Shown: in pieces, positions 1 to 64,000 of the stretch | Layout of the letters: each line of letters begins with the position of its first letter | Position numbering within the stretch: position 1 is the stretch's first letter | Assembly: GCA_000004985.1 (NCBI GenBank) | Contig: GG738856.1 | Direction: 5' to 3' (one strand) | Source of the DNA: Naegleria gruberi | Taxonomy: Eukaryota | DNA: 64,000 bases | The notes under the pieces: model-generated | Databases searched by the model: none | What the model was told of the DNA's origin: nothing | What the model saw: the letters and a program-made list of their open reading frames with translations, nothing else | Program-made: the position numbers and the translations under genes

Positions 1-172
1 TGGTCTCTCCATAATCATATTGTAAATAACACTGTCAACTGAAGTCAAATCCTTCTTGAATAATTTCATGATGAGTTTGATGAAATCATCAAAATCGTTT
101 TTGGCCATTTCAGATGCACAGAACAAGAATGTTTCACTAATGAATTATAAGATGAAAACTATTCGAAATAAC

Positions 173-3100
173 TTACGTATAGAATGGATCAACAATAAAT
201 TGTTGAATTCTTTCCTTGAAAAATTCAAGCTTGTTCTTGGAAAATGGACCAGTTGCTCTCACTCTAAAATCACTGACAACAGATGTGTTAGCCCAGTGAC
301 TTGCTACAAGATATTGTTGGAAAGAAGTGTGACTGAAACGATATTTACCATCTCCACATGCCATAATTAATGGGAATTTACCCGAGTCAATTCTAGGTTG
401 AAGAACTTTCCATTGGTTTTGGAATTCTCCATTCGAAACTGCATGGAAAATCCAATCGTCACCCTTGGAAACTAAATCATTTTCTGCAGTGCTGGTAAAC
501 AAGCCACCATCACTGGTATTATTGAGAGATAATTTTCGAGCAACTTCAATAGAATTAGTAAAATCTTGAGAACTGAACGTATGTCTTCTCAATTTGTGTA
601 AAAAGATGGACACTTTTCTCAAGAATTCAATGAGGGTAATTTGCATTCTATTGACTTTCTGCTGATCTGACACCAACTTGGTATAGTGAAGTCTGGTAAT
701 TGTTTGGAGAGCATTTTGATAAATCTTGGATCTGATTTCTGGAAGGGAGCCATTTGTCTTGTACTCTTGAATGATGAGTGAAAGTAAAAGTGGATTCTTT
801 GCCAATTCTCTGTACTTTCCCTTGATTGCTGAAAAGAATAAACTATCCACAATGTTACGTTTCAGAGCAATCTTCTTTTGAATATCAAATGTTAAATTTT
901 CCAAAGTGGCAGCAATAAAGGAGGAGAAGAATTTTCTTGTTTTAGAATCAGCTTCAATACCACCCAATCTAGTTGTAACCATAAGTCCATTAGAGTTAGA
1001 AACTTCATCTGGAGGTGGGAATTGTTCAACCAGAGATAGCAAGAGTCTCTTCTTTTGTTGAGGAGAAGCAATTTCATCAATACCATCGAAAATGAAGAGA
1101 ACTCGTTGTTCCTTCATGGCTGTCATCAAGTAGTGTTCCAAAAGATTGACATACCTCACACTGTTACCATTGGCACTATTTTGCATACTGGCACCAGCAC
1201 TAGCTCTAATACATTTCAAACGGAAATCAGCATCGGCATTTCTCAAACTAGCAAAAATACCAGCAGGAATGAAGAGTGGAATGAGAATTCTGTCACCAGT
1301 GACTTGAGAGGATTTACGTTGCTCAATCTTCTTCTTGATGAATCTTGTGACCACCATCTTGAGCATTGAGGTCTTTCCTGATGAAGCATTTGAAGTAAGC
1401 AAGAATCGAAGATTATTAGAAGGAAGTGAAGAAATGAATTCTGCTCCATCTTCATGGAAAATATTCTTGTACTCTTCATATTCAACTTTTTCGTCTGTTT
1501 TACCATTCGAAAGTTCTTCAGAAAAATCTTCAATAATGTGAACTCTTCTTTCATTGTCGAATTCCTTGTCATCACTGGCTTGTGTAGTGGTGGTAGTAGA
1601 TGCACTGTTTGTTGAAGAGCCAGTTCCAATCAATTCATCAACCCAGTTCTTTCCATGTTGAATCAAATGAAGAGGAACACAATGCTCATCCACATATAAA
1701 GTTTCCTGACTGATTGGCTCGACAAACAGTCTTTCATTTTGTAAAATCATGTCCAAATATTGGCTTTCTGCTGTTTCATAAGCTTGTTCAGAGAGAGGTT
1801 TCAAATATTCTTCAATATCCCAATTCGATTCTCCAATAACAAGACAATTTTGAATCAGATTGAGTACGTCCAAGTTGAAAGGAAAACCTGCCTTTCTAAC
1901 TAGATTGTTATAACTGAGAACGGTAACAATACCTGTCCTTTCATCGTCCACAATGTCTACATCAAATCCTTGATTGGCTGTAATCATCTTCTTGAAACCT
2001 CTTTCAGCATTCTTTGGAATTTTGTCAAAATCCAAGTATTCTTGGTAAGCTTGTCTAAAGTTTGCCCAGGTTACTTCTTTCATTTCTGACCAACCACTTT
2101 GTTTCCAAAATTCTCTGGCCTTGTCCAATTCAATAGATTTGAGTGGGTCTCTAATTTTCATTAATCTAGCTCTTTCCAATTGTCCTAAAAGACTTGCCAA
2201 TTCTTTAACATCATTATCTATGAATTCATCACTTTTGGATGGTGTAGAAGGTGTATTTTGATCTATTTTTGGTATCAGTTCAGAAATTTCCTTATCCAAA
2301 TCACTAATAATTTCCTTAGCTTCTGGTCTATCGACTGGGTCAATCTTTAAACATCTGTCAATAATTCTAACTAAAACTTCATCATTATTCTTCAATCTTT
2401 GCATGATATATTCTGGATTATTTCTAATTTCATTGATTAAATCAGGAATTTCACTTTGGGAATACAAACAAAGCAATTGGAATAATAAAATACCCAAAGA
2501 CCAAATATCCACTGCCTCATCATAACGCTTACTTTCAAGCATTTCTGGGGCAATATATTTCATTGTACCCATGACAGTGTTCATGAGTTTTTCATCTTTC
2601 CTAGTGAAACCAAAGTCACAAACTTTGATCATTTGCTTATTCTTTGTAAGTAAAATGTTATCTGGTTTGATATCTCTGTGTGCAATTTTCTGACTGTGCA
2701 TATATTCCATACATTTACAAATTTGTTTAGTCCAACTCTTGATTATATCAGTTTCGAATGGACGTTGTTCACGTTGTCTTCTGGAAATTTCTAATTCCAA
2801 ACTTCCATCAATACAATATTCCATAACAATATAGAAACGAGTTTGTTCAACAATTGATCCCTTCTTTTTCTCTTCAAAAATGTAGTGATGTTTCACAATA
2901 TTTTCCTGTTGCAAGGTCAATAAAAATTGTAAATCTCTTCTTGCAGTTTCTATTAAAGAATTAATTTCAAATCAATTGATTGAGGAGAAAAACTTACCAA
3001 TTTCTTCTGGATCTTCACAAACAACCAACTTGATGGCCACGTTTGCATCTTCTCCCTCGAGTGGATTTTTGAGCTCTGCAGAAAAAACTGCTCCTTCATT

Positions 3101-3710
3101 ACCTCCACCAATCTTTTTAACAATTTTGAAATCTTTTAATGTTCTTTGAGTACTATTCTCGATTGTTGTACTATTCACAGTGGCAATGTCTTTCTTTTCT
3201 GTTGTTGTTGTTGTACTGTCACTTTCTTCACTACTATTGGAAGGTTTAGTTTCAGATGAAACCTCTGTTTCTTCTGGTTTCTTCTCGGTTGTATTAACTG
3301 TATTATTGTTAGATATGGTATTAGATGACTCGGATGATGATTTTTCAGTTTGAATTTCCTCTTTCGTCTCGTTATTTTCAGTAGACGAAACCTTTTCCAT
3401 CCCATTATTATTGATATCGCCATTATTATTATTGATAGCAGCAAGACTTCCATTCACACTACCACCCACCAATGAAGATGATGACGATCCGGCCGAATTA
3501 TTCATAGTCGGACTGACAGCTGTCGATCGAGGTGTTGTTCCTCCAGCACTATCAGCACCACCTCCACCTCCAACACTTCCATCATTACTTCTTGGTGAAT
3601 ACAATAGACTATTACTATTCCCTCCTCGTGGTGTTGTTGGTGAGGCCTCCACTTGCACCTTGTTGGAAAAACTCTCGTGCCTCTTGAGCGCGTTAAAAAT
3701 GCTATCAGAC
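173..3710 (-). CDS. Ser/Thr protein kinase fused to a NACHT-type P-loop NTPase (STAND). Two exons, 2998..3710 and 173..2949, with intron 2950..2997. It may continue past position 173 through a further 40-nt intron toward the window start.
   Basis: Kinase motifs: GxGxxG-like IGGGNEGAVF, VAIK, HRDIKPDNILL, DFGFT, APE-like. Downstream Walker A SSGKTSMLK, NACHT-type Walker B VLFIFDGIDE, and the winged-helix motif FSHTSFQQYLVA. GTAAGT donor and TAG acceptor join EEI|ETARRDLQ in frame. ATG at 3710 is preceded by an A-run. Confidence 0.7.
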
Positions 3711-3920
3711 ATTTTTTTTTTTTGGATGATGAAAATTGCTGTTGTTGATGGGAGGATGAGAATGAACGAATGAGGAAGGGACAAGAGACGAGATTTCAGT
3801 GATGTTTGTCTGAGGAAGTTCCCTGCAAAGAGTTTGAGAGAAGATTTTTTATGGTGGATTCGTGTGAGTTTTTTTTCGATTTGTATACAATGGTTGATTG
3901 TAATAAATTAAAGGATTTTA

Positions 3921-4943
3921 TTAAGGGGAAGCAAAATTAAATTGAAGGGAAGCATTTGGAATGGTAGGAGGGAGAGGTGGAGCCATTCCAATTGGATGTG
4001 CTGATATTCCAGATAAACTTCCAAGGGTTAACCATCTGAGCAAAAGAATGAGACCAATCATGGCCAAATAAATATAAAAGAATTTCAATGCCAAAAGTGC
4101 AATATTCAAAATAGCTTTGAAAGCAGACTCTAAAAATGTATCTTGTTGACTTGGTGTCATTGTAACAGTTCCAACTTTGAGTTGATTTTGTAATTGCATT
4201 TCAATCCAAGTTGATTTGATTAGTGAAATGTAGAGTTGTTGATTTTTGATAATTCTTGATGGAGAGGTGTTTTGTACATTGTTATTTACAGAATTTTCTC
4301 TTAGTGAGGTTGAAATTTGGTTAGTTTGATTCGAATGAGTTTCTAATAAATTATTTGAGGTATTGTTTTGAGAAATGGATGGAGGAGTGGAAATGGTAGA
4401 ATTCTCTGATAATGTTTGATTGAGGGTCACAATCGTAAACTGTTTCTTATTTGATTTGATGAGCAAAATGACTTGTTCATCAGTTTTATGGGAAAGAACG
4501 AAGAATGCAAAAACAAACAATCCAATCGTTGTAATTATCAATCCAATTCTTCTCTCATGAATCAAAACCATACTATAGTTGACAATTTTTTGGATAAAGG
4601 TGTTGCTTGATTGAGTAGTTGTTATCGTTTGATTATCATTGTCCATTTCCCTATTAGGAATTGATTTCAAAAAGGATTTTATCTTGTCCAGAACGGAAAC
4701 AAGACATAAACACAATACTAAACATAAGAGTATTGTCAGGTGATTAGGACCTGTCGCCGATGATGTTGTTTCTAAACCTGTTTCATCCACACTATTTGAC
4801 TTTCTATTACAAAAACTAAAGAATTGAAAGTTATGCGAAATTAACCAATCATACACCATTGAATGTATGGAAAATGGTGGTATGGCAGTCATTGAACAAA
4901 ACCACGACGATTCATCCATTACAATTTGATTATTACTGTTCAT
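3921..4943 (-). CDS. Hypothetical N/S/T-rich multi-pass membrane protein (3-4 hydrophobic helices)
   Basis: Long ORF with hydrophobic segments (LTILLCLVLCLCLVSVL, GLIITTIGLFVFAFFVL, ILNIALLALKFFYIYLAMIGLILLL). No recognisable family. First ATG at 4943; the ORF track start is a TTG. Confidence 0.4.
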   Translation of the reverse strand: MNSNNQIVMDESSWFCSMTAIPPFSIHSMVYDWLISHNFQFFSFCNRKSNSVDETGLETTSSATGPNHLTILLCLVLCLCLVSVLDKIKSFLKSIPNREMDNDNQTITTTQSSNTFIQKIVNYSMVLIHERRIGLIITTIGLFVFAFFVLSHKTDEQVILLIKSNKKQFTIVTLNQTLSENSTISTPPSISQNNTSNNLLETHSNQTNQISTSLRENSVNNNVQNTSPSRIIKNQQLYISLIKSTWIEMQLQNQLKVGTVTMTPSQQDTFLESAFKAILNIALLALKFFYIYLAMIGLILLLRWLTLGSLSGISAHPIGMAPPLPPTIPNASLQFNFASP

Positions 4944-6213
4944 TTTCAAATCTCAATGCTCGGAATCTATTTTTCAGTCAACTGCTAATTTGTCCTTTCG
5001 TTTTTATCAATTATTATTAATAATAAATAACCCTGAGAGAGCTCTTCAGAAGGAATGCTGTTGTTTTTTTTAAATATATCATCATGCTGGTTGTTGGCTT
5101 GGATTGATTCTTACCAAACTTCCAACATGCCTCAAAATGGCACTCCAACCAAGAATTGAAAAATTGGCGCGATAAATGGAAGATCCAAAAAGACCTCACT
5201 TGCCGAGCGCTGAAGGAGGAGAGAAATTGCTTCCGCTCTTAAGGAAAATCCACGCTTTATCTGCATCAGCAAGATGATGTTGTTTTTGAGCTTGTGTTGA
5301 GAAGGTTATGAATTGGCAGTTGACAGATATTGGAAAAAGTCCGTCTTATTGAAATATAAATTTCGCTCGTGGAAAATGAGGGTGTAATAATGTGAGAGTG
5401 TAAATTACCGATTAGTTCTGTTATCGATTCTCAATTTCATCACCCTGAATGCATCACTAGAAAATGATTGTCATTTGAGTTGATTAGTTTCGGAATTGAT
5501 TTCAAATTTTTCGAAAGGACATTAGAGAATCACCTCATGCTCACTAATCTCTCTCAGCAAATGTAACCTCATAATTAATCTGGGGATGACGCTTATTACT
5601 CAAAGTGCGATGATCAGCGCACTAAAATCGTGGCTTTTGGATTTTGATTGTTTTTTAATATATCCTTAAAGGAATGAGAAGTTTTCTTTGATAATCTCCT
5701 GTAGAATCTGTGATTTACAGTAAATTGAGAATGACAAAGCTTTTTCTGGGATTCAAACAAGGTCGATTTATAAATATTTAAAACAATTAAATCGGAACAA
5801 TTAAATAAGAGATAATATTTGTAAAATTATTTAGCAGCCAGAATGGAAGAGTCCCCTAATTATCTTTTTAATTTCCGAAATCTGTGGTTGTCGATCATAT
5901 TAATTTTTAACACGTTTATTCATCAGAAATACTGGCGTTCTCTCTATCATTTCTATAGAATTCGGGTAGCTCTTCTACGGGAATGAATGTAAGGGTATGG
6001 ATCTTCAATTCTATTGGAATAGAATTCATGAATTGAGTCAAAGTAGGTAGTGATCCCTTCTTTCCCGATGAGACTACTGTTTTAAAATCATCGATGCGAA
6101 TTTCCCATTTTTCAAAGTACTATTAATGCATAGTGATTATGTCAAAGTTCAGTGACTAGAAATTTAAGAGAAAAAGCCCAGGAAAAGATGCCAAATTACC
6201 TTAGAGTGTGAAT

Positions 6214-6975
6214 TTATTGTAACCAAGATTGACAAGTAGAAACAGCGTTAGGAGATGTAGTTCCAACTGGTGGGAATCTCAACCATTCTCTCATGGAAAC
6301 TTGTGAAACACCCAAAGTTGGATCGTGCATTGGCATGGTAGCAACACCTTGAGCCATACCAACTCCCCATTGTGGATGTTGCAAATCAAAGATAATAGTT
6401 CTGGCATAATCTAAATTTTGTTGAGCATCTCTCCAACCATCAATGAAAGTTTGTGAGCTAACTCTAATTGGAGCAGTGAATTGAGTATTATTGGATTTGT
6501 AAAAGAATGAATAATATCCGAATTGAGCAATAGCATCCTTAGGAATTGGATAATTAGTGAATGGATCAGTCTTGGATGAATCCAAAGCAACAACTGTCAA
6601 CATGTCAACATAAACCTTAACAAGTGGACTTCCAAAGAATCTACGGTTTGATGTAACAGCACCAACAACTGAATATCCTTCAAAACTACCCTTTTCTAAT
6701 CTGAAACTTGTTGGTAAATTGGAAGAATTGGTAAAATCAATGCCGAATCTTGTCTTGAAAAATTGCAAACCTTCATTCAAACGTTGAGCTGTGAATCGTT
6801 GAGTATTTAATGGATATTCTAAACGTTTAGGGATTAATTCAAAGGAAACAGCATCATCATATAAAAGTGTCAATTCAGCAATAAAATTCTTGCTTGGATC
6901 ACAAGTCACTTGTCCATATGTGAAATTTGCAAGAATTAATAATATTAATACATTAACAAGAAGAATAAACTTCAT
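6214..6975 (-). CDS. Secreted protein with a signal peptide; paralogous to the N-terminal domain of the 7653..9593 protein
   Basis: N-terminal signal peptide MKFILLVNVLILLILANFTYG. Shared motifs with the neighbour: GLQFFKTRFGIDF~TSFFRNQYGLDIS, FGYYSFFYKSNNTQFTAP~FGFYTFFWKVNGTSVFP, GMAQG~GMARG. Confidence 0.55.
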   Translation of the reverse strand: MKFILLVNVLILLILANFTYGQVTCDPSKNFIAELTLLYDDAVSFELIPKRLEYPLNTQRFTAQRLNEGLQFFKTRFGIDFTNSSNLPTSFRLEKGSFEGYSVVGAVTSNRRFFGSPLVKVYVDMLTVVALDSSKTDPFTNYPIPKDAIAQFGYYSFFYKSNNTQFTAPIRVSSQTFIDGWRDAQQNLDYARTIIFDLQHPQWGVGMAQGVATMPMHDPTLGVSQVSMREWLRFPPVGTTSPNAVSTCQSWLQ

Positions 6976-7652
6976 ATTGTACAAGAGGAGGAAGGAGAGG
7001 TGGTTAATAATTTACAAGAGGAAAGAAAGACCTTTCGTTTAGAATCGTTTTTTTTGTTCTGAGATTAGTTGTGTGGTGAACACTTCATTGTGACCGACAC
7101 GTTTGACAATTAAAAAGATATTTAACAACAGAATTGAGAAGTAGACTGCCTTTATTTATTTTGAAACCAATAAGAATCTTCTAATGACCAAAAGCCCTTC
7201 ATAAGATATTGTAAAGGTTACATGTTAATTATTGTAATGTCACCAATTATGAAGAAGGTACTCTTAATACATTACTTGATTGAGTTAATTGGGTAAGCAT
7301 CTCTTTTGAGGAAGGTAATATCTTGGGAAAATGTTTTACAAAAGTGCCAACTTGCCGGCTGTCATTTTTTTGAAATGGCAGTTGACAACCATTAAGAAGG
7401 TATTTAATGACCCGCTAATCTCATAGATCCTTTTTCTTTGCGCATGTTCCAACGTATTTCACAATCGAACCTTCAAAACCAGAGTCATTTCCAATAACAA
7501 AAAAAATCAAAACTAATCTCAATAACCTTTAGTTCACACTTTCTCTCTGTATCATTATTATTATCCACAAAGTGTTCAATTTACTCTAATTGATTCACTG
7601 CCCTGTACACTTCCACCTTGTAAAATATATTTCCTTGTAACAATATTAAATA

Positions 7653-9593
7653 ATGACCTCCAACAATTATTGTAAATTAACCATCATGATGTTTTTCATG
7701 ATGATATTATTCATGGCCTCTCTTTCCCATGCCTACTCTCCAACCACCGAAACTGATCCAGATGAATACGATACTCAATTCTCCCTCTCTCTAGTTTCGA
7801 ATACTTTAGGTTCTATTGAACCAGGTCCAGTAACCAGATATCCAGATGCCTACGAAAAGGCCACAAGTTTCTTCAGAAATCAATATGGTTTAGATATTTC
7901 TGCTGATGGATCTCGTCTCCCAGTTGGTGCTCAACTCGTTACTGGTTCTGCCTCAGCTTACGTTATGAATTATGCCAAAGTTCGTGGTTATCCAATTTTG
8001 GCAGGTTCACAAGATGTTGGAGTTCATGATGATACTATTAGTATTGTCCTTTCTCAACCAGCTGTTGTTCATGGAGCTTATGGTGGTAAGAATGGAACTT
8101 TTGTCGATGGAAATTCTGTTTTAATTTTTGGTTTTTATACTTTCTTTTGGAAAGTTAATGGAACTTCAGTTTTTCCAAGATCTACCTTTGCAGGAATGAT
8201 GCCAATGAAGATTGGTCCAGATGGTTCAATGGTTGTTGATTGTGAATTGACTTCTAATATATTTGGAAAGGGTATGGCTAGAGGAATTATGCTCATTAGA
8301 ATTAATCCTCTAACTGGTCAACCTTACACAACCATTGTTAGTTCACATACTTACCAAATGTCAAAGACTGATACATCTCCAAAATGTGCTGTATTGACAA
8401 CTGAAAAGGACATTCACAATGATGACTTTGTTGTCAAGTGGAATAATGTCTTGTTGAGCGTCATTCGTGATTTGAAAGTTGCTCCACCAATTGCCTCAAG
8501 ACAAATGGCCATTCTTCACACTGCCATTGATGATGCCCTTGGTAATTGCAGAAGATTGAGATATACTTCTAGAAAGTGTACTCGTGCTACTTTGGTTTCT
8601 GTTATTTCATATGCTGCTCATCGTGTCTTGTCCAATTTGTATCCAGCTCAAATTGATTGTTTCAATGGAGCTTTGAAGAGAGCTTTGGAATGTAATGAAT
8701 GTAAGACTGTTCCTAGAACTGAATTGGTTGCCATCGGTAAATCAGGTTCTTTGGCAGCTGACAGAGTTTTGAGATGTAGAGATAATGATGGTAGTACTGA
8801 TTTTGTTGATTATAATTTCTCTAATGGACCAATGTCTTATCAATCCCATGCTCCAAACTATGTCAGAGTTCCATTGTTACCTCAATGGCCAAATGTTGAA
8901 CCATTTGGTGTTCAAGATGTTGATTCTTTCGATCAAGGTCCTCCACCACAAATTGGAACTCCTGCATTCGAAAGTTCATACGATGAAGTTTTCACATATG
9001 GTAAGAATGATTCTAGTGTGAGAACATTTGAACAACGTAGAATTGCCTTGTTCTGGGCTGATAATGCTGGTACAAGTACTCCACCAGGTCACTGGAATAT
9101 CATTTTACAATCCATCATTAGAAAGATGAATATTGTTGATACTTTCAAGATTTCTGGCATGTTTAAGGTTTTGACTAGTTCATTGGCTGATGCTGCTATC
9201 GTCTGTTGGTATCATAAATACAAGTATGATGCCTTCCGTCCAGTTACTGCCATTGCCAACAGAAATAGAAATACTAATTGGTTCCCATTTTTGGCAACTC
9301 CTCCATTCCCAGAATATTCTTCAGGACACTCAACATTTTCTGCTGCAGGTGCCAGAGCTTTAAGTTTATTATTGGGAACTGATGATATTTCCTTTGAAAC
9401 CATTTCTGAAGGTTATGTTCATCATGTGAGACAGTTCAGTAAATTGTCAGATGCTGCAAAAGAAGCTGGTAAATCAAGAATCTATGGTGGTATTCACTTT
9501 GAATATGCCAACCAAGCTGGTTATACTTCAGGTGTTGCTGTTGCCAATGCTGTTTACAATCAGTTGTGTAGAAATGGTTCATGTCTCGTATAA
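7653..9593 (+). CDS. Secreted PAP2-superfamily enzyme (acid phosphatase / vanadium-haloperoxidase-like) with an N-terminal domain homologous to the 6214..6975 protein
   Basis: Signal peptide. PAP2 motifs KYKYDAFRP (Kx6RP), PEYSSGHSTFS (PSGH), SRIYGGIHFEYANQAG (SRx5Hx3D-like). Single 646-aa ORF starting at an ATG. Confidence 0.7.
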   Translation: MTSNNYCKLTIMMFFMMILFMASLSHAYSPTTETDPDEYDTQFSLSLVSNTLGSIEPGPVTRYPDAYEKATSFFRNQYGLDISADGSRLPVGAQLVTGSASAYVMNYAKVRGYPILAGSQDVGVHDDTISIVLSQPAVVHGAYGGKNGTFVDGNSVLIFGFYTFFWKVNGTSVFPRSTFAGMMPMKIGPDGSMVVDCELTSNIFGKGMARGIMLIRINPLTGQPYTTIVSSHTYQMSKTDTSPKCAVLTTEKDIHNDDFVVKWNNVLLSVIRDLKVAPPIASRQMAILHTAIDDALGNCRRLRYTSRKCTRATLVSVISYAAHRVLSNLYPAQIDCFNGALKRALECNECKTVPRTELVAIGKSGSLAADRVLRCRDNDGSTDFVDYNFSNGPMSYQSHAPNYVRVPLLPQWPNVEPFGVQDVDSFDQGPPPQIGTPAFESSYDEVFTYGKNDSSVRTFEQRRIALFWADNAGTSTPPGHWNIILQSIIRKMNIVDTFKISGMFKVLTSSLADAAIVCWYHKYKYDAFRPVTAIANRNRNTNWFPFLATPPFPEYSSGHSTFSAAGARALSLLLGTDDISFETISEGYVHHVRQFSKLSDAAKEAGKSRIYGGIHFEYANQAGYTSGVAVANAVYNQLCRNGSCLV

Positions 9594-9825
9594 ATAAAAC
9601 TAATCCAATAAGAATTTTCAATAATTCTGAACAAATTATTATTCCCTATACTCAAATCAATTGAACTATGTAAATAAAATTAATAATTTCACTTCAATTC
9701 ATTGAGAATTGACTTACTTAATATTTTTCAAATATTTTTGATGGAGAATCTTACAAAGGCGGGAAAATGGAATGTAGTGCGTACGCAGAAAATAAAAATA
9801 GATTCAAAAAAAAATACCTCGAAAA

Positions 9826-10563
9826 ATGATGCAACAACTCTTGACCATTTTGAATTTGTCTGCTGAGGATGCCGAAAACACTCTTCAAACAATTAAAACT
9901 GTGATGGATAAGCAATTGGGACAATTTTATAATTCTACAAAATGTGATTTTACTAAAACCATTCCATACGGTGATCTTTCTTATGATTTTGTGATTTGTT
10001 TGGAAAAGAAAATTAGTGATGAATTTATTTTGGAATGTTTCCGAGTTTTGAAGAATGGCGGATCTATTTTCCTTGCTAATAATAATGACAATTCTGATGC
10101 ATTGATGATGAACGGATTTTTAAGTATTACACAACAAGAAAGCGTTGTCAAAGCTACTAAACCTTCTTTGAATTTGGGATCCAGTTTCTCCCTCTCAACT
10201 AAACAAGCACAAACTGCTCCAATCAACACAACTACACAACAAACCAATGTCAAGAAGTGGACTTTGACAAATCTCGATGACGATGATGTTATTGGTGATG
10301 ATGACTTGTTGGAAGATGATGATTTGAATAATGCTAGCACTAGTGATGATTGTGGAACTGGTATTGGAGGAGAAAAGAAGGCCTGTAAGAATTGTACTTG
10401 TGGTAGAAAGGAAGGTGAAATTCCAGAGCCAACCGAATATGTTAGTTCTTGTGGTAACTGTTTTAAGGGAGATGCTTTCAGATGTGGAACTTGTCCATAT
10501 CTTGGTATGCCAGCATTTGAACCTGGTGAAAAACTTCAACTTAAGAACACTATGGATATTTAA
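9826..10563 (+). CDS. CIAPIN1: Anamorsin / Dre2 (CIAPIN1 family Fe-S assembly protein)
   Basis: C-terminal CIAPIN1 cysteine motifs [23 protein letters not shown] ... [31 protein letters not shown]-terminal methyltransferase-like domain; acidic linker. Confidence 0.8.
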
Positions 10564-10587
10564 AGCTATTTTAATTTACATATAAAC

Positions 10588-11571
10588 CTAGTTTGATTTG
10601 AGAAGCTTTCTAATACTCATCTTGATAATATCATCAACTTCCACTCTTGCTTGTCTCTTCTTATCCAATTCTTGAGTTGTGAGTTGAGCAAGGAATGGCA
10701 TAAAGTCTTGTTCAACTTGTCTATGTACAATATCGTAGAAGAAACCCTCTTCTTGCAGAGTTGTAAAAACATTGAGATCCAAATTTTCAAGATATTGATT
10801 TGCAAATTGTCTACTAGCCAATTTTCGTCTACATTCTTGTTCTCTTTGTAATCTTTGTCTTTCTTGTTCCTTACGACGCTCCTTCTCTTCAAATCTTCTC
10901 TTTTCAGCTGCTTCAAGTCTTTGAGTTTCTGCCAATTCAGCATTACGCTTTTGAGCAAATTCTTTCTTTTGTTGCTTGAGAGCTTCCATTTCTTCCTCTT
11001 CCAAAACTTCAAGCATTGATTGTTCTAATGTTTTTCCGATAATTACTTCCAATATTGGTGCAACCTCAAAGTCAAAATCAAACAAATCCTCTTCCACTTG
11101 AACACCTGTATCAACACCTGTTTTTGAGGGTATGAAAACTGGAGATTCAGGTCTGTCTTGAAAAGGATCTGTTTGCGTCCACACATCTGTTTCTTCAATT
11201 TCCTCCATATATGTTTCTGTTTGGATTTCAATATGTTTCCTACCATCAACCGGATCTAAATTTCTCTCAGCTAGTAATTGTTCTTGTAAATCTCTTTCTT
11301 GTCTTTGTTTTACTTCCAACAATTTTCTTTTTTGTAGTTGTTTTTCCCTCTTTTCTTCGAGCTCCATTTCAAGTTGTTGGTTTTGTGGTATTATTTGTTG
11401 AGCATAGGTATTACCTCTGTAAACTCTTCTATCATACATAATATTTCCAGTGTTATTCAGAGAGTTCCCTCGGCTAGATACTTCCGCAAAGGGATCTCTA
11501 TACTTGTTCTTCTTTGAGGAGTTGTTGACAGGCTTTGGCTCCTGCTGAAATGAATGAAATGCTGCTTGCAT
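10588..11571 (-). CDS. RSP3: Radial spoke protein 3 (axonemal)
   Basis: Conserved RSP3 segments NIMYDRRVYRGNTYA and ILEVIIGKTLEQSMLEVLEEEEMEALKQQKKEF, followed by a coiled-coil E/R/K-rich tail. ATG at 11571; the track start is a TTG. Confidence 0.75.
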   Translation of the reverse strand: MQAAFHSFQQEPKPVNNSSKKNKYRDPFAEVSSRGNSLNNTGNIMYDRRVYRGNTYAQQIIPQNQQLEMELEEKREKQLQKRKLLEVKQRQERDLQEQLLAERNLDPVDGRKHIEIQTETYMEEIEETDVWTQTDPFQDRPESPVFIPSKTGVDTGVQVEEDLFDFDFEVAPILEVIIGKTLEQSMLEVLEEEEMEALKQQKKEFAQKRNAELAETQRLEAAEKRRFEEKERRKEQERQRLQREQECRRKLASRQFANQYLENLDLNVFTTLQEEGFFYDIVHRQVEQDFMPFLAQLTTQELDKKRQARVEVDDIIKMSIRKLLKSN

Positions 11572-11773
11572 TTTTTTTACTTGTTTTAAAACTGACAAAC
11601 TGTAAGTTTTTAGTTCAAAAATGGCGCCATTTTATTTGTTGAGAGATGATGAAAAAGGGAAACTTAATACCTATGGCAAGATGATGAAATAAGGATTACG
11701 CAAAGATTATTAAAACATAATAGAAAAATATCATGATCAAATTATAGAATTTTTGGAATTATTTTTAATGTGT

Positions 11774-12370
11774 TTAATATTCATATTCAACTTCTTCATT
11801 TATGAAGCCTCTTTCACTGACGTAAATACCGTCCAAGAACTTACGAATATCCTTGTTCTTAACGAGGGTAGCAAGATGGATAGCGGCAGCAGAGTTGGAG
11901 ACAAGTTCCAAATCATTACCAGTAATTTGAATTTCGTCCTTTTGACCAGTAACTTCAACAACACAACCTTCTCTCATGTCGACCTTTCTGACTCTCTTTT
12001 CACCCAAGAAGTTTCTGATTTCAATGTTCTTCTTGTCGTCAGAAATCTTACAGTTGACAGGGAAATGCGCATAGACGAATCTCATCTTGTACTTGTATCC
12101 CTTGGTAACACCAACAATCATGTTTTGAATGTGGGTAGCAACAGTTCTAACGAGAGATGATTCTCTTCTGTTACCGTGGAACTTTTGAACGACAACTCTA
12201 GTGAAGTTATTTTCTTCAGTTGGTTGTTCAACGAAGACGTCGAGTTGAACGTGTTGGAAGTTTCTATGCAAAGTACCTCTTGGACCAGTAACGGCGACAC
12301 GTCTAGCCTTGACAGTGATGGTAACACCCTTTGGGACCTTAACAGTTTCGACAGTGTTCAAGCTCTTCAT
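11774..12370 (-). CDS. RPL9: 60S ribosomal protein L9 (uL6); a probable 5'UTR intron lies just upstream (GTAAGT at about 12400, acceptor just before the ATG)
   Basis: High similarity along the full length to eukaryotic RPL9 (GPRGTL, YKMR.VYAHFP, EIRNFLGEK, ELVSNSAA, KNKDIRKFLDGIYVSE). Confidence 0.85.
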   Translation of the reverse strand: MKSLNTVETVKVPKGVTITVKARRVAVTGPRGTLHRNFQHVQLDVFVEQPTEENNFTRVVVQKFHGNRRESSLVRTVATHIQNMIVGVTKGYKYKMRFVYAHFPVNCKISDDKKNIEIRNFLGEKRVRKVDMREGCVVEVTGQKDEIQITGNDLELVSNSAAAIHLATLVKNKDIRKFLDGIYVSERGFINEEVEYEY

Positions 12371-12757
12371 TCTTTGTGTAAGCAGGTGGTAAGTAAAAAA
12401 CCGAGAGGATGACAACTTACTTGTTTTGACGATTTTTTTTTCAACAAACTTTGTTTAATTTTTGGGTGACTAAATCTTTACAATGAAAAAGTTTGCTTGG
12501 ATTTTTGAATGGATTTTTCATTATGAAAATAAAATTGCACTTTGAAGCAGGAATGACTTCATAAATTTTCATTGTTCGTTCATCACTCTCCACCTTTTTG
12601 TGTTTGATAATTCATGATAATTTCCCAACAACAATAACTTCTCCGCATCATCAATATCTACAACAACAATATGAACATGTATTACTAACGGAATGGAGGA
12701 ACAAATAACCGACATTTGGTGTTAAATCAACTAATAACATTAAAATACAATAATAAT

Positions 12758-13828
12758 TTATTCTTCTTCACCATCATCAACAACATTACTACTACTAGCT
12801 CCGTTGTTATTATTACTATTACTATAGGCTTGTGTTTTTTGTACGAGTTGGTAAAACATGTTCAAATTGAGAGCCATGATGGATTGATTTCTCTTCGATT
12901 CATCTTCTCCTTCATCAGTAATAATCCTTGACTTTAGCTGGCCATCCTTCTTATCTAATTCCAAACTCACTTTTCCTTCCTTCACTAGAAAAGAAAAGTA
13001 GAAAATGTTTTCAATAGTGTGACAGAATGATGTTGGATCAACTACAATATCGGGCAGTGAAAGCTGTTGTTCATTTCCCTTTCGTTTCTTTAAATTACTT
13101 TTCATTGTCTTGAAAAGTTTTCCTACAGCCCTAGTGGTAGCATCCTCTTTAGATTGCTCATTAAATTCCTCTGCTTGTTTTTCTTCTGTTACTTCATCTC
13201 TTGTTCTCTTTGTACGTTCCTTCTTCTTTCTTTCCTTTCTTTCAGTTGACAAAGGTCCATGCATAAATGTCACTGTTGGTGTTCGTTTAAAGATGTGTGT
13301 AACACTACTTCCAACACTATTCCAATCGATATCATAGGTAGCATCCTCCGAATCATCACGACTTGATCTTGTTCCTCCTCGTTGTTTTCCAAACTTTTCA
13401 TCCAATTTGATCAAGAAATCTGTTGGATCCCATTCTTTTCCTAGTGTAATTGCTTTCAATTGTTGAATACTATGTTTAGATAATTGTTCAAAAAGTGCTG
13501 ATTCCAAGGCTCCTTCTCTAGCGTGTACAATGTTCTTTTCCATTGCTTTCATTTTGCCAAACATGTGAATGATTTCCTTATCACCAGGCTTTGTCAGTTT
13601 TTCAATATTCTTGTCAGCCTCGTTGACAGAGGCTATGATTTTGGCTCTCAACTCTCGTCTAAAAGCATCTGTTTTTTTAGTATCATCATCAACTTCTTCC
13701 CCTTCCACCTCCGAAGAATGATCATCTTGTTGTGATTCCTCCTCTTCTTGTTGCTCTTCTTCCTCTTCACTTTCTTCCTCCTCCGAAGAATGTTCTTCAA
13801 CAACTTGTTTCCTCTTACTTTTTTGCAT
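12758..13828 (-). CDS. NSE4: Nse4 / NSMCE4 (SMC5-SMC6 complex kleisin subunit)
   Basis: C-terminal Nse4 domain DPTSFCHTIENIFYFSFLVKEGKVSLELDKKDGQ...RNQSIMALNLNMFYQLV matches the NSMCE4 motif SFSQTVENIFHVSFIIRDG...QGIIALSYRDWEEIV. Acidic N-terminal tail. Confidence 0.7.
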   Translation of the reverse strand: MQKSKRKQVVEEHSSEEEESEEEEEQQEEEESQQDDHSSEVEGEEVDDDTKKTDAFRRELRAKIIASVNEADKNIEKLTKPGDKEIIHMFGKMKAMEKNIVHAREGALESALFEQLSKHSIQQLKAITLGKEWDPTDFLIKLDEKFGKQRGGTRSSRDDSEDATYDIDWNSVGSSVTHIFKRTPTVTFMHGPLSTERKERKKKERTKRTRDEVTEEKQAEEFNEQSKEDATTRAVGKLFKTMKSNLKKRKGNEQQLSLPDIVVDPTSFCHTIENIFYFSFLVKEGKVSLELDKKDGQLKSRIITDEGEDESKRNQSIMALNLNMFYQLVQKTQAYSNSNNNNGASSSNVVDDGEEE

Positions 13829-13952
13829 TTTTTTCTTCTAGTTTTTATTGGATTGAGAAACGGTTCCCGCCAAAAGCAAAAATTTTATGGATAAAGACAA
13901 CAAAAATTGTTGGAATTCATTCTTGCACAAGAAGAAAAATAAATTAATTATT

Positions 13953-15459
13953 TTATTTGGACCAAAGAGAAATGTTTGGGAAGGCTACACAAATTTTAGT
14001 ATTGAACTCTTCTTCTTCGTACGGAAGAGGATTTTCGTCAAGATTGACTATTGTGGCACTATTAGAAATGACTCCACTTGGTATTCTCTTGATTTGATTA
14101 TTCTTCATGGATAACAGGTTGAGTTTAGTCAATTCGCTCAAACCTTCCAAAAATCTAATCTTGTTATTATCAAGAATTAATGTTTCCAAATTCTTCAATT
14201 TTAATTGAGGAATAAAAAGAATATCATTGTTAGAAAGATCAATAACTTTCAAATTGTCACACAAATTTGGAATAGCATTGAGGATATTAATTCGAGAAAT
14301 ATTCATGGAAGGAATGGCCAATTTTTCAACATCATCCTTATTGGTATGTTTGAGTAAAAAGTCACTTCCTAATAAAAAGATTAATCACAATTTCTTTCAA
14401 TAATACATACTAATGTCATTATAGTAACCCTTGTGGGTAGGATCGATTTGAATTAATTTCTCAAGATGAGTCAAAACAGTAGTCTTTTCCGATTCTTCAA
14501 GCTTGTGTTCATCCAACATGTTCAATACAATAGTAACAAGACACCCTAAATAATAATTAGTAAATTCAACTAATTGTGAAAAACTCACATTTTTCATCTA
14601 ATGGATTCTTCAAATCAGTCATCATTTCCAATAAATCATTACAAGTTTCCAAATCCTTTGATTTAAGTTGTTTTCCTTCGGCTATTTACAATATTAAAAA
14701 ATCAAATTCAACTCGTTTCAAACTTACATGTTGACAATAACCAACGGTGATAAATCCAAGCACTCTGATTGGATGGTTCTGTATAGAATGCATTTGTACA
14801 AAGATCATATTCTTGATTGATGACTTCACTGAGGGGAATGCCTTCCTGTTCAGAATATTCCACAAGGAGAGAGGATCTATTATGCCAAGCAGAGTAATTT
14901 TGTACATCATCCAACATGCCATATAAATATTCCAATTCTGATGATGGCTTTCTTTCAAGTAAATGTAAAATAAATCTTCTATAATTCCAACAGTGGACTA
15001 AATTGATCAATCAACAATTCCGAAATAAATTATTCACTTACAATTTCTATTATCATATTTCAGTAATTGTGATGTCAAATCCAAATCAGTTTCCCAATAA
15101 GTCTTGTCAAGCTTTTTCATAACCCATGAACGATGATGCCAAGTACCATATGACTTCATGTGATGCTTACTAAGAATTGTAGCAGTTAATTTTAATTCAT
15201 TTTCATAAACTTCCTTGATTTTTTCTGGGGCAGTTTCAATCAAATGTGTAATAATTTCCTTTCTATAATTCCACAAACTATAAAATTCCGGGGAAATACA
15301 AAGAGCAGTTTCAATATTTGCCAACAATTCCTGAGCATAATTTGCTTCCTTCTTATTCTGCAAAATATTCTTTCTGAGTGATGAAAAGACTTGAATTTTC
15401 TCCTTCAGAATGAGTGCCTTCTTCTCATCAAGGGTTTGATTTCTTGGTCTTCCGTGCAT
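13953..15459 (-). CDS. Rab geranylgeranyltransferase alpha subunit (PFTA repeats plus a C-terminal LRR domain). At least 5-6 exons: 15049..15459, about 14708..15002, small exons 14397-14680, and an LRR exon 13953..14382.
   Basis: Starts MHGRPRNQ like RabGGTA. Prenyltransferase alpha repeats YSLWNYRKE, SYGTWHHRSW, NYSAWHNRS, NQSAWIYHRW. Exons join in frame through GTAAGT/GTATGT donors and TAG acceptors. C-terminal LRRs LSNNDILFIPQLKLKNLETLILDNNKIRFLEGL. Confidence 0.7.
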
Positions 15460-16694
15460 TTTGGGGTTGTTGATTGTCAAAGATGAAGAGAAAAAAATCC
15501 AAAAGATGTGATGCTCCTATTTTTTTGATGATTTTTGTAAACGTTGGTGATGACGATTTTCATAAGGTTTACATACGTGTTGATTGCAAAGTTATTATTG
15601 TTATATGAAGTGATCAATAATATTATCAAACATAAGCGTATTGGTTGTCAATTTTTTCAAAATTAGATCTCATTCTGAAGTTGCCATGAAAATGGCGTTC
15701 GATCACGAGGGAAATTTGAATCAGAAGGAAATCCATTCCAATACTCTCTGGATTTTGGTTGACTTTGAAGGAATCAATTTCTCCAGATTCAAAACAGTAC
15801 TGTTAAATAAGAATCCAATCATTCTCTATTTGAAAGATTGAGTGAAAAAACCGTAAACTGTTATCCAGATGTTCGTTTGGTAAAATTCACCTCTTTTGTT
15901 AATAGATCTAATTTAAACAAGTTAGTTTACATTGATGAAGATTGACCATTTTAATACCATGCAACATTTATACAATCATTGAAGTTAATGAGCAGTGTTA
16001 ATTTAATTTTCTCTTTCCAAAAACATGGAAATGAATCAAAACTACAAAAAAGGTAAAAAGTTAAAAATATACGCGAAAAAGTACTTATTTGAAATTGTCC
16101 CCACCATCTTACAAAACGGTTACAATTTAATCAATGATTGAGACAGAACAATATTCAATAGTATTTATTTGATATTTTGTGAGGGGTTTATACAATTGCA
16201 TACAATAACTTCCATCATTATCAATTCAGATCTACATTCGGTTGTATTTCCATCAGTCAATATTAGAGAGTTAACAACACTCACACTATTCGAAATGCTT
16301 TCAATGATTGAGAGAACATTGGTCAATGAATAATTGTAAGAGTGTGTAGATGCATTTCATTGTGAATCATTCGATTTCACAACACATCAGTTTTAGGCAT
16401 TCCATCATACTTGCAAAAGAAAACTACCAAACTGATCAAACAATATTCTTCACAGATGATAACTCGATATAAATAGGATTGTATTTCTCTTTAATCTTTT
16501 AAAAAACCATTCTCAATCTATCAACAATCTTGCCCAAACATCAACGCATTGTAGTTTGAAAAAGGCGCCATCACATCACAAAAACGATTCACTGGTTGAC
16601 GTTGTAGGAAGCAAAACAAGCCTTACATCAAAAGCGCGATCCAAGCAGCTTCTTTTGTAGTCACATCTTCAACACTGGCACGATTGTGTCTTTT

Positions 16695-16704
16695 TATATA
16701 AATA
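16695..16704 (+). promoter_or_regulatory. TATA-like element (TATATAAATA) about 210 bp upstream of the kelch gene ATG
   Basis: Sequence motif; a similar TATAAATAC sits upstream of the polybasic peptide gene. Confidence 0.35.
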
Positions 16705-16912
16705 CACTGAGGTTTGTAGCAGCGATACAAACATCAAGATACATTAAAAAAAAGACAGAACAAGATTGTCTCTCAACAAGAAGAATAACATCAGACTGCA
16801 ACAATACTAAACAACAAATATTTTGAGACAAGACAATTTGATAACATCCGATCAAACTCAATTACAACAACAACAATACAACAACAAGAAGAAACTCAAC
16901 AAGAAACTCAAA

Positions 16913-18268
16913 GATGGTGCACAAAACAGTGATAACCGAACAAAGTAAGTATCCAAATACACTACTGATATCAACAAGCCTTTTTCAGAATGGTTCAAAG
17001 ATTCGCCAACAGGTGGCCCTTGTGGAAGATATGGTCACAGATGTGTAGTATATGAAGATACAATGTATTTGAATGGAGGATATAATGGAAAGGAAAGAAT
17101 GAAAGATACATTTGCATATAATTTAGGTAAGTGAATCAAGCCTTCAAATTCTAATTGACTTGTAACAGAAAAGAAAGTATGGAGAGAAATTGAAAATAAG
17201 GGAGAAGTGCCTTCCGAAAGAGATTGTCATTCAGCAGTACTTTACAAACACTATATGGTTATATTTGGTGGAGGTGATGGTTTCAATTGGTTAAATGATA
17301 TGTACATGTTCGATATTAAGAACGAAGCATGGAAGAAGATTGAACCAAAAGGACAAGTACCAAGTGGAAGAGCTGGTCACTCTGCTAATGTTTACAAAGA
17401 TAAGATGTACGTATTTGGAGGATGGAATGGTAGAAGAACTTTGAATTGTCTCTATTGTTTCGATTTCCTCTCAGGATATTGGAGCAGAGTTGAAACAAGT
17501 GGTGTTCCTCCTCAAAGCAGAGACTCTCATACTTGTAATCTGGTTGGTGATAAGCTCATTGTTATTGGTGGTGGTGATGGTAAACAAAGACTCAATGATT
17601 TACACGAACATGATATCATTTCTGGTAAATGGAGAAGACTTTCATACATTGGTGAGGTGAATGCTGGTAGAGCTGGTCATGTGAGTGTAGTATTTGATGG
17701 TAAAATCTACATCTTTGCAGGTGGTGATGGTTCTAATTGGCTCACAGATGTCTATGAATGTGATACAACTTGTATGAAGTGGACTCTGATAGAAACAGCT
17801 GGTACTAATAATGAATCGAATATTGCCCCAGGTTGCTATGGTTTGTCTGCAGTTCTCTACAAGACAAGTATGGTAATCTTTGGCGGTGGTGATGGTAAAT
17901 CGTGGCACAATAAGATTTACGAATTCAAATTGGGTGATGATAAGAGAAAGAGAGAAACTAAGTCAAAGCTCTTCAATGAGGCTAGATATAACAAGCTGAC
18001 AGATATTTGCATTGTTTGTGGTGATGAAGTTTCATCCACAATAACAACTAGCTCAATGATGTCTGCCAAAGTTGATGACGCCTCATACTTCAAGCCAAAG
18101 AGAGCTCTCAAAGAACCATCTGTCTCCTCACTCCTTAGTACAAGTACAGTGACGAGGAGCTCGTTAGATATTGCTTCGATTATTAGAGAAAGCGATATTG
18201 GTTTTAGAGAATTCTTAGAATTTGAGAATGCTCTTATTCAAAACTCTAGAATGGAAGATGACAACTAA
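16913..18268 (+). CDS. Kelch-repeat (beta-propeller) protein; 3 exons: 16913..16948, about 16988..17139, 17183..18268
   Basis: Five or more kelch-like blades (HSAVLYKHYMVIFGGGDG, GHSANVYKDKMYVFGGWNG, SHTCNLVGDKLIVIGGGDG, GHVSVVFDGKIYIFAGGDG, SAVLYKTSMVIFGGGDG). GTAAGT donors and CAG acceptors. TATATAAATA sits about 210 bp upstream. Confidence 0.7.
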
Positions 18269-19011
18269 TGTAAATAACAAACAACAATAACAACTGTATA
18301 ACCTTAATCGCCAAATACTAAGATCATTTGGTGATTATTTCGAGAGCTTTAAAATTTTCCCTTCAATAATAAAAGTGAAAATGTACATAATTTACGAGTT
18401 GTTTACTTGTATGGAATTTAATCAATTTGGAAGCAACTTGTGTTGATTGATAAATAACAAGTGTGCTCGTTTATCATGCATTGCCATATGCCAGTAGTAT
18501 TAGAAACAAATGAGAATAATAAATTTAATTAGGAACTCCACTTCATCCAAAATTACAATAACAATTCCATTATTCATAATAATCCCAAACCGCTTCTATG
18601 TGAAGGAAAGATGACAATTTTAATGGACTTCCACCAATTTCATTTTGTTAATGGCATTTCTGCTGATGAATAATGTCAAAATTGGAAGGATCATTAACTG
18701 TTAATGGGATTGTGAGCAGATATGTTTTTGATCTATTGAATATTCCATACTGTGCACTACTGTTACTTGATGATTCAAGCTCATGATGACTAGAGACTCA
18801 CTAATAAATTAATGGAAGAGTTTCCATACTGATTTCAAATCTCCAATAATTTAGAGATCATAATTCGGAAGATGATTACTCTTCCAAATAACCTTTGGTC
18901 TTTTGGTTAGTCTTGTGCATTTTCTTAAATAATCATCATATTAAATATTATAATTAAATATATTATTAATAAATTATTATACCAAATATCAACAAATAGC
19001 AACAAAATATT

Positions 19012-19224
19012 AGATCAAGATTTGCCGATAATAATACTCACATCGATGAAACTCTCCAAATCAGCCAAATACAAATCCATAAATTTGACTTGTCTTTCCA
19101 AGTCTTTCGCAATTTCTGTGGCTAGTCTGGTAGGAATATCAACCAACAGTTCGCATCTCTTCTTCAGGTATTCAATTTCCGAAGAGGATGGATTTGTAGG
19201 ATTTAATGATGGATTTTCGCTCAT
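19012..19224 (-). CDS. Small hypothetical coiled-coil protein; a GTGAGT donor near the 3' end suggests a short terminal exon
   Basis: ATG-initiated 69-aa ORF (IEYLKKRCELLVDIPTRLATEIAKDLERQVKFMDLYLADLESF). No family recognised. Confidence 0.25.
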
Positions 19225-19285
19225 TTTTTTTAAATATTTTTATTATAATATTTTTTAAATATTTTAAATAGTTTACAAAGTAGTA

Positions 19286-20934
19286 TTATACACCAATGTA
19301 TTTCGCAATACTTTTTGGATTGGCTCCCATTTTCAATAGGTCATCCACAACTTGTTCGAGATTCCAAGGATTTTTCCTTTTAAAAGATTCTCTCTTAACA
19401 TGCTCTAAAGCATTTCTCTCCAAATGCAGAATCCAAGATTCACTGTCACAATTCAATGCATATTTGTACAATTCAAATATTTCCTCTCCATTAAATCGAC
19501 TTTTAAATAAAAAATCATCACATTGCTTTACAAGAGATGGCATTCCAAATAATTCACCCAAAGTGAGGAATTCTACAAAGTTTCCCTTATTCAACTCAAT
19601 TTTTTCACAATAGATAAAGTTTAGAATGAGAATGAGAGTTTCCTTTGGTAGAGATTGATATAATTCAATGATGGGAAGCTCTTTTCTTGCTTCTTGTTCT
19701 CTGAATTTGTTTCCCTCCTCAAATTGACAATTGATAATGACCTTGAAGAATTCACTTCTATCCATGATGAAATTCTTGTGGCAAGGAATGAATATTTCCT
19801 GCGGATTTTCAATTAAAGTAATGCCCATGTTACAGGTCACTCTAAAATTCAAGTTGAGTTGTGAAAATTGTAATGAAATACTAACCTTCTTATCTTGGTA
19901 AAAATGTCCATCTTTTCAAAAGGTTCAATTAATGGTAATATTGATAAATCGCTTGGTGATTGATTATTTACAAGAATGGGTTCTTTTTTCAAATAACCAA
20001 AAATAGTATTAAACAACTTTTCAATTTTGAATCTTAATGCCACACTAGCAAGGATTGACTGTTCTTCTAATTGTTGAGGAACATGTCCTGTATAGATCCA
20101 CGTCAAAATACTTTCAAATAGAGACTTTCCTAAGGGAACCTGTCCGAAATCAATGAATGTTAGATTAGTTTGAATGTATTCCTTTAAACCTTCCATATCT
20201 GTAGGAATACCTTCAATGTACTCATCAATTGGAGTGTTCATATTAAAAAGAGAGTAACTTTCTTTCAATTTCTGAACTTTCTGCTTTTCCTTCTTTACAA
20301 TACTGTACAATTGCTTTGGTGTTTCTTTTGGATATTTTTGTTTCATTTCATCTTCAATTTTCTTATTACTTTTCAAAGTAAGAAGATAATCTTCACATGA
20401 AAATATAGGAAAAACTCGTGTATCAATCTTATTCTTCACAAAATATACAATTTCAGGCCATTTTGCCAAAATAATCCACAAATGACACTTGTACTCAATT
20501 GGTGCTTGTTGATCTGCAAATTTCAATTTGAGAATCAAATCATAATCTTCATTATTTTGCGATTGATAAATAATTCTCTTCAAATATCGATCCAACAGTC
20601 CATTCAATGAATAATCATCCTTCTTTTTTGGTTTCGTATTTGCTTCCTCATTCGTCTTGTATGAATTATACAATTTGAGAGCATTTCTAACTTCCAATGA
20701 GAGACTATTCCACCAACATCGATGATATTTACAATCCCTAAGTCCCAAAGCACTTAAATAATGAACAATATCCAATGATCCACAAACACATGCATAATAC
20801 AAGAGTGAATTTCCATGAAAATCAATTACGTTTTGCTTGACTCGTCCAGAAAGAATTAAATTTCGAAGTTCTCCCAATTTACCAGTTTTACAGAGAGAAA
20901 TGGCAGTGTCCAGGTCTGGATCTTTGTTTTCCAT
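19286..20934 (-). CDS. Ankyrin-repeat / BTB-domain protein; 2 exons with an intron at about 19853..19900
   Basis: N-terminal ankyrin repeats (GNSLLYYACVCGSLDIVHYLSALG). Two BTB-like segments (LTFIDFGQVPLGKSLFESILTWIYTGHV; FFKVIINCQFEEGNKF...LILILNFIYCEKIEL). A GTTAGT donor and TAG acceptor join the two track ORFs in frame. Confidence 0.65.
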
Positions 20935-21457
20935 TTTTTTTCTAATTTTTTAAAAATTTAAAATTTCTCTCTCTAGCTCAAATCAAATTCTAGATTGAAA
21001 ATCAATTTCAAATTGTTCATATGAATTGGATAAATCCTCCCTCTGTGTTGTAAAGTTAATTTTTGGAAATATTTCATCTAGAGTATTTAAATTATTGTTA
21101 TTGGAATTCTTACAAGCAAAATTGTTGAATGAGAGAGAAACTTTACAAAACATAGGGAGGACCACAATTCATTCGCGCGTTCCATTTCGAGCAATAAATA
21201 TAAAATAATAAGCAACAGATATCAAACTTACTATCCGGAACAGCAAATTTCATTCCACACATTTCTAATATTTTCCTTTTGAGGAACACTTCTAGGACGG
21301 ATGATAGACTAATACGAAAGAAAAATAATATCCAACAACAAGCAGAAAAACTTGAAGCGAGCTTTCAATTACCCGTAGAGCAACTTTCTCGAATATTGTT
21401 GGCGTTTTCGAATAGCAAACAATTCGACAAGGCGAAACAAAGAGCAGTTCTAAAAAA

Positions 21458-24400
21458 ATGCAGACATTACCTAATACCCAATACAAAACATGTCAGAGAG
21501 CATGTTTAGTCATGTTTATAATGCTATTCATATTATCTGCATGTATTGTCGAATGCTTTCTAACAGTAAACATTACTTATTCGATTTCCACACTTGTTGG
21601 AAATGATGATAATAGCAAAACAATGGACGGATTGCCAGGTGTTGGCACTTTTGTAGATGGACCTACTGGATTATTCTGGCAAAATGGAATCTTGTTCTAT
21701 GCAGGTAAGTTTCTTGTTGCATGTTGTGTGAAAAATTAAATTGAAATCGAATAGAAAGAAAACACATTAGAAAGTTGGAGAATGGAACAGTAACTACACT
21801 GGCAAGTGGTTTGTCTACACCAAATGGATTATTTGCTCTTAATAACACTATTTACTTTGCCGAAACTTCAGCTAATAGAATTAAGAGAATCAACAGTGAT
21901 TTGACAATTGACATTGTGAGTGCAAACAATACTTCAGGAGGATATAATGGTGATGGCATGCTTTTTAACGCAACATTCTTTGATCAACCAGTCAGTTTAT
22001 GTATTGGTAGTGAAAATATAATTTACATTACTGATTCGAATAATTACAGAATTAGAAAGGTAGATACAGATGGAAAGGTTAAAACAATTGTTGGTGCAGG
22101 ACTGAATGGTTTTAATGGTGATGGTCTCGGTGTTGCCACATACATAACGTAAGTTTTCACATGCACTTTTCATTGTTAACTTTCGAATAGTTGGGCAACT
22201 TCTATTAAATACTGGACGAATGGCTTGAAATCACTATTATACTTTGTACAGTTGAATGAAGGAACCATCAGAACACTAGATCTGAGCACTAACTTGATTA
22301 CAACCATTGCTGGAATTAGGGCAGCTGGAACTTTTGATGGAGATGGAAAATCAGCTTTACAAACTTCATTCTTTCGAATGACTGATGTTACAATATCAAA
22401 AAAGAATGGAAATATTTATGTTACTGATAAGAGCAATCAAAGGATTCGTAAAATTAGCAGTTCTACCAATTTGGTTTCGACAATTGCAGGAAATGGATCC
22501 ATTGGATTTGTTGACTCAATGTCAAATGCCATCAATGCTTCATTGTTTAATCCAATGTATTTAGTTTTGACTGATAATGATGAAATAATCTTCTCAGAGT
22601 TTGGAAATAATAGAATTAGAAAATTAACTCCAACCTGTCCAGAAGGTTACATGTTAGATCTTTACAATGACACTTGTAAAATGTCTTGTTATGGAAAGGC
22701 GTATAATGATCCCAATGTTTGTAGTTCAAGAGGCATTTGTGGTTCTCCTGATAATTGTATTTGCTCTGGTGATTATTTTGGACTGGAATGTGGATCTCAA
22801 TGTGATGCTTTTTCACTGCCAACTGTCAGGTCTGGATCTAAATGTTTGCCATTTTGTTACTCATTGATGGGAAAGGTAGATTTGATATTATCAAGAGCTA
22901 AAGCTATGGTCAATTCAAATGTTACTCTACATGCGAGTATCAATGATAATTGCCTTTCAGAAGTCAAGCAATTTTTGAATATTTCTTACATGATTACAAA
23001 ACCAGATAATAGTACAGACACAATTAGTACCAACGATATGATGATCATCTTGAGTATGAATCAAATAGGCGTCTATACTGCTTCGGTTAAAATCGAATTG
23101 AATTCAACCATCATTTTCATTTCGAATAACTCAATTTCAGTAACTTGTAAAACAAAGGAAGATTATCTTTCAGGTGACTTGACCAAGATTCCAGTTGATG
23201 AACTAATTGATTTAGCTAACTCCCCAGATACTTATCAACAAATTGGAAACTTGACTGTTCAGTCAATTATGAAATCACTTGCTTCATCACTTTCTACTCA
23301 AATTAACCAGCAATTAGATTTACCTTCTCTTGCCAAGTTGACCAATGCGTTAGTTACTGTTTCTACAAAAAAAACATATATTTCAGAGGATGTTATTGTT
23401 GACTTGAATAATGCAATGTATAATGTTTCATTCTCAGTTGACAAGTTTAGTTCTAATTCGTCTAATTTCCAAGTTTTAGAGAGAATTGTGACCTCAATAG
23501 TTGAAGGTTTCACCAATTGTTATTCAACATCAAACCAAACATCACCTTCAACTGTCAACAATTTGCTCAATCGAGTTGTTTCTATGGTTTCCAAAACATC
23601 CAACAAGTCAGACGATGAATTTACAACAAAATCATCAGAATTTACAATTAATGTGAAAAGAAACATTTTAACTCAATTTTTCAATTCCACACACGTCAAC
23701 TTGTACTCACCAAAGAATCTAAGAGATTCCACTATTTCAGTTGCAACCATTTCATTCACAAATCCTCTCAAAATGGTCAACTCATCAAAGGATGCAGAAA
23801 ATATTTTAACATCAATTCCAATTACAGAGCAACTCTTCAATCAGTCGAATGTAAATATTAGTTTCAGTATTTCACCAATTGTTGAAATTCACTATCTCAA
23901 AAATGGTCAAGTAATCAAGCTGGTCAACCTTGCCGATCCAATTATCTTCCAATTTATCACTCAAAATATTTCAACACTTAACATGACTAACTACAAGGTG
24001 AAATGTATGTATCTACATGAGGAAACAAACAAATGGTTGTCAGATGGCTGTCAATCTTCATTTGATTCAATGTCATCAGTTGTGACCTGCTCTTGCAATC
24101 ACACGACTAAATTTTCAAGTTTCGTAATGAGAGAAACTAATCTCACCTTATACTCTGAACATCAATTAGAAACTGATATTTCCTTAGCAGTTTCTGGAAT
24201 AACAGTCTCGTCAATATTCATCTTATGGATTATATTGATTATTATTGGCTTAATCTTTACAAGAAATACGAATCCAAGAAAGTCAAGATGGATTATTCCT
24301 TATCTTTGCCTTACTTCACTCTTAATTGACCTCAGTTTCTCAGATATTGTTTCGAATGCCCTCTTCCTCTCCAAGGAAATCAAATCTTCCGATATTATCA

Positions 24401-25533
24401 GATCAGTTTCTGTTATAGTGACATCAGTTTTCTACATTCTGGCCATTTTCAATTATCTCATTCTCCATTTGAGATATATCCTATTCAGATACACATACGA
24501 AATTATGTTTTCTATTGCAGTCAAGAATGAACAGCAAAAGATTGGTAAATGGATCAAAATTGTAAATAGCAAAGTGGCAGTTTTTGTGGTCAACTTGATT
24601 GGAGCTGTTGTCATTGTGATTTACTTTGTAATTTTCACTGCTTTGGTTAATACTGGATATATTCAAAAAGAATACTCAAAGATAATGTCAGCATCTTTCT
24701 TTGTGGTGGTTTCTTTAATTTATTTAATACTTTTAATGCTTGCCATATTTGATTTCTATATGGAAAATAGACATGTCAGTAAGGAGGAGAAATCGACAAG
24801 TGACAAGAAGAAGATTAGCTTATTTTTGGATATCTACAAGTTTATATTTGTGAATGATGTGTTGGTATTCAGAAAGGAGTTGATTTTTTCATTCATTTCG
24901 TATTTATTCTTTGTTTTGAACTTTGCTTTGGGTTTCTCCTCATTGGATAATCCGACTGTGACTTCATTTGCTGAGGCATCCTATGCATTTGGTGTTGTAT
25001 ACGAGTTCTTTAACATTCTGGCGTTTGGAGGTTTCGTATTCCTTGTGAATTTTTGCTCAATTAATTGGAAACGTAGAAACTATTCTAATCAAGATGATGA
25101 GAATGAAAATAGAGAACTAGATATTGTACTTTCCAATCCACAACTTTTGAAAATATTTGAAGAATATTGCATGAGAGAATTTTCTTTGGAAAATATTTTG
25201 ATTTTCAAGAAACTTGAATCTTTACAAAAAAGTGAACTTTCACCAATTGACAACGAGTCACTTTTTGAAGAAATGAAAAAGGATTACTTTATTAATGGAG
25301 CAGAATTTGAAGTCAACCTTTCCTCCTCCATGAAAAAGCAATTTATTCAACTTTGTTCCGATCTGAAACATGTAGAAAGGACTCAAGTGGATGAAATATT
25401 GGAACGTTTGAGGGATGACATTTATATGAACTTGAGTGATACATTTTCTAGATTTATTTTCACCAACGAATATGCATCTATTAATGAGTGTATAGAATTG
25501 AAAGAAAAAACAGGCCAGTCCTTTACAAAATAA
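21458..25533 (+). CDS. Large multidomain receptor: signal peptide, NHL repeats, Cys-rich EGF-like module, S/T/N-rich stalk, GAIN/GPS motif, 7 TM helices, C-terminal RGS domain. At least 3 exons with introns at about 21707..21766 and about 22149..22249.
   Basis: NHL repeats (IYITDSNNYRIRKV, IYVTDKSNQRIRKI, IIFSEFGNNRIRKL). EGF-like Cys cluster CSSRGICGSPDNCICSGDYFGLECGSQC. GPS motif VVTCSCNHTTKFSSFVM immediately before 7 hydrophobic helices. RGS motif FEEYCMREFSLENILIFKKLE...DYFINGAEFEVNL. Confidence 0.7.
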
Positions 25534-25648
25534 ATCAATTTACAAATTATCACGTGAATTAAGTGCTGTCTGTGTCTTTGTAATTTTATGATAAAAATTC
25601 CAGATATCCAAACTCCAAATCATCAGTACTAAAGTACAATCTGCAATT

Positions 25649-25975
25649 TTACTTTCTTGACTTGGAAGAAAATTCATCATAAATTACATCAAGTTCAATT
25701 TCAGAAGAATCCTTAAAAACAATCTTTTGAACTCGACCTTGATGAATGAGCTTTTCAATGGGTTTCTCAATAATTTGTATTCCATTTTTAACATGCACTA
25801 AATGTTGTTGCTCTGGAGTGAGAGTACAAGGGCCATCAGTCAGCAATATTAAAGCCTTTGCCCAATTACTGATCATTACACATAAATCAAAGGTCTTTTC
25901 ACTATTCGAAATGGGGGCTGTTTTTTTTTCAACCCATTGAAATGCAAACCTTGAAATCCATTGAAATCCATTCAT
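25649..25975 (-). CDS. Hypothetical small protein (108 aa)
   Basis: ATG-initiated ORF with coding-like composition. No family recognised. Confidence 0.3.
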   Translation of the reverse strand: MNGFQWISRFAFQWVEKKTAPISNSEKTFDLCVMISNWAKALILLTDGPCTLTPEQQHLVHVKNGIQIIEKPIEKLIHQGRVQKIVFKDSSEIELDVIYDEFSSKSRK

Positions 25976-26013
25976 ATTCTTAGAATTACTCGTTATCTCT
26001 CCTCATCATCTCT

Positions 26014-26526
26014 ATGTTTTTTACATTTATTTTATTTTTAAAAAAAATGTCTCTATTCCTTAATGAAAAACCATCAAAGAAGACTTTCCTCAATCCCGAG
26101 GTGTTTGAAGTGTTGGTACATTATTCGGAGAGTTGTGATGAGATTATTGGGATGTTTGAAGAGATTTTGAATGATTTGGATCCGAATTGCTTTATGAGAA
26201 AATTGAATTGGTATAAGAGTGTGGTGGAGAAGGAGACCATGTTGAATGGAGTAATTGATTATAGGATGGGATTTGACTGTTGCTATGGAAATGTTTGTGT
26301 TTTTCATTATAAGAGAAGAGAAAGATATTGTAGAGTATTTGAGGAACCATTTGGGAGGGAAGAAATTATGGAATGGTTCAAGTCGATTGAGGAAGGATCA
26401 GCTCAAAAACTTGAGATTAGTGAGGAACCATATGTAAATAATGAGCAAATGATTGTATACAAGAATTTTAAAGAAAAGATTTCTATTCCTGATAAGGATG
26501 TTTTTGTCATTCTTACTCAAGGTTAG
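26014..26526 (+). CDS. Hypothetical protein; probably continues past a GTTAGT donor at 26524
   Basis: ATG ORF of 170 aa. No family recognised. Confidence 0.3.
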   Translation: MFFTFILFLKKMSLFLNEKPSKKTFLNPEVFEVLVHYSESCDEIIGMFEEILNDLDPNCFMRKLNWYKSVVEKETMLNGVIDYRMGFDCCYGNVCVFHYKRRERYCRVFEEPFGREEIMEWFKSIEEGSAQKLEISEEPYVNNEQMIVYKNFKEKISIPDKDVFVILTQG

Positions 26527-26939
26527 TACAAAATATTAATACTAATTATATCATCGAATTTAGAACATAGTTTTTCGAAAAAGAAAGTCACCAAGCTCTT
26601 AGAAATGCTTAAAGATGACAATAATTTGATATGCTATCAAATGTGGAGACTTATTNGAAAAGAGTGTTGGTGCTAACCCAGAAAAGTTGAAAGGTTTGGT
26701 TTTTTCTCTGAGAGAATACAAATTGGACTGATTTCTCCTCTTTACTCTACCACAGGATTTCATATTCTAACAAACGATGAATAAACAACTGATTTTTAAG
26801 CTTTTTGATGGGCATTTTACAATTAATCTTATAGGCAAATCATAAAATCACAGCATTTATCTCACTTTATTAAGCAAAAATTCCAAAATTTCAAAATTGT
26901 GAATTTTCTTCTAGTTGTAAAAAATTGAGTCGTCTTTGC

Positions 26940-27356
26940 TTATTTACGCTTGTAAACATCAACTCTCTTATTGTGTTTTCTATTCTTTCTATTCTTTCTG
27001 TGTTTTCTACCATGTTTTCTATTCTTTCTATGCTTCTTTCCATAAGTGTCGATTCTTCTCTTCTTATTGAATCTTCTCTTCTTTCCATAGACGTCAATCT
27101 TCTTTCTGATAATTCTCTTCTTACCATGTCTCTTCAAACCTCTTCTCTTTCTTCCGTAGGTATCCAAATATTTGTGAACTTTCTTATTGTTTCTTCTCTT
27201 CTTGTGGGAAACCTTCTTGAGTCTTCTTTGTTTGTTGTTCTTCTTGGCAATGTACAAGGACATGGTTTGTTCCTCTGCATTAACGTCAGAAGTCATGGAA
27301 AGAGCAAGAACTGCCAAAGTTAAGGCAATCAATAGAATTGAAATGAATCTTTTCAT
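26940..27356 (-). CDS. Secreted polybasic (K/R-rich) peptide precursor, copy 1. Signal peptide, then a short acidic pro-region, then (D-x-YGKKRR)-type repeats with many dibasic sites.
   Basis: MKRFISILLIALTLAVLALSMTSDVNA signal peptide. Then AEEQ... followed by KKRRNNKKVHKYLDTYGRKRRGLKRHGKKRIIRKKIDVYGKKRRFNKKRRIDTYGKKHRKNRKHGRKHRKNRK. TATAAATAC motif about 90 bp upstream (27441-27452, minus strand). Confidence 0.55.
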   Translation of the reverse strand: MKRFISILLIALTLAVLALSMTSDVNAEEQTMSLYIAKKNNKQRRLKKVSHKKRRNNKKVHKYLDTYGRKRRGLKRHGKKRIIRKKIDVYGKKRRFNKKRRIDTYGKKHRKNRKHGRKHRKNRKNRKHNKRVDVYKRK

Positions 27357-27781
27357 TTTGTTTTTTTTTGTTGAGTGAGTTTGAAACAATGTTTAGTTTG
27401 AATTTATTGGTTTCGAATAGTGAATAGTAATTTAGTTCTTGTATTTATAAGGAGAGAAATCAGACGAGTTTGTTTACTTGTTTGGATTCTGTTGGATATT
27501 TAGATAGGTATTTATATGGATTTTGTTCAGAGTTTCGAATAAAAACAGAACATTCGCATAGAACTTCTCAACTCTGGACAATCCACCTTGTAATTTTCAA
27601 GATTGTTTCCAATGACCATTAAGAAGAATCCTCTTAATAACAATTTAAGAAAATAATAAGGCTGTTACCCACAAGTATTCTTTTTGTGGTTTTACAAAAG
27701 TTGTAAAGTTCAAGTTCCAGATTGAGGCTAAAAATATTCCAAAAAAAAAAAGTTCCAACTGCCAAACCGCACATAACAATC

Positions 27782-28726
27782 ATGTCCTCATCATCACTTA
27801 GATTACACTGCTTTAGAAACGGAGACTGGGAAAGAAGAGATGGTTTCATTCTCCTCATTGAAAAATCATTAAATAATTCATTGATGGAAAATTTGAAGAA
27901 TAGAGCAAGTAGGATATTGTTTCCCTTCTTGTTTGAGAATGTAAATAACGAGTCTGAATGTTTATCTGTTGAATACTTGCCGAAAATTAGAATATTTTCA
28001 AAATATGGATCCGAAATTAAGAAAGAGGAAGAATTGAGAGATGATGATGTCTTGTTCCTTTCATGTTTTAATGAGGATTTTATAAATTCTATTGCCAAGA
28101 TGAATTATCAAATCAAACAGCTAAGTGGATTGGAAAGCAATTTGAAGAGACAAACTACTCCTTGTTGTGGGGAAACTCAAACTGGAATGATTACTTCTTG
28201 TTTGGGATTCTCTGTTACAATTAATAGTTTATCAACAAAGAAGGAAGTTACATTGGATAATTTGAATGGTAGTTTGACCATTGATGAGATTAAGAGGATG
28301 TTATTAAATAGTGGCACCAACAAGGAACGATTATTGGGAAAGAGTGATTATCCACTCAAATTCACTGAAGATTTCATTCTAGTTCACAAAGGGAAGGAAC
28401 TTAAAGATAATGATGAAGTTGAGAAGCTCTTCTCTCAAAATCCTAATCCAACCAAACTAACTGTGTTCATGGTGTTGAAGAAACCTGTGTATTATGTAAA
28501 GATTGTCATGGAAGGAGGAAGAATGGTAATTATTGACAATGATTCCATTAATTTCACATCTCATGTTTCTGATTTAAAATATTATATGGAAAAACGTTTG
28601 AGAATGAATCTCAATGCCAGCAATAAGGAATTGATATTAATGTGGAATCAAGAAAAGATGATGGGCTCTGAATGTTTAGGAAATGCCTTCCCTTCAAAGT
28701 CAACTCTAAGCTTGACATTTATTTAA
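27782..28726 (+). CDS. Hypothetical protein, possibly with two ubiquitin-like folds; lies in the part of duplication copy A that has no counterpart in copy B (copy B has an N-gap here)
   Basis: ATG ORF of 315 aa. No confident family assignment. Confidence 0.4.
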   Translation: MSSSSLRLHCFRNGDWERRDGFILLIEKSLNNSLMENLKNRASRILFPFLFENVNNESECLSVEYLPKIRIFSKYGSEIKKEEELRDDDVLFLSCFNEDFINSIAKMNYQIKQLSGLESNLKRQTTPCCGETQTGMITSCLGFSVTINSLSTKKEVTLDNLNGSLTIDEIKRMLLNSGTNKERLLGKSDYPLKFTEDFILVHKGKELKDNDEVEKLFSQNPNPTKLTVFMVLKKPVYYVKIVMEGGRMVIIDNDSINFTSHVSDLKYYMEKRLRMNLNASNKELILMWNQEKMMGSECLGNAFPSKSTLSLTFI

Positions 28727-29632
28727 ACAACATTCTCATATTTACTTTCTAATAATGTGTATCGTACACTCCCTACAAATGCTGTATCAGAAAATCTTCT
28801 ACCTTCCTGTAACTCCTTTCCAGCAAAAATAAATCGAAATTTATCCCATGATTCTCCCAATTTACTTTCCAATAATTGTTTCATTTCCTTAATAAAATAA
28901 TAATAGCCATATTGATATGTGTAAACAGCTGTAGAGTTATCGTGGTTCCAAACTTGTGTGAAAGGAGATGCTTAAAAATAAGTCAAGTCCATCAACAAGA
29001 TCAATTTTGAAATTTCCTTCTCCAGTTCTCTTTTCAATATTCTGGGCTTGATTTGATTAATGTGTATTCTTATAGAATTCAACTTGGTAATTTTACTCAA
29101 ATCTAAATCCTTAATTCTCTTGCACTTTACAACTGAAATACTCTCCAAACATTTCAAATTTTCACAAATTTTCTATTCACTCTGTTTCAAAAAGTACCAT
29201 CCATCGAGATTTAACTTTCTCACATTAGAAAATCAACTTGACAAATCGACCTGATAATTACCAAAGTACAAGCATAATTTAGAGAGAATGATCGTTCTCT
29301 GATTTGATGTGTGACACCAACCTTCTAATAATATTTTTTAAAATAATTGGTTGGATTCAACATCTTGCATTGTAATTTCTTCTGATTTCAATTTTCCACA
29401 TTTTCTGACCCATTCATTTACCTTTTCAATATTCAAAAATCCATAAATAATGGAACAGCAGGTATGAAAGTTCCCCAGTCTAAATGATGGTTAATGATTC
29501 AGCCTATTCAGGTGACATTCCGTTTCCGCAAGCATCCACACATGGGACCAGAAAAACAAGTAATCAAATTATCTCCAAGATAACAAAGTAAAAATTTACG
29601 ATAATTTTCACTCTTGTTGATTCGGCCTTGGT

Positions 29633-30130
29633 TTAATTGTCATTTCTCAATTCATTTGATGCGTATTCCAGTGCCTCACCCTCTTGTTTGACAGCTTCCA
29701 GAACAATTTCATGATCATTTCTCAATTCATTCGATGCATATTGAAGTGTTGAACCATCTTGTTTGACAGCTTCCAAAACAACTTCCCTATCATTCTTCAA
29801 TTCATCAGATGCAAAGGTAAGCAAACAGCCGAGATTTCTAACTACTTCCTTGATGACTTGTTTGTCATTCTTGAATTCATCGGCTACACTCTCGAAATTG
29901 TGAGGGAATTTTTTGAAGTAATCCACTACGAAGGATCTATCGTGCATGAATTCGATTGGAAGAAATCTATCGTCCACTCTATCACGATTATTCATCCATT
30001 TGATCAAATCTTTTTGATAATTGTGGAACTTGTTTTGTAGATTTGAATAACATGTTCCAATTCCGAAATCTATTAACTCAATTATGACAGAACAAGTTTT
30101 GCAGTCATCATTGTGTTGTTGTTGGGACAT
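29633..30130 (-). CDS. DUF4116-repeat protein, short copy (about 2 repeats). Paralog of 35601..36531.
   Basis: N-terminus MSQQQHNDDCKTCSVIIELIDFGIGTCYSNL... is identical in style to copy B, followed by ASDELKNDREVVLEAVKQDGSTLQYASNELRNDHEIVLEAVKQEGEALEYASNELRND repeats. Sequence diverges from copy B 3' of 29633, giving an early stop. Confidence 0.55.
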   Translation of the reverse strand: MSQQQHNDDCKTCSVIIELIDFGIGTCYSNLQNKFHNYQKDLIKWMNNRDRVDDRFLPIEFMHDRSFVVDYFKKFPHNFESVADEFKNDKQVIKEVVRNLGCLLTFASDELKNDREVVLEAVKQDGSTLQYASNELRNDHEIVLEAVKQEGEALEYASNELRNDN

Positions 30131-30455
30131 TTTTTCGGATCTTAATTCCAAGTTTCGGCAGGATTACAAAACGAATGAGACCAATGGCCCAGTTCAATAA
30201 CAGGTTTGACAATTACATCCACCTTTTCTTGAATCCACCAGACAAGGGAATAATAAGTTAAATATTTAAAGTTGGTGCAATTCGAGATGCATTTCTCTAC
30301 ATCAAAAAATCCAACAGATCTGAAACACTACTCTCCAGCAACCATTTGATAATTCTCCAATCACTCAGGACTCATCTAAAGGAAGTTAATACCGATCAGG
30401 TTCCTTTAAATTTTCAAAGTTCAAACTAAACAATTCGAAACTTCACATAAAAAAA

Positions 30456-31253
30456 ATGCCTCATCACAATCCAAATAAATACATTAAATTCAACTCTCTA
30501 GCAGCCTGCATTCAGGACGACTATTATCCCATTGACGAAAGGGATGCCTATGAAGGATATGAGGACATTGATAGATTTCAGGTTTTTAAAAGAATAATTC
30601 CTTTCGCCTTGATTCTCTATTCAGAGGAGGAAAAGAAATTTATATTCCAGACAAATTTGAAAGATGTGTGTCCACAGAATACATCTCCAAAGTATTTACT
30701 TGTTCAACTTCAAGATTATTGCGATTTTAAACTTGCATTGATCAAGTTAGGTCAATTGGGGTTTTTTATGGATCGATCAAAGTTTATTATTTTGAAATAT
30801 GTTTCTGAGAGAAGTGAAATACGTAAGAAATTTTATTCTTACCGCTCTTCTTTGCTATCTATTCAGGAATATTCCAATTCTGGCATTGAGTTATATATTT
30901 CTGATTGTGAGAAAATTTCAAAAGTGAAAATTGACTTGTGTCAAGAAGATATTCTGAAAACAGAGATCAAATATAGCTATTGGAAAGGATCATCCTTAAT
31001 TCCTTAGCCATTTCTCATTTGACCACTCTGTTTCATTTTCATCTCAAATTATTAGAAATGGCCAAAGAGAGAATATTTATTTAGATTTTGATATCTCTCT
31101 GTTTCATTACGAAAATGCTACTCAACATATTGAATTTATGTGTGAACACCATTTTGAAACCAAATATAGTTTACTAGTCAATCAGGAAAACAATGAAATA
31201 TTTATAATGAGCTTTCTTCATAATTTAGAATTTCACAAAATGGAATTTCACCA
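30456..31253 (+). pseudogene. Copy A of a lineage-specific gene (paralog of 36782..38263). It carries a 14-bp deletion near 31000 that frameshifts the ORF, and is then cut by the N-gap at 31254.
   Basis: Copy A ...ccttagccatttc... versus copy B ...ccttatagacattgggcgagccatttc.... The protein is 183 aa here versus 493 aa intact. A few other nonsynonymous differences. Confidence 0.5.
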
Positions 31254-31541
31254 NNNNNNNNNNNNNNNNNNNNNNNNNNNNNNNNNNNNNNNNNNNNNNN
31301 NNNTTTTCTCTGAGAGAATACAAATTGGACTGATTTCTCCTCTTTACTCTACCACAGGATTTCATATTCTAACGAACGATGAATAAACAACTGATTTTTA
31401 AGCTTTTTGATGGGCATTTTACAATTAATCTTATAGGCAAATCATAAAATCACAGCATTTATCTCACTTTATTAAGCAAAAATTCCAAAATTTCAAAATT
31501 GTGAATTTTCTTCTAGTTGTAAAAAATTGAGTCGTCTTTGC

Positions 31542-31958
31542 TTATTTACGCTTGTAAACATCAACTCTCTTATTGTGTTTTCTATTCTTTCTATTCTTTC
31601 TGTGTTTTCTACCATGTTTTCTATTCTTTCTATGCTTCTTTCCATAAGTGTCGATTCTTCTCTTCTTATTGAATCTTCTCTTCTTTCCATAGACGTCAAT
31701 CTTCTTTCTGATAATTCTCTTCTTACCATGTCTCTTCAAACCTCTTCTCTTTCTTCCGTAGGTATCCAAATATTTGTGAACTTTCTTATTGTTTCTTCTC
31801 TTCTTGTGGGAAACCTTCTTGAGTCTTCTTTGTTTGTTGTTCTTCTTGGCAATGTACAAGGACATGGTTTGTTCCTCTGCATTAACGTCAGAAGTCATGG
31901 AAAGAGCAAGAACTGCCAAAGTTAAGGCAATCAATAGAATTGAAATGAATCTTTTCAT
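31542..31958 (-). CDS. Secreted polybasic peptide precursor, copy 2 (identical to 26940..27356)
   Basis: 31493..31965 is base-for-base identical to 26891..27365 (identical track ORFs). The N-gap starts 7 bp upstream of the ATG. Confidence 0.55.
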   Translation of the reverse strand: MKRFISILLIALTLAVLALSMTSDVNAEEQTMSLYIAKKNNKQRRLKKVSHKKRRNNKKVHKYLDTYGRKRRGLKRHGKKRIIRKKIDVYGKKRRFNKKRRIDTYGKKHRKNRKHGRKHRKNRKNRKHNKRVDVYKRK

Positions 31959-31965
31959 TTTGTTT

Positions 31966-34900
31966 NNNNNNNNNNNNNNNNNNNNNNNNNNNNNNNNNNN
32001 NNNNNNNNNNNNNNNNNNNNNNNNNNNNNNNNNNNNNNNNNNNNNNNNNNNNNNNNNNNNNNNNNNNNNNNNNNNNNNNNNNNNNNNNNNNNNNNNNNNN
32101 NNNNNNNNNNNNNNNNNNNNNNNNNNNNNNNNNNNNNNNNNNNNNNNNNNNNNNNNNNNNNNNNNNNNNNNNNNNNNNNNNNNNNNNNNNNNNNNNNNNN
32201 NNNNNNNNNNNNNNNNNNNNNNNNNNNNNNNNNNNNNNNNNNNNNNNNNNNNNNNNNNNNNNNNNNNNNNNNNNNNNNNNNNNNNNNNNNNNNNNNNNNN
32301 NNNNNNNNNNNNNNNNNNNNNNNNNNNNNNNNNNNNNNNNNNNNNNNNNNNNNNNNNNNNNNNNNNNNNNNNNNNNNNNNNNNNNNNNNNNNNNNNNNNN
32401 NNNNNNNNNNNNNNNNNNNNNNNNNNNNNNNNNNNNNNNNNNNNNNNNNNNNNNNNNNNNNNNNNNNNNNNNNNNNNNNNNNNNNNNNNNNNNNNNNNNN
32501 NNNNNNNNNNNNNNNNNNNNNNNNNNNNNNNNNNNNNNNNNNNNNNNNNNNNNNNNNNNNNNNNNNNNNNNNNNNNNNNNNNNNNNNNNNNNNNNNNNNN
32601 NNNNNNNNNNNNNNNNNNNNNNNNNNNNNNNNNNNNNNNNNNNNNNNNNNNNNNNNNNNNNNNNNNNNNNNNNNNNNNNNNNNNNNNNNNNNNNNNNNNN
32701 NNNNNNNNNNNNNNNNNNNNNNNNNNNNNNNNNNNNNNNNNNNNNNNNNNNNNNNNNNNNNNNNNNNNNNNNNNNNNNNNNNNNNNNNNNNNNNNNNNNN
32801 NNNNNNNNNNNNNNNNNNNNNNNNNNNNNNNNNNNNNNNNNNNNNNNNNNNNNNNNNNNNNNNNNNNNNNNNNNNNNNNNNNNNNNNNNNNNNNNNNNNN
32901 NNNNNNNNNNNNNNNNNNNNNNNNNNNNNNNNNNNNNNNNNNNNNNNNNNNNNNNNNNNNNNNNNNNNNNNNNNNNNNNNNNNNNNNNNNNNNNNNNNNN
33001 NNNNNNNNNNNNNNNNNNNNNNNNNNNNNNNNNNNNNNNNNNNNNNNNNNNNNNNNNNNNNNNNNNNNNNNNNNNNNNNNNNNNNNNNNNNNNNNNNNNN
33101 NNNNNNNNNNNNNNNNNNNNNNNNNNNNNNNNNNNNNNNNNNNNNNNNNNNNNNNNNNNNNNNNNNNNNNNNNNNNNNNNNNNNNNNNNNNNNNNNNNNN
33201 NNNNNNNNNNNNNNNNNNNNNNNNNNNNNNNNNNNNNNNNNNNNNNNNNNNNNNNNNNNNNNNNNNNNNNNNNNNNNNNNNNNNNNNNNNNNNNNNNNNN
33301 NNNNNNNNNNNNNNNNNNNNNNNNNNNNNNNNNNNNNNNNNNNNNNNNNNNNNNNNNNNNNNNNNNNNNNNNNNNNNNNNNNNNNNNNNNNNNNNNNNNN
33401 NNNNNNNNNNNNNNNNNNNNNNNNNNNNNNNNNNNNNNNNNNNNNNNNNNNNNNNNNNNNNNNNNNNNNNNNNNNNNNNNNNNNNNNNNNNNNNNNNNNN
33501 NNNNNNNNNNNNNNNNNNNNNNNNNNNNNNNNNNNNNNNNNNNNNNNNNNNNNNNNNNNNNNNNNNNNNNNNNNNNNNNNNNNNNNNNNNNNNNNNNNNN
33601 NNNNNNNNNNNNNNNNNNNNNNNNNNNNNNNNNNNNNNNNNNNNNNNNNNNNNNNNNNNNNNNNNNNNNNNNNNNNNNNNNNNNNNNNNNNNNNNNNNNN
33701 NNNNNNNNNNNNNNNNNNNNNNNNNNNNNNNNNNNNNNNNNNNNNNNNNNNNNNNNNNNNNNNNNNNNNNNNNNNNNNNNNNNNNNNNNNNNNNNNNNNN
33801 NNNNNNNNNNNNNNNNNNNNNNNNNNNNNNNNNNNNNNNNNNNNNNNNNNNNNNNNNNNNNNNNNNNNNNNNNNNNNNNNNNNNNNNNNNNNNNNNNNNN
33901 NNNNNNNNNNNNNNNNNNNNNNNNNNNNNNNNNNNNNNNNNNNNNNNNNNNNNNNNNNNNNNNNNNNNNNNNNNNNNNNNNNNNNNNNNNNNNNNNNNNN
34001 NNNNNNNNNNNNNNNNNNNNNNNNNNNNNNNNNNNNNNNNNNNNNNNNNNNNNNNNNNNNNNNNNNNNNNNNNNNNNNNNNNNNNNNNNNNNNNNNNNNN
34101 NNNNNNNNNNNNNNNNNNNNNNNNNNNNNNNNNNNNNNNNNNNNNNNNNNNNNNNNNNNNNNNNNNNNNNNNNNNNNNNNNNNNNNNNNNNNNNNNNNNN
34201 NNNNNNNNNNNNNNNNNNNNNNNNNNNNNNNNNNNNNNNNNNNNNNNNNNNNNNNNNNNNNNNNNNNNNNNNNNNNNNNNNNNNNNNNNNNNNNNNNNNN
34301 NNNNNNNNNNNNNNNNNNNNNNNNNNNNNNNNNNNNNNNNNNNNNNNNNNNNNNNNNNNNNNNNNNNNNNNNNNNNNNNNNNNNNNNNNNNNNNNNNNNN
34401 NNNNNNNNNNNNNNNNNNNNNNNNNNNNNNNNNNNNNNNNNNNNNNNNNNNNNNNNNNNNNNNNNNNNNNNNNNNNNNNNNNNNNNNNNNNNNNNNNNNN
34501 NNNNNNNNNNNNNNNNNNNNNNNNNNNNNNNNNNNNNNNNNNNNNNNNNNNNNNNNNNNNNNNNNNNNNNNNNNNNNNNNNNNNNNNNNNNNNNNNNNNN
34601 NNNNNNNNNNNNNNNNNNNNNNNNNNNNNNNNNNNNNNNNNNNNNNNNNNNNNNNNNNNNNNNNNNNNNNNNNNNNNNNNNNNNNNNNNNNNNNNNNNNN
34701 NNNNNNNNNNNNNNNNNNNNNNNNNNNNNNNNNNNNNNNNNNNNNNNNNNNNNNNNNNNNNNNNNNNNNNNNNNNNNNNNNNNNNNNNNNNNNNNNNNNN
34801 NNNNNNNNNNNNNNNNNNNNNNNNNNNNNNNNNNNNNNNNNNNNNNNNNNNNNNNNNNNNNNNNNNNNNNNNNNNNNNNNNNNNNNNNNNNNNNNNNNNN

Positions 34901-35600
34901 NNNNNNNNNNNNNNNNNNNNNNNNNNNNNNNNNNNNNNNNNNNNNNNNNNNNNNNNNNNNNNNNNNNNNNNNNNNNNNNNNNNNNNNNNNNNNNNNNNNN
35001 NNNNNNNNNNNNNNNNNNNNNNNNNNNNNNNNNNNNNNNNNNNNNNNNNNNNNNNNNNNNNNNNNNNNNNNNNNNNNNNNNNNNNNNNNNNNNNNNNNNN
35101 NNNNNNNNNNNNNNNNNNNNNNNNNNNNNNNNNNNNNNNNNNNNNNNNNNNNNNNNNNNNNNNNNNNNNNNNNNNNNNNNNNNNNNNNNNNNNNNNNNNN
35201 NNNNNNNNNNNNNNNNNNNNNNNNNNNNNNNNNNNNNNNNNNNNNNNNNNNNNNNNNNNNNNNNNNNNNNNNNNNNNNNNNNNNNNNNNNNNNNNNNNNN
35301 NNNNNNNNNNNNNNNNNNNNNNNNNNNNNNNNNNNNNNNNNNNNNNNNNNNNNNNNNNNNNNNNNNNNNNNNNNNNNNNNNNNNNNNNNNNNNNNNNNNN
35401 NNNNNNNNNNNNNNNNNNNNNNNNNNNNNNNNNNNNNNNNNNNNNNNNNNNNNNNNNNNNNNNNNNNNNNNNNNNNNNNNNNNNNNNNNNNNNNNNNNNN
35501 NNNNNNNNNNNNNNNNNNNNNNNNNNNNNNNNNNNNNNNNNNNNNNNNNNNNNNNNNNNNNNNNNNNNNNNNNNNNNNNNNNNNNNNNNNNNNNNNNNNN
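31966..35600. other. Assembly gap (run of N). Shorter gaps at 31254..31303 and 63783..63832, and single n at 26656 and 63890.
   Basis: Literal n characters. Confidence 1.
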
Positions 35601-36230
35601 ATTCATTTGATGCATATACAAGTGCTCTACCATCTTCTCTAACCACTTCCAGCACAACTTGTTTATCATTCTTCCATTCATCAGATGCATGTTCATGTGC
35701 TCTACCATCTTGTTTAACTGCTTCCAGTACTATTTCCATATCATTCTTCAATTCATCTGATGCGTATTCAAGTGCTCGACCATTTTTTTTAACTGCTTCC
35801 AGAACAATTTCATGGTCATTTCTCAATTCATCAGATGCATATCGAAGTGCTGAACCATCTTGTCTAACTACTTCCAGAACAATTTGTTTGTCATTCTTCC
35901 ATTCATCAGATGCATAACCAACTGCCCAACTATCTTGTTTACTAGCCTCCAATACAAATTCCATATCACTCTTCAATTCGTCGGATGCATATCGAAGTGC
36001 ACTACCATTTTTTTTTACAGCCGTTAAAACAATTTGTTTGTCATTTCTCAATTCATTTGATGCGTATTCAAGTGCCTCACCCTCTTGTTTGACAGCTTCC
36101 AGAACAATTTCATGATCATTTCTCAATTCATTTGATGCATATTCAAGTGTTGAACCATCTTGTTTGACAGCTTCCAAAACAACTTCCCTATCATTCTTCA
36201 ATTCATCAGATGCAAAGGTAAGCAAACAGC
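35601..36230. repeat. Tandem 75-bp coding repeat (DUF4116 half-repeats), 8 or more units, truncated by the gap
   Basis: Recurrent ...tcatcagatgcata...cttccag(a/t)aca... units with period 75 nt. Confidence 0.7.
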
Positions 36231-36531
36231 CGAGATTTCTAACTACTTCCTTGATGACTTGTTTGTCATTCTTGAATGCATCGGCTACACTCTCGAAATT
36301 GTGAGAGAATTTTTTGAAGTAATCCATCACGAAGGATCTATCGTGCATGAATTCGATTGGAAGAAATCGATCATCCACCCTATCACGATTATCCATCCAT
36401 TTGATCAAATCTGTTTGATAATTGTGGAACTTGTTTAGTAGATTTGAATAACATGTTCCAATTCCGAAATCTATTAACTCAATAATGACAGAACAAGTTT
36501 TGCAGTCATCATTGTGTTGTTGTTGGGACAT
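35601..36531 (-). CDS. DUF4116-repeat protein, long copy. N-terminus complete; the 3' part (8 or more 25-aa half-repeats) runs into the N-gap, so it is partial.
   Basis: Tandem 75-bp units encoding YASDELKND(x)EIVLEAVKQDGRALE. ATG at 36531. Confidence 0.6.
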
Positions 36532-36781
36532 TTTTTCGGATCTTAATTCCAAGTTTCGGCAGGATTACAAAACGAATGAGACCAACGGTCCAGTTCATTA
36601 ACAGGTTTGACTTGTTTGACCATTACATCCACCTTTTCTTGAATCCACCAGACAAGGGAATAAGTTAAATACAAATATTTAAAGTTGGTGCAATTCGAGA
36701 TCTAAAGGAAGTTAATACCGATCAGGTTCCTTTAAATTTTCAAAGTTCAAACTAAACAATTCGAAACTTCACATAAAAAAA

Positions 36782-38263
36782 ATGCCTCATCACAATCCAA
36801 ATAAATACATTAAATTCAACTCTCTAGCAGCCTGCATTCAGGACGACTATTATCCCATTGACGAAAGGGATGCCTATGAAGGATATGAGGACATTGATAG
36901 ATTTCAGGTTTTTAAAAGAATAATTCCTTTCGCCTTGATTCTCTATTCAGAGGAGGAAAAGAAATTTATATTCCAGACAAATTTGAAAGATGTGTGTCCA
37001 CAGAATACATCTCCAAAGTATTTACTTGTTCAACTTCAAGATTATTGCGATTTTAAACTTGCATTGATCAAGTTAGGTCAATTGGGGTTTTTTATGGATC
37101 GATCAAAGTTTATTATTTTGAAATATGTTTCTGAGAGAAGTGGAATATGTAAGAAATTTTATTCTTACCGCTCTTCTTTGCTATCTATTCAGGAATATTC
37201 CAATTCTGGTATTGAGTTATATATTTCTGATTGTGAGAAAATTTCAAAATTGAAAATTGACTTGTGTCAAGAAGATATTCTGAAAACAGAGATCAAATAC
37301 AGCTATTGTATAGGATCATCCTTAATTCCTTATAGACATTGGGCGAGCCATTTCTCATTTGACCACTCTGTTTCATTTTCATCTCAAATTATTAGAAATG
37401 GCCAAAGAGAGAATATTTATTTAGACTTTGATATCTCTCTGTTTCATTACGAAAATGCTACTCAACATATTGAATTTATGTGTGAACACCATTTTGAAAC
37501 CAAATATAGTTTACTAGTCAATCAGGAAAACAATGAAATATTTATAATGAGCTTTCTTCATAATTTCGAATTTCACAAAATGGAATTTTCACCAGATGAT
37601 AATTCATATCAAATGAATCCAGTTCATTTTGAAAGCAATGAGGATTGTAACTTTCGAGATATGTATGCAACCTCGTGTGCCATAACCAATAGCAAGTATT
37701 TGGTTATTATTCATGTGAATAGATGTAACATGAAGAGTGAAACATATCAGGAATTCTTCACTTCTGATGAGGTGAGGTGGATGCTTGTGGATTTGAACTC
37801 ATACAGTGTGAAAAGAGTTTATCCAATTGTTTATAATATTGAAAAGTTAAAGATGCTACAAATTTCCTCTGATGGTTTCCAAAGAGTTGAAAAAAGACCA
37901 CGGACAACCCAACTTTATTTGCAAGATGGTGATTTGAATGGTGGACGTACCGATTCTTCCTTAATTAATCGTACCTCTATTTCTCAAATCCGAATCAATG
38001 ATGGATTTGAACCAGAATTTTCACACCTATTTGCATTCAGACCATTTCAACATAATCCTGAACTATTTCAAGTCCACCTATCAGTTTCCTTAAATACACT
38101 TCATTCCTCATATAGCGACACTAAGATTAATAAGAAAAAGTATGGACACTTCTTTAGATTTTATTTCAAGTTTTCTAATGAAGCCACTTGCATCTTGGAA
38201 AGGTTATTGAAATTTGTAAGAGAAGGTCACTTTTCAGATGTCTCAATATCAATCAAGGAGTGA
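36782..38263 (+). CDS. Lineage-specific hypothetical protein (493 aa), intact copy of the 30456..31253 pseudogene. Divergently arranged with the DUF4116 gene.
   Basis: Continuous ATG ORF. 5' region about 98-99% identical to copy A. No recognisable domain. Confidence 0.5.
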   Translation: MPHHNPNKYIKFNSLAACIQDDYYPIDERDAYEGYEDIDRFQVFKRIIPFALILYSEEEKKFIFQTNLKDVCPQNTSPKYLLVQLQDYCDFKLALIKLGQLGFFMDRSKFIILKYVSERSGICKKFYSYRSSLLSIQEYSNSGIELYISDCEKISKLKIDLCQEDILKTEIKYSYCIGSSLIPYRHWASHFSFDHSVSFSSQIIRNGQRENIYLDFDISLFHYENATQHIEFMCEHHFETKYSLLVNQENNEIFIMSFLHNFEFHKMEFSPDDNSYQMNPVHFESNEDCNFRDMYATSCAITNSKYLVIIHVNRCNMKSETYQEFFTSDEVRWMLVDLNSYSVKRVYPIVYNIEKLKMLQISSDGFQRVEKRPRTTQLYLQDGDLNGGRTDSSLINRTSISQIRINDGFEPEFSHLFAFRPFQHNPELFQVHLSVSLNTLHSSYSDTKINKKKYGHFFRFYFKFSNEATCILERLLKFVREGHFSDVSISIKE

Positions 38264-38441
38264 TAGACGAGAAAATTCATAATCTATTTCAGGAATGATT
38301 CTTCATCATTACTCTGTGGAGGACTTGATACGAAACAATTCATTTCACTTTTCCTTACCTACACTAATAGATTTTTCATTCAAATTCTTCCTGTTATTAA
38401 TAAATTTGACAGATTTTTATTTTCTTGTTATACCTGCCTTC

Positions 38442-39549
38442 CTAATCTTGAAGTAATCTTCCATAGGTCTTGGCTTGTCTTTGATTGAGGAGTGGGAAAG
38501 CCTCTCTCCACAATCTCATTTGTTCAAAATCAAGTTCAGCAACTAATACGCTAGGTGTATCCCTTGGAGCTTCTTCCAACATCTGAATCATATTTCACAC
38601 ATTCGATTTTAATCATATTTCCAATAATCTATGTTAAACTTACCTTTCCTCCTGGTGCACAAATAAATGAAGACCCATAAAAGAAGAATTCAAATTCTTC
38701 CTTCAATTGAGTATTATTCTTTTCATTATATTCTCTAATTGCCTTGCTGACATTTGGACCAGCACTTTGTTTTCCAACTCTATTAGCAGCAGCAATGAAA
38801 ACTCCATTACAAATAGAATGAGAAACCATCATGGTTTTCCATTGTGGTTGAGTGTCCAAATCTTGATAGAGTGGTTCATTTCCAATACATGTTGGATAGA
38901 GAACCAATTCAGCTCCTTTCAATGCATAAATTCTGGCAAGTTCAGGAAACCACTGATCATAACAAGTTGGCACAGCAATCTTAATTAGACCAGTATCATG
39001 AACTGGATAATCATCATATCCTGCCTCGAAGAAATCAACTTCATTATAAGCAGGTCCTTCAGGAATATGTTGTTTTCTAGTCTTTCCAATCAATTGACCC
39101 TTTTCATTCACAATAATTGAAGTGTTATAATAATTAGTAGTGGAATTGCCTGTTTCATCATTTGTGTGAATAAATTTCTCAAATAAACTTCCAACAATAA
39201 TCACCTTATTGGATATGGCCAATTCACGACAGAATTGCAAAGTTCTCGACAATTGTCCAATCTCTTCATCGTGTCTTGTAGTTACTTGTTCCGAATTTTC
39301 ATTCTTTTCCAAAATAGCAACAGCTTGCATTAAATTCTCAGCTTGATCAAAGGTTTCTGGATTTAATTCCTTGGAGAGATCACCTGGATATCTCATCATG
39401 AACACCTCTTGGAGTAGAATGATTTGTGCATTTGCATTTGCTGCTTGTTTAACTTTATGTGAAATGTCTGATTTCAAGACAGTTAAATCTTCTGTCCAAT
39501 GACATTGAATGACACCTAACTTTACATTGGGACGATTGGAAGCACTCAT
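38442..39549 (-). CDS. Carbon-nitrogen hydrolase (nitrilase superfamily; N-carbamoylputrescine amidase / beta-ureidopropionase-like). 2 exons: 38644..39549 and 38442..38582.
   Basis: CN-hydrolase signature: LLQEVF (Glu), K in GKTRKQH, catalytic Cys in VPTCYDQWFPE. GTAAGT donor and CAG acceptor (61-nt intron). The second exon encodes VLVAELDFEQMRLWREAFPLLNQRQAKTY, typical of the C-terminus of these amidases. Confidence 0.75.
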
Positions 39550-39768
39550 TTCGAAATGAGTTGAGAATTTTTTTATGTTCAGAATTTAGGAGTTTTTATT
39601 GGTGTGGTGAGAATCTTGAGAGATTACAATAAGATATCTGATAGTCGTGGGTAAATTGCTTTATTTGGATTGGTTTCTAATGGAATGGTCACCTCATATA
39701 ATCTTTCTCATTCTATTAAGGATTGGTTCTCAATATAAGTGCAATTTTAAATATTTAATTTGTTGAAT

Positions 39769-40801
39769 TTACTTGGAAATTAGTTCTGAATCGGCTTCTC
39801 TGTTCAATGCTCTCGAAATTTCTATTTGAGAGAGTGAAAAAATATCGGTATCTAGGTGAGGTCGAATGGTTGTCTCTGATTGAGATTTGAAAATGTAAAT
39901 ATTCGTATTATTAAAAACAAAATTGAGAAGGTATTTCTCATGCTCGTCATGTGTTTTCTTTTTGTGGAATACCAATTTGGTTGATGAGCTAGCATCATCT
40001 TGATTCGAAAGAATGATTTGCTTTTTCGAATCGACTGAGTAAGCATCCTTAAGAAGTGCAGTCTTGAGTGGTAATTGATTCGAAAGTAAAACAATATTTT
40101 CCAATTGATCCTTATTTTCCATCAATAAATTGTAATACATTGAAAATGCACAATGTGGCATATAAACAAATGTCTTGTCATTCATTCGTCTCTTACATTC
40201 TTCATTAGTCATAATCCACTCAATCGAATACTTTTCCTTTAGGTAGGTATATAACTTGTTTCTATTTTCCTCATCCATTTTAATTTCAAAAATTGGATCA
40301 TACATGAAACATTGAATATGTTTCTTGTTGATTCATCTTCTCCTTAAGCCTTTCCAATAGAGAAAGTAATACTTTAAATTGTGAAAGTGCAATTTTATCC
40401 GTAACAAAATCTCCAATTCCATAACAAATCACCTGATGAGTAATATATTGATAATTATCATTGATGAAACAATTTAATATAAATTCAGATAATTTCTCTC
40501 TGACTTTTTCCAATTGGCTCTCAAATCGTATTGGATTAAACTCTATTAAATCTATCATCATCTTTCCTCCATGCGTACCCAATGAATTATTTGGATTTTG
40601 TTGTTCTTGTTCTGCTTGAGCCAATACTTTTCGTTTCTTTTTCCATGATGAAGCCATCATGAGAGCTTGTTGAGTATTATTTCCTCTCCTCTGATTGTTA
40701 TTATTATTATTGTTCGATACGATAGTAAATCCTCCATCGAGCATAATTGTCTCATGTGTTGTTGTTGGTTGCTCGGAATTTATGTTTGAATGTTGGCTCA
40801 T
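39769..40801 (-). CDS. SRR1-like protein, split into two overlapping frames by an apparent 1-nt frameshift at about 40300
   Basis: SRR1 motifs VICYGIGDF (upstream frame) and YDPIF ... FVYMPHCAFSMYYNLLMEN (downstream frame). The two frames abut at ...SMFHV*/MYDPIF with no room for an intron. Confidence 0.5.
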
Positions 40802-41008
40802 TTTTCTTTCTTTTATATTATTGAATTGTTATTATTTAATAATTCATTCTTTGATCAATTTGAAAGTTGTTATTAAAAGAGACGGAAATTCACAGTTAGC
40901 TAACTGGTGGCTGAACATGTTTTTCTTTTGTAAAATACATTGTCAATATACTATTGAACACTGGAACTCATTCACTTGTTTAAAAATAAACTAAAAAAAC
41001 GAGCAAAA

Positions 41009-41320
41009 ATGAGCCACGCACCAGAAGTTGATATGATGGAAGGTAAGTGATCAAAGCCAAGATTGATGGCAAACTCACACAATCATAATGATCAGATTCT
41101 GACTTTGATCCAGAAATGTTGGATCAAGACGAATTTATTGATCTTGTTGGAGGAGAATCAGGTGAAGCCGGAAAGAACATTCAACAAATTTTGAAGGACT
41201 CTCTAGTGGATAAAGACTTTTATAATGGTATGTACTCGTAATTTGTTAGAGTAGTTATTGACTGTCTTTTCTATTCATCCAGATTTCGATGATGATTTTG
41301 ATGATGAAGACTTGAAATAA
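41009..41320 (+). CDS. Small acidic protein (about 67 aa), 3 micro-exons: 41009..41043, about 41093..41230, about 41282..41320
   Basis: ATG followed by a GTAAGT donor. The CAG acceptor exon encodes DSDFDPEMLDQDEFIDLVGGESGEAGKNIQQILKDSLVDKDFYN. GTATGT donor. The final exon encodes DFDDDFDDEDLK*. Not in the ORF track. Confidence 0.45.
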
Positions 41321-41413
41321 GTCATCAGCAATAGTACTATAACAATTTTTTGTATATAATAATAACAATTTGTACAACATAATACACCACCTAATATTTA
41401 CAAGACTACACGG

Positions 41414-42544
41414 ATCTATTTTTTGGCACCAGGTATGACTGTTCTCTTTGCTTCTGCTCTTCTTTTAGCCTCTGTTGAATAACCATTAGCGAGTTGTTCA
41501 GTCGTTTTCAATTCAATCTTCTGGAGAACCTTCTTTCCTCTAACATTCTCCCAAGGATTCTTTTCCTCTCTTGCAAAATCATCAAGTTCTACTCCTGATT
41601 TTAATTTACTAGTTCATCATGGTCGATCGATTATTATTGTTGGAAAGTGAAAATACTTACATTGCAGCCAATTTGGATGAATTGGAATTTGGTTGAACCA
41701 TCTTGGAATAGTGACCGAATGGTGTAGCATCAAGTTTATCGTATTGTTCTACACCTAGCATGTCTTGTTTTCTCATATTGGATGATACCATCTTGGTTTC
41801 ACCTGGCTTTTTAGTCTTGTATTTAAAGGTATCTTTTGTCAATTCGAAAGGATCGTATTCATCCTCAAGAACAATATCTCTGAATACACCACCATTATTC
41901 TTATGTTTGTGATTGAGCCTATTGAGATATTCTTCAAACTTTAAACGTCTCTTCTTTTTTACTTCTTCAAATGGTAATTTGGCAAGATGTTCATCAATTT
42001 GATTCTGAATTGGATCAAAGACTCTTTCACACCACTCCTCGTAAATTTGTTGTCTCTTTCTCTCATCACCTTCCTCATAGGCAGCTAATTTTTCATTAAT
42101 GTCTTTCAAGAAGGTTTCTCTCTCCTCTAGAATATCATTCCACAACTCTTGAAACTTCTTTTCCGATTCCAGTTGCTTTTTAGACCTGATTTTTGCTGTT
42201 GTATCTTTAATCTTTTGAAAGTAAGCCTCTGTTTGTTGTTTCTTTTCCTCCTTCATAGTTTCCATCCTTGTTGTATTATTCTTGTTGTTTGTGGATGAGG
42301 TACCACTTGATGTTTTCCTTAGGGGAGCACTATTAGTCTTTTCTGGTTTTAATGTTTGGTCCACAGAAGAAGGTTTTTGAGGTGAAGGAATATAAACTTC
42401 TTCATTGGGATCAACATAATCATCAGGATAAACAATTCCATCAATAAGTTCCTTATACAATGTGGCATCATGAACAAAAAGTTGAGGTGATGTTAGTTGT
42501 TGAGGCGAATCGAGGGTTTGTTGTTTCGCCCTTGATGTTTGCAT
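41414..42544 (-). CDS. Hypothetical coiled-coil protein (about 300+ aa) with a probable small 3' exon at about 41414..41565
   Basis: Long ATG ORF with charged coiled-coil segments. GTAAGT donor at the ORF end. No family recognised. Confidence 0.4.
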
Positions 42545-42706
42545 TTTTATTTGTAGTTGGAATGTCGTTATTAAAGCGCCAAAATCAAAGATTTCAAATT
42601 TTTAAATATATTTATGATTTGGATTTATTGTTCTGTACAGTGAAAATGCTTAGGGGTTTGAAAGATATTTGGGGAGTGAAATTTAAATTGTAAAACCTAG
42701 TTGAAT

Positions 42707-43243
42707 TTAGAATTCTTGAGATGAAGCAGCAGAAGTTTCTTCTGATGACTTCTTACTACTCTTTTTATCACTACCTTTCTTGGCTGTTTGACCAGTTGGC
42801 AACAAGATGCTGTGAATGTTTGGAAGGACACCTCCGGAAGCAATAATAACTTCGGACAAGAGCTTATTCAATTCTTCATCGTTTCTGATAGCCAATTGAA
42901 TGTGTCTTGGGACAATTCTACCCTTCTTGTTATCACGAGCAGCGTTACCTGCAAGTTCGAGAATTTCAGCAGCCAAGTATTCCAAAACAGCAGCCATGTA
43001 AACTGGAGCACCAGCACCAATTCTTTCAGCATATCTACCTTCCTTCAAATATCTAGCCAAACGACCGACTGGGAATTGGAGACCGGCTCTGTTTGATCTA
43101 GATTGTGGCTTGGACTTTGGTCCCTTATGGGCTGGACGAGTACCAATCTTTTTCTTATTCTTCTTGTCCTTTTTGGTAGAAGTCTTGGTTGTGGTTTCTT
43201 CTTGTTCTTCTTCTGGGATGTTCTTTTCTGGTGAGGCTGGCAT
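42707..43243 (-). CDS. Histone H2A variant, H2A.X-like, with a C-terminal SQEF and an unusually long (about 50 aa) Lys-rich N-terminal extension
   Basis: Core [78 protein letters not shown]-terminal ...SSQEF. No canonical histone 3' stem-loop seen downstream. Confidence 0.85.
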
Positions 43244-44134
43244 TGTTAATGTTTTAGTTTAATGTTATTTTTTTGTTATTTGATTATTGTCAAGCAAGTG
43301 GAAGCTGATTTAAACGAAGAAAAAACGTAACAATTTTTTTGCGTTGTAATCTCATTTCATTTGGCGCGCATTAAAAGTGGTTCCAATTAATTTAAATGCA
43401 TTAGTAGAGGATTTGTAACGATATTTTTCGATCCTTCTTGACTGTTACTATTAAGTATGTGAAACAGAAAGTTATTCAACAGCAAGTCAATGAACAAAGA
43501 CAATTTGAAGATAATAACATGTTTATTGGTAATTTCTCATTATTAAATTCCTCTGTTTACCATTGTTGTCAAATTTAATGTATCCGAGGTTGTTGCACCG
43601 TTTGCTCACTCAAAGATTACTTTCAGTGCAAACCTGATTAATTAATTTCAAGATTACTTTCTATCACAGTATCATAGCCACATAACAAAAACATCAATGT
43701 CCTCCAATGAACATTGATAAGATATTATTAATAATACCTCACAGAAAGATGCACACTTCAAGCGCAACACATTTTTGTTGAAGGTGAAAAAGACCAAGAG
43801 AAGATTCGAAAGAGAGAAAAAATAAATCACAGAGAGCCTGGATTTTGCTTCAACCTCTTAACTGAAGAATTATAACAATATTTGAAAGAGACAAAAAAAT
43901 GTTGAAACAATCATCCCTCTCAGCACCGAACCAAGAAAAGACTGCTTTTTCATATAGTCATATCTTGGTTGTGCTCGCTAAAGAATTTCCTTCACTTGAG
44001 AAGGAAGTTACAACATTTCAAAAAAAGGTTTGTTTTTAATGGACAAAGTACATGATGGATAACAAAATGATATTATTGAAAAACAATCATCCGATTATTA
44101 AAATTAGATATCTAACTCTTCCGATACTGACCAA

Positions 44135-44146
44135 TATATTATAAAG
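44135..44146 (+). promoter_or_regulatory. TATA-like element (TATATTATAAAG) about 100 bp upstream of the midasin ATG
   Basis: Sequence motif in the 1-kb divergent intergenic region shared with the H2A gene. Confidence 0.3.
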
Positions 44147-44248
44147 GGTATTCAAACATATTTAATATCTTTATTTATTAAACAAGAATATACATACACT
44201 ATTGCTAGAATTTGTAAACCTATTTTACCACTTCTAGTTGCACAAGTA

Positions 44249-47200
44249 ATGGATAAACTGAACAATAACAACAATACAACGGATAGTAATTATGATACTA
44301 TTAATGCCATTACTAAAATTTTACCTTTATATCCTCAATTCAAAACATTCATCAAACAATATTTTAAGGATAGACCATCACTCATAGAATCTATTGTTAA
44401 TAACCATCAAGAAGACAAAATTGATCAAAAACAACTCATAACATTGTTGGAAATTACTTTACGATTATTAATTTTTGCACCATCTGATTTTTGTAAAATG
44501 TGGAATTGGTCACCATTCTTCTCGCTTTTAAAACACAAAAATAAGGATATCAAATCACTAACATCAAAATGTGTTTCAATTATATTGAAATTAGATGACC
44601 AATTTTTCAATTCAAAGATTGATAATTTAAAGACATATGTTTTGGAAGAAATTGAAAGTGAAGAATTAGTCCATTTGGAAAATACTCTTTCTTTCTATGA
44701 TGATACAGAGACTTCAAATATGGAAACAACAACAGAAGAAACAAGAGATAAACTCATCATTTCACACAAATCTGATTCTATGGTAAATGTTTGTGGTGTT
44801 TGGTTACACAAAAATCTTCGTGAAATTAAATCTTCCCAACAAAATATTTCAGCTGATAAGACTAAATTGATTTTCACAAAGACATCACTCGAAAATATGC
44901 GTTCATTGGCATTGGGAGTTGCACAAGAAAATCCTATTATTTTGGAAGGTATTATTGGTTCTGGTAAGACAGCCTACGTAGAAGAATTAGCAAGAATTAC
45001 AGGAAACACAGATCTTATCAAAGTCAATTTGGATGAATCTTTTGATAGTAAGGATTTATTAGGTACATATGTTTGTACTGATGTTCCAGGTGAATTCAGA
45101 TGGCAACCAGGTGCATTGACAAAGGCTGTCATGGAAGGAAGATGGATTCTTATTGAAGATCTTGATTTGGCTCCATTTGATATCATTTCATCGATTATTC
45201 CACTCGTAGAGTCAGGTAATCTTTTCCTTCCATCTAGAGATGAAATTATTCCAGCTTCAACTGGTTTCCAATTGTTTGCAACTCAAAGTCTTGTAGAATC
45301 ACTCAATGGAACAACAACAAGACAACGAGTTCTTCCAATGTCTAACTTGTGGACTAAGGTTAGGGTAAACAAATTACCATCTAAGGAGATTGAACATATT
45401 CTGAAAGTTAAATTCGAATCAATTCAACAATTAATTCCAAAGTTTATTGAAACATATGACGCTTTGAGAAGTGGTCATATTTCGGATGATTCTGAAAAAT
45501 CCGAGAAACAATCATCTGAATCAACACAGTTAAAGAGCTTTGGAAGACTTTTCTCATTCAGAGATTTACTCAAATGGTGCGAGAGAGTTCAACGATTTTA
45601 TGGACAAAAGATTCAAAAGAATCAAAACTATGTTTTAAGTCAAATTAAGAGAGACATTTTCCATGAAGCTATTGATGTATTTTGTGGTATGATTGCCAAA
45701 CATGACATTTATGATTCTGTTGTTGGAACACTTGCTCTTGTGTGGGAAATTTATAATTATGAAGAATATTTAAAGACTTATAAACCACAATTACATGAAG
45801 AAAAGGGAGTGATAACAGTCGGTAGAATTTCCCTAGAAAGAGATGAGAAGAATCTTGGAGAACTTCTTAACAAAAATAGTAACTTTGCTCACACCAAGCA
45901 AAGTTTAAGAATGATGGAAAGAGTTGGTGCCTGTATAAAGATGAACGAACCAATTTTATTGAACGGTGAAACTGGTGTTGGTAAAACTACTGCTGTTCAA
46001 TATTTGGCCAACTTGATGGGTAAAAAACTCCTTGTACATAACTTGAATCAACAAACAGACTCTGCAGATTTTATTGGTGGTTATAAACCAGTTGATTTGA
46101 AAATACTTGCAGCTTCTGTAAAGAGCAATTTTGAACAATTATTTTCAGTTACTTTCCCTTCAAAGGAAAACGAAGTAACATTGAAAAAAGTCAGAGATTT
46201 ATACACAAAGAAGAGCTGGGCTCAATTCATCATGATGTTGAATAAGATAATTGATCTTGCTGATCAAAAACTTTCAAAAGTTGATGAAGTAGTTGATGAA
46301 AAGTTAGAAGAAGTAGATTCAAAGAAGAGAAAGAAGACTCAAGGTTCTTCTTCTGGAACAAAGAAGCAAAAGACTTCTGATAAGACATCAACACTCAAAC
46401 AATATTGGACTAAATTCAAAGAAAGTGTTGACAAATTTAATCAACAACAAATACTTGTACAAAATAGCTTTGCTTTCTCTTTCGTAGAAGGTACCTTGGT
46501 TAAGGCTCTTAAGGAAGGTCATTGGATCTTACTCGACGAAATTAACTTGGCCTCTACAGAAACACTTGAAAGATTGAGCTCTTTATTAGAAGGTGAAGAA
46601 GGAACCTTATTCATTACTGAAAAAGGTGATACTGAACCAATTAAGAGACATCCAAACTTTAGAATTTTTGCTTGTATGAATCCTCCAACTGATATTGGTA
46701 AAAAGAATTTGCCACCTGGTTTGAGAAATAGATTTTCCGAGTTTTATGTTCACGAATTAACTGACAAGGACGACTTGAAGATTGTTGTTTCTAGATATTT
46801 GTCAACTGTACCACATCCACCAGTTGATGATATTGTTAATTTTTATTTGGACGTAAAGAAAAAGTCAGAAGCTGAACTTTCTGATGGTGCTTCCCAAAGA
46901 CCTCATTACAGTTTACGTACCTTGACAAGAAGTTTGGACTATGCCGTTTTTGTTATGAAGGACTATGGTATGGAAAGATCTCTCTATGAAGGTTTCTCTA
47001 TGGGTTTCTTAACCTTATTGAGTTCTGCTTGTTCATCCACAGTTGAAAAGATGATTAGAACTTGTTTCTTCAAACAAAAGAATGTTGATAATTCTCTTAA
47101 GCAAGCTCCAAGTCAACCAGCTAGTGGTGATTTTGTTTTGTTTAAACACTTTTGGTTGCCACAAGGTCAATTCGCACCAGAGCAACCAGCTGATTTTATT

Positions 47201-50200
47201 ATTACTGATACAGTAGAAGAAAACTTGAAGAATCTTGCTAGAGCTATCAAGACTAACAAGTACCCTGTATTACTTCAAGGTCCAACTTCTGCTGGTAAGA
47301 CTAGTATGGTTCAATATCTTGCTAAAATGACTGGTCACAAATTTGTAAGAATTAACAATCACGAAAGTACTGATCTTCAAGAATATTTTGGTTCTTATAT
47401 TACCAACTCTCAAGGAAAACTTGTCTTCCAAGAAGGTATCCTTGTTGAAGCTGTTAGAAATGGATATTGGTTAGTTTTGGACGAATTGAACTTGGCTCCA
47501 TCTGATATTTTAGAAGCTCTTAACAGATTGCTTGACGATAATAGAGAATTGTTCATCCCAGAAACTCAAGAAACTGTCAAACCACATCCACATTTCCAAC
47601 TCTTTGCCACTCAAAACCCTCCAGGTCTTTATGGTGGTAGAAAGGTTTTATCTCGTGCTTTCAGAAACAGATTTTTGGAACTTCACATTGATGAAATTCC
47701 AAGAGGTGAATTAGTGACTATTCTTCACAGAAGATGTCAAATTTCTAACCAACATGCTGAAAAGCTTGTTTCTGTTATGAGAGAACTTCAACAAAGAAGA
47801 CAAAGTAGTAAGATTTTTGCTGGTAAGAGTAATATTACACCAAGAGATTTGTTCAGATGGGCTGAACGTATGAAGGGTGCTGATGAAAAGATTAACTATA
47901 ACCAAAATGCTGCTGAAGAAGGTTTTATGCTTTTGGCAGAAAGACTTCGTAGAGATGAAGAAAAGGATATTGTTAAAGAAATTTTGGAAAAGGTTTTCAA
48001 GACTAAACTTGATCTCGAAAGAATGTACAATCCAAAAGAGCTTGATAACTTACAAGTTGCTGGTAGTACTATTGTTTGGACAAAGACAATGAAGAGAATG
48101 TACGTCCTTGTTGGTAAATGTCTTCAATTCAGTGAGCCTGCATTGCTTGTTGGTGATACTGGTACCGGTAAAACAACTGTTTGTCAAGTTTATGCTGATA
48201 TTTATGAACAACATTTGAGAATTCTCAATTGTCACCAACATACCGAAACAAGCGATATCTTGGGTTCTCTTCGTCCTGTAAGAGGTAGAGAAAAGTTAAA
48301 GATAGAATTAGAAGAATTAATAGAAGAATTTATTACCACAGCTAATACTAAATACTCACTCGATATTAATTTTGGTAACGAAACAAGTATTGGTAAGAAA
48401 GTCAAGAGATTGGAAGATATTTGCAAAAAGCTTGCTAAGGAAAGAAAATTAGCAGAACCTCAAAAGAAAAAGCAAAAGAATGAATTTAAGGAAAAGGAAC
48501 TATTGGAAAAACAATTGATTATAAGAGATATCTATCAAAAATGGAAGGCTCTTTTCACTTGGTATGATGGACCTCTTGTTCAATCAATGAAGAGTGGTGA
48601 AATTTTCCTTATTGACGAAATTTCTTTGGCTGAAGATGCTGTTCTTGAACGTTTGAACAGTGTATTGGAACCTTCAAGAGAATTAACTCTCCCAGAAAGA
48701 GGATCTGAAAAGATCGAAAGTATTGTTGCTCATGATAAGTTTAGAATTTTGGCAACAATGAACCCTGGAGGTGACTTTGGTAAGAGAGAACTTTCTCCTG
48801 CTTTGAGAAATCGTTTCACTGAAATTTATGTTCCAAGTTTGTCTGTTTCTGAAGACTTGGCTATTATTGTTGCAAGCAAATTAGATCAATCAATCAAGAG
48901 TTTTAATACTAGAATGGTTGAATTTGTTCAATTCTTCAAGTCTAAGAGAACTAAGAGATTGTTGAGTGTAAGAGATGTCATTTCATGGGTTCAGTTTATG
49001 AATATGGCTGTTGCTAAACTTGACATGGATGCATATGGTGCCTTTTTACACGGTGTTGACACAGTTATCTTGGAAAGTATTGGTGTAGGTACTGACTCTT
49101 CTGCCAAGAACAGATTATTGCTCAGAAAGGAATGCTTTACTTTCTTACTTGATAAGATTGCTCAAGAAAATGTTTTGAGCACTGAACAACTCGAATATTA
49201 TAGAGATGTTTTCCTCAATGAAAACTACACTGCCATTAGAAGTAACAAGACCAAAGAATCCTCAGAATACTTTGGATATCATCCATTCTATGTTAAATGT
49301 GGTGAAAGTAGTGAAAGAAAGATTGTTTATGCTTTGGATGCTCCAACTACTGGCAGAAATGTCATGAAGGTCCTCAGAGCTATGCAACTCAGAAAGCCAT
49401 TACTTCTCGAAGGTAGTCCTGGTGTAGGAAAAACATCTTTGATTTCTGCTATTGCTAAAGCATCTGGTCACAATATTGTTAGAATTAACTTGAGTGAACA
49501 AACAGATATGATGGACTTGTTAGGTACTGATTTGCCTGTTGAAGGAAGTTCTGGAGGTCAATTCAGATGGTGTGATGGTATCTTCTTGAGAGCTTTACGT
49601 AATGGTGATTGGGTTTTGTTGGATGAATTGAATCTTGCATCTCAATCAGTTCTTGAAGGTTTGAACTCTGTTTTGGATCACCGTGCTGAAATTTATATTC
49701 CTGAAATTAACGAAACTGTTAAATGCCCAGAAGGTTTCCGTATCTTTGCATGCCAAAATCCTTTACAACAAGGTGGTGGTAGAAAGGGTTTACCAAAGTC
49801 ATTCCTCAATCGTTTCACTCAAGTCTATGTTGATGAATTGAGACCAGAAGATTTGACTTTCATCCTTAATTCTATTCATGGTGATATTGGAGAAGAAAAC
49901 ATCAAGTTGATGATTGACTTTAACAGAAAAATGCACAAAGAAACCATGGAGCTCTATCGTTTTGGTAGAAAGGGAAGCCCTTGGGAATTCAACTTGAGAG
50001 ATGTTTTCAGATGGTGTGAATTATTGAAGAAGGAAAGAGAATTGAACAAGGACTGTACCAAACCAATTGATCCAATGAGAATGATCGATTGTATGTACAA
50101 GCAAAGAATGAGAACAGTAGAAGATCGTAAACATGTGGAAAGAGTTTACAAGGAATTGACTGGAAAGGATTTCCCTTGTGAAACTAATCCAACATATACC

Positions 50201-53200
50201 ATCACTCCTGGTGCTGTTCAAATTGGATCTTCTATTTTGTTAAAGAATAGTTCATTTGACGATTCTGATAAGGATAACCATGCCCCAAGTACATCATCAC
50301 AAGATTTGATCTTGTTGCAATCCTTCTTGAACCCACTCGAAAATATTATGAAATGTATTGAAATGAACTATTTGACTATTGTCAATGGTCCATCTGCTTG
50401 TGGTAAAACTTCTATTGTTAGATTGATTGCTCAAATGACAGGAAATATGTTAAGTGAATTCTCTATGAGTAGTTCCACTGATACTGTCGAACTTTTGGGT
50501 GGTTTTGAACAAGTAGATCCTATTCAAAAAGTTAGAAAGATTGCCAGTTTTATTAAGATTAAGATTGATGAACTCGCCAGAATTGCATTCTTAAATGATG
50601 AAAATCTTAGATTCGATGCTCTTAAGTTGTTGTATAACCAATGGACAACTTATGATGCAACTGCTAAGAAGGATGCTTCATTCTCTGGTATTGAACAATT
50701 GAAGAGTATGTGTGAAACTCTATTCGATAACTTGGAATATCAAAGTGATGAAAAGCAAGCTATTATTCAACAATTGGATAATTTAAGTAAGCTTTTGGAA
50801 ATGGGTGTTAAAGGAAGATTTGAATGGAACGATGGTGTTTTGATTCGTTCTTTGGAAGCTGGTAACTGGATTCTCATTGACAATGTTAACTTCTGTAATC
50901 CAACCGTCCTTGACAGATTGAATTCTCTCTTGGAACCTGAAGGTGTTTTGGTTGTGAATGAAAGAGGTTTGGTTGATGGAGAAATCCGTATTGTTAAACC
51001 ACATCCACACTTTAGAATTTTCATGGTTATGGATCCAAAATATGGTGAAATTTCTAGAGCTATGAGAAACAGAGGTATTGAAATCTCAATGTTCCCAATT
51101 ACTATTCCTTCACAAGATGCTTTTACTCTCTTGGCTAATAATGGTGTACCATCTGCACATTTGTGTAATGTTCTCATGGACTATCACGCTAAATTCACTC
51201 AAAAGATCTTTTTACCAGAAGAAGATCGTCCAACTATTCGTGACTTGTTGAGATGTGCTGAAGTATTCAACTCTGAAGTTAAGCAAGGTTTGAACATTAC
51301 AAATGCTTTCAAGGCTGCTATTTCTTGTGTTTACATTAGAAGTAGATGTTCTTCAAAGTCAGCTGTCGATATTGCTGAAAGTGAATTAGAGGAATGTGCC
51401 AAGCAATTACCAAGAAATGATCATGGATTCCCATCAACATTTGTTGCTGCTAATGCATTCAAGTGCGACAAATCTTTGTTCAGAACAGTTTTTAGACAAT
51501 CTGCCAGATTGTATGATATTATCAGAAATTATCTTAGTCTCAAAGTTGCTGAATCAAATGATCATAATGATAGCACAAAGAAACTTCTTGATTCACTTAA
51601 ATGGAAGATTCTTGTTACTGATTTACCACCTCATTTCTTGCAAACAAATGATGTAGAAAAAACTATCATTTCAGCTGATGTTATGGATACATCTTCAACA
51701 TCAAACTTGATTAATGATATGCAATATGCTTTGGAATACTTTATTGATGTTTCCTCATTCAAAGATATTGATATTAGAGTAATTTGGTTGCAAAGATTAC
51801 TTACTCTTTGTAAATCTGATAAGATTCTTGAAGAATTGTTAACAAAGGGTATTGAATTGTTGAATACGAGAAAGGGTTGTGAAGTTTCAAAGAAAATTCA
51901 AAAGATATTCAAGAATATGCAACAAACAGTCACTCAAAGATTCTCTGAGATTATTGCTTCTCAACCAATGAACTTGAAATATAGCGAGCAATTGTTTGCT
52001 AGACTCCAATATTTGGGATTGATTAACGAACAGGATAATTATGTTTTTGATGCTGCAACTATTTTAACATCTCAACAAAAACGTAAATACGAAGAACAAC
52101 AAAGTATTGCTGTTGAATTCCAAGGTACTATTGTTGAAAATAAGTCTTCATTGCTTCATCAATCATATTATTACCATCTCAATCCAAAACACAGAAGTAC
52201 AGCACCAAACAGAGTTGTTGTACATCTTTATACTTTATTTGTTCAAATTGATGAGCTTGTTGATGCCATTATGAATTCTAAAGTTGACGAATCTGTTTGT
52301 AGTTTGGATGATATTAGTGGCATGTTGAGATGTAGAGACAAGTTGTGGTTCTATTTATCTCATACTGCTGAGCTTTCTGAAGAGTTCTTTATTTATTGGA
52401 ACTGGTTAGCCAAAGAATTCTTAAAGGTTAAAGTCAAGAAGCCTGCCACTTCTGGAAAGAAGAAGAATATTTCTGAAACACCATATGGACTCTATGAACA
52501 ATTATGCACATTCATGGGTGAAATTGATGGTTTGGTTATTAGCAACTTTAACAGTGTTGGAAAGAAGAATACTTTATACAAGAATTGTGGTAAACCTACC
52601 ATTTCTCTTTCAGTTGAATTGAAGGAAATCGAAGATACTATTACTAATTATCTTTCAGTTAATACCTCTTCAAATACTGAATCTAAGGAATTGAAGCAGT
52701 TGGTTTATAATGCTATGAGTACTGTCAAGTTACTTCAACAAGAACCTAATCATCCAGACCAAGAAAAGCTTCTTCAATATGTTAGAACTGTTCCAGAGCT
52801 CTTAGAAAAGGCTAAACCAAAGGAGCAAGAAATTTCTGAAGACGTTTACACACCATACAAGGAATTGGCTACCAAGTCAGAACAAGAACTTGTTATGGAT
52901 AAGATCTTCCGTGATATTGCTGAATTTACTGCTCCTGACAAGAAGCACATCAATGCTGCTTCTTTGCACTCCACACAAGCAATTTCTCCATTGTTTGACT
53001 ATAAGAGTATGCATCATGAAATGAATGTAGTAACTTTGCTTTCAAAGATTGGCTACATTCTTAAACGTCTTGATGCTTCTTCAGATGTTAAGGAAATTAA
53101 GCGTTTATTGTCAACAGCTGTTGCAAAGGGAAGACATTTGATTGACTTTATCTTGCAAAACTGTTCTCGTGGTCCACTTGATCTCGTTCCATATCAATTA

Positions 53201-56200
53201 TTGTTATGGAGAATTTCTAACTTGGAAACAAACTCTGCTGATGAAATTAAGAAGATTGCCTTAGGCATTCCTTCATTGCTTCACTTTGTATGGATTTACT
53301 GGAATGAAAGAGTTTGGGAAAATACCTACAATACATCCATGTTTGAAAATTCTGATTCTACTGAAACTCCAGTTTCGAGAGATGATCTTGCTGGTCCAAA
53401 CAGATTATTCCAAGATGTTAACTCTGTGCACATTTTGAAATTGTTGAGTGGTTGGGAAAATATTCCTATTCGTTCAAGACATATCAAGATTGACCAACTT
53501 AAGAAGGTCGTACAATTCATTTGTACAAATGTTGATAATGTACAATCTGAAGAAGTAGATTGGAATAATCTTGTTTATTTGTATTGTGATACTTTGTTGA
53601 GTTTCAAGAAGAGCTTCCCAGAAGCATCTTTCCAACTCTTGTTAGATATTACTGATTCTTTGTGTGCAACTAAACAAGCTTCCGTCCAAGATCTTACTAA
53701 GATTATTGAATCATCAAATGATGGAAGATTGAAGGCTAAGAAAAATGATATCATTTCTGTTTGCAATCTCATTTGCACAAGAGATGAAGATAAGAATAAG
53801 GATTTGATGAATCGTGGTTTGGCTTGGTTAAAGTTGGGTGAAACTAGAATGAATTTGTTCATTCCAGCCAATTCTTTGGATCCAACTTTGAAGTATGCAA
53901 TTTATGATAAGCATCTCAAGGAAGATATTCAAGTTCTTCAAGGAAAACTTGAAATTATGACTTCTATTGAGCGTTTCATTAGCGGAAGTGGTAGAAATAT
54001 CATTTCTGACAAGATTGAAAAGGATATTACAAATATTCAATCAATTGTTGATAAGATAACTCCAAAGGTTATTAACAGACCAACTAATATTTCATTCATT
54101 GATATGTATCGTGAAATGAAGAGTTTGGCTGACCAACATGAAGTTATCAAGAACTTGTCTAATAGTTTGATAAAGTTCTTTGAAAGTGATAATGATGACA
54201 AGCAAGATATGGTTGCTGAACTTATCAATAAGGAAGAATCCTATCAAGCAAACAGCCACTCTCACATTAAATCAAAGATCTTGAAGAATTCGTTTGGTTT
54301 TGAAGATTTGGCATTGCCATTTGCTTCATCTGCTTATCATATCAAGTACGGTTTGAGATTATTATGTTATGGTTCACTTGCTAAGAAGGATGAGTCTGAA
54401 CAAAATACTGTCAATCAAATTTTGAACCATCTTCTCTCCTTCCCATCTTGTAACTCGGTTCAAACTATTGAAGATGATTTGGCTATCGTTCAACAATGGC
54501 TCAAGTCTATTGAAAACTCTGCCAATACACAATCCAAGTGTAAGCAATATGAAACAGCTACCAAGGTTTTGCGTGTCTTGATGTCCAGATGTTTGTTGAT
54601 TACAGTTTCTCAAACTTCCAGCCAAGACAATACAATCCATAACCTCCAATTATTGAACCAAGTTTTCGTAATGTACTCTAACTTGTTCGAATCTGTTGAA
54701 GATGAACTTGAAAAGAAGAAGGCTGAAGAAGACAACTTCTACAAGTACAAGGAAAGAAAGACAACAATCGAAACTGAAGAAGAAATTTTGGAAGAAGAAA
54801 TGGAAACCATGTTCCCAACTTATAGCGAAGATTATTCTCAATTCAATGCACCAACCGAGGAAAAGAATATTATGAATTTGTCAGAGAAGAAGGAATCCTT
54901 GATATCTGAAAAGTCACTCTTGGAAAGAGTTAACAAGGTTATTCATGATGAAAGAGAAATTGACTACTTGGTTCGTACTCACAAGGATATCTTCTCCTTC
55001 ATCTCTTCCTCTAGTCAACTTAGACCTGTTGATACTATTGACACTATTAGAAATAAGATGTTTGACGAATCCTTTAATGTAGCTGTTCATATCATTAACA
55101 CACTCAACGGAAAATACCAAATTGATATGACTTCTTCAGGATATCTTCCACTTGTTCTTTTCGGAAGTAGAGCATTGAATAATCTCTGGGTTAAGGTTGA
55201 TAATTCAAAGGAAGCTAAACTCAAGGCATACAGTGAAGTTTACACTGAACCAAATATTCCAGAAATTACTCTTGCTTTCAGCACTCTCTTCAGTATGCTT
55301 CAAAGATTGAACTTCTTGATCAAGAAGTACAGTACTGAAGAACAAAAGGGTCACCCAATCCTTGTAGAAATGGTCAAGATTATTGAACATATTCTCAATC
55401 AACCAATTACTAGTCCAATCATTAAGATTCTTACTGGTCTTGAATTAGTATTAATCAAAGCTGGTGAATGGGAAGAATATCTTACAGCTCATGTAAATTC
55501 TTTGAAGGATGAAATTAGAAAATTATCTGGTCTCATTATTAGATGGAGAAGAATGGAATTAGAAAACTGGAAGGGTATTTATGATTTGAAGAATAGAGAA
55601 TACAAGAACAAATCTATTAATTGGTGGTTCAGATTCTACAATATGATTTGTAATAGTAGTTTCAAGATGGAAGAACTCACCAAGATCATTGAAGACTTCT
55701 TTGGTATTTGTGATGACTTTATCAGAACATCAACCATTGGTGACTTTGAATATCGTCTTGGATTGTTGAATAACTTCTATCAACATTTAGCTGCAGAAAT
55801 TGAAAGAAAGTATTCTGATGATGTAGAAGTTAGAACTAAGATTAGAGATATTATTTTCAATTTGCACAAGTATTATTCTCAATTCTCCGGTAAGCTTGAA
55901 GAAAGACTTGACCAAGAAAAGCAACCTTTGGAAACTAAACTCAGAGACTTTATCACTCTCACTAAATGGGAAGATGTAAATATTGATGCCATCAGATTCA
56001 CAACTAAGAAGTCTAGAAGAGCCCTTGCTAAATTCTCTAAAGGTTTTGGTGAAGTTCTCGTCAAACCAGCTAGAGATTTGTGGGACAAGTATGATGAACT
56101 TGCTGCTGCTTCTGAAATTATCCAAGAATCTGAGAAGAAGCCTAAGAGAAAGAGCAAGAATAAGAAGATCAAGAAGAGAAAGAATAAGAAGTTTATTGCT

Positions 56201-59200
56201 GATGAACCAGACGACATTATTCAACAAACTATGAACAGAGGCAAGAATCTTATCAAGAGCCACGAATTTAAGAATTGTCTTTCATATACCAAAAAGGAAA
56301 AGGAATTGCTTTCTGTTATTGAAAAGGAATTTATGGAAGATTCCAAGAATGTTGTAGATAGACTTCCAGTTATTTATGAATTGGTTGGAAAGAACTTTGA
56401 AAACTTGATCATCAAGAGTGCTGTTCCAAAGGAATTTGATGCTGTAACAAGCAATATTGAAGATTTTAGTGTTGAAATTATTGAACAAACCCAACTTCTC
56501 AACAAGGAAAATTCTCCAAAGAGTATGAAATTGAGAGCTCTCGTTACTTTGTTGACAGAACTTAAGGAAATGGGCATTTCCTACTTGAAGAAGAGTGTTG
56601 GATCTGAAACTGCTATTGACAAGATTTTCCAAATTCCAGATGTTGGATTCTCATTGAATAACCTCACTTCAAATGATGTTCAAGAAGTTTTCAAGAAGGC
56701 TGATGACTATTACTTTAAGAACATTTTCAGTGTTCAAAACTTTAAACTCACCTTTGAAGGCGAAGTTTCTGGTGATATCAAGTCTCAACAAACCAAGATG
56801 AGAGGTTATCCAGACAATTTGTTCTTCCTCACAATGAAACACAGAAGAATCTTGGGTACTATTGAAGCAAGCCAAAAAGCTAATAAGTCTTTCCTTTCAA
56901 CCTTGAAACATTTGAAGCAAAGCTTTGAAAATGAAAAGGATGAAGGTGTTATCATTTCACAAAGCAAGGCTAGAGAATTGTTGAATGTACAATCAGGATA
57001 TGTCTTTAGACTCTATGAATTGGTTGCCCAAATCACTTCTCTATACACAGCTCTCTCAAAGCATGATAGTGCTTATGATAAACCTTTGAAGACTATTGAA
57101 GATGCCAAGAGTATCATTGATAGAAGCGTCGATCTTTTAGAAAGAATTATGAATAGAACTCAACTCTTCAGTACTAAGGATTTGAAGGAGCTTTCCGAAA
57201 ATCTCGAGACTTTGCAAAACGCTAGAGGTATTCTCAACAAGTTTGTTTCTGAAACCTCTGATCTTCCAAAATCAAAGGAATTGATTAGTCTTGTTGAAGA
57301 GTTTGATCAAGTCAAAACTACCTATGAATCAATTGTTGCAGAAGAAGCCAGTAATAACAAGTTTGATTTGGCTTCTATTTCATCATTTGCCAAGCTTTAC
57401 AAGCATGCTGTCAAGTCTATTCAATTGACTATCCAAGATTTGGTAAAGGCTTGCTCTGAAGAACAAGTTCAATATGAAGAAACTATGAAATCAGCCTCTG
57501 AAGAACTCAAGAATAGAAAGAAGGAAGATGATGAAGAAGATGACACTTACTCTGCTTCTTACTTGAGCAAGAATAACTCCATTCAAAGACTTGAAGAATT
57601 TATTGATAGATGTCATGGAGTTATCACTACTGGTTTGGCCAAGATTAACAAGGACATTTCTGGAATGATTGAATTCATCGTTGACAATAGTAAGAATTCT
57701 CAAAACATTACAAACAGTCTTACAGAATTGTTGAGTAACTTAGCTCCATTATTGCAAAGATTGGATGGTGTTGTTGATACCCTCAAGATTCCTCTTGTTT
57801 ATTATCACAAGAGTATTTCCAAACTCACTTATGTTCTCCTCAATATCTTCTCAACTTTGTGCAAGCAAGGTTTCTGTGGTAAGGATGACGAAGAACAAGG
57901 TGAAGGAGAAAGTGATGGTGTTGACTTTAGTTCTGGTACTGGTATGGACGATGGTGAAGGTATCAATGATATTGGTGATCAAATTGACAATGAAGATCAA
58001 TTATTGAACGAAAAGGATAAGCAACAACAAGAAGGTAATAAGGACCTTGAAAAGAACGATAATGCTATCGAAATGGACGGAGACTTTGAAGCTGAAAAGC
58101 AAGAAGTTGACGAACAAGAGGATGATGAGGAACAAGATCAAGATGAAGAACAAGATGAAAATAAGGAAATGGGTGAAATAGATGAAGATGATCCAAATAA
58201 GGAACAACTTGATGAAAAACTCTGGGACGAAAATGAAAATGACAGAGATGACAAGACTGAAGAAGGTTCCGATAAGAATGACAATCCTCAACAACAAGAT
58301 AGCGAACTTCAAGCGCAAGAAAATGAAAATGATGATCATCAACAAGATAATAGAAAGGACAAGCAAAAGAAGGATGACAAGCCAATGGAATACGAAGAAG
58401 ATGAAGAAGCTGTTGAACAAGAAGAATTCGAAGATAATATGGATGATAAATTCAATGATGAATTCCAAGACCAAGATAAGGATGGTGAAGATCAAGATGG
58501 AAAAGACAATGATCAACAAATGGATGATTTGGAAATTTCTGAAGATGAACAAGAAGGCGATGAAGAAAATCAAAATGAACAAGAAGGTGATGAAGAAAAC
58601 AAGGATGGTGAAGATAAGGAAGAAGGAGACAATGAAGATGCTGACGGTGATGAAGACTTGAAGAAGAAGAAGGATGAAGAAATTGATGAACAAGTTGACA
58701 CCGAAGATATCGCTCCAGAAGACCAAAATATTAGTGGACAAGATGAAGACAATCAAGATGCTATCGATCCAAACTTGGAATCTGAAAACAAACAAGAAAA
58801 GGACGAAGATGGCAATGATGACGAAGATGGTGAAAAGGAAAATGAACAAGAAGAGGAAGAAAAGGCCCATACTGCAGAGGAAGAAGCTGATTCTAAGGAT
58901 CTCAAAGAAACTCCATTTGGTGTTAAACAAACTGCTGGTAAAGCTTCTGATATTAAGGAAGATTCAGCTGAAAATGAACAAAGACAAGAAAAGAAGAATA
59001 ACAATGCTGAAGAAAGTGGTAAAGACACCAATAAGAATGAAATGGGTGAAAGTATGGATCAAGGTACTGATAATAATGCTGACCAAGAGCCAGAATCCGG
59101 CCAAATGCAAATGGATCCAAATCCTCTCAGAAGCTTGGGTGATGCCATGAAGAATTGGAAGAAGAAGCTCAACCTCGTCGAGAGAAACAAACAAGAAAAT

Positions 59201-60598
59201 GAAAAGAACAAGCAAGATGAAGGTGAAAAGAGCGAAGCTTTTGAGTTTGTTGAAGAAAATGATGCCGATAAGGACCAACAAGAAAATCAAATCTTGTCTA
59301 ATGCCACCGAAGAACAATCTAAGGAGTTCCCAGCAATGGAAGATGGCGAAGAGGATGATGAAGATGAAGAAATGACTGAAGAAAAGAAGAAGGATGAATT
59401 TGGTGAGGAAAAGAAGAAGGACGAAAAGGAAGGTAATAATGCCGACTCAAAGCCAAGTATTTCATCCAAGTTGGATAAGAAATTAGAACAAGACGAAGAC
59501 GAGGATGAAGATATGGAAGATATTCAATTTGAACCTTCAAATAAGAAGGTAGATTTTGTCCAAACCAACTTTGAAAGTACTATCCACACCAAGACTGAAG
59601 CTTTAGAAGAAGAAATTGAGACTGAAGAACCAGAAATTAAACCATTAAGTATGGATGACATTAAGATGATGAGAGAAGAGCTTGAATCATCTCTCAACGA
59701 ATGGAGAAATAATGAAGAAAATGTAAACAATAGTAAGGAAATTTGGAAGAAGTTTGATATTTTGACATCAAGCTTGTCTCAAGAATTGTGCGAACAATTA
59801 AGATTGATTCTTGAACCAACTTTGGCTACTAAACTCAAGGGTGACTACAAGACTGGTAAAAGAATTAACATGAAGAAGATTATTCCTTATATTGCCAGTC
59901 AATTTAGAAAGGATAAGATTTGGCTTAGAAGAACAAAACCAAATAAGAGAGATTACCAAATTCTTTTGGCTATCGATGATTCCAAGTCTATGAATGATAA
60001 CCATGCTGGTCAAATGGCTTGTGAAGCTTTAACATTGATTTCTAGAGCCATGTCACAACTTGAAGTAGGTCAATTAGGTGTTGTTAGCTTTGGTGAAAAG
60101 ATGAAATTGTTACATCCTTTCGAGAAACCATTCACTGATGAAACCGGTGCTGAAATCCTCTCTCAATTCACATTCAAACAAAATCAAACTCAAATTGTTA
60201 ACTTCCTGTCAGATACCATTCAACTTATGGAAAATTACAAGTCTATGGAATTCTCTAACAATAGCGAACAATATCAATTGGCATTTATTATTTCAGATGG
60301 TAGAATGTTAGAAAGAGATAGAATTGTTAAATTGGTCAGAGAAGGACAGGAAAAGAAGATTCTTTTCGTTTTCATTTTGATTGATAATCCAAATCCAAAG
60401 GATTCTATTCTCAATGTAAAGAGTATCAACTCTACTTCAGATCCAAAACAACCATTAACATTTAGTTATTATATTGAAAAGTTCCCATTCCCATTCTACA
60501 TAATTTTGAGAGACATTCAAACTTTACCTGAAGTCTTGGCCGATGCTCTTCGTCAATACTTTGAATTAATCAATCTCACTGCTAATGAACAAGTTTAA
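44249..60598 (+). CDS. MDN1: Midasin (MDN1/Rea1), 5449 aa, as a single uninterrupted exon
   Basis: Six AAA Walker-A motifs (GIIGSGKT, GETGVGKTT, GPTSAGKTS, GDTGTGKTT, GSPGVGKTS, GPSACGKTS). A D/E-rich segment of about 550 aa. C-terminal LRLILEPTLATKLKGDYKTGKRINMKKIIPYIASQFRKDKIWLRRTKP and the MIDAS motif DDSKSM. Confidence 0.95.
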   Translation: MDKLNNNNNTTDSNYDTINAITKILPLYPQFKTFIKQYFKDRPSLIESIVNNHQEDKIDQKQLITLLEITLRLLIFAPSDFCKMWNWSPFFSLLKHKNKDIKSLTSKCVSIILKLDDQFFNSKIDNLKTYVLEEIESEELVHLENTLSFYDDTETSNMETTTEETRDKLIISHKSDSMVNVCGVWLHKNLREIKSSQQNISADKTKLIFTKTSLENMRSLALGVAQENPIILEGIIGSGKTAYVEELARITGNTDLIKVNLDESFDSKDLLGTYVCTDVPGEFRWQPGALTKAVMEGRWILIEDLDLAPFDIISSIIPLVESGNLFLPSRDEIIPASTGFQLFATQSLVESLNGTTTRQRVLPMSNLWTKVRVNKLPSKEIEHILKVKFESIQQLIPKFIETYDALRSGHISDDSEKSEKQSSESTQLKSFGRLFSFRDLLKWCERVQRFYGQKIQKNQNYVLSQIKRDIFHEAIDVFCGMIAKHDIYDSVVGTLALVWEIYNYEEYLKTYKPQLHEEKGVITVGRISLERDEKNLGELLNKNSNFAHTKQSLRMMERVGACIKMNEPILLNGETGVGKTTAVQYLANLMGKKLLVHNLNQQTDSADFIGGYKPVDLKILAASVKSNFEQLFSVTFPSKENEVTLKKVRDLYTKKSWAQFIMMLNKIIDLADQKLSKVDEVVDEKLEEVDSKKRKKTQGSSSGTKKQKTSDKTSTLKQYWTKFKESVDKFNQQQILVQNSFAFSFVEGTLVKALKEGHWILLDEINLASTETLERLSSLLEGEEGTLFITEKGDTEPIKRHPNFRIFACMNPPTDIGKKNLPPGLRNRFSEFYVHELTDKDDLKIVVSRYLSTVPHPPVDDIVNFYLDVKKKSEAELSDGASQRPHYSLRTLTRSLDYAVFVMKDYGMERSLYEGFSMGFLTLLSSACSSTVEKMIRTCFFKQKNVDNSLKQAPSQPASGDFVLFKHFWLPQGQFAPEQPADFIITDTVEENLKNLARAIKTNKYPVLLQGPTSAGKTSMVQYLAKMTGHKFVRINNHESTDLQEYFGSYITNSQGKLVFQEGILVEAVRNGYWLVLDELNLAPSDILEALNRLLDDNRELFIPETQETVKPHPHFQLFATQNPPGLYGGRKVLSRAFRNRFLELHIDEIPRGELVTILHRRCQISNQHAEKLVSVMRELQQRRQSSKIFAGKSNITPRDLFRWAERMKGADEKINYNQNAAEEGFMLLAERLRRDEEKDIVKEILEKVFKTKLDLERMYNPKELDNLQVAGSTIVWTKTMKRMYVLVGKCLQFSEPALLVGDTGTGKTTVCQVYADIYEQHLRILNCHQHTETSDILGSLRPVRGREKLKIELEELIEEFITTANTKYSLDINFGNETSIGKKVKRLEDICKKLAKERKLAEPQKKKQKNEFKEKELLEKQLIIRDIYQKWKALFTWYDGPLVQSMKSGEIFLIDEISLAEDAVLERLNSVLEPSRELTLPERGSEKIESIVAHDKFRILATMNPGGDFGKRELSPALRNRFTEIYVPSLSVSEDLAIIVASKLDQSIKSFNTRMVEFVQFFKSKRTKRLLSVRDVISWVQFMNMAVAKLDMDAYGAFLHGVDTVILESIGVGTDSSAKNRLLLRKECFTFLLDKIAQENVLSTEQLEYYRDVFLNENYTAIRSNKTKESSEYFGYHPFYVKCGESSERKIVYALDAPTTGRNVMKVLRAMQLRKPLLLEGSPGVGKTSLISAIAKASGHNIVRINLSEQTDMMDLLGTDLPVEGSSGGQFRWCDGIFLRALRNGDWVLLDELNLASQSVLEGLNSVLDHRAEIYIPEINETVKCPEGFRIFACQNPLQQGGGRKGLPKSFLNRFTQVYVDELRPEDLTFILNSIHGDIGEENIKLMIDFNRKMHKETMELYRFGRKGSPWEFNLRDVFRWCELLKKERELNKDCTKPIDPMRMIDCMYKQRMRTVEDRKHVERVYKELTGKDFPCETNPTYTITPGAVQIGSSILLKNSSFDDSDKDNHAPSTSSQDLILLQSFLNPLENIMKCIEMNYLTIVNGPSACGKTSIVRLIAQMTGNMLSEFSMSSSTDTVELLGGFEQVDPIQKVRKIASFIKIKIDELARIAFLNDENLRFDALKLLYNQWTTYDATAKKDASFSGIEQLKSMCETLFDNLEYQSDEKQAIIQQLDNLSKLLEMGVKGRFEWNDGVLIRSLEAGNWILIDNVNFCNPTVLDRLNSLLEPEGVLVVNERGLVDGEIRIVKPHPHFRIFMVMDPKYGEISRAMRNRGIEISMFPITIPSQDAFTLLANNGVPSAHLCNVLMDYHAKFTQKIFLPEEDRPTIRDLLRCAEVFNSEVKQGLNITNAFKAAISCVYIRSRCSSKSAVDIAESELEECAKQLPRNDHGFPSTFVAANAFKCDKSLFRTVFRQSARLYDIIRNYLSLKVAESNDHNDSTKKLLDSLKWKILVTDLPPHFLQTNDVEKTIISADVMDTSSTSNLINDMQYALEYFIDVSSFKDIDIRVIWLQRLLTLCKSDKILEELLTKGIELLNTRKGCEVSKKIQKIFKNMQQTVTQRFSEIIASQPMNLKYSEQLFARLQYLGLINEQDNYVFDAATILTSQQKRKYEEQQSIAVEFQGTIVENKSSLLHQSYYYHLNPKHRSTAPNRVVVHLYTLFVQIDELVDAIMNSKVDESVCSLDDISGMLRCRDKLWFYLSHTAELSEEFFIYWNWLAKEFLKVKVKKPATSGKKKNISETPYGLYEQLCTFMGEIDGLVISNFNSVGKKNTLYKNCGKPTISLSVELKEIEDTITNYLSVNTSSNTESKELKQLVYNAMSTVKLLQQEPNHPDQEKLLQYVRTVPELLEKAKPKEQEISEDVYTPYKELATKSEQELVMDKIFRDIAEFTAPDKKHINAASLHSTQAISPLFDYKSMHHEMNVVTLLSKIGYILKRLDASSDVKEIKRLLSTAVAKGRHLIDFILQNCSRGPLDLVPYQLLLWRISNLETNSADEIKKIALGIPSLLHFVWIYWNERVWENTYNTSMFENSDSTETPVSRDDLAGPNRLFQDVNSVHILKLLSGWENIPIRSRHIKIDQLKKVVQFICTNVDNVQSEEVDWNNLVYLYCDTLLSFKKSFPEASFQLLLDITDSLCATKQASVQDLTKIIESSNDGRLKAKKNDIISVCNLICTRDEDKNKDLMNRGLAWLKLGETRMNLFIPANSLDPTLKYAIYDKHLKEDIQVLQGKLEIMTSIERFISGSGRNIISDKIEKDITNIQSIVDKITPKVINRPTNISFIDMYREMKSLADQHEVIKNLSNSLIKFFESDNDDKQDMVAELINKEESYQANSHSHIKSKILKNSFGFEDLALPFASSAYHIKYGLRLLCYGSLAKKDESEQNTVNQILNHLLSFPSCNSVQTIEDDLAIVQQWLKSIENSANTQSKCKQYETATKVLRVLMSRCLLITVSQTSSQDNTIHNLQLLNQVFVMYSNLFESVEDELEKKKAEEDNFYKYKERKTTIETEEEILEEEMETMFPTYSEDYSQFNAPTEEKNIMNLSEKKESLISEKSLLERVNKVIHDEREIDYLVRTHKDIFSFISSSSQLRPVDTIDTIRNKMFDESFNVAVHIINTLNGKYQIDMTSSGYLPLVLFGSRALNNLWVKVDNSKEAKLKAYSEVYTEPNIPEITLAFSTLFSMLQRLNFLIKKYSTEEQKGHPILVEMVKIIEHILNQPITSPIIKILTGLELVLIKAGEWEEYLTAHVNSLKDEIRKLSGLIIRWRRMELENWKGIYDLKNREYKNKSINWWFRFYNMICNSSFKMEELTKIIEDFFGICDDFIRTSTIGDFEYRLGLLNNFYQHLAAEIERKYSDDVEVRTKIRDIIFNLHKYYSQFSGKLEERLDQEKQPLETKLRDFITLTKWEDVNIDAIRFTTKKSRRALAKFSKGFGEVLVKPARDLWDKYDELAAASEIIQESEKKPKRKSKNKKIKKRKNKKFIADEPDDIIQQTMNRGKNLIKSHEFKNCLSYTKKEKELLSVIEKEFMEDSKNVVDRLPVIYELVGKNFENLIIKSAVPKEFDAVTSNIEDFSVEIIEQTQLLNKENSPKSMKLRALVTLLTELKEMGISYLKKSVGSETAIDKIFQIPDVGFSLNNLTSNDVQEVFKKADDYYFKNIFSVQNFKLTFEGEVSGDIKSQQTKMRGYPDNLFFLTMKHRRILGTIEASQKANKSFLSTLKHLKQSFENEKDEGVIISQSKARELLNVQSGYVFRLYELVAQITSLYTALSKHDSAYDKPLKTIEDAKSIIDRSVDLLERIMNRTQLFSTKDLKELSENLETLQNARGILNKFVSETSDLPKSKELISLVEEFDQVKTTYESIVAEEASNNKFDLASISSFAKLYKHAVKSIQLTIQDLVKACSEEQVQYEETMKSASEELKNRKKEDDEEDDTYSASYLSKNNSIQRLEEFIDRCHGVITTGLAKINKDISGMIEFIVDNSKNSQNITNSLTELLSNLAPLLQRLDGVVDTLKIPLVYYHKSISKLTYVLLNIFSTLCKQGFCGKDDEEQGEGESDGVDFSSGTGMDDGEGINDIGDQIDNEDQLLNEKDKQQQEGNKDLEKNDNAIEMDGDFEAEKQEVDEQEDDEEQDQDEEQDENKEMGEIDEDDPNKEQLDEKLWDENENDRDDKTEEGSDKNDNPQQQDSELQAQENENDDHQQDNRKDKQKKDDKPMEYEEDEEAVEQEEFEDNMDDKFNDEFQDQDKDGEDQDGKDNDQQMDDLEISEDEQEGDEENQNEQEGDEENKDGEDKEEGDNEDADGDEDLKKKKDEEIDEQVDTEDIAPEDQNISGQDEDNQDAIDPNLESENKQEKDEDGNDDEDGEKENEQEEEEKAHTAEEEADSKDLKETPFGVKQTAGKASDIKEDSAENEQRQEKKNNNAEESGKDTNKNEMGESMDQGTDNNADQEPESGQMQMDPNPLRSLGDAMKNWKKKLNLVERNKQENEKNKQDEGEKSEAFEFVEENDADKDQQENQILSNATEEQSKEFPAMEDGEEDDEDEEMTEEKKKDEFGEEKKKDEKEGNNADSKPSISSKLDKKLEQDEDEDEDMEDIQFEPSNKKVDFVQTNFESTIHTKTEALEEEIETEEPEIKPLSMDDIKMMREELESSLNEWRNNEENVNNSKEIWKKFDILTSSLSQELCEQLRLILEPTLATKLKGDYKTGKRINMKKIIPYIASQFRKDKIWLRRTKPNKRDYQILLAIDDSKSMNDNHAGQMACEALTLISRAMSQLEVGQLGVVSFGEKMKLLHPFEKPFTDETGAEILSQFTFKQNQTQIVNFLSDTIQLMENYKSMEFSNNSEQYQLAFIISDGRMLERDRIVKLVREGQEKKILFVFILIDNPNPKDSILNVKSINSTSDPKQPLTFSYYIEKFPFPFYIILRDIQTLPEVLADALRQYFELINLTANEQV
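57850..59560. repeat. Low-complexity GAA/GAT-rich coding region (midasin D/E-rich linker); it produces spurious antisense F/I/L-rich ORFs
   Basis: Acidic protein segment DEEQGEGESDG...EDEDEDMEDI. Multiple overlapping antisense ORFs on the track. Confidence 0.8.
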
Positions 60599-60603
60599 AT
60601 AAA

Positions 60604-61599
60604 TCACTCGTTATCAGATAAAAGATCATCTTCATAAAAGCATCCTCGTTCTCTTATTTCATCCACTTTGAGATTTGGAAGAGAATTTCTCAAATATGTG
60701 GCAACATTATGATCAATATTGTTAATGCAAATAGATTGTAACAGCTGTAGTGATACTAATTGTCTTGCAGCACCATCACCAATGTCGGATGCCCAAACAG
60801 AGAGACAGGTTAGTTGTGTCATCGCTTGACTAATATACTCTGCTCCTAGATCTCCAATACTATTACAGTCCATATTTAATGATTTCAAACCAGTCAATTT
60901 ACAAATAAGTTTTGTTCCTTCAGAGTCAATGTGGTTTGTTCCAATATTTAATTCTGTCAATTGAGTTAATTTACAAATTGCTTCACAATCTTTATCATTC
61001 AAATCATTTTCTTCAACAATCAATGTCCTTAACTTGTCCAAAGTAACAAGGTGTTCCAAATCTGGAGAATTGTTTCTTTTCTTTCTAGAATAAAATTTAA
61101 AAACTGAAGAAATGTTCAACGTTTGAAGGTTTTTCAAAGAACCTATCAAATAAAATCCATTTTCTTGAACAAATCTCGTATTACCACTCACATCTAGATA
61201 GGTCAATTGATTGTGAATTACCTTACATAGATACTTCATTCCTGGATCGCTTGAAATATCAATTGTTCTATGCAAAGAAATTCCCTTAATATTCGAAACA
61301 TAGGTAGAACTTCTATTATCATCCTTCAAAACTTGTAAAAATTTCAACCATGATGATTTTGTATTAAATTTAACATCAAAACTAAATAAACTATTTCCAA
61401 TTTTAAAAAATCTTTTCGAAATTAAAAAACAATTTTGGATAATCATTTTACTCTCTAAAAAAGTCAAAACTTCAAAGCAAATATCCTTTGAAAACTTAAA
61501 AGAGTGATTAGTTGTTATATTGCTGATCGGAATCTGTTTGAATTTTTTATCTGGAATTTCGTCAAGATCAGAATGATCATCTGTTTCCTTTCGTTTCAT
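60604..61599 (-). CDS. F-box-like / leucine-rich-repeat (RNI-type) protein
   Basis: N-terminal F-box-like segment ICFEVLTFLESKMIIQNCFLISKRF. C-terminal LRRs LTQLTELNIGTNHIDSEGTKLICKLTGLKSLNMDCNSIGDLGAEYI. Confidence 0.6.
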   Translation of the reverse strand: MKRKETDDHSDLDEIPDKKFKQIPISNITTNHSFKFSKDICFEVLTFLESKMIIQNCFLISKRFFKIGNSLFSFDVKFNTKSSWLKFLQVLKDDNRSSTYVSNIKGISLHRTIDISSDPGMKYLCKVIHNQLTYLDVSGNTRFVQENGFYLIGSLKNLQTLNISSVFKFYSRKKRNNSPDLEHLVTLDKLRTLIVEENDLNDKDCEAICKLTQLTELNIGTNHIDSEGTKLICKLTGLKSLNMDCNSIGDLGAEYISQAMTQLTCLSVWASDIGDGAARQLVSLQLLQSICINNIDHNVATYLRNSLPNLKVDEIRERGCFYEDDLLSDNE

Positions 61600-61813
61600 T
61601 TTTTCTGTTTCGTTTGAAGTTGGTGAAGAAAAGCATTCACAAACACAAATTAATCAACCATCTTCGAAGAGAGAAGAGAGGCTATGTATGTGATATCAAT
61701 ATCTGACTTTCTGATGTTATTAAGAGATAGGCATATTAGTATTTTACAATTTCTAGTTCTTGAAAGAATGGAGGAGGAGCTTACATTAAAATACACAATT
61801 GGTTTATGAGGAA

Positions 61814-62560
61814 CTATTTTTCTTCCCTTGGTGGTCTTTCAACTACCTTAATCTTTGTAATGAGAATTTCCTCATTTACTGGATAAATATTTTCACACTG
61901 TTGACAAATTTCCTTACTCATTCCACCTTTTACAGCCATTCTTTCCACAAAGTCGTGAATCTTCATCTTTTTAATGTGTTTTTCCACTGTTTGGTGCATG
62001 ACAGTTCGAATCTTTTTGATTTGTGACTTGTTGGCATAGGATGTCTTTTTCAATTGAAGAGTTCGTGCTCTTGTTGTTGCACTCATGAAAATTCTCACTT
62101 GATATCCATCTAAACTCTTATAAACTTGATTGAGTGTAATGAGTGTGTGAAATTTGTGTGGAATTGAAGCTAATTTTTCTTTGGTCAATCGAAACCCATT
62201 AAAATCAGCTTCAGCATGTCCTCTTTCCGAAATTGTGTAAATTTTCAAATTAATTACATTGTAATCAAGATCAGACTTGACTGACATGATATCTGGGGCA
62301 AAAGTTTCAATCGAACGATTCAAAACCTTTTCATGAGTTGGTAATTTTGAGGCAGTTTTACCTATTGCTCTGGTGACTGGTGTGAATATTAGAGGAAAAT
62401 CCAGAGTTGAGTTTGGTAATTTAGGTGTTGAAATTGATGCATATTCATCATGTTTCGTCTTGGAATATTCGAAATAGGGAGATTTGACAAGGAATGTAGT
62501 TTTGAAATAGAATGGGTCGATACAACGACGACGTTTTTGTTTGCTTTTACCTACTACCAT
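61814..62560 (-). CDS. Divergent ribosomal protein eS1 (S3Ae)-like protein
   Basis: MVVGKSKQKRRR..IDPF.. N-terminus and KKTSYANKSQIKKIRTVMHQTVEKHI / CENIYP segments align with eukaryotic RPS3A ([40 protein letters not shown]), but overall identity is only about 30%. Confidence 0.6.
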   Translation of the reverse strand: MVVGKSKQKRRRCIDPFYFKTTFLVKSPYFEYSKTKHDEYASISTPKLPNSTLDFPLIFTPVTRAIGKTASKLPTHEKVLNRSIETFAPDIMSVKSDLDYNVINLKIYTISERGHAEADFNGFRLTKEKLASIPHKFHTLITLNQVYKSLDGYQVRIFMSATTRARTLQLKKTSYANKSQIKKIRTVMHQTVEKHIKKMKIHDFVERMAVKGGMSKEICQQCENIYPVNEEILITKIKVVERPPREEK

Positions 62561-62739
62561 ATTTTTTTTTCTTTTGTTTGAAATTAAGAAATTGAAAGTT
62601 ATTTTTGTAATGTTGAATTCAATTCCATAATTTACCACTTCAAAAACCTAACTTCCAATGTTTACTACCATGCTAGTTTCCTCCTGTCCTGATGTGGCCA
62701 AGGTTATGAAATATAAAGCAATTGGAAATGCTTTCTGAA

Positions 62740-63867
62740 TTATTTATTCAAATACTTAACTTCCTGAGTCAATTTACAAGTGTAATGATGAGCAGATTGA
62801 TAAGACTCATATTTAGTCCACCCACTCAATTTAAACTTGTAATATCCAACATCTATCACACCCGTGTAATTACATCCGTAAACACTTGAGGTTTCTGCCA
62901 AAATCTGAATCCCATAATTGCCATATTTGCTGTTTGATCCTACCAGTCCAATTAAAGAGCTATCTGTTGCTATCGTATGGTTATTGTAATACCACCTACA
63001 GCGATATCTATCGGATAAGGTATCAGCTCTAAAGAATATTCCAAATCCAACCCTTCTAACACTTTTATCCGAATTTGTTGAGTTTCCAGATTTAAGATTT
63101 TCAAAATGTTTGGCCAAATCTGAAGGCATGCACAGTTTGTAAATATGTTTCAAATTCTTTGGAATAACTCCACAACTCTCTGCAAAATGGCTCACATCAA
63201 ATATAAAGGCATGTTCACTATTATCCATTTTTCCAATTACAATATATCTATCAAGTGATTCCTTTTCCTCATTGAAATAATTAGTTTTCAGCTTGAAGTA
63301 AACTTGATGATTATCATGATCGATAATCGTTATAAGAGAATTGATAATTTCCTCTTCATTCTTCAATGCATAATTTGTGAATTTGCTCAGCTCTGAAATT
63401 GAATTACTATAATTGAAACAAATCTCAATTCTTAAAGTATCAATAGGCATGCATTTCTCTGGAAACAATACCTTGTCCTTCTCGACAGAACAAGGTCTTG
63501 CTACTTGACCAACCACCAATGGTTGCGAATCTTGACACGTGAAGGTCACATTAAACATGGCATTTTCTCCTGTATTAATTTCCTTGCACATATCCATCAC
63601 ATTCTTTACTCGATCATAAATATCACTTGATCTAGTAGGCATTCCAATGTTTTCTCGTGAATTTTTCTTTTTAAATTGCATGGTAGGAATGTCAAGTTTC
63701 AATTTAATTAAATCTTTCAACATGGATGTGAATGATTCCGAATGTTGATATGAATTTTCCACTTTTCTTGATGATGGTCTTGNNNNNNNNNNNNNNNNNN
63801 NNNNNNNNNNNNNNNNNNNNNNNNNNNNNNNNTTGGATGATACTTTGGAGTTAAATAGAACTCTCAT
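62740..63867 (-). CDS. Hypothetical protein; N-terminal region interrupted by an N-gap (63783..63832)
   Basis: Long ORF (375 aa) with coding-like composition. No family recognised. Confidence 0.35.
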   Translation of the reverse strand: MRVLFNSKVSSXXXXXXXXXXXXXXXXXXRPSSRKVENSYQHSESFTSMLKDLIKLKLDIPTMQFKKKNSRENIGMPTRSSDIYDRVKNVMDMCKEINTGENAMFNVTFTCQDSQPLVVGQVARPCSVEKDKVLFPEKCMPIDTLRIEICFNYSNSISELSKFTNYALKNEEEIINSLITIIDHDNHQVYFKLKTNYFNEEKESLDRYIVIGKMDNSEHAFIFDVSHFAESCGVIPKNLKHIYKLCMPSDLAKHFENLKSGNSTNSDKSVRRVGFGIFFRADTLSDRYRCRWYYNNHTIATDSSLIGLVGSNSKYGNYGIQILAETSSVYGCNYTGVIDVGYYKFKLSGWTKYESYQSAHHYTCKLTQEVKYLNK

Positions 63868-64000
63868 GAATTCGCTCAGCGAAAGATATTNGTGTGTACC
63901 CTTTTTTCAAAATTAATACATGATAAATTATCTTTCAACCATGTATTACATGAACTATAGTTTCAATATTGTAATATTTATTATTTTTTAATTTAATAAA

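What the first reader, a model, noticed from the sequence alone, without database searches (positions are those of the whole stretch)
173..3710. Protein kinase fused to a NACHT NTPase (STAND / NLR-like architecture)
The N-terminal part is a low-complexity S/T/G-rich region plus a complete Ser/Thr kinase domain. It is followed by a NACHT-type Walker A (GKTS), a Walker B hhhhDGhDE (LFIFDGIDE) and the winged-helix FxHxSFQxY motif that is diagnostic of NACHT. I saw no obvious C-terminal sensor repeats in the roughly 280 residues after it. Kinase-NACHT fusions are a signature of innate-immunity / self-non-self STAND proteins in fungi and some protists.
Basis: partly seen in the sequence, partly recalled or inferred. 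Interest (0 to 1): 0.55.

Follow-up and report, generated by a model that had tools for sequence, protein, structure and literature searches.

The report
Naegleria kinase–NACHT–HEAT signalling protein
This is a real, intact Naegleria gruberi gene that joins an active-looking Ser/Thr kinase to an NLR-type (NACHT) ATPase switch and, just beyond the window edge, a HEAT-repeat sensor; it belongs to a conserved, uncharacterised family of heterolobosean amoebae and is a new member of a known kind of protein.

Summary
The gene is on the minus strand. Its ATG is at 3712, with two tiny GT..AG introns at 2997-2950 and 176-137, and the reading frame runs off the window at base 1. One uninterrupted 915-codon exon carries the kinase from subdomain III onward, a linker domain and the whole NACHT module, so the fusion does not depend on splicing.

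The window is N. gruberi NEG-M. Full-length orthologues exist in N. fowleri, N. lovaniensis and Willaertia magna, and relatives in Acrasis.

The sensor repeats are as conserved as the ATPase (64% vs 66%) and show no DNA tandem repeats. This looks like a conserved one-to-one signalling gene, not a diversifying immune receptor. The likely mechanism, ligand-gated NACHT oligomerisation activating the kinase by proximity, is inferred.

The parts
2998..3712 (-). Exon 1. It holds the start codon (3712-3710), the S/N/T/G-rich low-complexity N-terminus (aa 1-190, nt 3712-3143) and the kinase N-lobe up to VAIK and the start of helix C (Gly loop nt 3109-3092; VAIK nt 3040-3029).
   Evidence: The junction peptide ...DPEEI|ETARRDLQFLLTL aligns without gaps with N. 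fowleri, N. lovaniensis and W. magna proteins.
2950..2997 (-). Intron 1, 48 nt, GTAAGT...TAG, phase 1.
   Evidence: It restores the kinase frame. An intron lies at about the same place in an unrelated family member, L002.
177..2949 (-). Exon 2, a single open frame. It holds the rest of the kinase, the Cbl-like EF-hand linker domain, the NACHT nucleotide-binding domain, helical domain 1 and the winged helix.
   Evidence: ORF 173..2920 of 915 aa. Pfam Pkinase covers aa 196-454 at E=4.5e-53.
2303..3127 (-). Ser/Thr protein kinase domain (aa 196-454, interrupted by intron 1). HRDIKPDN is at nt 2680-2657, DFG at 2617-2609 and APE at 2551-2543.
1658..2218 (-). Family-specific middle domain (aa 483-669). 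Its N-terminal half is a Cbl_N2/STAT-linker-type EF-hand-like pair (FW..GW..V.W..F..AY ... RGfKK ... GFPF). Its end (YLDMILQNERLFVEPISQETLYVDEHCVPLHL) is the pre-NACHT strand segment.
   Evidence: - Family profile against PDB sequences: Cbl at E=0.014.
- Pfam Cbl_N2 is hit by 7/14 members, best 6.9e-5.
- Every short 'mid-only' database hit is a fragment of the same architecture.
179..1462 (-). NACHT module (nucleotide-binding domain, helical domain 1, winged helix; aa ~735-1162). Walker A SNASSGKTS is at nt 1393-1367 (K764). Walker B LFIFDGIDE is at 1099-1073. Sensor-1 LMVTTR is at 985-968. NPLLLSL is at 796-776. YRFSHTSFQQYLVA is at 343-302 (H1112).
137..176 (-). Intron 2, 40 nt, GTAAGT...TAG, phase 2.
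   Evidence: It is identical in L001. The junction peptide DPFY(T)ETFLFCASEM aligns with orthologues.
1..136 (-). Start of exon 3 (aa 1163-1208), cut by the window edge. In the near-identical contig L001 it continues for about 600 more codons: helical domain 2 and then about 520 aa of HEAT_2 repeats, ending in a stop. The full protein is about 1,810 aa.
   Evidence: Pfam HEAT_2 scores E=2.5e-23 in 6 stretches. The profile hits designed PBS-HEAT 'alphaRep' proteins at E=2e-32.

Best explanation
The locus encodes a roughly 1,810-residue STAND (NLR-architecture) signalling kinase of Naegleria gruberi. Its domain order is: disordered S/N/T-rich N-terminus, catalytically competent Ser/Thr kinase, Cbl-type EF-hand-like linker domain, NACHT NTPase (nucleotide-binding domain, helical domain 1, winged helix, helical domain 2), and then about 16 HEAT_2 repeats.

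The most likely mechanism follows solved NLRs and is inferred, not shown here.
1. In the resting state the NACHT holds ADP, clamped by the winged-helix His (H1112), and the HEAT solenoid keeps it closed.
2. Binding of a ligand to the HEAT surface allows nucleotide exchange and oligomerisation of the NACHT modules.
3. This brings the N-terminal kinase domains together, so that they activate by trans-autophosphorylation and phosphorylate downstream targets.

The sensor is as conserved as the ATPase across Naegleria and Willaertia. The ligand is therefore probably invariant: an endogenous signal or a conserved microbial pattern, not a fast-evolving pathogen effector.
For: **Shown here.**
- One ORF carries kinase plus NACHT.
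- Pkinase scores E=4.5e-53 with all catalytic motifs.
- NACHT class: 13/14 family members hit Pfam NACHT, best 3.4e-16. The family profile's best PDB sequence hits are NLRP3, NLRP5, NLRP7, NLRP2 and NLRC4, matching Walker A, Walker B and the winged-helix motif.
- hhalign against a Nostoc NACHT-HEAT protein gives prob 98.9, E=1e-17.
- HEAT_2 scores E=2.5e-23 in the continuation.
- Walker B D860/D863/E864, sensor-1 R and the winged-helix His are conserved in the family.
- Full-length orthologues with the same order of domains exist in N. fowleri, N. lovaniensis and W. magna. An Acrasis kona partial protein and environmental contigs carry kinase plus NACHT.
- Conservation is uniform across domains, and substitutions between strains are 6 synonymous to 1 non-synonymous.

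**From established knowledge.** ADP-locked autoinhibition and ligand-induced oligomerisation in NLRC4, NOD2 and NLRP3. Proximity activation of kinases.
Against: - No experiment or expression data were available, so the mechanism rests on analogy.
- The window protein alone is below Pfam's NACHT cut-off.
- In the three Naegleria species the first Walker-A glycine is Ser (SNASSGKT), whereas it is Gly in Willaertia, Acrasis and the others. This could weaken nucleotide binding.
- The ligand, the substrates and the oligomeric state are unknown.
- The C-terminal third was read from a 99%-identical metagenome contig, not from the window itself.
Confidence: 0.6

Rival explanations
1. It is an innate-immunity or self/non-self receptor in the fungal or animal NLR sense. 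The HEAT repeats would recognise pathogen molecules (from giant viruses, Legionella or chlamydiae of amoebae), and the kinase would trigger a defence or death response.
For: - It has the tripartite effector-NACHT-repeat architecture.
- Its nearest relatives outside the family are NACHT proteins with TIR, SIR2, EAD and FGE-sulfatase partners, which are typical of bacterial conflict systems.
- Pkinase is a listed effector class for fungal and bacterial NACHT proteins.
Against: - Orthologues are full-length across genera, and HEAT conservation equals NOD conservation.
- There is no repeat homogenisation at DNA level, unlike the hypervariable fungal NLR repeats described in PMC4986451.
- Only about two family types per genome were seen among named proteins.
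- No paralogue cluster lies in the window.

A receptor for a conserved microbial pattern remains possible and overlaps with the best explanation.
Confidence: 0.2
2. The NACHT module is a degenerate, nucleotide-independent scaffold. The protein would simply be a large scaffolded kinase, comparable to non-immune NACHT-clan proteins such as NPHP3 or TANC, with the HEAT repeats serving as a docking platform.
For: - The first Walker-A Gly is replaced by Ser in all three Naegleria species.
- 9/14 members also hit NPHP3_N.
- Strong conservation is typical of housekeeping scaffolds.
Against: - Walker-A GK[T], Walker-B DGxDE, sensor-1 Arg and the winged-helix His are all retained.
- The first glycine is present in Willaertia, Acrasis and environmental members.
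- Conservation of the catalytic residues argues for a working switch.
Confidence: 0.12
3. The kinase domain is not the output. It would be an integrated decoy or sensor that is targeted by pathogen effectors, as proposed for some plant and Sordariales NLRs.
For: PMC12258605 proposes kinase decoys in fungal NLRs. One W. magna paralogue has HKN/NFG in place of HRD/DFG, which makes it a likely pseudokinase.
Against: - Here the kinase is N-terminal, the usual effector position.
- It is the best conserved domain (79% to N. fowleri).
- It keeps every catalytic motif in all orthologues.
- No close stand-alone 'guarded' kinase was identified.
Confidence: 0.05
4. The fusion is an artefact: two adjacent genes, or a pseudogene.
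For: None found.
Against: - A single 915-codon ORF spans kinase subdomain III to the winged helix.
- The same arrangement appears in annotated proteins of three other species and in independent contigs.
- Between strains, 6 of 7 substitutions in exon 2 are synonymous.
Confidence: 0.01

Closest known systems
Uncharacterised orthologues: N. fowleri FDP41_004050 (XP_044561468.1, 1948 aa), N. lovaniensis C9374_000651 (1947 aa), Willaertia magna ABK040_000099 (KAL9652529.1, 1738 aa)
   Same: They have the same domain order and length class, with 68%, 68% and 52% identity. The sequences align without gaps across both splice junctions, and all motifs are shared.
   Different: - The N-terminal low-complexity tract differs in length and sequence.
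- Databases call them only 'hypothetical protein' or 'protein kinase domain-containing protein'.
- No NACHT annotation or literature was found.
Fungal NLRs with an N-terminal Pkinase domain (Dyrka et al. 2014, PMC4986451; PMC12258605)
   Same: Kinase, then NACHT, then superstructure-forming repeats. Pkinase is one of the 12 recognised N-terminal classes in fungal NLRs, and HEAT-type repeats occur in fungal NACHT NLRs.
   Different: - Fungal NLRs are members of large, variable repertoires, often with highly similar, polymorphic repeats. This gene is a conserved orthologue with old, diverged repeats.
- It carries an extra Cbl-like EF-hand domain.
- Common descent of the fusion was not tested and is unlikely given the taxonomic distance.
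Bacterial NACHT proteins (bNACHT, Kibby et al., bioRxiv 10.1101/2022.07.19.500537), especially cyanobacterial NACHT-HEAT proteins such as Nostoc BCD64_22380
   Same: The NACHT module is clearly homologous (hhalign prob 98.9, E=1e-17 over 301 columns). The C-terminal repeat type is the same, HEAT_2/HEAT_PBS. Kinase and HEAT are both listed as partner domains of bacterial NACHTs.
   Different: - This is a eukaryotic gene with spliceosomal introns.
- It has a kinase and an EF-hand-like domain at the N-terminus.
- An antiphage role is not applicable.
- The direction and timing of any transfer were not tested.
Animal NLRs NOD2, NLRC4 and NLRP3 (with the NOD1/2-RIPK2 pathway as functional analogue)
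   Different: - Sequence identity is only 10-17%.
- The sensor is HEAT, not LRR.
- The kinase is fused in cis rather than recruited through CARD-CARD contacts.
- There are no death-fold domains.
Cbl tyrosine-kinase-binding domain (Cbl_N2 EF-hand) and the STAT linker domain
   Different: - No SH2-like sheet is visible after it in the model's secondary structure.
- Ca-binding loop residues are not conserved across the family (by eye).
- Pfam scores are below the cut-off.

Membership tests
NACHT NTPase (STAND class) | Walker A P-loop, GxxxxGK[ST] | tested here: met
   SNASSGKTS at aa 758-766, with GK[T] intact. The first Gly is Ser in the three Naegleria species and Gly in Willaertia, Acrasis and environmental members.
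NACHT NTPase (STAND class) | Walker B of the NACHT type, hhhhDGhDE: a small residue after the Mg-binding Asp and two further acidic residues | tested here: met
   LFIFDGIDE. D121, G122, D124 and E125 are invariant in the 14-sequence family alignment. The NB-ARC form, hhhhDDhW, is absent.
NACHT NTPase (STAND class) | Sensor-1 Arg (T[ST]R) and a winged-helix domain with the conserved His motif FxHxxFQE[YF] | tested here: met
   LMVTTR, with family consensus IIvTSR. YRFSHTSFQQYLVA aligns to the NLRP3 motif YSFIHMTFQEFFAA.
NACHT NTPase (STAND class) | Score at or above Pfam PF05729's gathering cut-off | tested here: inconclusive
   - Window protein: 22.7 bits (full protein) and 25.3 bits (NOD region only), against a cut-off of 26.7.
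- Family member P0005: 31.1 bits over 3-161/167 of the model.
- 13/14 members hit at E<=0.01, best 3.4e-16.
- 34/40 more distant relatives hit NACHT.
NACHT NTPase (STAND class) | The NOD fold is closer to solved NACHT NLRs than to NB-ARC or other AAA+-like NTPases | tested here: met
   - Foldseek: the top 17 hits are all NLRs, and NRC1 NB-ARC is at rank 45.
NACHT NTPase (STAND class) | Nucleotide binding or hydrolysis and nucleotide-dependent oligomerisation | not testable with these tools
   This needs biochemistry.
NLR-type immune receptor (functional class) | Tripartite effector, NOD and repeat architecture | tested here: met
   Kinase, NACHT and HEAT_2.
NLR-type immune receptor (functional class) | Lineage-specific expansion and a diversifying or hypervariable sensor domain | tested here: not met
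   - HEAT is 64/51% identical to the N. fowleri and W. magna orthologues, against 66/51% for the nucleotide-binding domain.
- No DNA tandem repeats are present.
- No paralogue lies in the window.
- Only two family types per named genome were seen.

The genome-wide count in N. gruberi was not possible.
NLR-type immune receptor (functional class) | Demonstrated role in defence or allorecognition | not testable with these tools
   No literature was found on Naegleria NACHT proteins.
Eukaryotic protein kinase (ePK), active Ser/Thr type | Gly loop, VAIK Lys, HRDxKxxN, DFG, APE and subdomain XI Arg | tested here: met
   Pfam Pkinase scores E=4.5e-53. The motifs were located. PDB sequence hits assign no specific subfamily: PKA, NEK1, Aurora, MST and PKR all score about 1e-26.
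HEAT_2 / PBS-lyase-type HEAT repeats | Multiple HEAT_2 units above the Pfam cut-off | tested here: met
   82.6 bits against a cut-off of 27.7, in 6 stretches, E=2.5e-23. AlphaRep proteins are hit at E=2e-32. The sequence comes from L001 (99.2% nt identity to the window); only the first 46 residues of this exon are in the window.
Cbl_N2 EF-hand-like domain | Sequence match to PF02761 and an EF-hand pair fold as in the Cbl TKB domain | tested here: inconclusive
   - Pfam: 14.2 bits against a cut-off of 22 for the window protein. 7/14 members hit, best 6.9e-5.
- Profile against PDB sequences: Cbl at E=0.014.
ROCO / LRRK2-type kinases (considered) | A Roc (Ras-like GTPase) domain followed by COR, next to the kinase | tested here: not met
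   The P-loop domain is NACHT. LRRK2 Roc appears only as a P-loop-only match at E>=0.29. No Roc or COR Pfam hits were found.

The most novel reading that the evidence does not exclude
Heterolobosea would carry an ancient, vertically conserved 'NOD-to-kinase' pathway built into one polypeptide. In this reading a bacterial-type NACHT-HEAT module was joined to a eukaryotic Ser/Thr kinase through a Cbl/STAT-type EF-hand-like domain. That would be an independent invention of the logic animals achieve with NOD1/2 plus RIPK2. It would possibly sense a conserved microbial or viral pattern in amoebae that host giant viruses and intracellular bacteria. It would also place the Cbl/STAT-linker EF-hand module in Discoba, far outside the lineages where it is known.
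Probability: 0.15. Interest if true: 0.6.

Novelty: new member of a known kind. Interest (0 to 1): 0.35.

Why it matters
- It documents an NLR-architecture protein with a cis-fused, apparently active kinase in Discoba, a deep eukaryotic lineage seldom included in NLR surveys.
- Here the architecture is a conserved single-copy-like gene, not an expanding repertoire. This is a useful counter-example to the habit of equating 'NACHT + repeats' with arms-race immunity.
- The orthologue in the brain-eating amoeba N. fowleri is labelled only 'hypothetical protein' or 'protein kinase domain-containing protein'. The domain assignment given here (kinase, Cbl-like EF-hand, NACHT, HEAT) could be transferred to it directly.
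- A lineage-specific regulated kinase is a conceivable drug or probe target.
- None of this changes the current picture of STAND proteins.

Tried and rejected
- **Word-index protein searches were unreliable here.**
  - One search found only the gene's own metagenome copy.
  - One search found the orthologues but missed that copy.
  - (NOD region only) found nothing at all.
  - So I cannot say whether N. gruberi has an annotated model for this gene, and I make no 'unannotated' claim.
- **Searches that found nothing.**
  - A paper search for the metagenome project PRJEB11402 found nothing.
  - An Rfam scan of the window found nothing.
  - phmmer of the window's NOD region alone against PDB gave only a spurious PPR hit.
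  - Literature searches for Naegleria plus NACHT or STAND found nothing relevant.
- **The first family profile needed redoing.** It was swamped by HEAT repeats, so a NOD-only alignment was made.
- **The afdb50 fold library was unavailable.**
- **No paralogue in the window.** tblastn of the full protein against the window found none.
- **Alternatives considered and rejected.**
  - ROCO/LRRK2 membership: no Roc-COR.
  - An SH2 domain after the EF-hand, as in Cbl and STAT: the model shows helices and two short strands only. This was not formally tested.
  - Canonical Ca2+-binding EF loops: ligand positions are not conserved in alignment A4.
  - Two separate genes: excluded by the single ORF.
Full report
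**What is in the sequence**

The feature is a gene on the minus strand.
- The ATG is at 3712-3710.
- Exon 1 (3712..2998) is followed by a 48-nt GTAAGT..TAG intron (2997..2950).
- Exon 2 (2949..177) is followed by a 40-nt intron (176..137).
- Exon 3 (136..1) is still open at the window's left edge.

The window therefore encodes 1,208 residues of an incomplete protein. Exon 2 is a single 915-codon open frame. It contains the kinase from subdomain III onward, a middle domain and the whole NTPase module, so the kinase-NTPase fusion does not depend on any splice prediction.

The predicted junction peptides align without gaps with annotated proteins of three other species. The first 190 residues are low-complexity: S 20%, N 13%, T 13%, G 8%.

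**Kinase**

Pfam Pkinase matches aa 196-454 at E=4.5e-53. All catalytic signatures are present: GGGNEG, VAIK (K228), HRDIKPDN (D331), DFG (D350), APE and DxWSxG.

Sequence search of the PDB gives PKA, NEK1, Aurora, MST and PKR all near 1e-26. This is a generic Ser/Thr kinase with no clear subfamily.

**NTPase class**

- Walker A SNASSGKTS (aa 758-766)
- Walker B LFIFDGIDE (856-864)
- sensor-1 LMVTTR
- NPLLLSL
- the winged-helix motif YRFSHTSFQQYLVA (1108-1121)

On its own the protein scores 22.7-25.3 bits against Pfam NACHT, just below the 26.7 cut-off. I therefore tested the assignment in four independent ways.

1. *Exhaustive sequence search.* A phmmer search of 1.84 billion representative proteins found 186 relatives. 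Of 14 family members aligned over the NOD region, 13 hit Pfam NACHT, best 3.4e-16. Of 40 more distant relatives, 34 hit NACHT, with partner domains such as TIR, SIR2 and EAD7.
2. *Family profile against PDB sequences.* The best hits are NLRP3, NLRP5, NLRP7, NLRP2 and NLRC4. They align at Walker A, Walker B and the winged-helix His motif.
4. *Profile-profile comparison.* Against a Nostoc NACHT-HEAT protein, hhalign gives probability 98.9 and E=1e-17 over 301 columns.

The NTPase is NACHT-class.

One oddity is that the first Walker-A glycine is serine in the three Naegleria species. It is glycine in Willaertia, Acrasis and the environmental members.

**The missing C-terminus**

An 8,076-bp ENA metagenome contig (L001) carries the same gene at 99.2% nucleotide identity. 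It extends past the window edge.

Exon 3 runs about 600 codons further to a stop, giving a protein of about 1,810 residues. That region scores HEAT_2 at E=2.5e-23 in six stretches. It matches designed PBS-HEAT 'alphaRep' proteins at E=2e-32.

They are of the HEAT type and lie outside the window.

**The middle domain**

Residues about 483-669 have no significant Pfam hit but are conserved throughout the family. Every short database hit to this region alone turned out to be a fragment of the same architecture, either kinase C-lobe plus middle domain or middle domain plus Walker A.

The evidence for its fold is as follows.
- A separate model has pLDDT 73. It shows a helix-strand-helix pair topology.
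- At sequence level the family profile hits Cbl at E=0.014.
- 7 of 14 members hit Pfam Cbl_N2, best 6.9e-5.

I read the N-terminal half as a Cbl/STAT-linker-type EF-hand-like domain. The Ca-binding positions are not conserved.

The last 35 residues (YL.MI...D.iFvDPIsQE.L.vD.HC.PL) are the strand segment that precedes the P-loop. A bacterial-looking relative has a similar stretch there (by eye).

**Organism and family**

Two window ORFs are exact matches to N. gruberi NEG-M proteins XP_002679810.1 (RPL9) and XP_002679811.1. The window is therefore N. gruberi.

Full-length orthologues with the same domain order are:
- N. fowleri FDP41_004050, 1948 aa, 68% identity
- N. lovaniensis C9374_000651, 1947 aa, 68% identity
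- Willaertia magna ABK040_000099, 1738 aa, 52% identity

More distant members of the same family, with kinase, NACHT and (in full-length members) HEAT, include:
- N. lovaniensis C9374_012500
- W. magna ABK040_007994, which has HKN/NFG in place of HRD/DFG and is probably a pseudokinase
- an Acrasis kona partial protein
- several environmental contigs

One of those contigs, L002, has 27% GC. It also has tiny introns, the first at about the same place as intron 1 here.

Named members are all Heterolobosea. Databases call them 'hypothetical' or 'protein kinase domain-containing'. I found no paper on them.

**How it probably works**

The anatomy is that of a STAND switch: N-terminal effector, NACHT, C-terminal repeats. 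By analogy with solved NLRs, I infer the following sequence.
1. An ADP-bound closed state is held by the winged-helix His and the repeat domain.
2. A ligand binds on the HEAT surface, triggering nucleotide exchange and oligomerisation.
3. The clustered kinase domains are activated by proximity.

Conserved Walker B acidic residues, the sensor-1 Arg and the His, together with intact kinase motifs in all orthologues, fit a working switch and a working kinase. None of these steps was or could be tested here.

**Immune receptor or not**

Architecture alone suggests immunity. Kinase and HEAT are both catalogued partners of NACHT in fungi and bacteria. The evolutionary pattern is different from known immune repertoires:
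- Identity to the N. fowleri and W. magna orthologues is kinase 79/67%, middle domain 72/52%, nucleotide-binding domain 66/51%, winged-helix region 71/57% and HEAT 64/51%. The sensor is no more variable than the engine.
- The HEAT-coding DNA has no tandem repeats, unlike the homogenised, polymorphic repeats of fungal NLRs.
- Two strains differ in exon 2 by six synonymous and one non-synonymous change.
- No paralogue lies in the 64-kb window.

I therefore favour a conserved signalling role with an invariant ligand. I leave 'receptor for a conserved microbial pattern' open.

**Verdict**

The immune connotation is unsupported.

This is a new, undescribed member family of a known kind of protein, not a new kind. 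Interest is modest (0.35). The points of note are its phylogenetic position in Discoba, the cis-fused kinase, the unusual linker domain, and the direct transfer of annotation to N. fowleri.

The main limitations are:
- The C-terminal third comes from a near-identical contig, not from the window.
- A genome-wide paralogue count and the annotation status in N. gruberi could not be established, because the word-index searches demonstrably missed known hits.
- The mechanism is inferred.

Noticed in passing
window 44249-60598 (+): A single uninterrupted 5,449-codon ORF encodes midasin (MDN1/Rea1). Pfam finds AAA_5 in 7 stretches (E=8e-124), Midasin AAA lid domains and a C-terminal VWA_2. It is a giant intron-less gene.
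   Followed up: partly
window 22225-25533 (+): A 1,102-aa ORF has a GPS (GPCR proteolysis site) motif (E=6.7e-7). By eye it then has a multi-span hydrophobic block and an RGS-like C-terminal tail. This is an adhesion-GPCR-like receptor with a possible built-in RGS domain in Naegleria.
   Followed up: partly
window 7653-9593 (+) and 6214-6984 (-): A secreted-looking 646-aa protein ends in a PAP2-superfamily domain. By eye, its N-terminal ~230 residues resemble the neighbouring 256-aa ORF on the other strand, which has no Pfam hit.
   Followed up: no
window 61814-62638 (-): A Ribosomal_S3Ae-family ORF (E=9e-30) has a divergent N-terminus compared with the usual eS1 sequence. It may be a divergent paralogue, or the ORF start may be wrong (possible intron).
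   Followed up: no
window 31966-35600 (also 31254-31303, 63783-63832): Runs of N (assembly gaps) are present. The mechanical ORF list reports fake 1,273-1,554-aa ORFs across the large gap.
   Followed up: yes
L001 (ENA ERZ929261, contig k127_597297) against window 1-5458: A metagenome assembly holds an 8-kb contig 99.2% identical to N. gruberi NEG-M. In-frame indels occur in the low-complexity N-terminus of the kinase-NACHT gene (GGGGG against GGGG; NNNNGDINNNG against NNNNDDINNG). A close N. gruberi strain was therefore present in that sample.
   Followed up: partly
P0016 (Willaertia magna KAL9646116.1, 2009 aa): This paralogue of the family has HKN and NFG in place of HRD and DFG, so it is probably a pseudokinase. 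It keeps Walker A/B and HEAT repeats.
   Followed up: partly
L002 7200-11876 (Logan ERR14790941, 27% GC): An unidentified AT-rich eukaryote carries a complete kinase-EF-like-NACHT-HEAT gene with introns of about 34 and 26 nt. The first is at about the same position as intron 1 of the N. gruberi gene.
   Followed up: partly
window 17207-18268 (+), 60604-61599 (-), 38629-39549 (-), 11774-12415 (-), 12758-13828 (-): These are ordinary neighbours: a Kelch propeller, an LRR protein, a CN_hydrolase, RPL9 (XP_002679810.1) and an NSE4-like protein (XP_002679811.1). None has an obvious functional link to the kinase-NACHT gene.
   Followed up: yes

Follow-up and report, generated by a model that had tools for sequence, protein, structure and literature searches.

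An apparently lineage-restricted family of putative secreted polycationic proteins with conserved D-x-Y motifs in Naegleria gruberi

The window, a stretch of 64,000 nucleotides of Naegleria gruberi DNA, contains on its minus strand a genuine gene (copy 1) for a small, extremely basic protein that very probably belongs to a real family of secretory-pathway polycations. The best overall explanation of the data is that the product acts as a polycationic effector, either secreted or endolysosomal, a reading to which we give a probability of about 45%; the proposal that this effector is directed at prey or binds polyanions is more tentative still and falls short of even odds. The core of the preliminary description, a genuine gene in which a signal peptide is followed by a body of extreme basicity that carries short conserved D-x-Y motifs within its lysine/arginine runs, was borne out. 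The open reading frame occupied exactly the coordinates that had been described and was uninterrupted, although translation gave a product of 138 residues plus the stop codon and not the 139 residues reported.

26940..27356, minus strand: copy 1 coding sequence, complete and intronless, 138 amino acids and a TAA stop (translation, homologs, independent contig L001, dN/dS)

The gene is missing from the N. gruberi NEG-M reference annotation, and the two open reading frames that neighbour it are exact matches to the N. gruberi proteins EFC47077.1 and EFC47067.1. Both the coding sequence and the protein of copy 1 are identical on an independent contig, L001, the 3′ flank of which differs. Comparison of copy 1 with paralog L004 gave a dN/dS of 0.23 (dS 0.62), and comparison with paralog L002 gave values of 0.41–0.44. 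The lower value, together with the conserved signal peptide and its -3/-1 site, the invariant hydrophobic-D-x-Y islands and the fixed C-terminus, identifies copy 1 as a genuine protein-coding gene under purifying selection between paralogs. A spurious open reading frame was ruled out by the dN/dS values and by the conservation among paralogs (E = 7e-41 to 1e-18). The antisense open reading frame on the plus strand at 26925..27323 (132 aa, S/L/F-rich) was rejected as the mirror image of the AAG/AGA-rich coding sequence. Between L002 and L005 there were 14 non-synonymous changes and 1 synonymous change, an excess that was not significant (Fisher p = 0.32). The codon usage of copy 1 leans towards C/G-ending codons, with a GC3 of 0.42 compared to 0.23–0.33 in its neighbours and with AAG and AGA at 75% and 96% respectively, a shift that weakly suggests a well-expressed gene. 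No pointer to function was found in the genomic neighbourhood of copy 1.

27276..27356, minus strand: predicted signal peptide, residues 1–27 (hydropathy, n/h/c anatomy, family -3/-1 residues)
27246..27275, minus strand: mature N-terminus, residues 28–37, EEQTMSLYIA (family alignments)

By inspection, the first 27 residues display the n/h/c anatomy of the signal peptide that had been proposed, with MKR as the n-region, the 17-residue hydrophobic core FISILLIALTLAVLALS as the h-region and MTSDVNA as the c-region, giving a predicted cut between VNA and EE after Ala27. The residues at -3/-1 are V/A, V/G or V/C, all of them permitted, in each of the seven family members that bear a signal peptide, and acidic residues occupy +1 and +2 right behind the hydrophobic core. 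The signal peptide is the best-conserved segment of the family, at 73% identity compared to 51% for the basic region. What had been called an acidic pro-segment amounts to two glutamates, followed by a conserved (S/T)LS(L/T)(Y/F)I patch.

26943..27245, minus strand: polybasic body, predicted to be disordered, residues 38–138 (composition, AlphaFold2)
27141..27167, minus strand: motif 1, LDTYGRKRR, residues 64–72 (sequence, alignments)
27072..27098, minus strand: motif 2, IDVYGKKRR, residues 87–95 (sequence, alignments)
27027..27053, minus strand: motif 3, IDTYGKKHR, residues 102–110 (sequence, alignments)
26943..26963, minus strand: C-terminal motif, VDVYKRK followed by the stop, residues 132–138 (family alignments)

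The predicted mature protein, residues 28–138, comprises 111 aa with a mass of 14 kDa and contains 31 lysines, 22 arginines, 7 histidines and no cysteine. It has a pI of 11.9, a net charge of approximately +47, a GRAVY of -2.26 and a tyrosine content of about 5%. The earlier estimate of more than 50% K/R over about 100 residues held, the last 100 residues being 52% K+R. AlphaFold2 gave a model with a pLDDT of 60 and a pTM of 0.23, in which nothing except the signal peptide and a single basic helix was confidently structured and the pLDDT was below 50 from approximately residue 65 onward; as modelled, the mature product is an intrinsically disordered polycation.

The repeats that had been described in this body are present as three (I/L)D(T/V)YG(K/R)K.R motifs and the C-terminal VDVYKRK, but their spacing is irregular and they do not form a regular tandem array. 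The 3–4 occurrences of the 9-residue motif are 23, 15 and 30 residues apart, and the only repeat detected at the DNA level is a degenerate array with a 9-nt period. Every N. gruberi paralog retains the D-x-Y of motif 1, which the distant relatives P0005 and P0007 have lost, while the D-T-Y of motif 3 is invariant in an alignment of six sequences. The glycine of motif 3 is replaced by arginine (IDTYR) in P0001, P0003, P0004 and P0008. The C-terminal motif, which lacks the glycine, conforms to the (V/F)DxYK(K/R)K that ends all full-length members; the true stop codon of L002 is a TAG straight after VDFYKKK. A role for the C-terminus as a di-lysine ER-retrieval signal was rejected, as it matches neither KKXX nor KXKXX and a lumenal position is predicted for the tail.

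27441..27449, minus strand: TATA-like TATAAATAC, 85–93 nt upstream of the copy 1 ATG (sequence)
27508..27516, minus strand: second TATAAATAC, 152–160 nt upstream of the copy 1 ATG (sequence)
26866..26871, minus strand: AATAAA hexamer, approximately 70 nt downstream of the stop (read from the sequence)

The TATAAATAC closer to the gene is conserved in L001 and is separated from the start codon by an A-rich leader that contains no upstream ATG, while L002 and L005 have CTCTATAAATTA at approximately -50. As a conserved promoter element TATAAATAC was rejected, being missing upstream of paralog L004. The AATAAA hexamer is a possible poly(A) signal.

Four N. gruberi paralogs were returned by phmmer with the E values given above and identities of 59–69%, three of the four with 100% query coverage. 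The annotated relatives NAEGRDRAFT_71365 (XP_002673524), _71069, _68008 and _68479 are all entered as 'predicted proteins', and a fifth is contained in the N-terminal 130 aa of NAEGRDRAFT_50395, a chimeric gene model in which it is fused to NOT2_3_5_C. Full-length homology was obtained between the copy 1 protein and the group labelled D2VQW0/D2VQ94/D2VGK2/D2VHX6, and P0005, P0007 and P0008 are environmental relatives from metagenomes. Common to the homologs are the signal peptide, an STLSxYI patch, the D-x-Y islands, the polybasic body and the C-terminal (V/F)DxYK(K/R)K; the number of motifs ranges from 2 to 6 per member, and the basic spacers differ in length and sequence between paralogs. 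The copy 1 protein is distinguished from the other short members by a longer His-rich HRKNRKHGRKHRKNRKNRKH tail, with 7 histidines compared to 0–3. Searching 1.84 billion protein representatives with hmmsearch gave nothing beyond the Naegleria-type family, profile searches of Pfam, NCBIfam and the PDB matched no family, and none of 498 pattern matches in the JGI metagenomes was confirmed by a profile scan. A degenerate DNA pattern for the signal peptide had a sole match in the JGI metagenomes, L003, which proved to be an unrelated bacterial open reading frame. The paralog gene IDs are not mentioned in the searchable literature, and the literature on the Naegleria secretome and RNA-seq contained nothing usable for the family. 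To judge from the sequence searches, the family is small, multigene and restricted to this amoeba lineage.

31304..31965, minus strand: 662-bp island with the copy 2 coding sequence at 31542..31958 (self-comparison)
29637..31253, no strand: segment B, readable part of an apparent duplication of 4.6–6.3 kb (matches 36038..37594)
36038..37594, no strand: segment B′, counterpart of segment B beyond a gap of 3635 N (self-comparison)

The gene had been described as present in two identical copies. An identical coding sequence does lie at 31542..31958, but it rests on a 662-bp island that is flanked by runs of N at 31254–31303 and 31966–35600 (3635 N). Copy 2 could represent either a true tandem duplicate or an artefact of haplotypes or read placement, and it is not independent evidence. 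The chances are about even that it arose in assembly, either as an unmerged haplotype fragment or as a single misplaced contig of the same locus, the size of a Sanger read, that was scaffolded into a gap. The small size of the island, the N runs on both sides of it and its single mismatch to 26702..27363 in 662 bp favour such an origin, as does the agreement of the independent contig L001 with the copy 1 base at that mismatch. All readable parts of 26702–31253 have a collinear counterpart beyond the gaps, and an assembly fault lies next door, a 703-bp loss located 12 bp from an N. The divergence is uneven, being 0.15% for the island and 1–3% plus indels for segment B (B and B′ match at 95–97%, with indels), which suits alleles with patchy heterozygosity and fits the description of Naegleria as for the most part a heterozygous diploid in which some tracts have lost their heterozygosity (PMC9928731). 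Against an assembly origin, a read with 99.85% identity would normally have been merged into copy 1 by the assembler, unless mate pairs had placed it elsewhere. In addition, a 14-bp indel truncates the open reading frame at 30456–31007 relative to the 493-aa open reading frame at 36782–38263, and the numbers of DUF4116 repeats are unequal between the duplicated segments; both would fit an older, real duplication of which one copy is decaying. Statements on copy number are unsafe because of the gaps, the probable false or unresolved duplication and the 703-bp loss in this stretch of NEG-M. The preliminary description had also assigned a TATAAATAC to each copy, whereas both occurrences are upstream of copy 1, and copy 2 has 7 readable bases before its ATG.

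As a secreted or endolysosomal effector, the protein would enter the ER and be delivered outside the cell or to the endolysosomal/food-vacuole route, and its charge would drive binding to polyanionic targets, the likeliest of which for a bacterivorous amoeba would be those of the bacteria it preys on, their envelopes or their nucleic acids. The active form may be the intact protein or one that has been trimmed at the many basic sites. Naegleria is known to release antimicrobial naegleriapores from multi-peptide precursors, and the non-amphipathic polycations protamine, histatin and poly-lysine are antibacterial. Most classes of cationic host-defence peptide need an amphipathic or hydrophobic surface, while the histatin/protamine-like ones do not. 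The Naegleria product combines a signal peptide, assigned by inspection, with the strongly cationic character of such peptides (approximately +47, pI 11.9). No amphipathic or hydrophobic surface was found in the mature protein (GRAVY -2.26, AlphaFold2 pTM 0.23), which is almost without hydrophobic content, unlike most membrane-active antimicrobial peptides. The effector would be of the non-amphipathic cationic kind represented by histatin and protamine. Action purely through charge would not, judging from the alignments, explain the strict conservation of the D-x-Y islands and the C-terminus; the islands are probably selected, specific elements that could serve as landmarks for recognition, modification or cleavage.

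An alternative is that the protein is a prepropeptide that is cut after KR/RR by a dibasic convertase and trimmed by a carboxypeptidase, releasing short tyrosine peptides that act as signals, pheromones or toxins. The products would be (V)HKYLDTYG, IDVYG, IDTYG and VDVY, with the K/R stretches as disposable spacers, and C-terminal amidation could occur where glycine precedes a basic run. The precursors of TRH, cnidarian neuropeptides and fungal UstA/alpha-factor follow the same logic of islands between basic sites. Cleavage in silico at every KR/RR gives peptides of approximately 4–13 residues and releases exactly the D-x-Y islands, and Y-G-(K/R)(K/R)R resembles a classical Gly-dibasic amidation/cleavage site. 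The conserved parts of the family are likewise short non-basic islands between basic runs with spacers that vary among paralogs, and a motif count of 2 to 6 is prepropeptide-like. The label 'Kex2-site-rich' that had been given to the gene did not survive comparison with 5000 shuffles of its composition (48% K+R): the 13 KR/RR sites compare to 10.3 ± 2.1 in the shuffles (p = 0.15), a frequency for which composition suffices, while dibasic pairs of all kinds numbered 31 with 24.8 expected (p = 0.015). Nor did the proposed resemblance to kexin-processed prepropeptides gain specific support, as no homology to fungal or protist Kex2-processed precursors was found. With basic spacers of 5–25 residues, most of the protein would be discarded, and we know of no precursor with such long wasted spacers. 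Further points against a prepropeptide are the irregular spacing, with no regular tandem unit in the DNA, the substitution of the motif 3 glycine in the four relatives named above and its absence from the C-terminal motif, and the lack of a dibasic site directly upstream of motif 1 (HKY-LDTYG). A domain survey from 2009 with N. gruberi among its species (PMC2770060) inferred the P domain only for 'Excavata', Heterokonta and Opisthokonta; its colour scheme sets Discicristata apart as a clade of their own, and its species list gives no group assignments. In our reading N. gruberi falls within the Discicristata of that survey, so the P domain was not inferred for its presumed group, a further point against convertase processing. 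This survey was the single, indirect hint in the literature on Naegleria kexin, proprotein convertase, subtilisin or furin, and the literature on a Naegleria amidating enzyme contained nothing informative. On balance a prepropeptide is unlikely, and its specific form, a precursor for (I/L/V)-D-(T/V)-Y(-NH2) tetra-/pentapeptides that serve as secreted cell-cell signals in a heterolobosean amoeba, is highly improbable. Such peptides, if real, could function in density sensing, encystment, differentiation or mating, and would extend peptidergic signalling of the prohormone style well beyond animals, fungi and green algae.

It is similarly doubtful that the protein is a structural or adhesive extracellular polycation on acidic polysaccharides or surfaces, with the tyrosine islands as contact or cross-linking points and the cyst wall, glycocalyx or substrate adhesion as possible settings. 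Lys/Tyr-rich mussel foot proteins and silaffin-type polycations are loose analogues, a signal peptide in front of a disordered polycation with regularly kept tyrosines beside Lys/Arg would suit this role, and a family confined to one lineage would match an extracellular structure that is equally specific to it; however, tyrosine makes up a mere 5% or so of the protein, and the profile searches gave no homology to cyst-wall or adhesive proteins. Very unlikely is an intracellular nucleic-acid-binding or nucleolar protein, in which the hydrophobic N-terminus would not be secretory and the K/R runs would provide localisation and RNA/DNA binding; the preliminary description had itself named a nuclear localisation signal as an equal possibility for the basic repeats. 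The KKRR and RKRR runs are indistinguishable from nuclear/nucleolar localisation signals, and exogenous polycationic peptides have been found to reach the N. gruberi nucleolus (bioRxiv 10.64898/2026.08.23.746575), but the full signal-peptide anatomy, with its conserved -3/-1 site and acidic +1/+2 residues, argues against a nuclear protein, for which it would also be hard to explain why conservation in the family is highest over the first 27 residues.

If the effector function is correct, the family would be an unrecognised, lineage-specific group of hyper-cationic proteins that a free-living model amoeba secretes. It would then be a candidate for a part in the handling of bacterial prey or in the construction of extracellular structures by Naegleria, and would supply unusual polycationic sequences of a non-amphipathic kind. 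It also illustrates that the N. gruberi reference annotation overlooks small low-complexity genes, and one paralog is hidden in a chimeric gene model. The family is a modestly interesting orphan.

When the Naegleria family was compared with known systems, the fungal Kex2 precursors considered were alpha-factor, Candida Ece1/candidalysin, Ustilago Rep1 and the UstA-type RiPP precursors. These share with it a signal peptide and short conserved, dibasic-bracketed motifs that vary in number between paralogs. The Naegleria protein differs in having no homology to them and no regular tandem unit, and its basic stretches are long, accounting for approximately half of the protein, compared to the 2-residue sites of the fungal precursors; no UstY/tyrosinase-type neighbours were seen around the gene. 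Pro-TRH and the cnidarian neuropeptide precursors also combine a signal peptide with repeated peptide-Gly-(K/R)(K/R)R units, whereas in the Naegleria protein the glycine is not invariant and the spacers are long polybasic tracts. The diatom silaffin precursor Sil1p resembles the Naegleria protein in its signal peptide, short acidic N-terminal segment and Lys/Arg-rich repeats, and by analogy both may be polycations acting through charge whose repeats end in basic cleavage motifs. The Naegleria protein has neither homology to Sil1p nor its Ser/Lys-rich composition, and we know of no silica biomineralisation in Naegleria. Histatins, protamine-like peptides and the C-terminal region of Hydra arminin share with the Naegleria protein a signal peptide and a very basic, disordered sequence without cysteine. 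At 111 aa the Naegleria protein is much longer and more charged than these peptides, and its strictly conserved D-x-Y islands have no counterpart there. Richness in His, Lys, Arg and Tyr is common to the Naegleria protein and the non-amphipathic host-defence polycations, and in the family a conserved pre-region precedes a mature part that varies more, as in peptides of the histatin/protamine/arminin type.

The target ORF is a real coding gene under purifying selection, because Nei-Gojobori dN/dS was 0.23 against the paralog on DNA contig L004 (dS 0.62) and 0.41 against the distant relative on contig L002, and because start, stop and motifs are conserved. Conservation across the family extends to the start, the stop, the signal peptide, a (S/T)LSx(Y/F)I patch, the hydrophobic-Asp-x-Tyr islands (D-x-Y islands) and a C-terminal (V/F)DxYK(K/R)K. 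The limits proposed for the gene in the preliminary description were exact; the strand is minus, and the product has 138 residues and a TAA stop, not 139 residues.

26940..27356, minus strand, copy 1 coding sequence, 138 aa and TAA stop (translation)
31542..31958, minus strand, copy 2 coding sequence, identical to copy 1 in coding sequence and protein (translation, sequence comparison)

Read on the plus strand, 26940..27356 gave a mirror image rich in Ser, Leu and Phe and interrupted by stops. An antisense ORF at 26925-27323 (+; 132 aa, TTG start, Ser/Leu/Phe) was rejected as a gene, being merely the complement of the AAG/AGA-rich coding sequence. The target codons lean towards C/G endings (AAG 75%, AGA 96%), with a GC3 of 0.42 compared to 0.23-0.33 in ten neighbouring ORFs, which may give weak, indirect support for good expression. 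The metagenome contig L001 (ENA, ERZ929261, 3680 bp) encodes exactly the same protein and is 99.2% identical to window 26644-28956; the two hardly differ in the coding sequence and the 340 bp before it, apart from one 2-bp indel upstream, and several differences lie in the 3' flank.

The protein consists of MKRFISILLIALTLAVLALSMTSDVNA, ending at the predicted cleavage site, then EEQTMSLYIA and a basic body of 101 residues. The mature product predicted after cleavage has 111 residues and a mass of 14.05 kDa (K31 R22 H7 D4 E2 Y6, no Cys), a pI of 11.9, a net charge of about +47 and a GRAVY of -2.26. Lys and Arg make up 52% of the last 100 residues, as had been claimed (more than 50% in about 100 residues). 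The motifs are LDTYGRKRR, IDVYGKKRR, IDTYGKKHR and the C-terminal VDVYKRK. AlphaFold2 with the family alignment gave a mean pLDDT of 60, with a helix running from the signal peptide through the first basic stretch; the mature protein is predicted to be a disordered polycation because pLDDT was below 50 from about residue 65 on and pTM was 0.23.

The signal peptide was assigned by inspection of the sequence and comparison of seven family members, and this part of the preliminary description was upheld. The n-region is MKR and the h-region contains 17 hydrophobic residues, a length below that usual for membrane anchors. The c-region closes with V-x-(A/G/C), and the next residues are EE, or TN in the relative P0001; in the seven members position -3 is invariably Val and position -1 is limited to Ala, Gly or Cys, the appearance expected of a conserved signal-peptidase site. 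The positive N-terminus and the acidic residues past the core would place the C-terminus on the lumenal side. Of all segments, the signal peptide is also the best conserved, with a mean identity of 73% compared to 51% in the basic body.

The target protein was not present in a collection of 15 billion sequences, and the gene is therefore unannotated in the reference. The phmmer hits comprised four 'predicted proteins' of N. gruberi, sharing 59-69% identity with the target (E = 7e-41 to 1e-18), and one protein from a metagenome, sharing 47%. A profile search run across all 1.84 billion cluster representatives recovered nothing beyond these relatives except P0006 (NAEGRDRAFT_50395, XP_002675247), in which residues 1 to ~130 are another family member with six D-x-Y motifs and the remainder is a Q/N-rich region followed by a NOT2/NOT3/NOT5 C-terminal domain; this reference gene model is probably a chimera joining two genes. 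Additional environmental members are P0007 and P0008. The long C-terminal tail of the relatives P0005 and P0007 was rejected as a gene-calling artefact, the L002 ORF stopping at a TAG right after VDFYKKK; the metagenome gene caller read through this TAG (L002 535-537), giving both a false 24-residue tail (QISFNNF...). The related contig L005 starts with an Illumina adapter remnant (CGACGCTCTTCCGATCT). Pfam, NCBIfam and PDB contained no relatives of the family, and its gene IDs are not mentioned in the searchable literature. Judged by present-day protein databases, the family appears limited to N. gruberi and close relatives; because annotation easily misses small ORFs, its absence from the proteomes of other Naegleria does not prove this. 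The target, itself unannotated, belongs to an uncharacterised polycation family that is restricted to Naegleria and carries a signal peptide; the family is new at the sequence level but of a known general kind, the secreted cationic peptides and proteins. The gene is real and unusual, and its protein had been described largely correctly.

The window has a GC content of ~33% and long, intronless ORFs, two of which matched N. gruberi NEG-M proteins encoded on one 602,266-bp NEG-M scaffold:

12761-13828, NSE4, exact match to EFC47067.1
42710-43243, minus strand, histone H2A, exact match to EFC47077.1

The histone H2A gene is 15 kb from the target and, at 178 aa, unusually long for H2A. In a 1102-aa ORF at 22225-25533 (+), an NHL repeat and a GPS (GPCR proteolysis site) motif occur together with an RGS domain at the C-terminus, apparently an adhesion-GPCR-like/RGS architecture in a heterolobosean. 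One uninterrupted ORF at 44249-60598 (+) encodes a giant protein of 5449 aa; GC skew and AT skew are both strongly positive around 58-60 kb.

The two copies had been described as identical. This holds for the coding sequence, but the second copy is a 662-bp island (31304-31965) lying wholly between two of the N runs in the window:

26656, N, 1 base
31254-31303, N run, 50 bases
31966-35600, N run, 3635 bases
63783-63832, N run
63891, N

The island differs from 26702-27363 by a single mismatch, at which L001, an independent contig, has the copy 1 base. A bigger, apparent collinear duplication relates 29637-31253 to 36038-37594 (95-97% identity, substitutions 1-3%, several indels). A 14-bp indel truncates a 183-aa ORF (30456-31007) relative to a 493-aa ORF (36782-38263; no Pfam match), the shorter being a paralog in decay or else a null allele. 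The number of 75-bp DUF4116 repeats differs between the two segments, which could have caused the assembly break; tandem repeats of ~75 bp lie at 35601-36214 and 29640-29813, with ~8 copies past the big gap compared to ~2-3 in the first segment, and the ORF at 29633-30151 (-) matches PF13475 (E = 2e-56). A real tandem duplication of ~4.6-6.3 kb with one copy decayed, and an artefact in which the two haplotypes of one locus were placed one after the other during scaffolding, with one contig the size of a read put into the gap, are about evenly balanced. Naegleria has been described as a diploid that is for the most part heterozygous, with tracts where heterozygosity is lost (PMC9928731), which would account for divergence being uneven, 0.15% versus 1-3%. 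The assembly is defective right beside the target locus: compared with L001, 703 bp of a thioredoxin-domain gene are missing from the window at a point 12 bp away from the N at 26656, through either mis-assembly or a real NEG-M deletion. This gene (276 aa; window 26600-26722, L001 2224-3054) converges on the target and is left out of frame in the window by the break at ~26644. Whether duplicate or artefact, copy 2 gives no independent information about the target gene.

A promoter motif had also been attributed to each copy, and the claim of a duplicated gene with such a motif before both copies fails in that form. Copy 2 has 7 readable bases upstream of its ATG, and both occurrences precede copy 1:

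27441-27449, minus strand, TATAAATAC motif upstream of copy 1 (sequence scan)
27508-27516, minus strand, second TATAAATAC motif upstream of copy 1 (sequence scan)

The exact motif was absent upstream of the L004 paralog, and L002 and L005 carry CTCTATAAATTA at about -50. The copy 1 leader is A-rich with no upstream ATG.

The target protein would enter the ER and lose its signal peptide, and the mature protein may be delivered to food vacuoles or the cell exterior. The polycation, intact or partly trimmed, would bind polyanions by charge, bacterial prey being the most plausible target; why the D-x-Y islands and C-terminus are so strictly conserved is left unexplained by this model. That the family instead consists of multi-peptide precursors cut at basic sites, the kexin-type prepropeptides initially proposed, is unlikely. 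Conservation is precursor-like, with short non-basic islands kept and basic spacers varying in length, and members carry 2 to 6 D-x-Y motifs. However, dibasic sites are unavoidable because Lys and Arg form 48% of the mature sequence, and the claimed richness in Kex2 sites did not survive comparison with composition: KR/RR occurred 13 times compared to 10.3 +/- 2.1 in shuffles of that sequence (p = 0.15), while all dibasic pairs numbered 31 compared to 24.8 (p = 0.015). The 'repeats' are a 9-residue motif irregularly spaced at 23, 15 and 30 residues; the DNA itself shows no more than a degenerate array of 9-nt period (26977-27035) and some imperfect copies of 15-34 nt. In-silico cutting after every KR/RR with basic trimming yielded fragments such as NNKKVHKYLDTYG, IIRKKIDVYG and VDVY, much of the protein being lost. 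Four paralogs have Arg in place of the putative amidation Gly in motif 3, and the invariant C-terminal motif lacks this Gly.

A survey from 2009, with N. gruberi among its species, inferred a P domain in just three of its groups, 'Excavata', Heterokonta and Opisthokonta, and kept Discicristata as a separate clade (PMC2770060); the assignment of Naegleria to Discicristata is our reading, the survey's species list stating no groups. Kexin processing of the target is possible but not specifically supported, and it is highly improbable that (I/L/V)D(T/V)Y peptides are released as signals in the manner of a prohormone. An extracellular structural or adhesive role for the polycation is unlikely. A nucleolar or nucleic-acid-binding protein, its N-terminus serving no secretion, is very unlikely given the conservation of the signal peptide.

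The putative charge-binding polycation would have counterparts in protamine, histatin and poly-lysine, which are antibacterial without amphipathicity. Naegleria itself makes antimicrobial naegleriapores from polyprotein precursors, and the target family echoes the conserved pre-region and more variable mature region of host-defence peptide families.

What the first reader, a model, noticed from the sequence alone, without database searches (positions are those of the whole stretch)
35601..36531. DUF4116-repeat gene with copy-number-variable 75-bp coding tandem repeats
The long copy has 8 or more perfect-length 25-aa half-repeats (YASDELKNDxEIVLEAVKQDGxALE) and is still incomplete at the gap. 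The short copy (29633..30130) has only about 2 and then diverges to a stop. DUF4116 has a patchy distribution (trichomonads, kinetoplastids, some algae and amoeboflagellates) and no known function. Repeat expansion or contraction between paralogs 6 kb apart suggests ongoing unequal recombination.
Basis: partly seen in the sequence, partly recalled or inferred. Interest (0 to 1): 0.5.

Follow-up and report, generated by a model that had tools for sequence, protein, structure and literature searches.

The report
Naegleria DUF4116 repeat gene and truncated twin
This is an ordinary helical-repeat (DUF4116) protein gene of the amoeba Naegleria gruberi that is cut off by an assembly gap, next to a shorter, truncated duplicate; the difference in repeat number looks like a truncation inside a duplicated or mis-assembled block, not an actively expanding repeat.

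Summary
On the minus strand an ORF starts at ATG 36531 and runs 310 codons into the N-gap at 35600. It has a 57-aa head, 2 degenerate and 8 canonical 25-aa units, all in register. Pfam DUF4116 scores E=4.9e-123. The twin (30130..29633, 165 aa) is the annotated N. gruberi protein NAEGRDRAFT_64940, so the window is Naegleria gruberi.

Units within the array are only 65-88% identical in DNA (median dS 0.67), so this is an old protein repeat, not a fresh VNTR. The short copy matches the first 4.3 units of the long one at 96-99%. It then switches to unrelated sequence with a stop, and it lacks the C-terminal tail kept by full-length Naegleria relatives. That pattern is truncation, not in-register contraction.

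Both copies sit in a duplicated block of at least 4.6 kb (26702-31253 / 31304-37594). In that block the neighbouring gene is also broken in the short-copy unit, and every homology edge falls on a contig end. A real tandem duplication is favoured (dS 0.079, several indels). Mis-scaffolded haplotypes are not excluded.

AlphaFold gives a confident alpha-solenoid with no close solved relative. The likely role is a protein-binding scaffold. Interest is low.

The parts
35601..36531 (-). Long DUF4116 gene, 5' part only (310 codons from ATG 36531). The 3' end is lost in the gap. No matching protein was found in the public collections searched.
   Evidence: Translation. Pfam PF13475 E=4.9e-123. The head-only search finds only the short copy's protein.
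36361..36531 (-). N-terminal head (residues 1-57), with the Naegleria family motif VIIELIDF...KF..Q....KW..NR....F
   Evidence: Head alignment A3 with N. gruberi, N. lovaniensis and N. fowleri proteins. Exhaustive head search.
36211..36360 (-). Two degenerate 25-aa units (residues 58-107)
   Evidence: Unit table. They are 39-65% identical in DNA to canonical units. Helical in the AF2 model.
35601..36210 (-). Eight canonical 25-aa (75-bp) DUF4116 half-repeats plus a 3-aa stub; consensus SDELKNDKEIVLEAVKQDGSALEYA
   Evidence: TRF period 75 x 8.2. Unit table and consensus. AF2 pLDDT 95-99, three short helices per unit.
31966..35600 (.). Assembly gap (3635 N) that hides the rest of the array, the C-terminal tail and the stop codon of the long copy
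   Evidence: N-run listing
29633..30130 (-). Short copy, 165 aa = NAEGRDRAFT_64940 (EFC47071.1). It has the head, 2 degenerate units and 2.3 canonical units, then a stop and no tail. Probably a truncated duplicate.
   Evidence: Translation. Identity to P0241 and its NCBI names. 14 nt differences in 492 nt against the long copy, 7 synonymous and 7 non-synonymous.
29560..29636 (-). Sequence just 3' of the short copy's break point. It is unrelated to the repeat or to the long copy. Homology to the long copy starts at 29637.
   Evidence: Self-BLAST. Three-frame translation shows no tail motif downstream.
36532..36781 (.). Divergent intergenic region between the long DUF4116 gene and the 493-aa gene. 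Its twin, 30131-30455, carries an extra 87 bp (30289-30373).
   Evidence: Pairwise alignment
36782..38263 (+). Neighbour gene, 493-aa ORF, no Pfam match
   Evidence: ORF list. Pfam gives nothing.
30456..31007 (+). Truncated twin of the 493-aa gene (183 aa). A 14-bp deletion near 31005 shifts the frame.
   Evidence: Alignment
26702..27363 (.). Left end of duplicated unit A. It carries a small gene for a basic protein with a signal peptide.
   Evidence: Self-BLAST: 99.85% to 31304-31965. ORFs.
31304..31965 (.). 662-bp contig between the 50-N gap and the 3635-N gap; a copy of 26702-27363
31254..31303 (.). 50-N placeholder gap at the supposed junction of unit A and unit B

Best explanation
The window is Naegleria gruberi nuclear DNA. 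The feature is the 5' two-thirds or less of a gene for a DUF4116 alpha-solenoid protein. It belongs to a Naegleria subfamily built as a ~55-aa N-terminal head, then a run of 25-aa three-helix units, then a conserved C-terminal tail (G[FY]..EYS..LY..RM...Y.G.YLG).

Shown:
- The DUF4116 assignment.
- 10 in-register units.
- The conserved head.
- A confident solenoid model.
- Old, selectively maintained units.

The array is therefore a structural protein repeat. It most likely forms an elongated surface for binding other proteins. This is inferred from the fold and from relatives in which DUF4116 arrays are fused to F-box, kinase, ubiquitin or ankyrin modules.

The long copy is the intact gene, and its 3' end lies in the assembly gap. 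The 165-aa copy 6.4 kb away is a 3'-truncated duplicate. It is collinear with the first 164 codons, then broken mid-unit, with no tail. It lies in a tandem segmental duplication of about 4.6 kb plus the extra array. In the short-copy unit the adjacent 493-aa gene is also disabled.

Patchy identity between the units suggests gene conversion after the duplication. The difference in repeat number is thus a truncation or deletion event in a decaying duplicate, not stepwise slippage of a variable coding VNTR.
For: DUF4116 assignment:
- Pfam 401 bits, 7 stretches.

Organism:
- Short copy = XP_002679815.1 N. gruberi; CN hydrolase = NAEGRDRAFT_64943.

Array:
- 10 units in register.
- Unit-to-unit DNA identity 65-88%, against 96-99% between matching units of the two copies.
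- Units: median dS 0.67, dN 0.22.

Fold:
- AF2 mean pLDDT 88.3, 95-99 in the array, with helices of 4, 10 and 6 residues per unit.
- Literature: a trRosetta model of PF13475 is an alpha-solenoid (PMC8078820).

Family architecture:
- Head conserved in N. gruberi, N. lovaniensis and N. fowleri proteins.
- Tail conserved in 7 full-length members.
- No tail in any frame downstream of the short copy.

Duplicated block:
- Block structure.
- 14-bp frameshifting deletion in the neighbour's twin and an 87-bp promoter indel.
- Copy pair dS 0.079, dN 0.018.
- Patchy divergence: 0 differences in 442 bp, P about 1e-3.

Fusion partners in homologues:
- F-box P0050 and P0107, kinase P0081, ubiquitin P0058, ankyrin P0097.
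Against: - The 3' end of the long copy is not in the assembly. It is therefore unproven that it carries the tail, or that its 3' flank differs from the short copy's.
- All homology edges fall exactly on contig ends or gaps. One duplicated piece is a 662-bp contig at 99.85% identity. This is also what mis-scaffolded haplotypes of a heterozygous diploid would give.
- dN/dS of 0.23 between the copies (only 14 changes) does not look like a long-dead pseudogene.
- Some Naegleria relatives also lack the tail (P0091, 346 aa), so the tail may not be obligatory.
- No expression or interaction data exist. The binding-scaffold function is inference only.
Confidence: 0.6

Rival explanations
1. Assembly artefact. 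There is one locus, heterozygous in diploid N. gruberi NEG-M. The contig ending at 31253 (short allele) and the contig starting at 35601 (long allele) are two haplotypes of the same region, laid end to end by the scaffolder. The stray 662-bp contig sits between them. The difference in repeat number would then be allelic (or partly a contig chimera at 29636/29637), not between paralogs.
For: Every homology block ends exactly at a contig end or gap. Contig 31304-31965 is one Sanger read in length and 99.85% identical to 26702-27363. The 50-N gap is a placeholder size that recurs at 63783-63832. Naegleria is described as a mainly heterozygous diploid (PMC9928731). Identity is patchy, with long identical stretches.
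Against: Synonymous divergence of 0.079, indels of 87, 14, 9 and 6 bp, and two disabled genes on one 'haplotype' are a lot for alleles. The scaffold order a-b-c / a-[gap]-c-d and a gap estimate large enough to hold segment b (2273 bp) are internally coherent for a true tandem duplication.
Confidence: 0.25
2. One reading: two functional paralogs whose 75-bp coding repeats are expanding and contracting through ongoing unequal recombination.
For: The unit number differs (2.3 against at least 8.2). TRF sees a weak 225-bp higher-order period. The best unit pairs are 3-4 units apart at 85-88% identity. There is evidence of sequence exchange between the copies.
Against: Units are 65-88% identical with median dS 0.67, so there is no recent homogenisation or expansion. 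The short copy is collinear with the first units of the long one and breaks mid-unit into non-repeat sequence rather than at a hybrid unit. The family tail is absent.
Confidence: 0.1
3. The short copy is a genuine, functional short isoform-like paralog: a head plus 4 units acting as a minimal adaptor or a competitor of the long protein.
For: The ORF is intact from ATG to stop and is annotated. dN/dS against the long copy is 0.23. Other short or tail-less family members exist (P0091 346 aa, P0247 173 aa).
Against: It ends in the middle of a unit, which would leave an uncapped solenoid end. The neighbouring gene in the same unit is frameshifted. P0246 comes from a 1007-bp contig and may be a fragment. 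The 14 substitutions are too few to establish constraint.
Confidence: 0.05

Closest known systems
Pfam PF13475 (DUF4116) repeat family
   Same: Strong full-length HMM matches (7 stretches, profile positions 1-49). Same 25-aa half-repeat consensus A-S-x-E-L-(K/R)-x-D-x-E-(I/V)-V-L-x-A-V-K-x-x-G-x-A-L-x-Y as hundreds of eukaryotic, metagenomic and some bacterial proteins.
   Different: Nothing in the repeat itself. The family has no assigned function and no solved structure.
Naegleria head-array-tail DUF4116 proteins (N. lovaniensis C9374_005856, _005879, _009485; N. gruberi NAEGRDRAFT_80892; N. fowleri FDP41_010674)
   Same: Shared N-terminal head (V..L.DF ... KF..QQ.G..KW..NR....F.P.EF..D), followed directly by the array. 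33-38% identity over 81-90% of the query for five N. lovaniensis and N. gruberi members (P0001, P0004, P0014, P0037, P0052). Head alignments including N. fowleri P0248.
   Different: Those proteins are 317-540 aa and end with a conserved tail. Here the tail is unobservable in the long copy (gap) and absent in the short copy. No orthologue lies at the syntenic N. lovaniensis position.
ARM/HEAT and other alpha-solenoid repeats (e.g. PP2A A subunit, importins); leucine-rich repeat variant (1lrv, 24-residue units)
   Different: The unit is 25 aa with three short helices, against about 40 aa in ARM/HEAT. There is no sequence relationship. The scores are too weak for homology.
Coding minisatellites / copy-number-variable tandem-repeat genes (e.g. 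fungal adhesins, mucins)
   Same: An in-frame tandem DNA period (75 bp), and two copies that differ in unit count.
   Different: Variable coding minisatellites have near-identical units. Here the units are 65-88% identical and the copies differ by a truncation.

Membership tests
DUF4116 (PF13475) | HMM score above Pfam's gathering threshold | tested here: met
   401 bits (long) and 180.5 bits (short) against a cut-off of 24.9
DUF4116 (PF13475) | Tandem array of the roughly 49-aa profile (two 25-aa half-repeats) | tested here: met
   7 stretches, the best covering profile positions 1-49. 10 units in 25-aa register.
DUF4116 (PF13475) | Predicted alpha-solenoid fold | tested here: met
   AF2 pLDDT 95-99 over the array, three helices per unit. 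Agrees with the trRosetta model in PMC8078820. No experimental structure exists to compare.
Naegleria head-array-tail DUF4116 subfamily (defined here) | Conserved N-terminal head motif before the array | tested here: met
   Alignment A3: D21, R49, P58 and E60 invariant; K34, K44, N48 and F61 at least 90% conserved. Head-only search hits only Naegleria-like proteins.
Naegleria head-array-tail DUF4116 subfamily (defined here) | Conserved C-terminal tail G[FY]..EYS..LY..RM...Y.G.YLG | tested here: not met
   Short copy: absent from the ORF and from all three frames downstream. Long copy: not testable, because its 3' end lies in the gap 31966-35600.
Copy-number-variable coding tandem repeat (unequal crossing-over) | Near-identical adjacent units (recent homogenisation or expansion) | tested here: not met
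   Unit-to-unit DNA identity 65-88%, median dS 0.67
Copy-number-variable coding tandem repeat (unequal crossing-over) | Copies differ only by whole units, with both flanks conserved | tested here: inconclusive
   The 5' flank and the first 4.3 units are collinear. The short copy breaks mid-unit into unrelated sequence. The 3' flank of the long copy is unavailable.
Tandem segmental duplication (true paralogs) | Both copies present on one DNA molecule | not testable with these tools
   Only the scaffold is available. The junction lies in a 50-N gap. No independent assembly was found.
ARM/HEAT repeat superfamily | Significant sequence or structure match to ARM/HEAT repeats | tested here: not met

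The most novel reading that the evidence does not exclude
The Naegleria head-array-tail DUF4116 proteins could be a lineage-specific recognition family, analogous in logic to LRR or ankyrin receptor families. In that reading, tandem paralogs exchange sequence by gene conversion and vary their array length to diversify binding surfaces. The gap would then hide a much longer array (nominally about 18 more units), and the short copy would be a donor or decoy cassette rather than junk.
Probability: 0.06. Interest if true: 0.5.

Novelty: new member of a known kind. Interest (0 to 1): 0.2.

Why it matters
Practically, the only protein found for this gene pair in the public collections searched (NAEGRDRAFT_64940, 165 aa) is probably the truncated twin. 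The fuller gene turned up in none of those searches, most likely because an assembly gap interrupts it. This matters to anyone counting or modelling DUF4116 proteins in Naegleria.

More generally, DUF4116 is a widespread, confidently foldable alpha-solenoid with no function and no solved structure. The conserved head and tail of the Naegleria subfamily give handles for constructs and pull-downs. None of this changes how we think about repeat dynamics, and the claimed 'ongoing unequal recombination' is not supported.

Tried and rejected
1. Looked for an independent assembly to close the gap.
- Exact-protein look-ups of the short copy, the CN hydrolase ORF and the 493-aa neighbour found nothing.
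- A scan of metagenome contigs with head peptides found nothing.
- A head-only search of 5.8 billion proteins returned only the short copy.

2. Looked for an orthologous locus. The N. lovaniensis (L001) and Logan (L002) regions around the CN hydrolase have no DUF4116 gene call. tblastn of six window proteins against L001 gave no hits. L002 was not available to the script.

3. Looked for the family tail, or a spliced continuation, downstream of the short copy. There is no tail motif in any frame, and no GT donor appears in the last ~30 nt before the stop on reading the sequence. A weak ubiquitin-like ORF at 28723-28970(-) is below the Pfam cut-off and was not linked to the gene.

5. The bacterial promoter and terminator scan is irrelevant for a eukaryote and was ignored.

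6. Tried to read the N. gruberi genome paper (PMID 20211133) for heterozygosity figures. It is not held.

7. Considered Trichomonas as the source (33% GC, long intron-free ORFs). Rejected after the exact match to N. gruberi.

Full report
**Observation.** The region is read on the minus strand.
- An ATG at 36529-36531 opens a frame that stays open for 310 codons, until the sequence runs into a 3635-N gap (31966-35600).
- Tandem Repeats Finder reports a 75-bp period with 8.2 copies at 35601-36214 (score 580). It also reports a 225-bp period (score 750), and a 2.3-copy array at 29640-29813.
- The protein, cut into 25-aa units, keeps perfect register from residue 58 to 310. It has two degenerate units, eight canonical units (consensus SDELKNDKEIVLEAVKQDGSALEYA) and a 3-aa stub.
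- Pfam assigns both copies to DUF4116/PF13475 far above threshold: 401 and 180.5 bits against a cut-off of 24.9.
- A tblastn with the consensus finds no other DUF4116 locus in the window.

**Source organism.**
- The window is eukaryotic, with about 33% GC and genes for a kinase/NACHT protein, a GPS-RGS receptor, kelch, Nse4 and a 5449-aa midasin.
- The short copy's 165-aa product is identical to EFC47071.1 / XP_002679815.1, 'predicted protein NAEGRDRAFT_64940 [Naegleria gruberi]', on a 602-kb scaffold.
- The nearby carbon-nitrogen hydrolase is NAEGRDRAFT_64943.
- The long copy has no counterpart among the proteins searched. A head-only query against 5.8 billion proteins returns only the short copy, as does the exhaustive representative search.

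**Anatomy of the array.**
- Canonical units are 65-88% identical to each other in DNA and 44-84% in protein. Matching units of the two copies are 96-99% identical.
- Among units the median dS is 0.67 and the median dN 0.22. The array is old and maintained by purifying selection.
- The best unit pairs lie 3 or 4 units apart (88% and 85%), so the 225-bp higher-order signal is weak.
- The least variable positions are S1, E3, D7, V11, L12, A25 (invariant) and D/N2, L4, K/R5, N6, E13, A14, V15, K16, G19, L22, Y24 (two residues each). The most variable are positions 8-9, 17-18, 20-21 and 23.

**Structure.**
- With a 44-sequence alignment, AlphaFold2 gives mean pLDDT 88.3 and pTM 0.79. The array scores 95-99, and each unit forms helices of about 4, 10 and 6 residues. 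The head is modelled with low confidence.
- This agrees with the only paper found in the held library that models the family's fold, a trRosetta alpha-solenoid model (PMC8078820).

**Family context.**
- The 57-aa head is conserved in Naegleria proteins from N. gruberi, N. lovaniensis, N. fowleri and related metagenome contigs.
- Seven full-length members (317-540 aa) end with a conserved tail, G[FY]..EYS..LY..RM...Y.G.YLG.
- This head-array-tail architecture is my own description from these alignments.
- The short copy ends ...NELRNDN* in the middle of a unit. No tail motif is encoded downstream in any frame.
- Homology to the long copy stops at 29637, and the sequence beyond is unrelated.
- The short copy is thus a 3'-truncated version, not an in-register contraction. 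The long copy's own 3' end cannot be seen, so this comparison remains one-sided.

**The two copies are part of a larger duplication.** Self-BLAST shows three matching pairs:
- 26702-27363 = 31304-31965 (99.85%).
- 29637-30288 ~ 36038-36701 (95.3%).
- 30374-31253 ~ 36700-37594 (97.3%).

The layout is unit A (26702-31253), a 50-N gap, then unit B (31304-37594) interrupted by the large gap.
- In unit A the twin of the 493-aa neighbour gene (36782-38263) is cut to 183 aa by a 14-bp deletion.
- The shared divergent promoter carries an 87-bp indel.
- In the DUF4116 coding overlap there are 14 substitutions, 7 synonymous and 7 non-synonymous. This gives dS 0.079, dN 0.018 and dN/dS 0.23.
- Divergence is patchy. 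There are no differences in 442 bp at 30374-30815 and one in 662 bp. Each is improbable (about 1e-3 or less) under a uniform rate. This points to gene conversion or mosaic heterozygosity.

**Real duplication or artefact?**
- Every homology block ends at a contig end. One block is a read-length contig. The 50-N gap is a placeholder. Naegleria is described as a heterozygous diploid (PMC9928731). Mis-scaffolded haplotypes therefore cannot be excluded.
- Against that reading: the synonymous divergence, the several indels, two disabled genes in one unit and the coherent a-b-c / a-[gap]-c-d order all favour a true tandem duplication with a decaying copy.
- If so, the nominal gap must hold the 2273-bp equivalent of 27364-29636. 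That leaves roughly 1.4 kb for further units and the tail. This is an inference that depends on an approximate gap size.
- I give about 0.6 to the duplication-plus-truncation reading and 0.25 to the haplotype artefact.

**Synteny.** Around the CN hydrolase, N. lovaniensis and another Naegleria assembly keep SRR1, histone H2A, B9-C2 and LRR genes; midasin is seen only in the N. lovaniensis locus. They show no DUF4116 gene call within 10 kb. tblastn with six window proteins, including the 493-aa ORF and the DUF4116 protein, finds no homologue in the N. lovaniensis locus. The block is therefore specific to the N. gruberi lineage at this position.

**Mechanism.**
- Shown: a stacked three-helix 25-aa solenoid with conserved core positions and variable surface positions.
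- Inferred: a protein-protein interaction scaffold. Support is indirect. Among homologues the array is fused to F-box, kinase, ubiquitin and ankyrin modules.
- No experiment bears on function.

**Verdict.** This is a correctly spotted but ordinary member of a known uncharacterised repeat family in N. gruberi. The copy-number contrast is best explained by truncation within a duplicated, or possibly mis-assembled, block. The useful by-products are an annotation correction and a description of the Naegleria head/tail architecture.

Noticed in passing
window 44249-60598 (+): A single uninterrupted 5449-aa ORF encoding midasin/MDN1: eight AAA_5 stretches, midasin lid domains and a C-terminal VWA. 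The N. lovaniensis locus has a 5559-aa gene call at the matching position, in a slightly different gene order.
   Followed up: partly
window 26940-27389 (-) and 31542-31965 (-): A small ORF with a signal-peptide-like N-terminus (MKRFISILLIALTLAVLALS...), followed by K/R-rich repeats (…YGKKRR…, …RKNRKH…). It is present twice because it lies in the duplicated segment. No Pfam match.
   Followed up: no
window 28723-28970 (-): A short ORF with a weak ubiquitin-like match (FRFIFAGKELQEGRRFSD; PF00240 E=3.7e-4, below the cut-off). It lies between the short DUF4116 copy and the convergent 27722-28726(+) gene, which itself has a weak ubiquitin-like (DCDC1-type) match. Some DUF4116 homologues are fused to ubiquitin (P0058), but no link was shown here.
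   Followed up: partly
window 39769-40801 (-): An SRR1 domain split across two overlapping ORFs (39769-40305 and 40298-40801). This suggests a short intron or a frameshift. N. lovaniensis has one 368-aa SRR1 gene.
   Followed up: no
window 30289-30373 and ~31005: An 87-bp insertion/deletion in the divergent promoter of unit A relative to unit B. A 14-bp deletion frameshifts the twin of the 493-aa gene.
   Followed up: yes
window 22225-25533 (+) and 173-2920 (-): A 1102-aa ORF combining NHL-like, GPS and C-terminal RGS matches with hydrophobic segments (an adhesion-GPCR-like RGS protein). Also a 915-aa ORF with a kinase domain and a weak NACHT match; the kinase match starts at profile position 55, so an upstream exon is likely.
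   Followed up: no
(database behaviour): The word-indexed protein search with the full 310-aa query did not list the 96%-identical 165-aa N. gruberi protein among its best 120 hits, probably because repeat hits swamped the candidates. A head-only query found it at once.
   Followed up: yes
N. lovaniensis proteins P0001 and P0004 (contig of 639,201 bp): Two head-array-tail DUF4116 paralogs (C9374_005856 and C9374_005879) lie on the same contig and have near-identical tails (82%). This hints that local duplication of this family also occurs in another Naegleria species.
   Followed up: no
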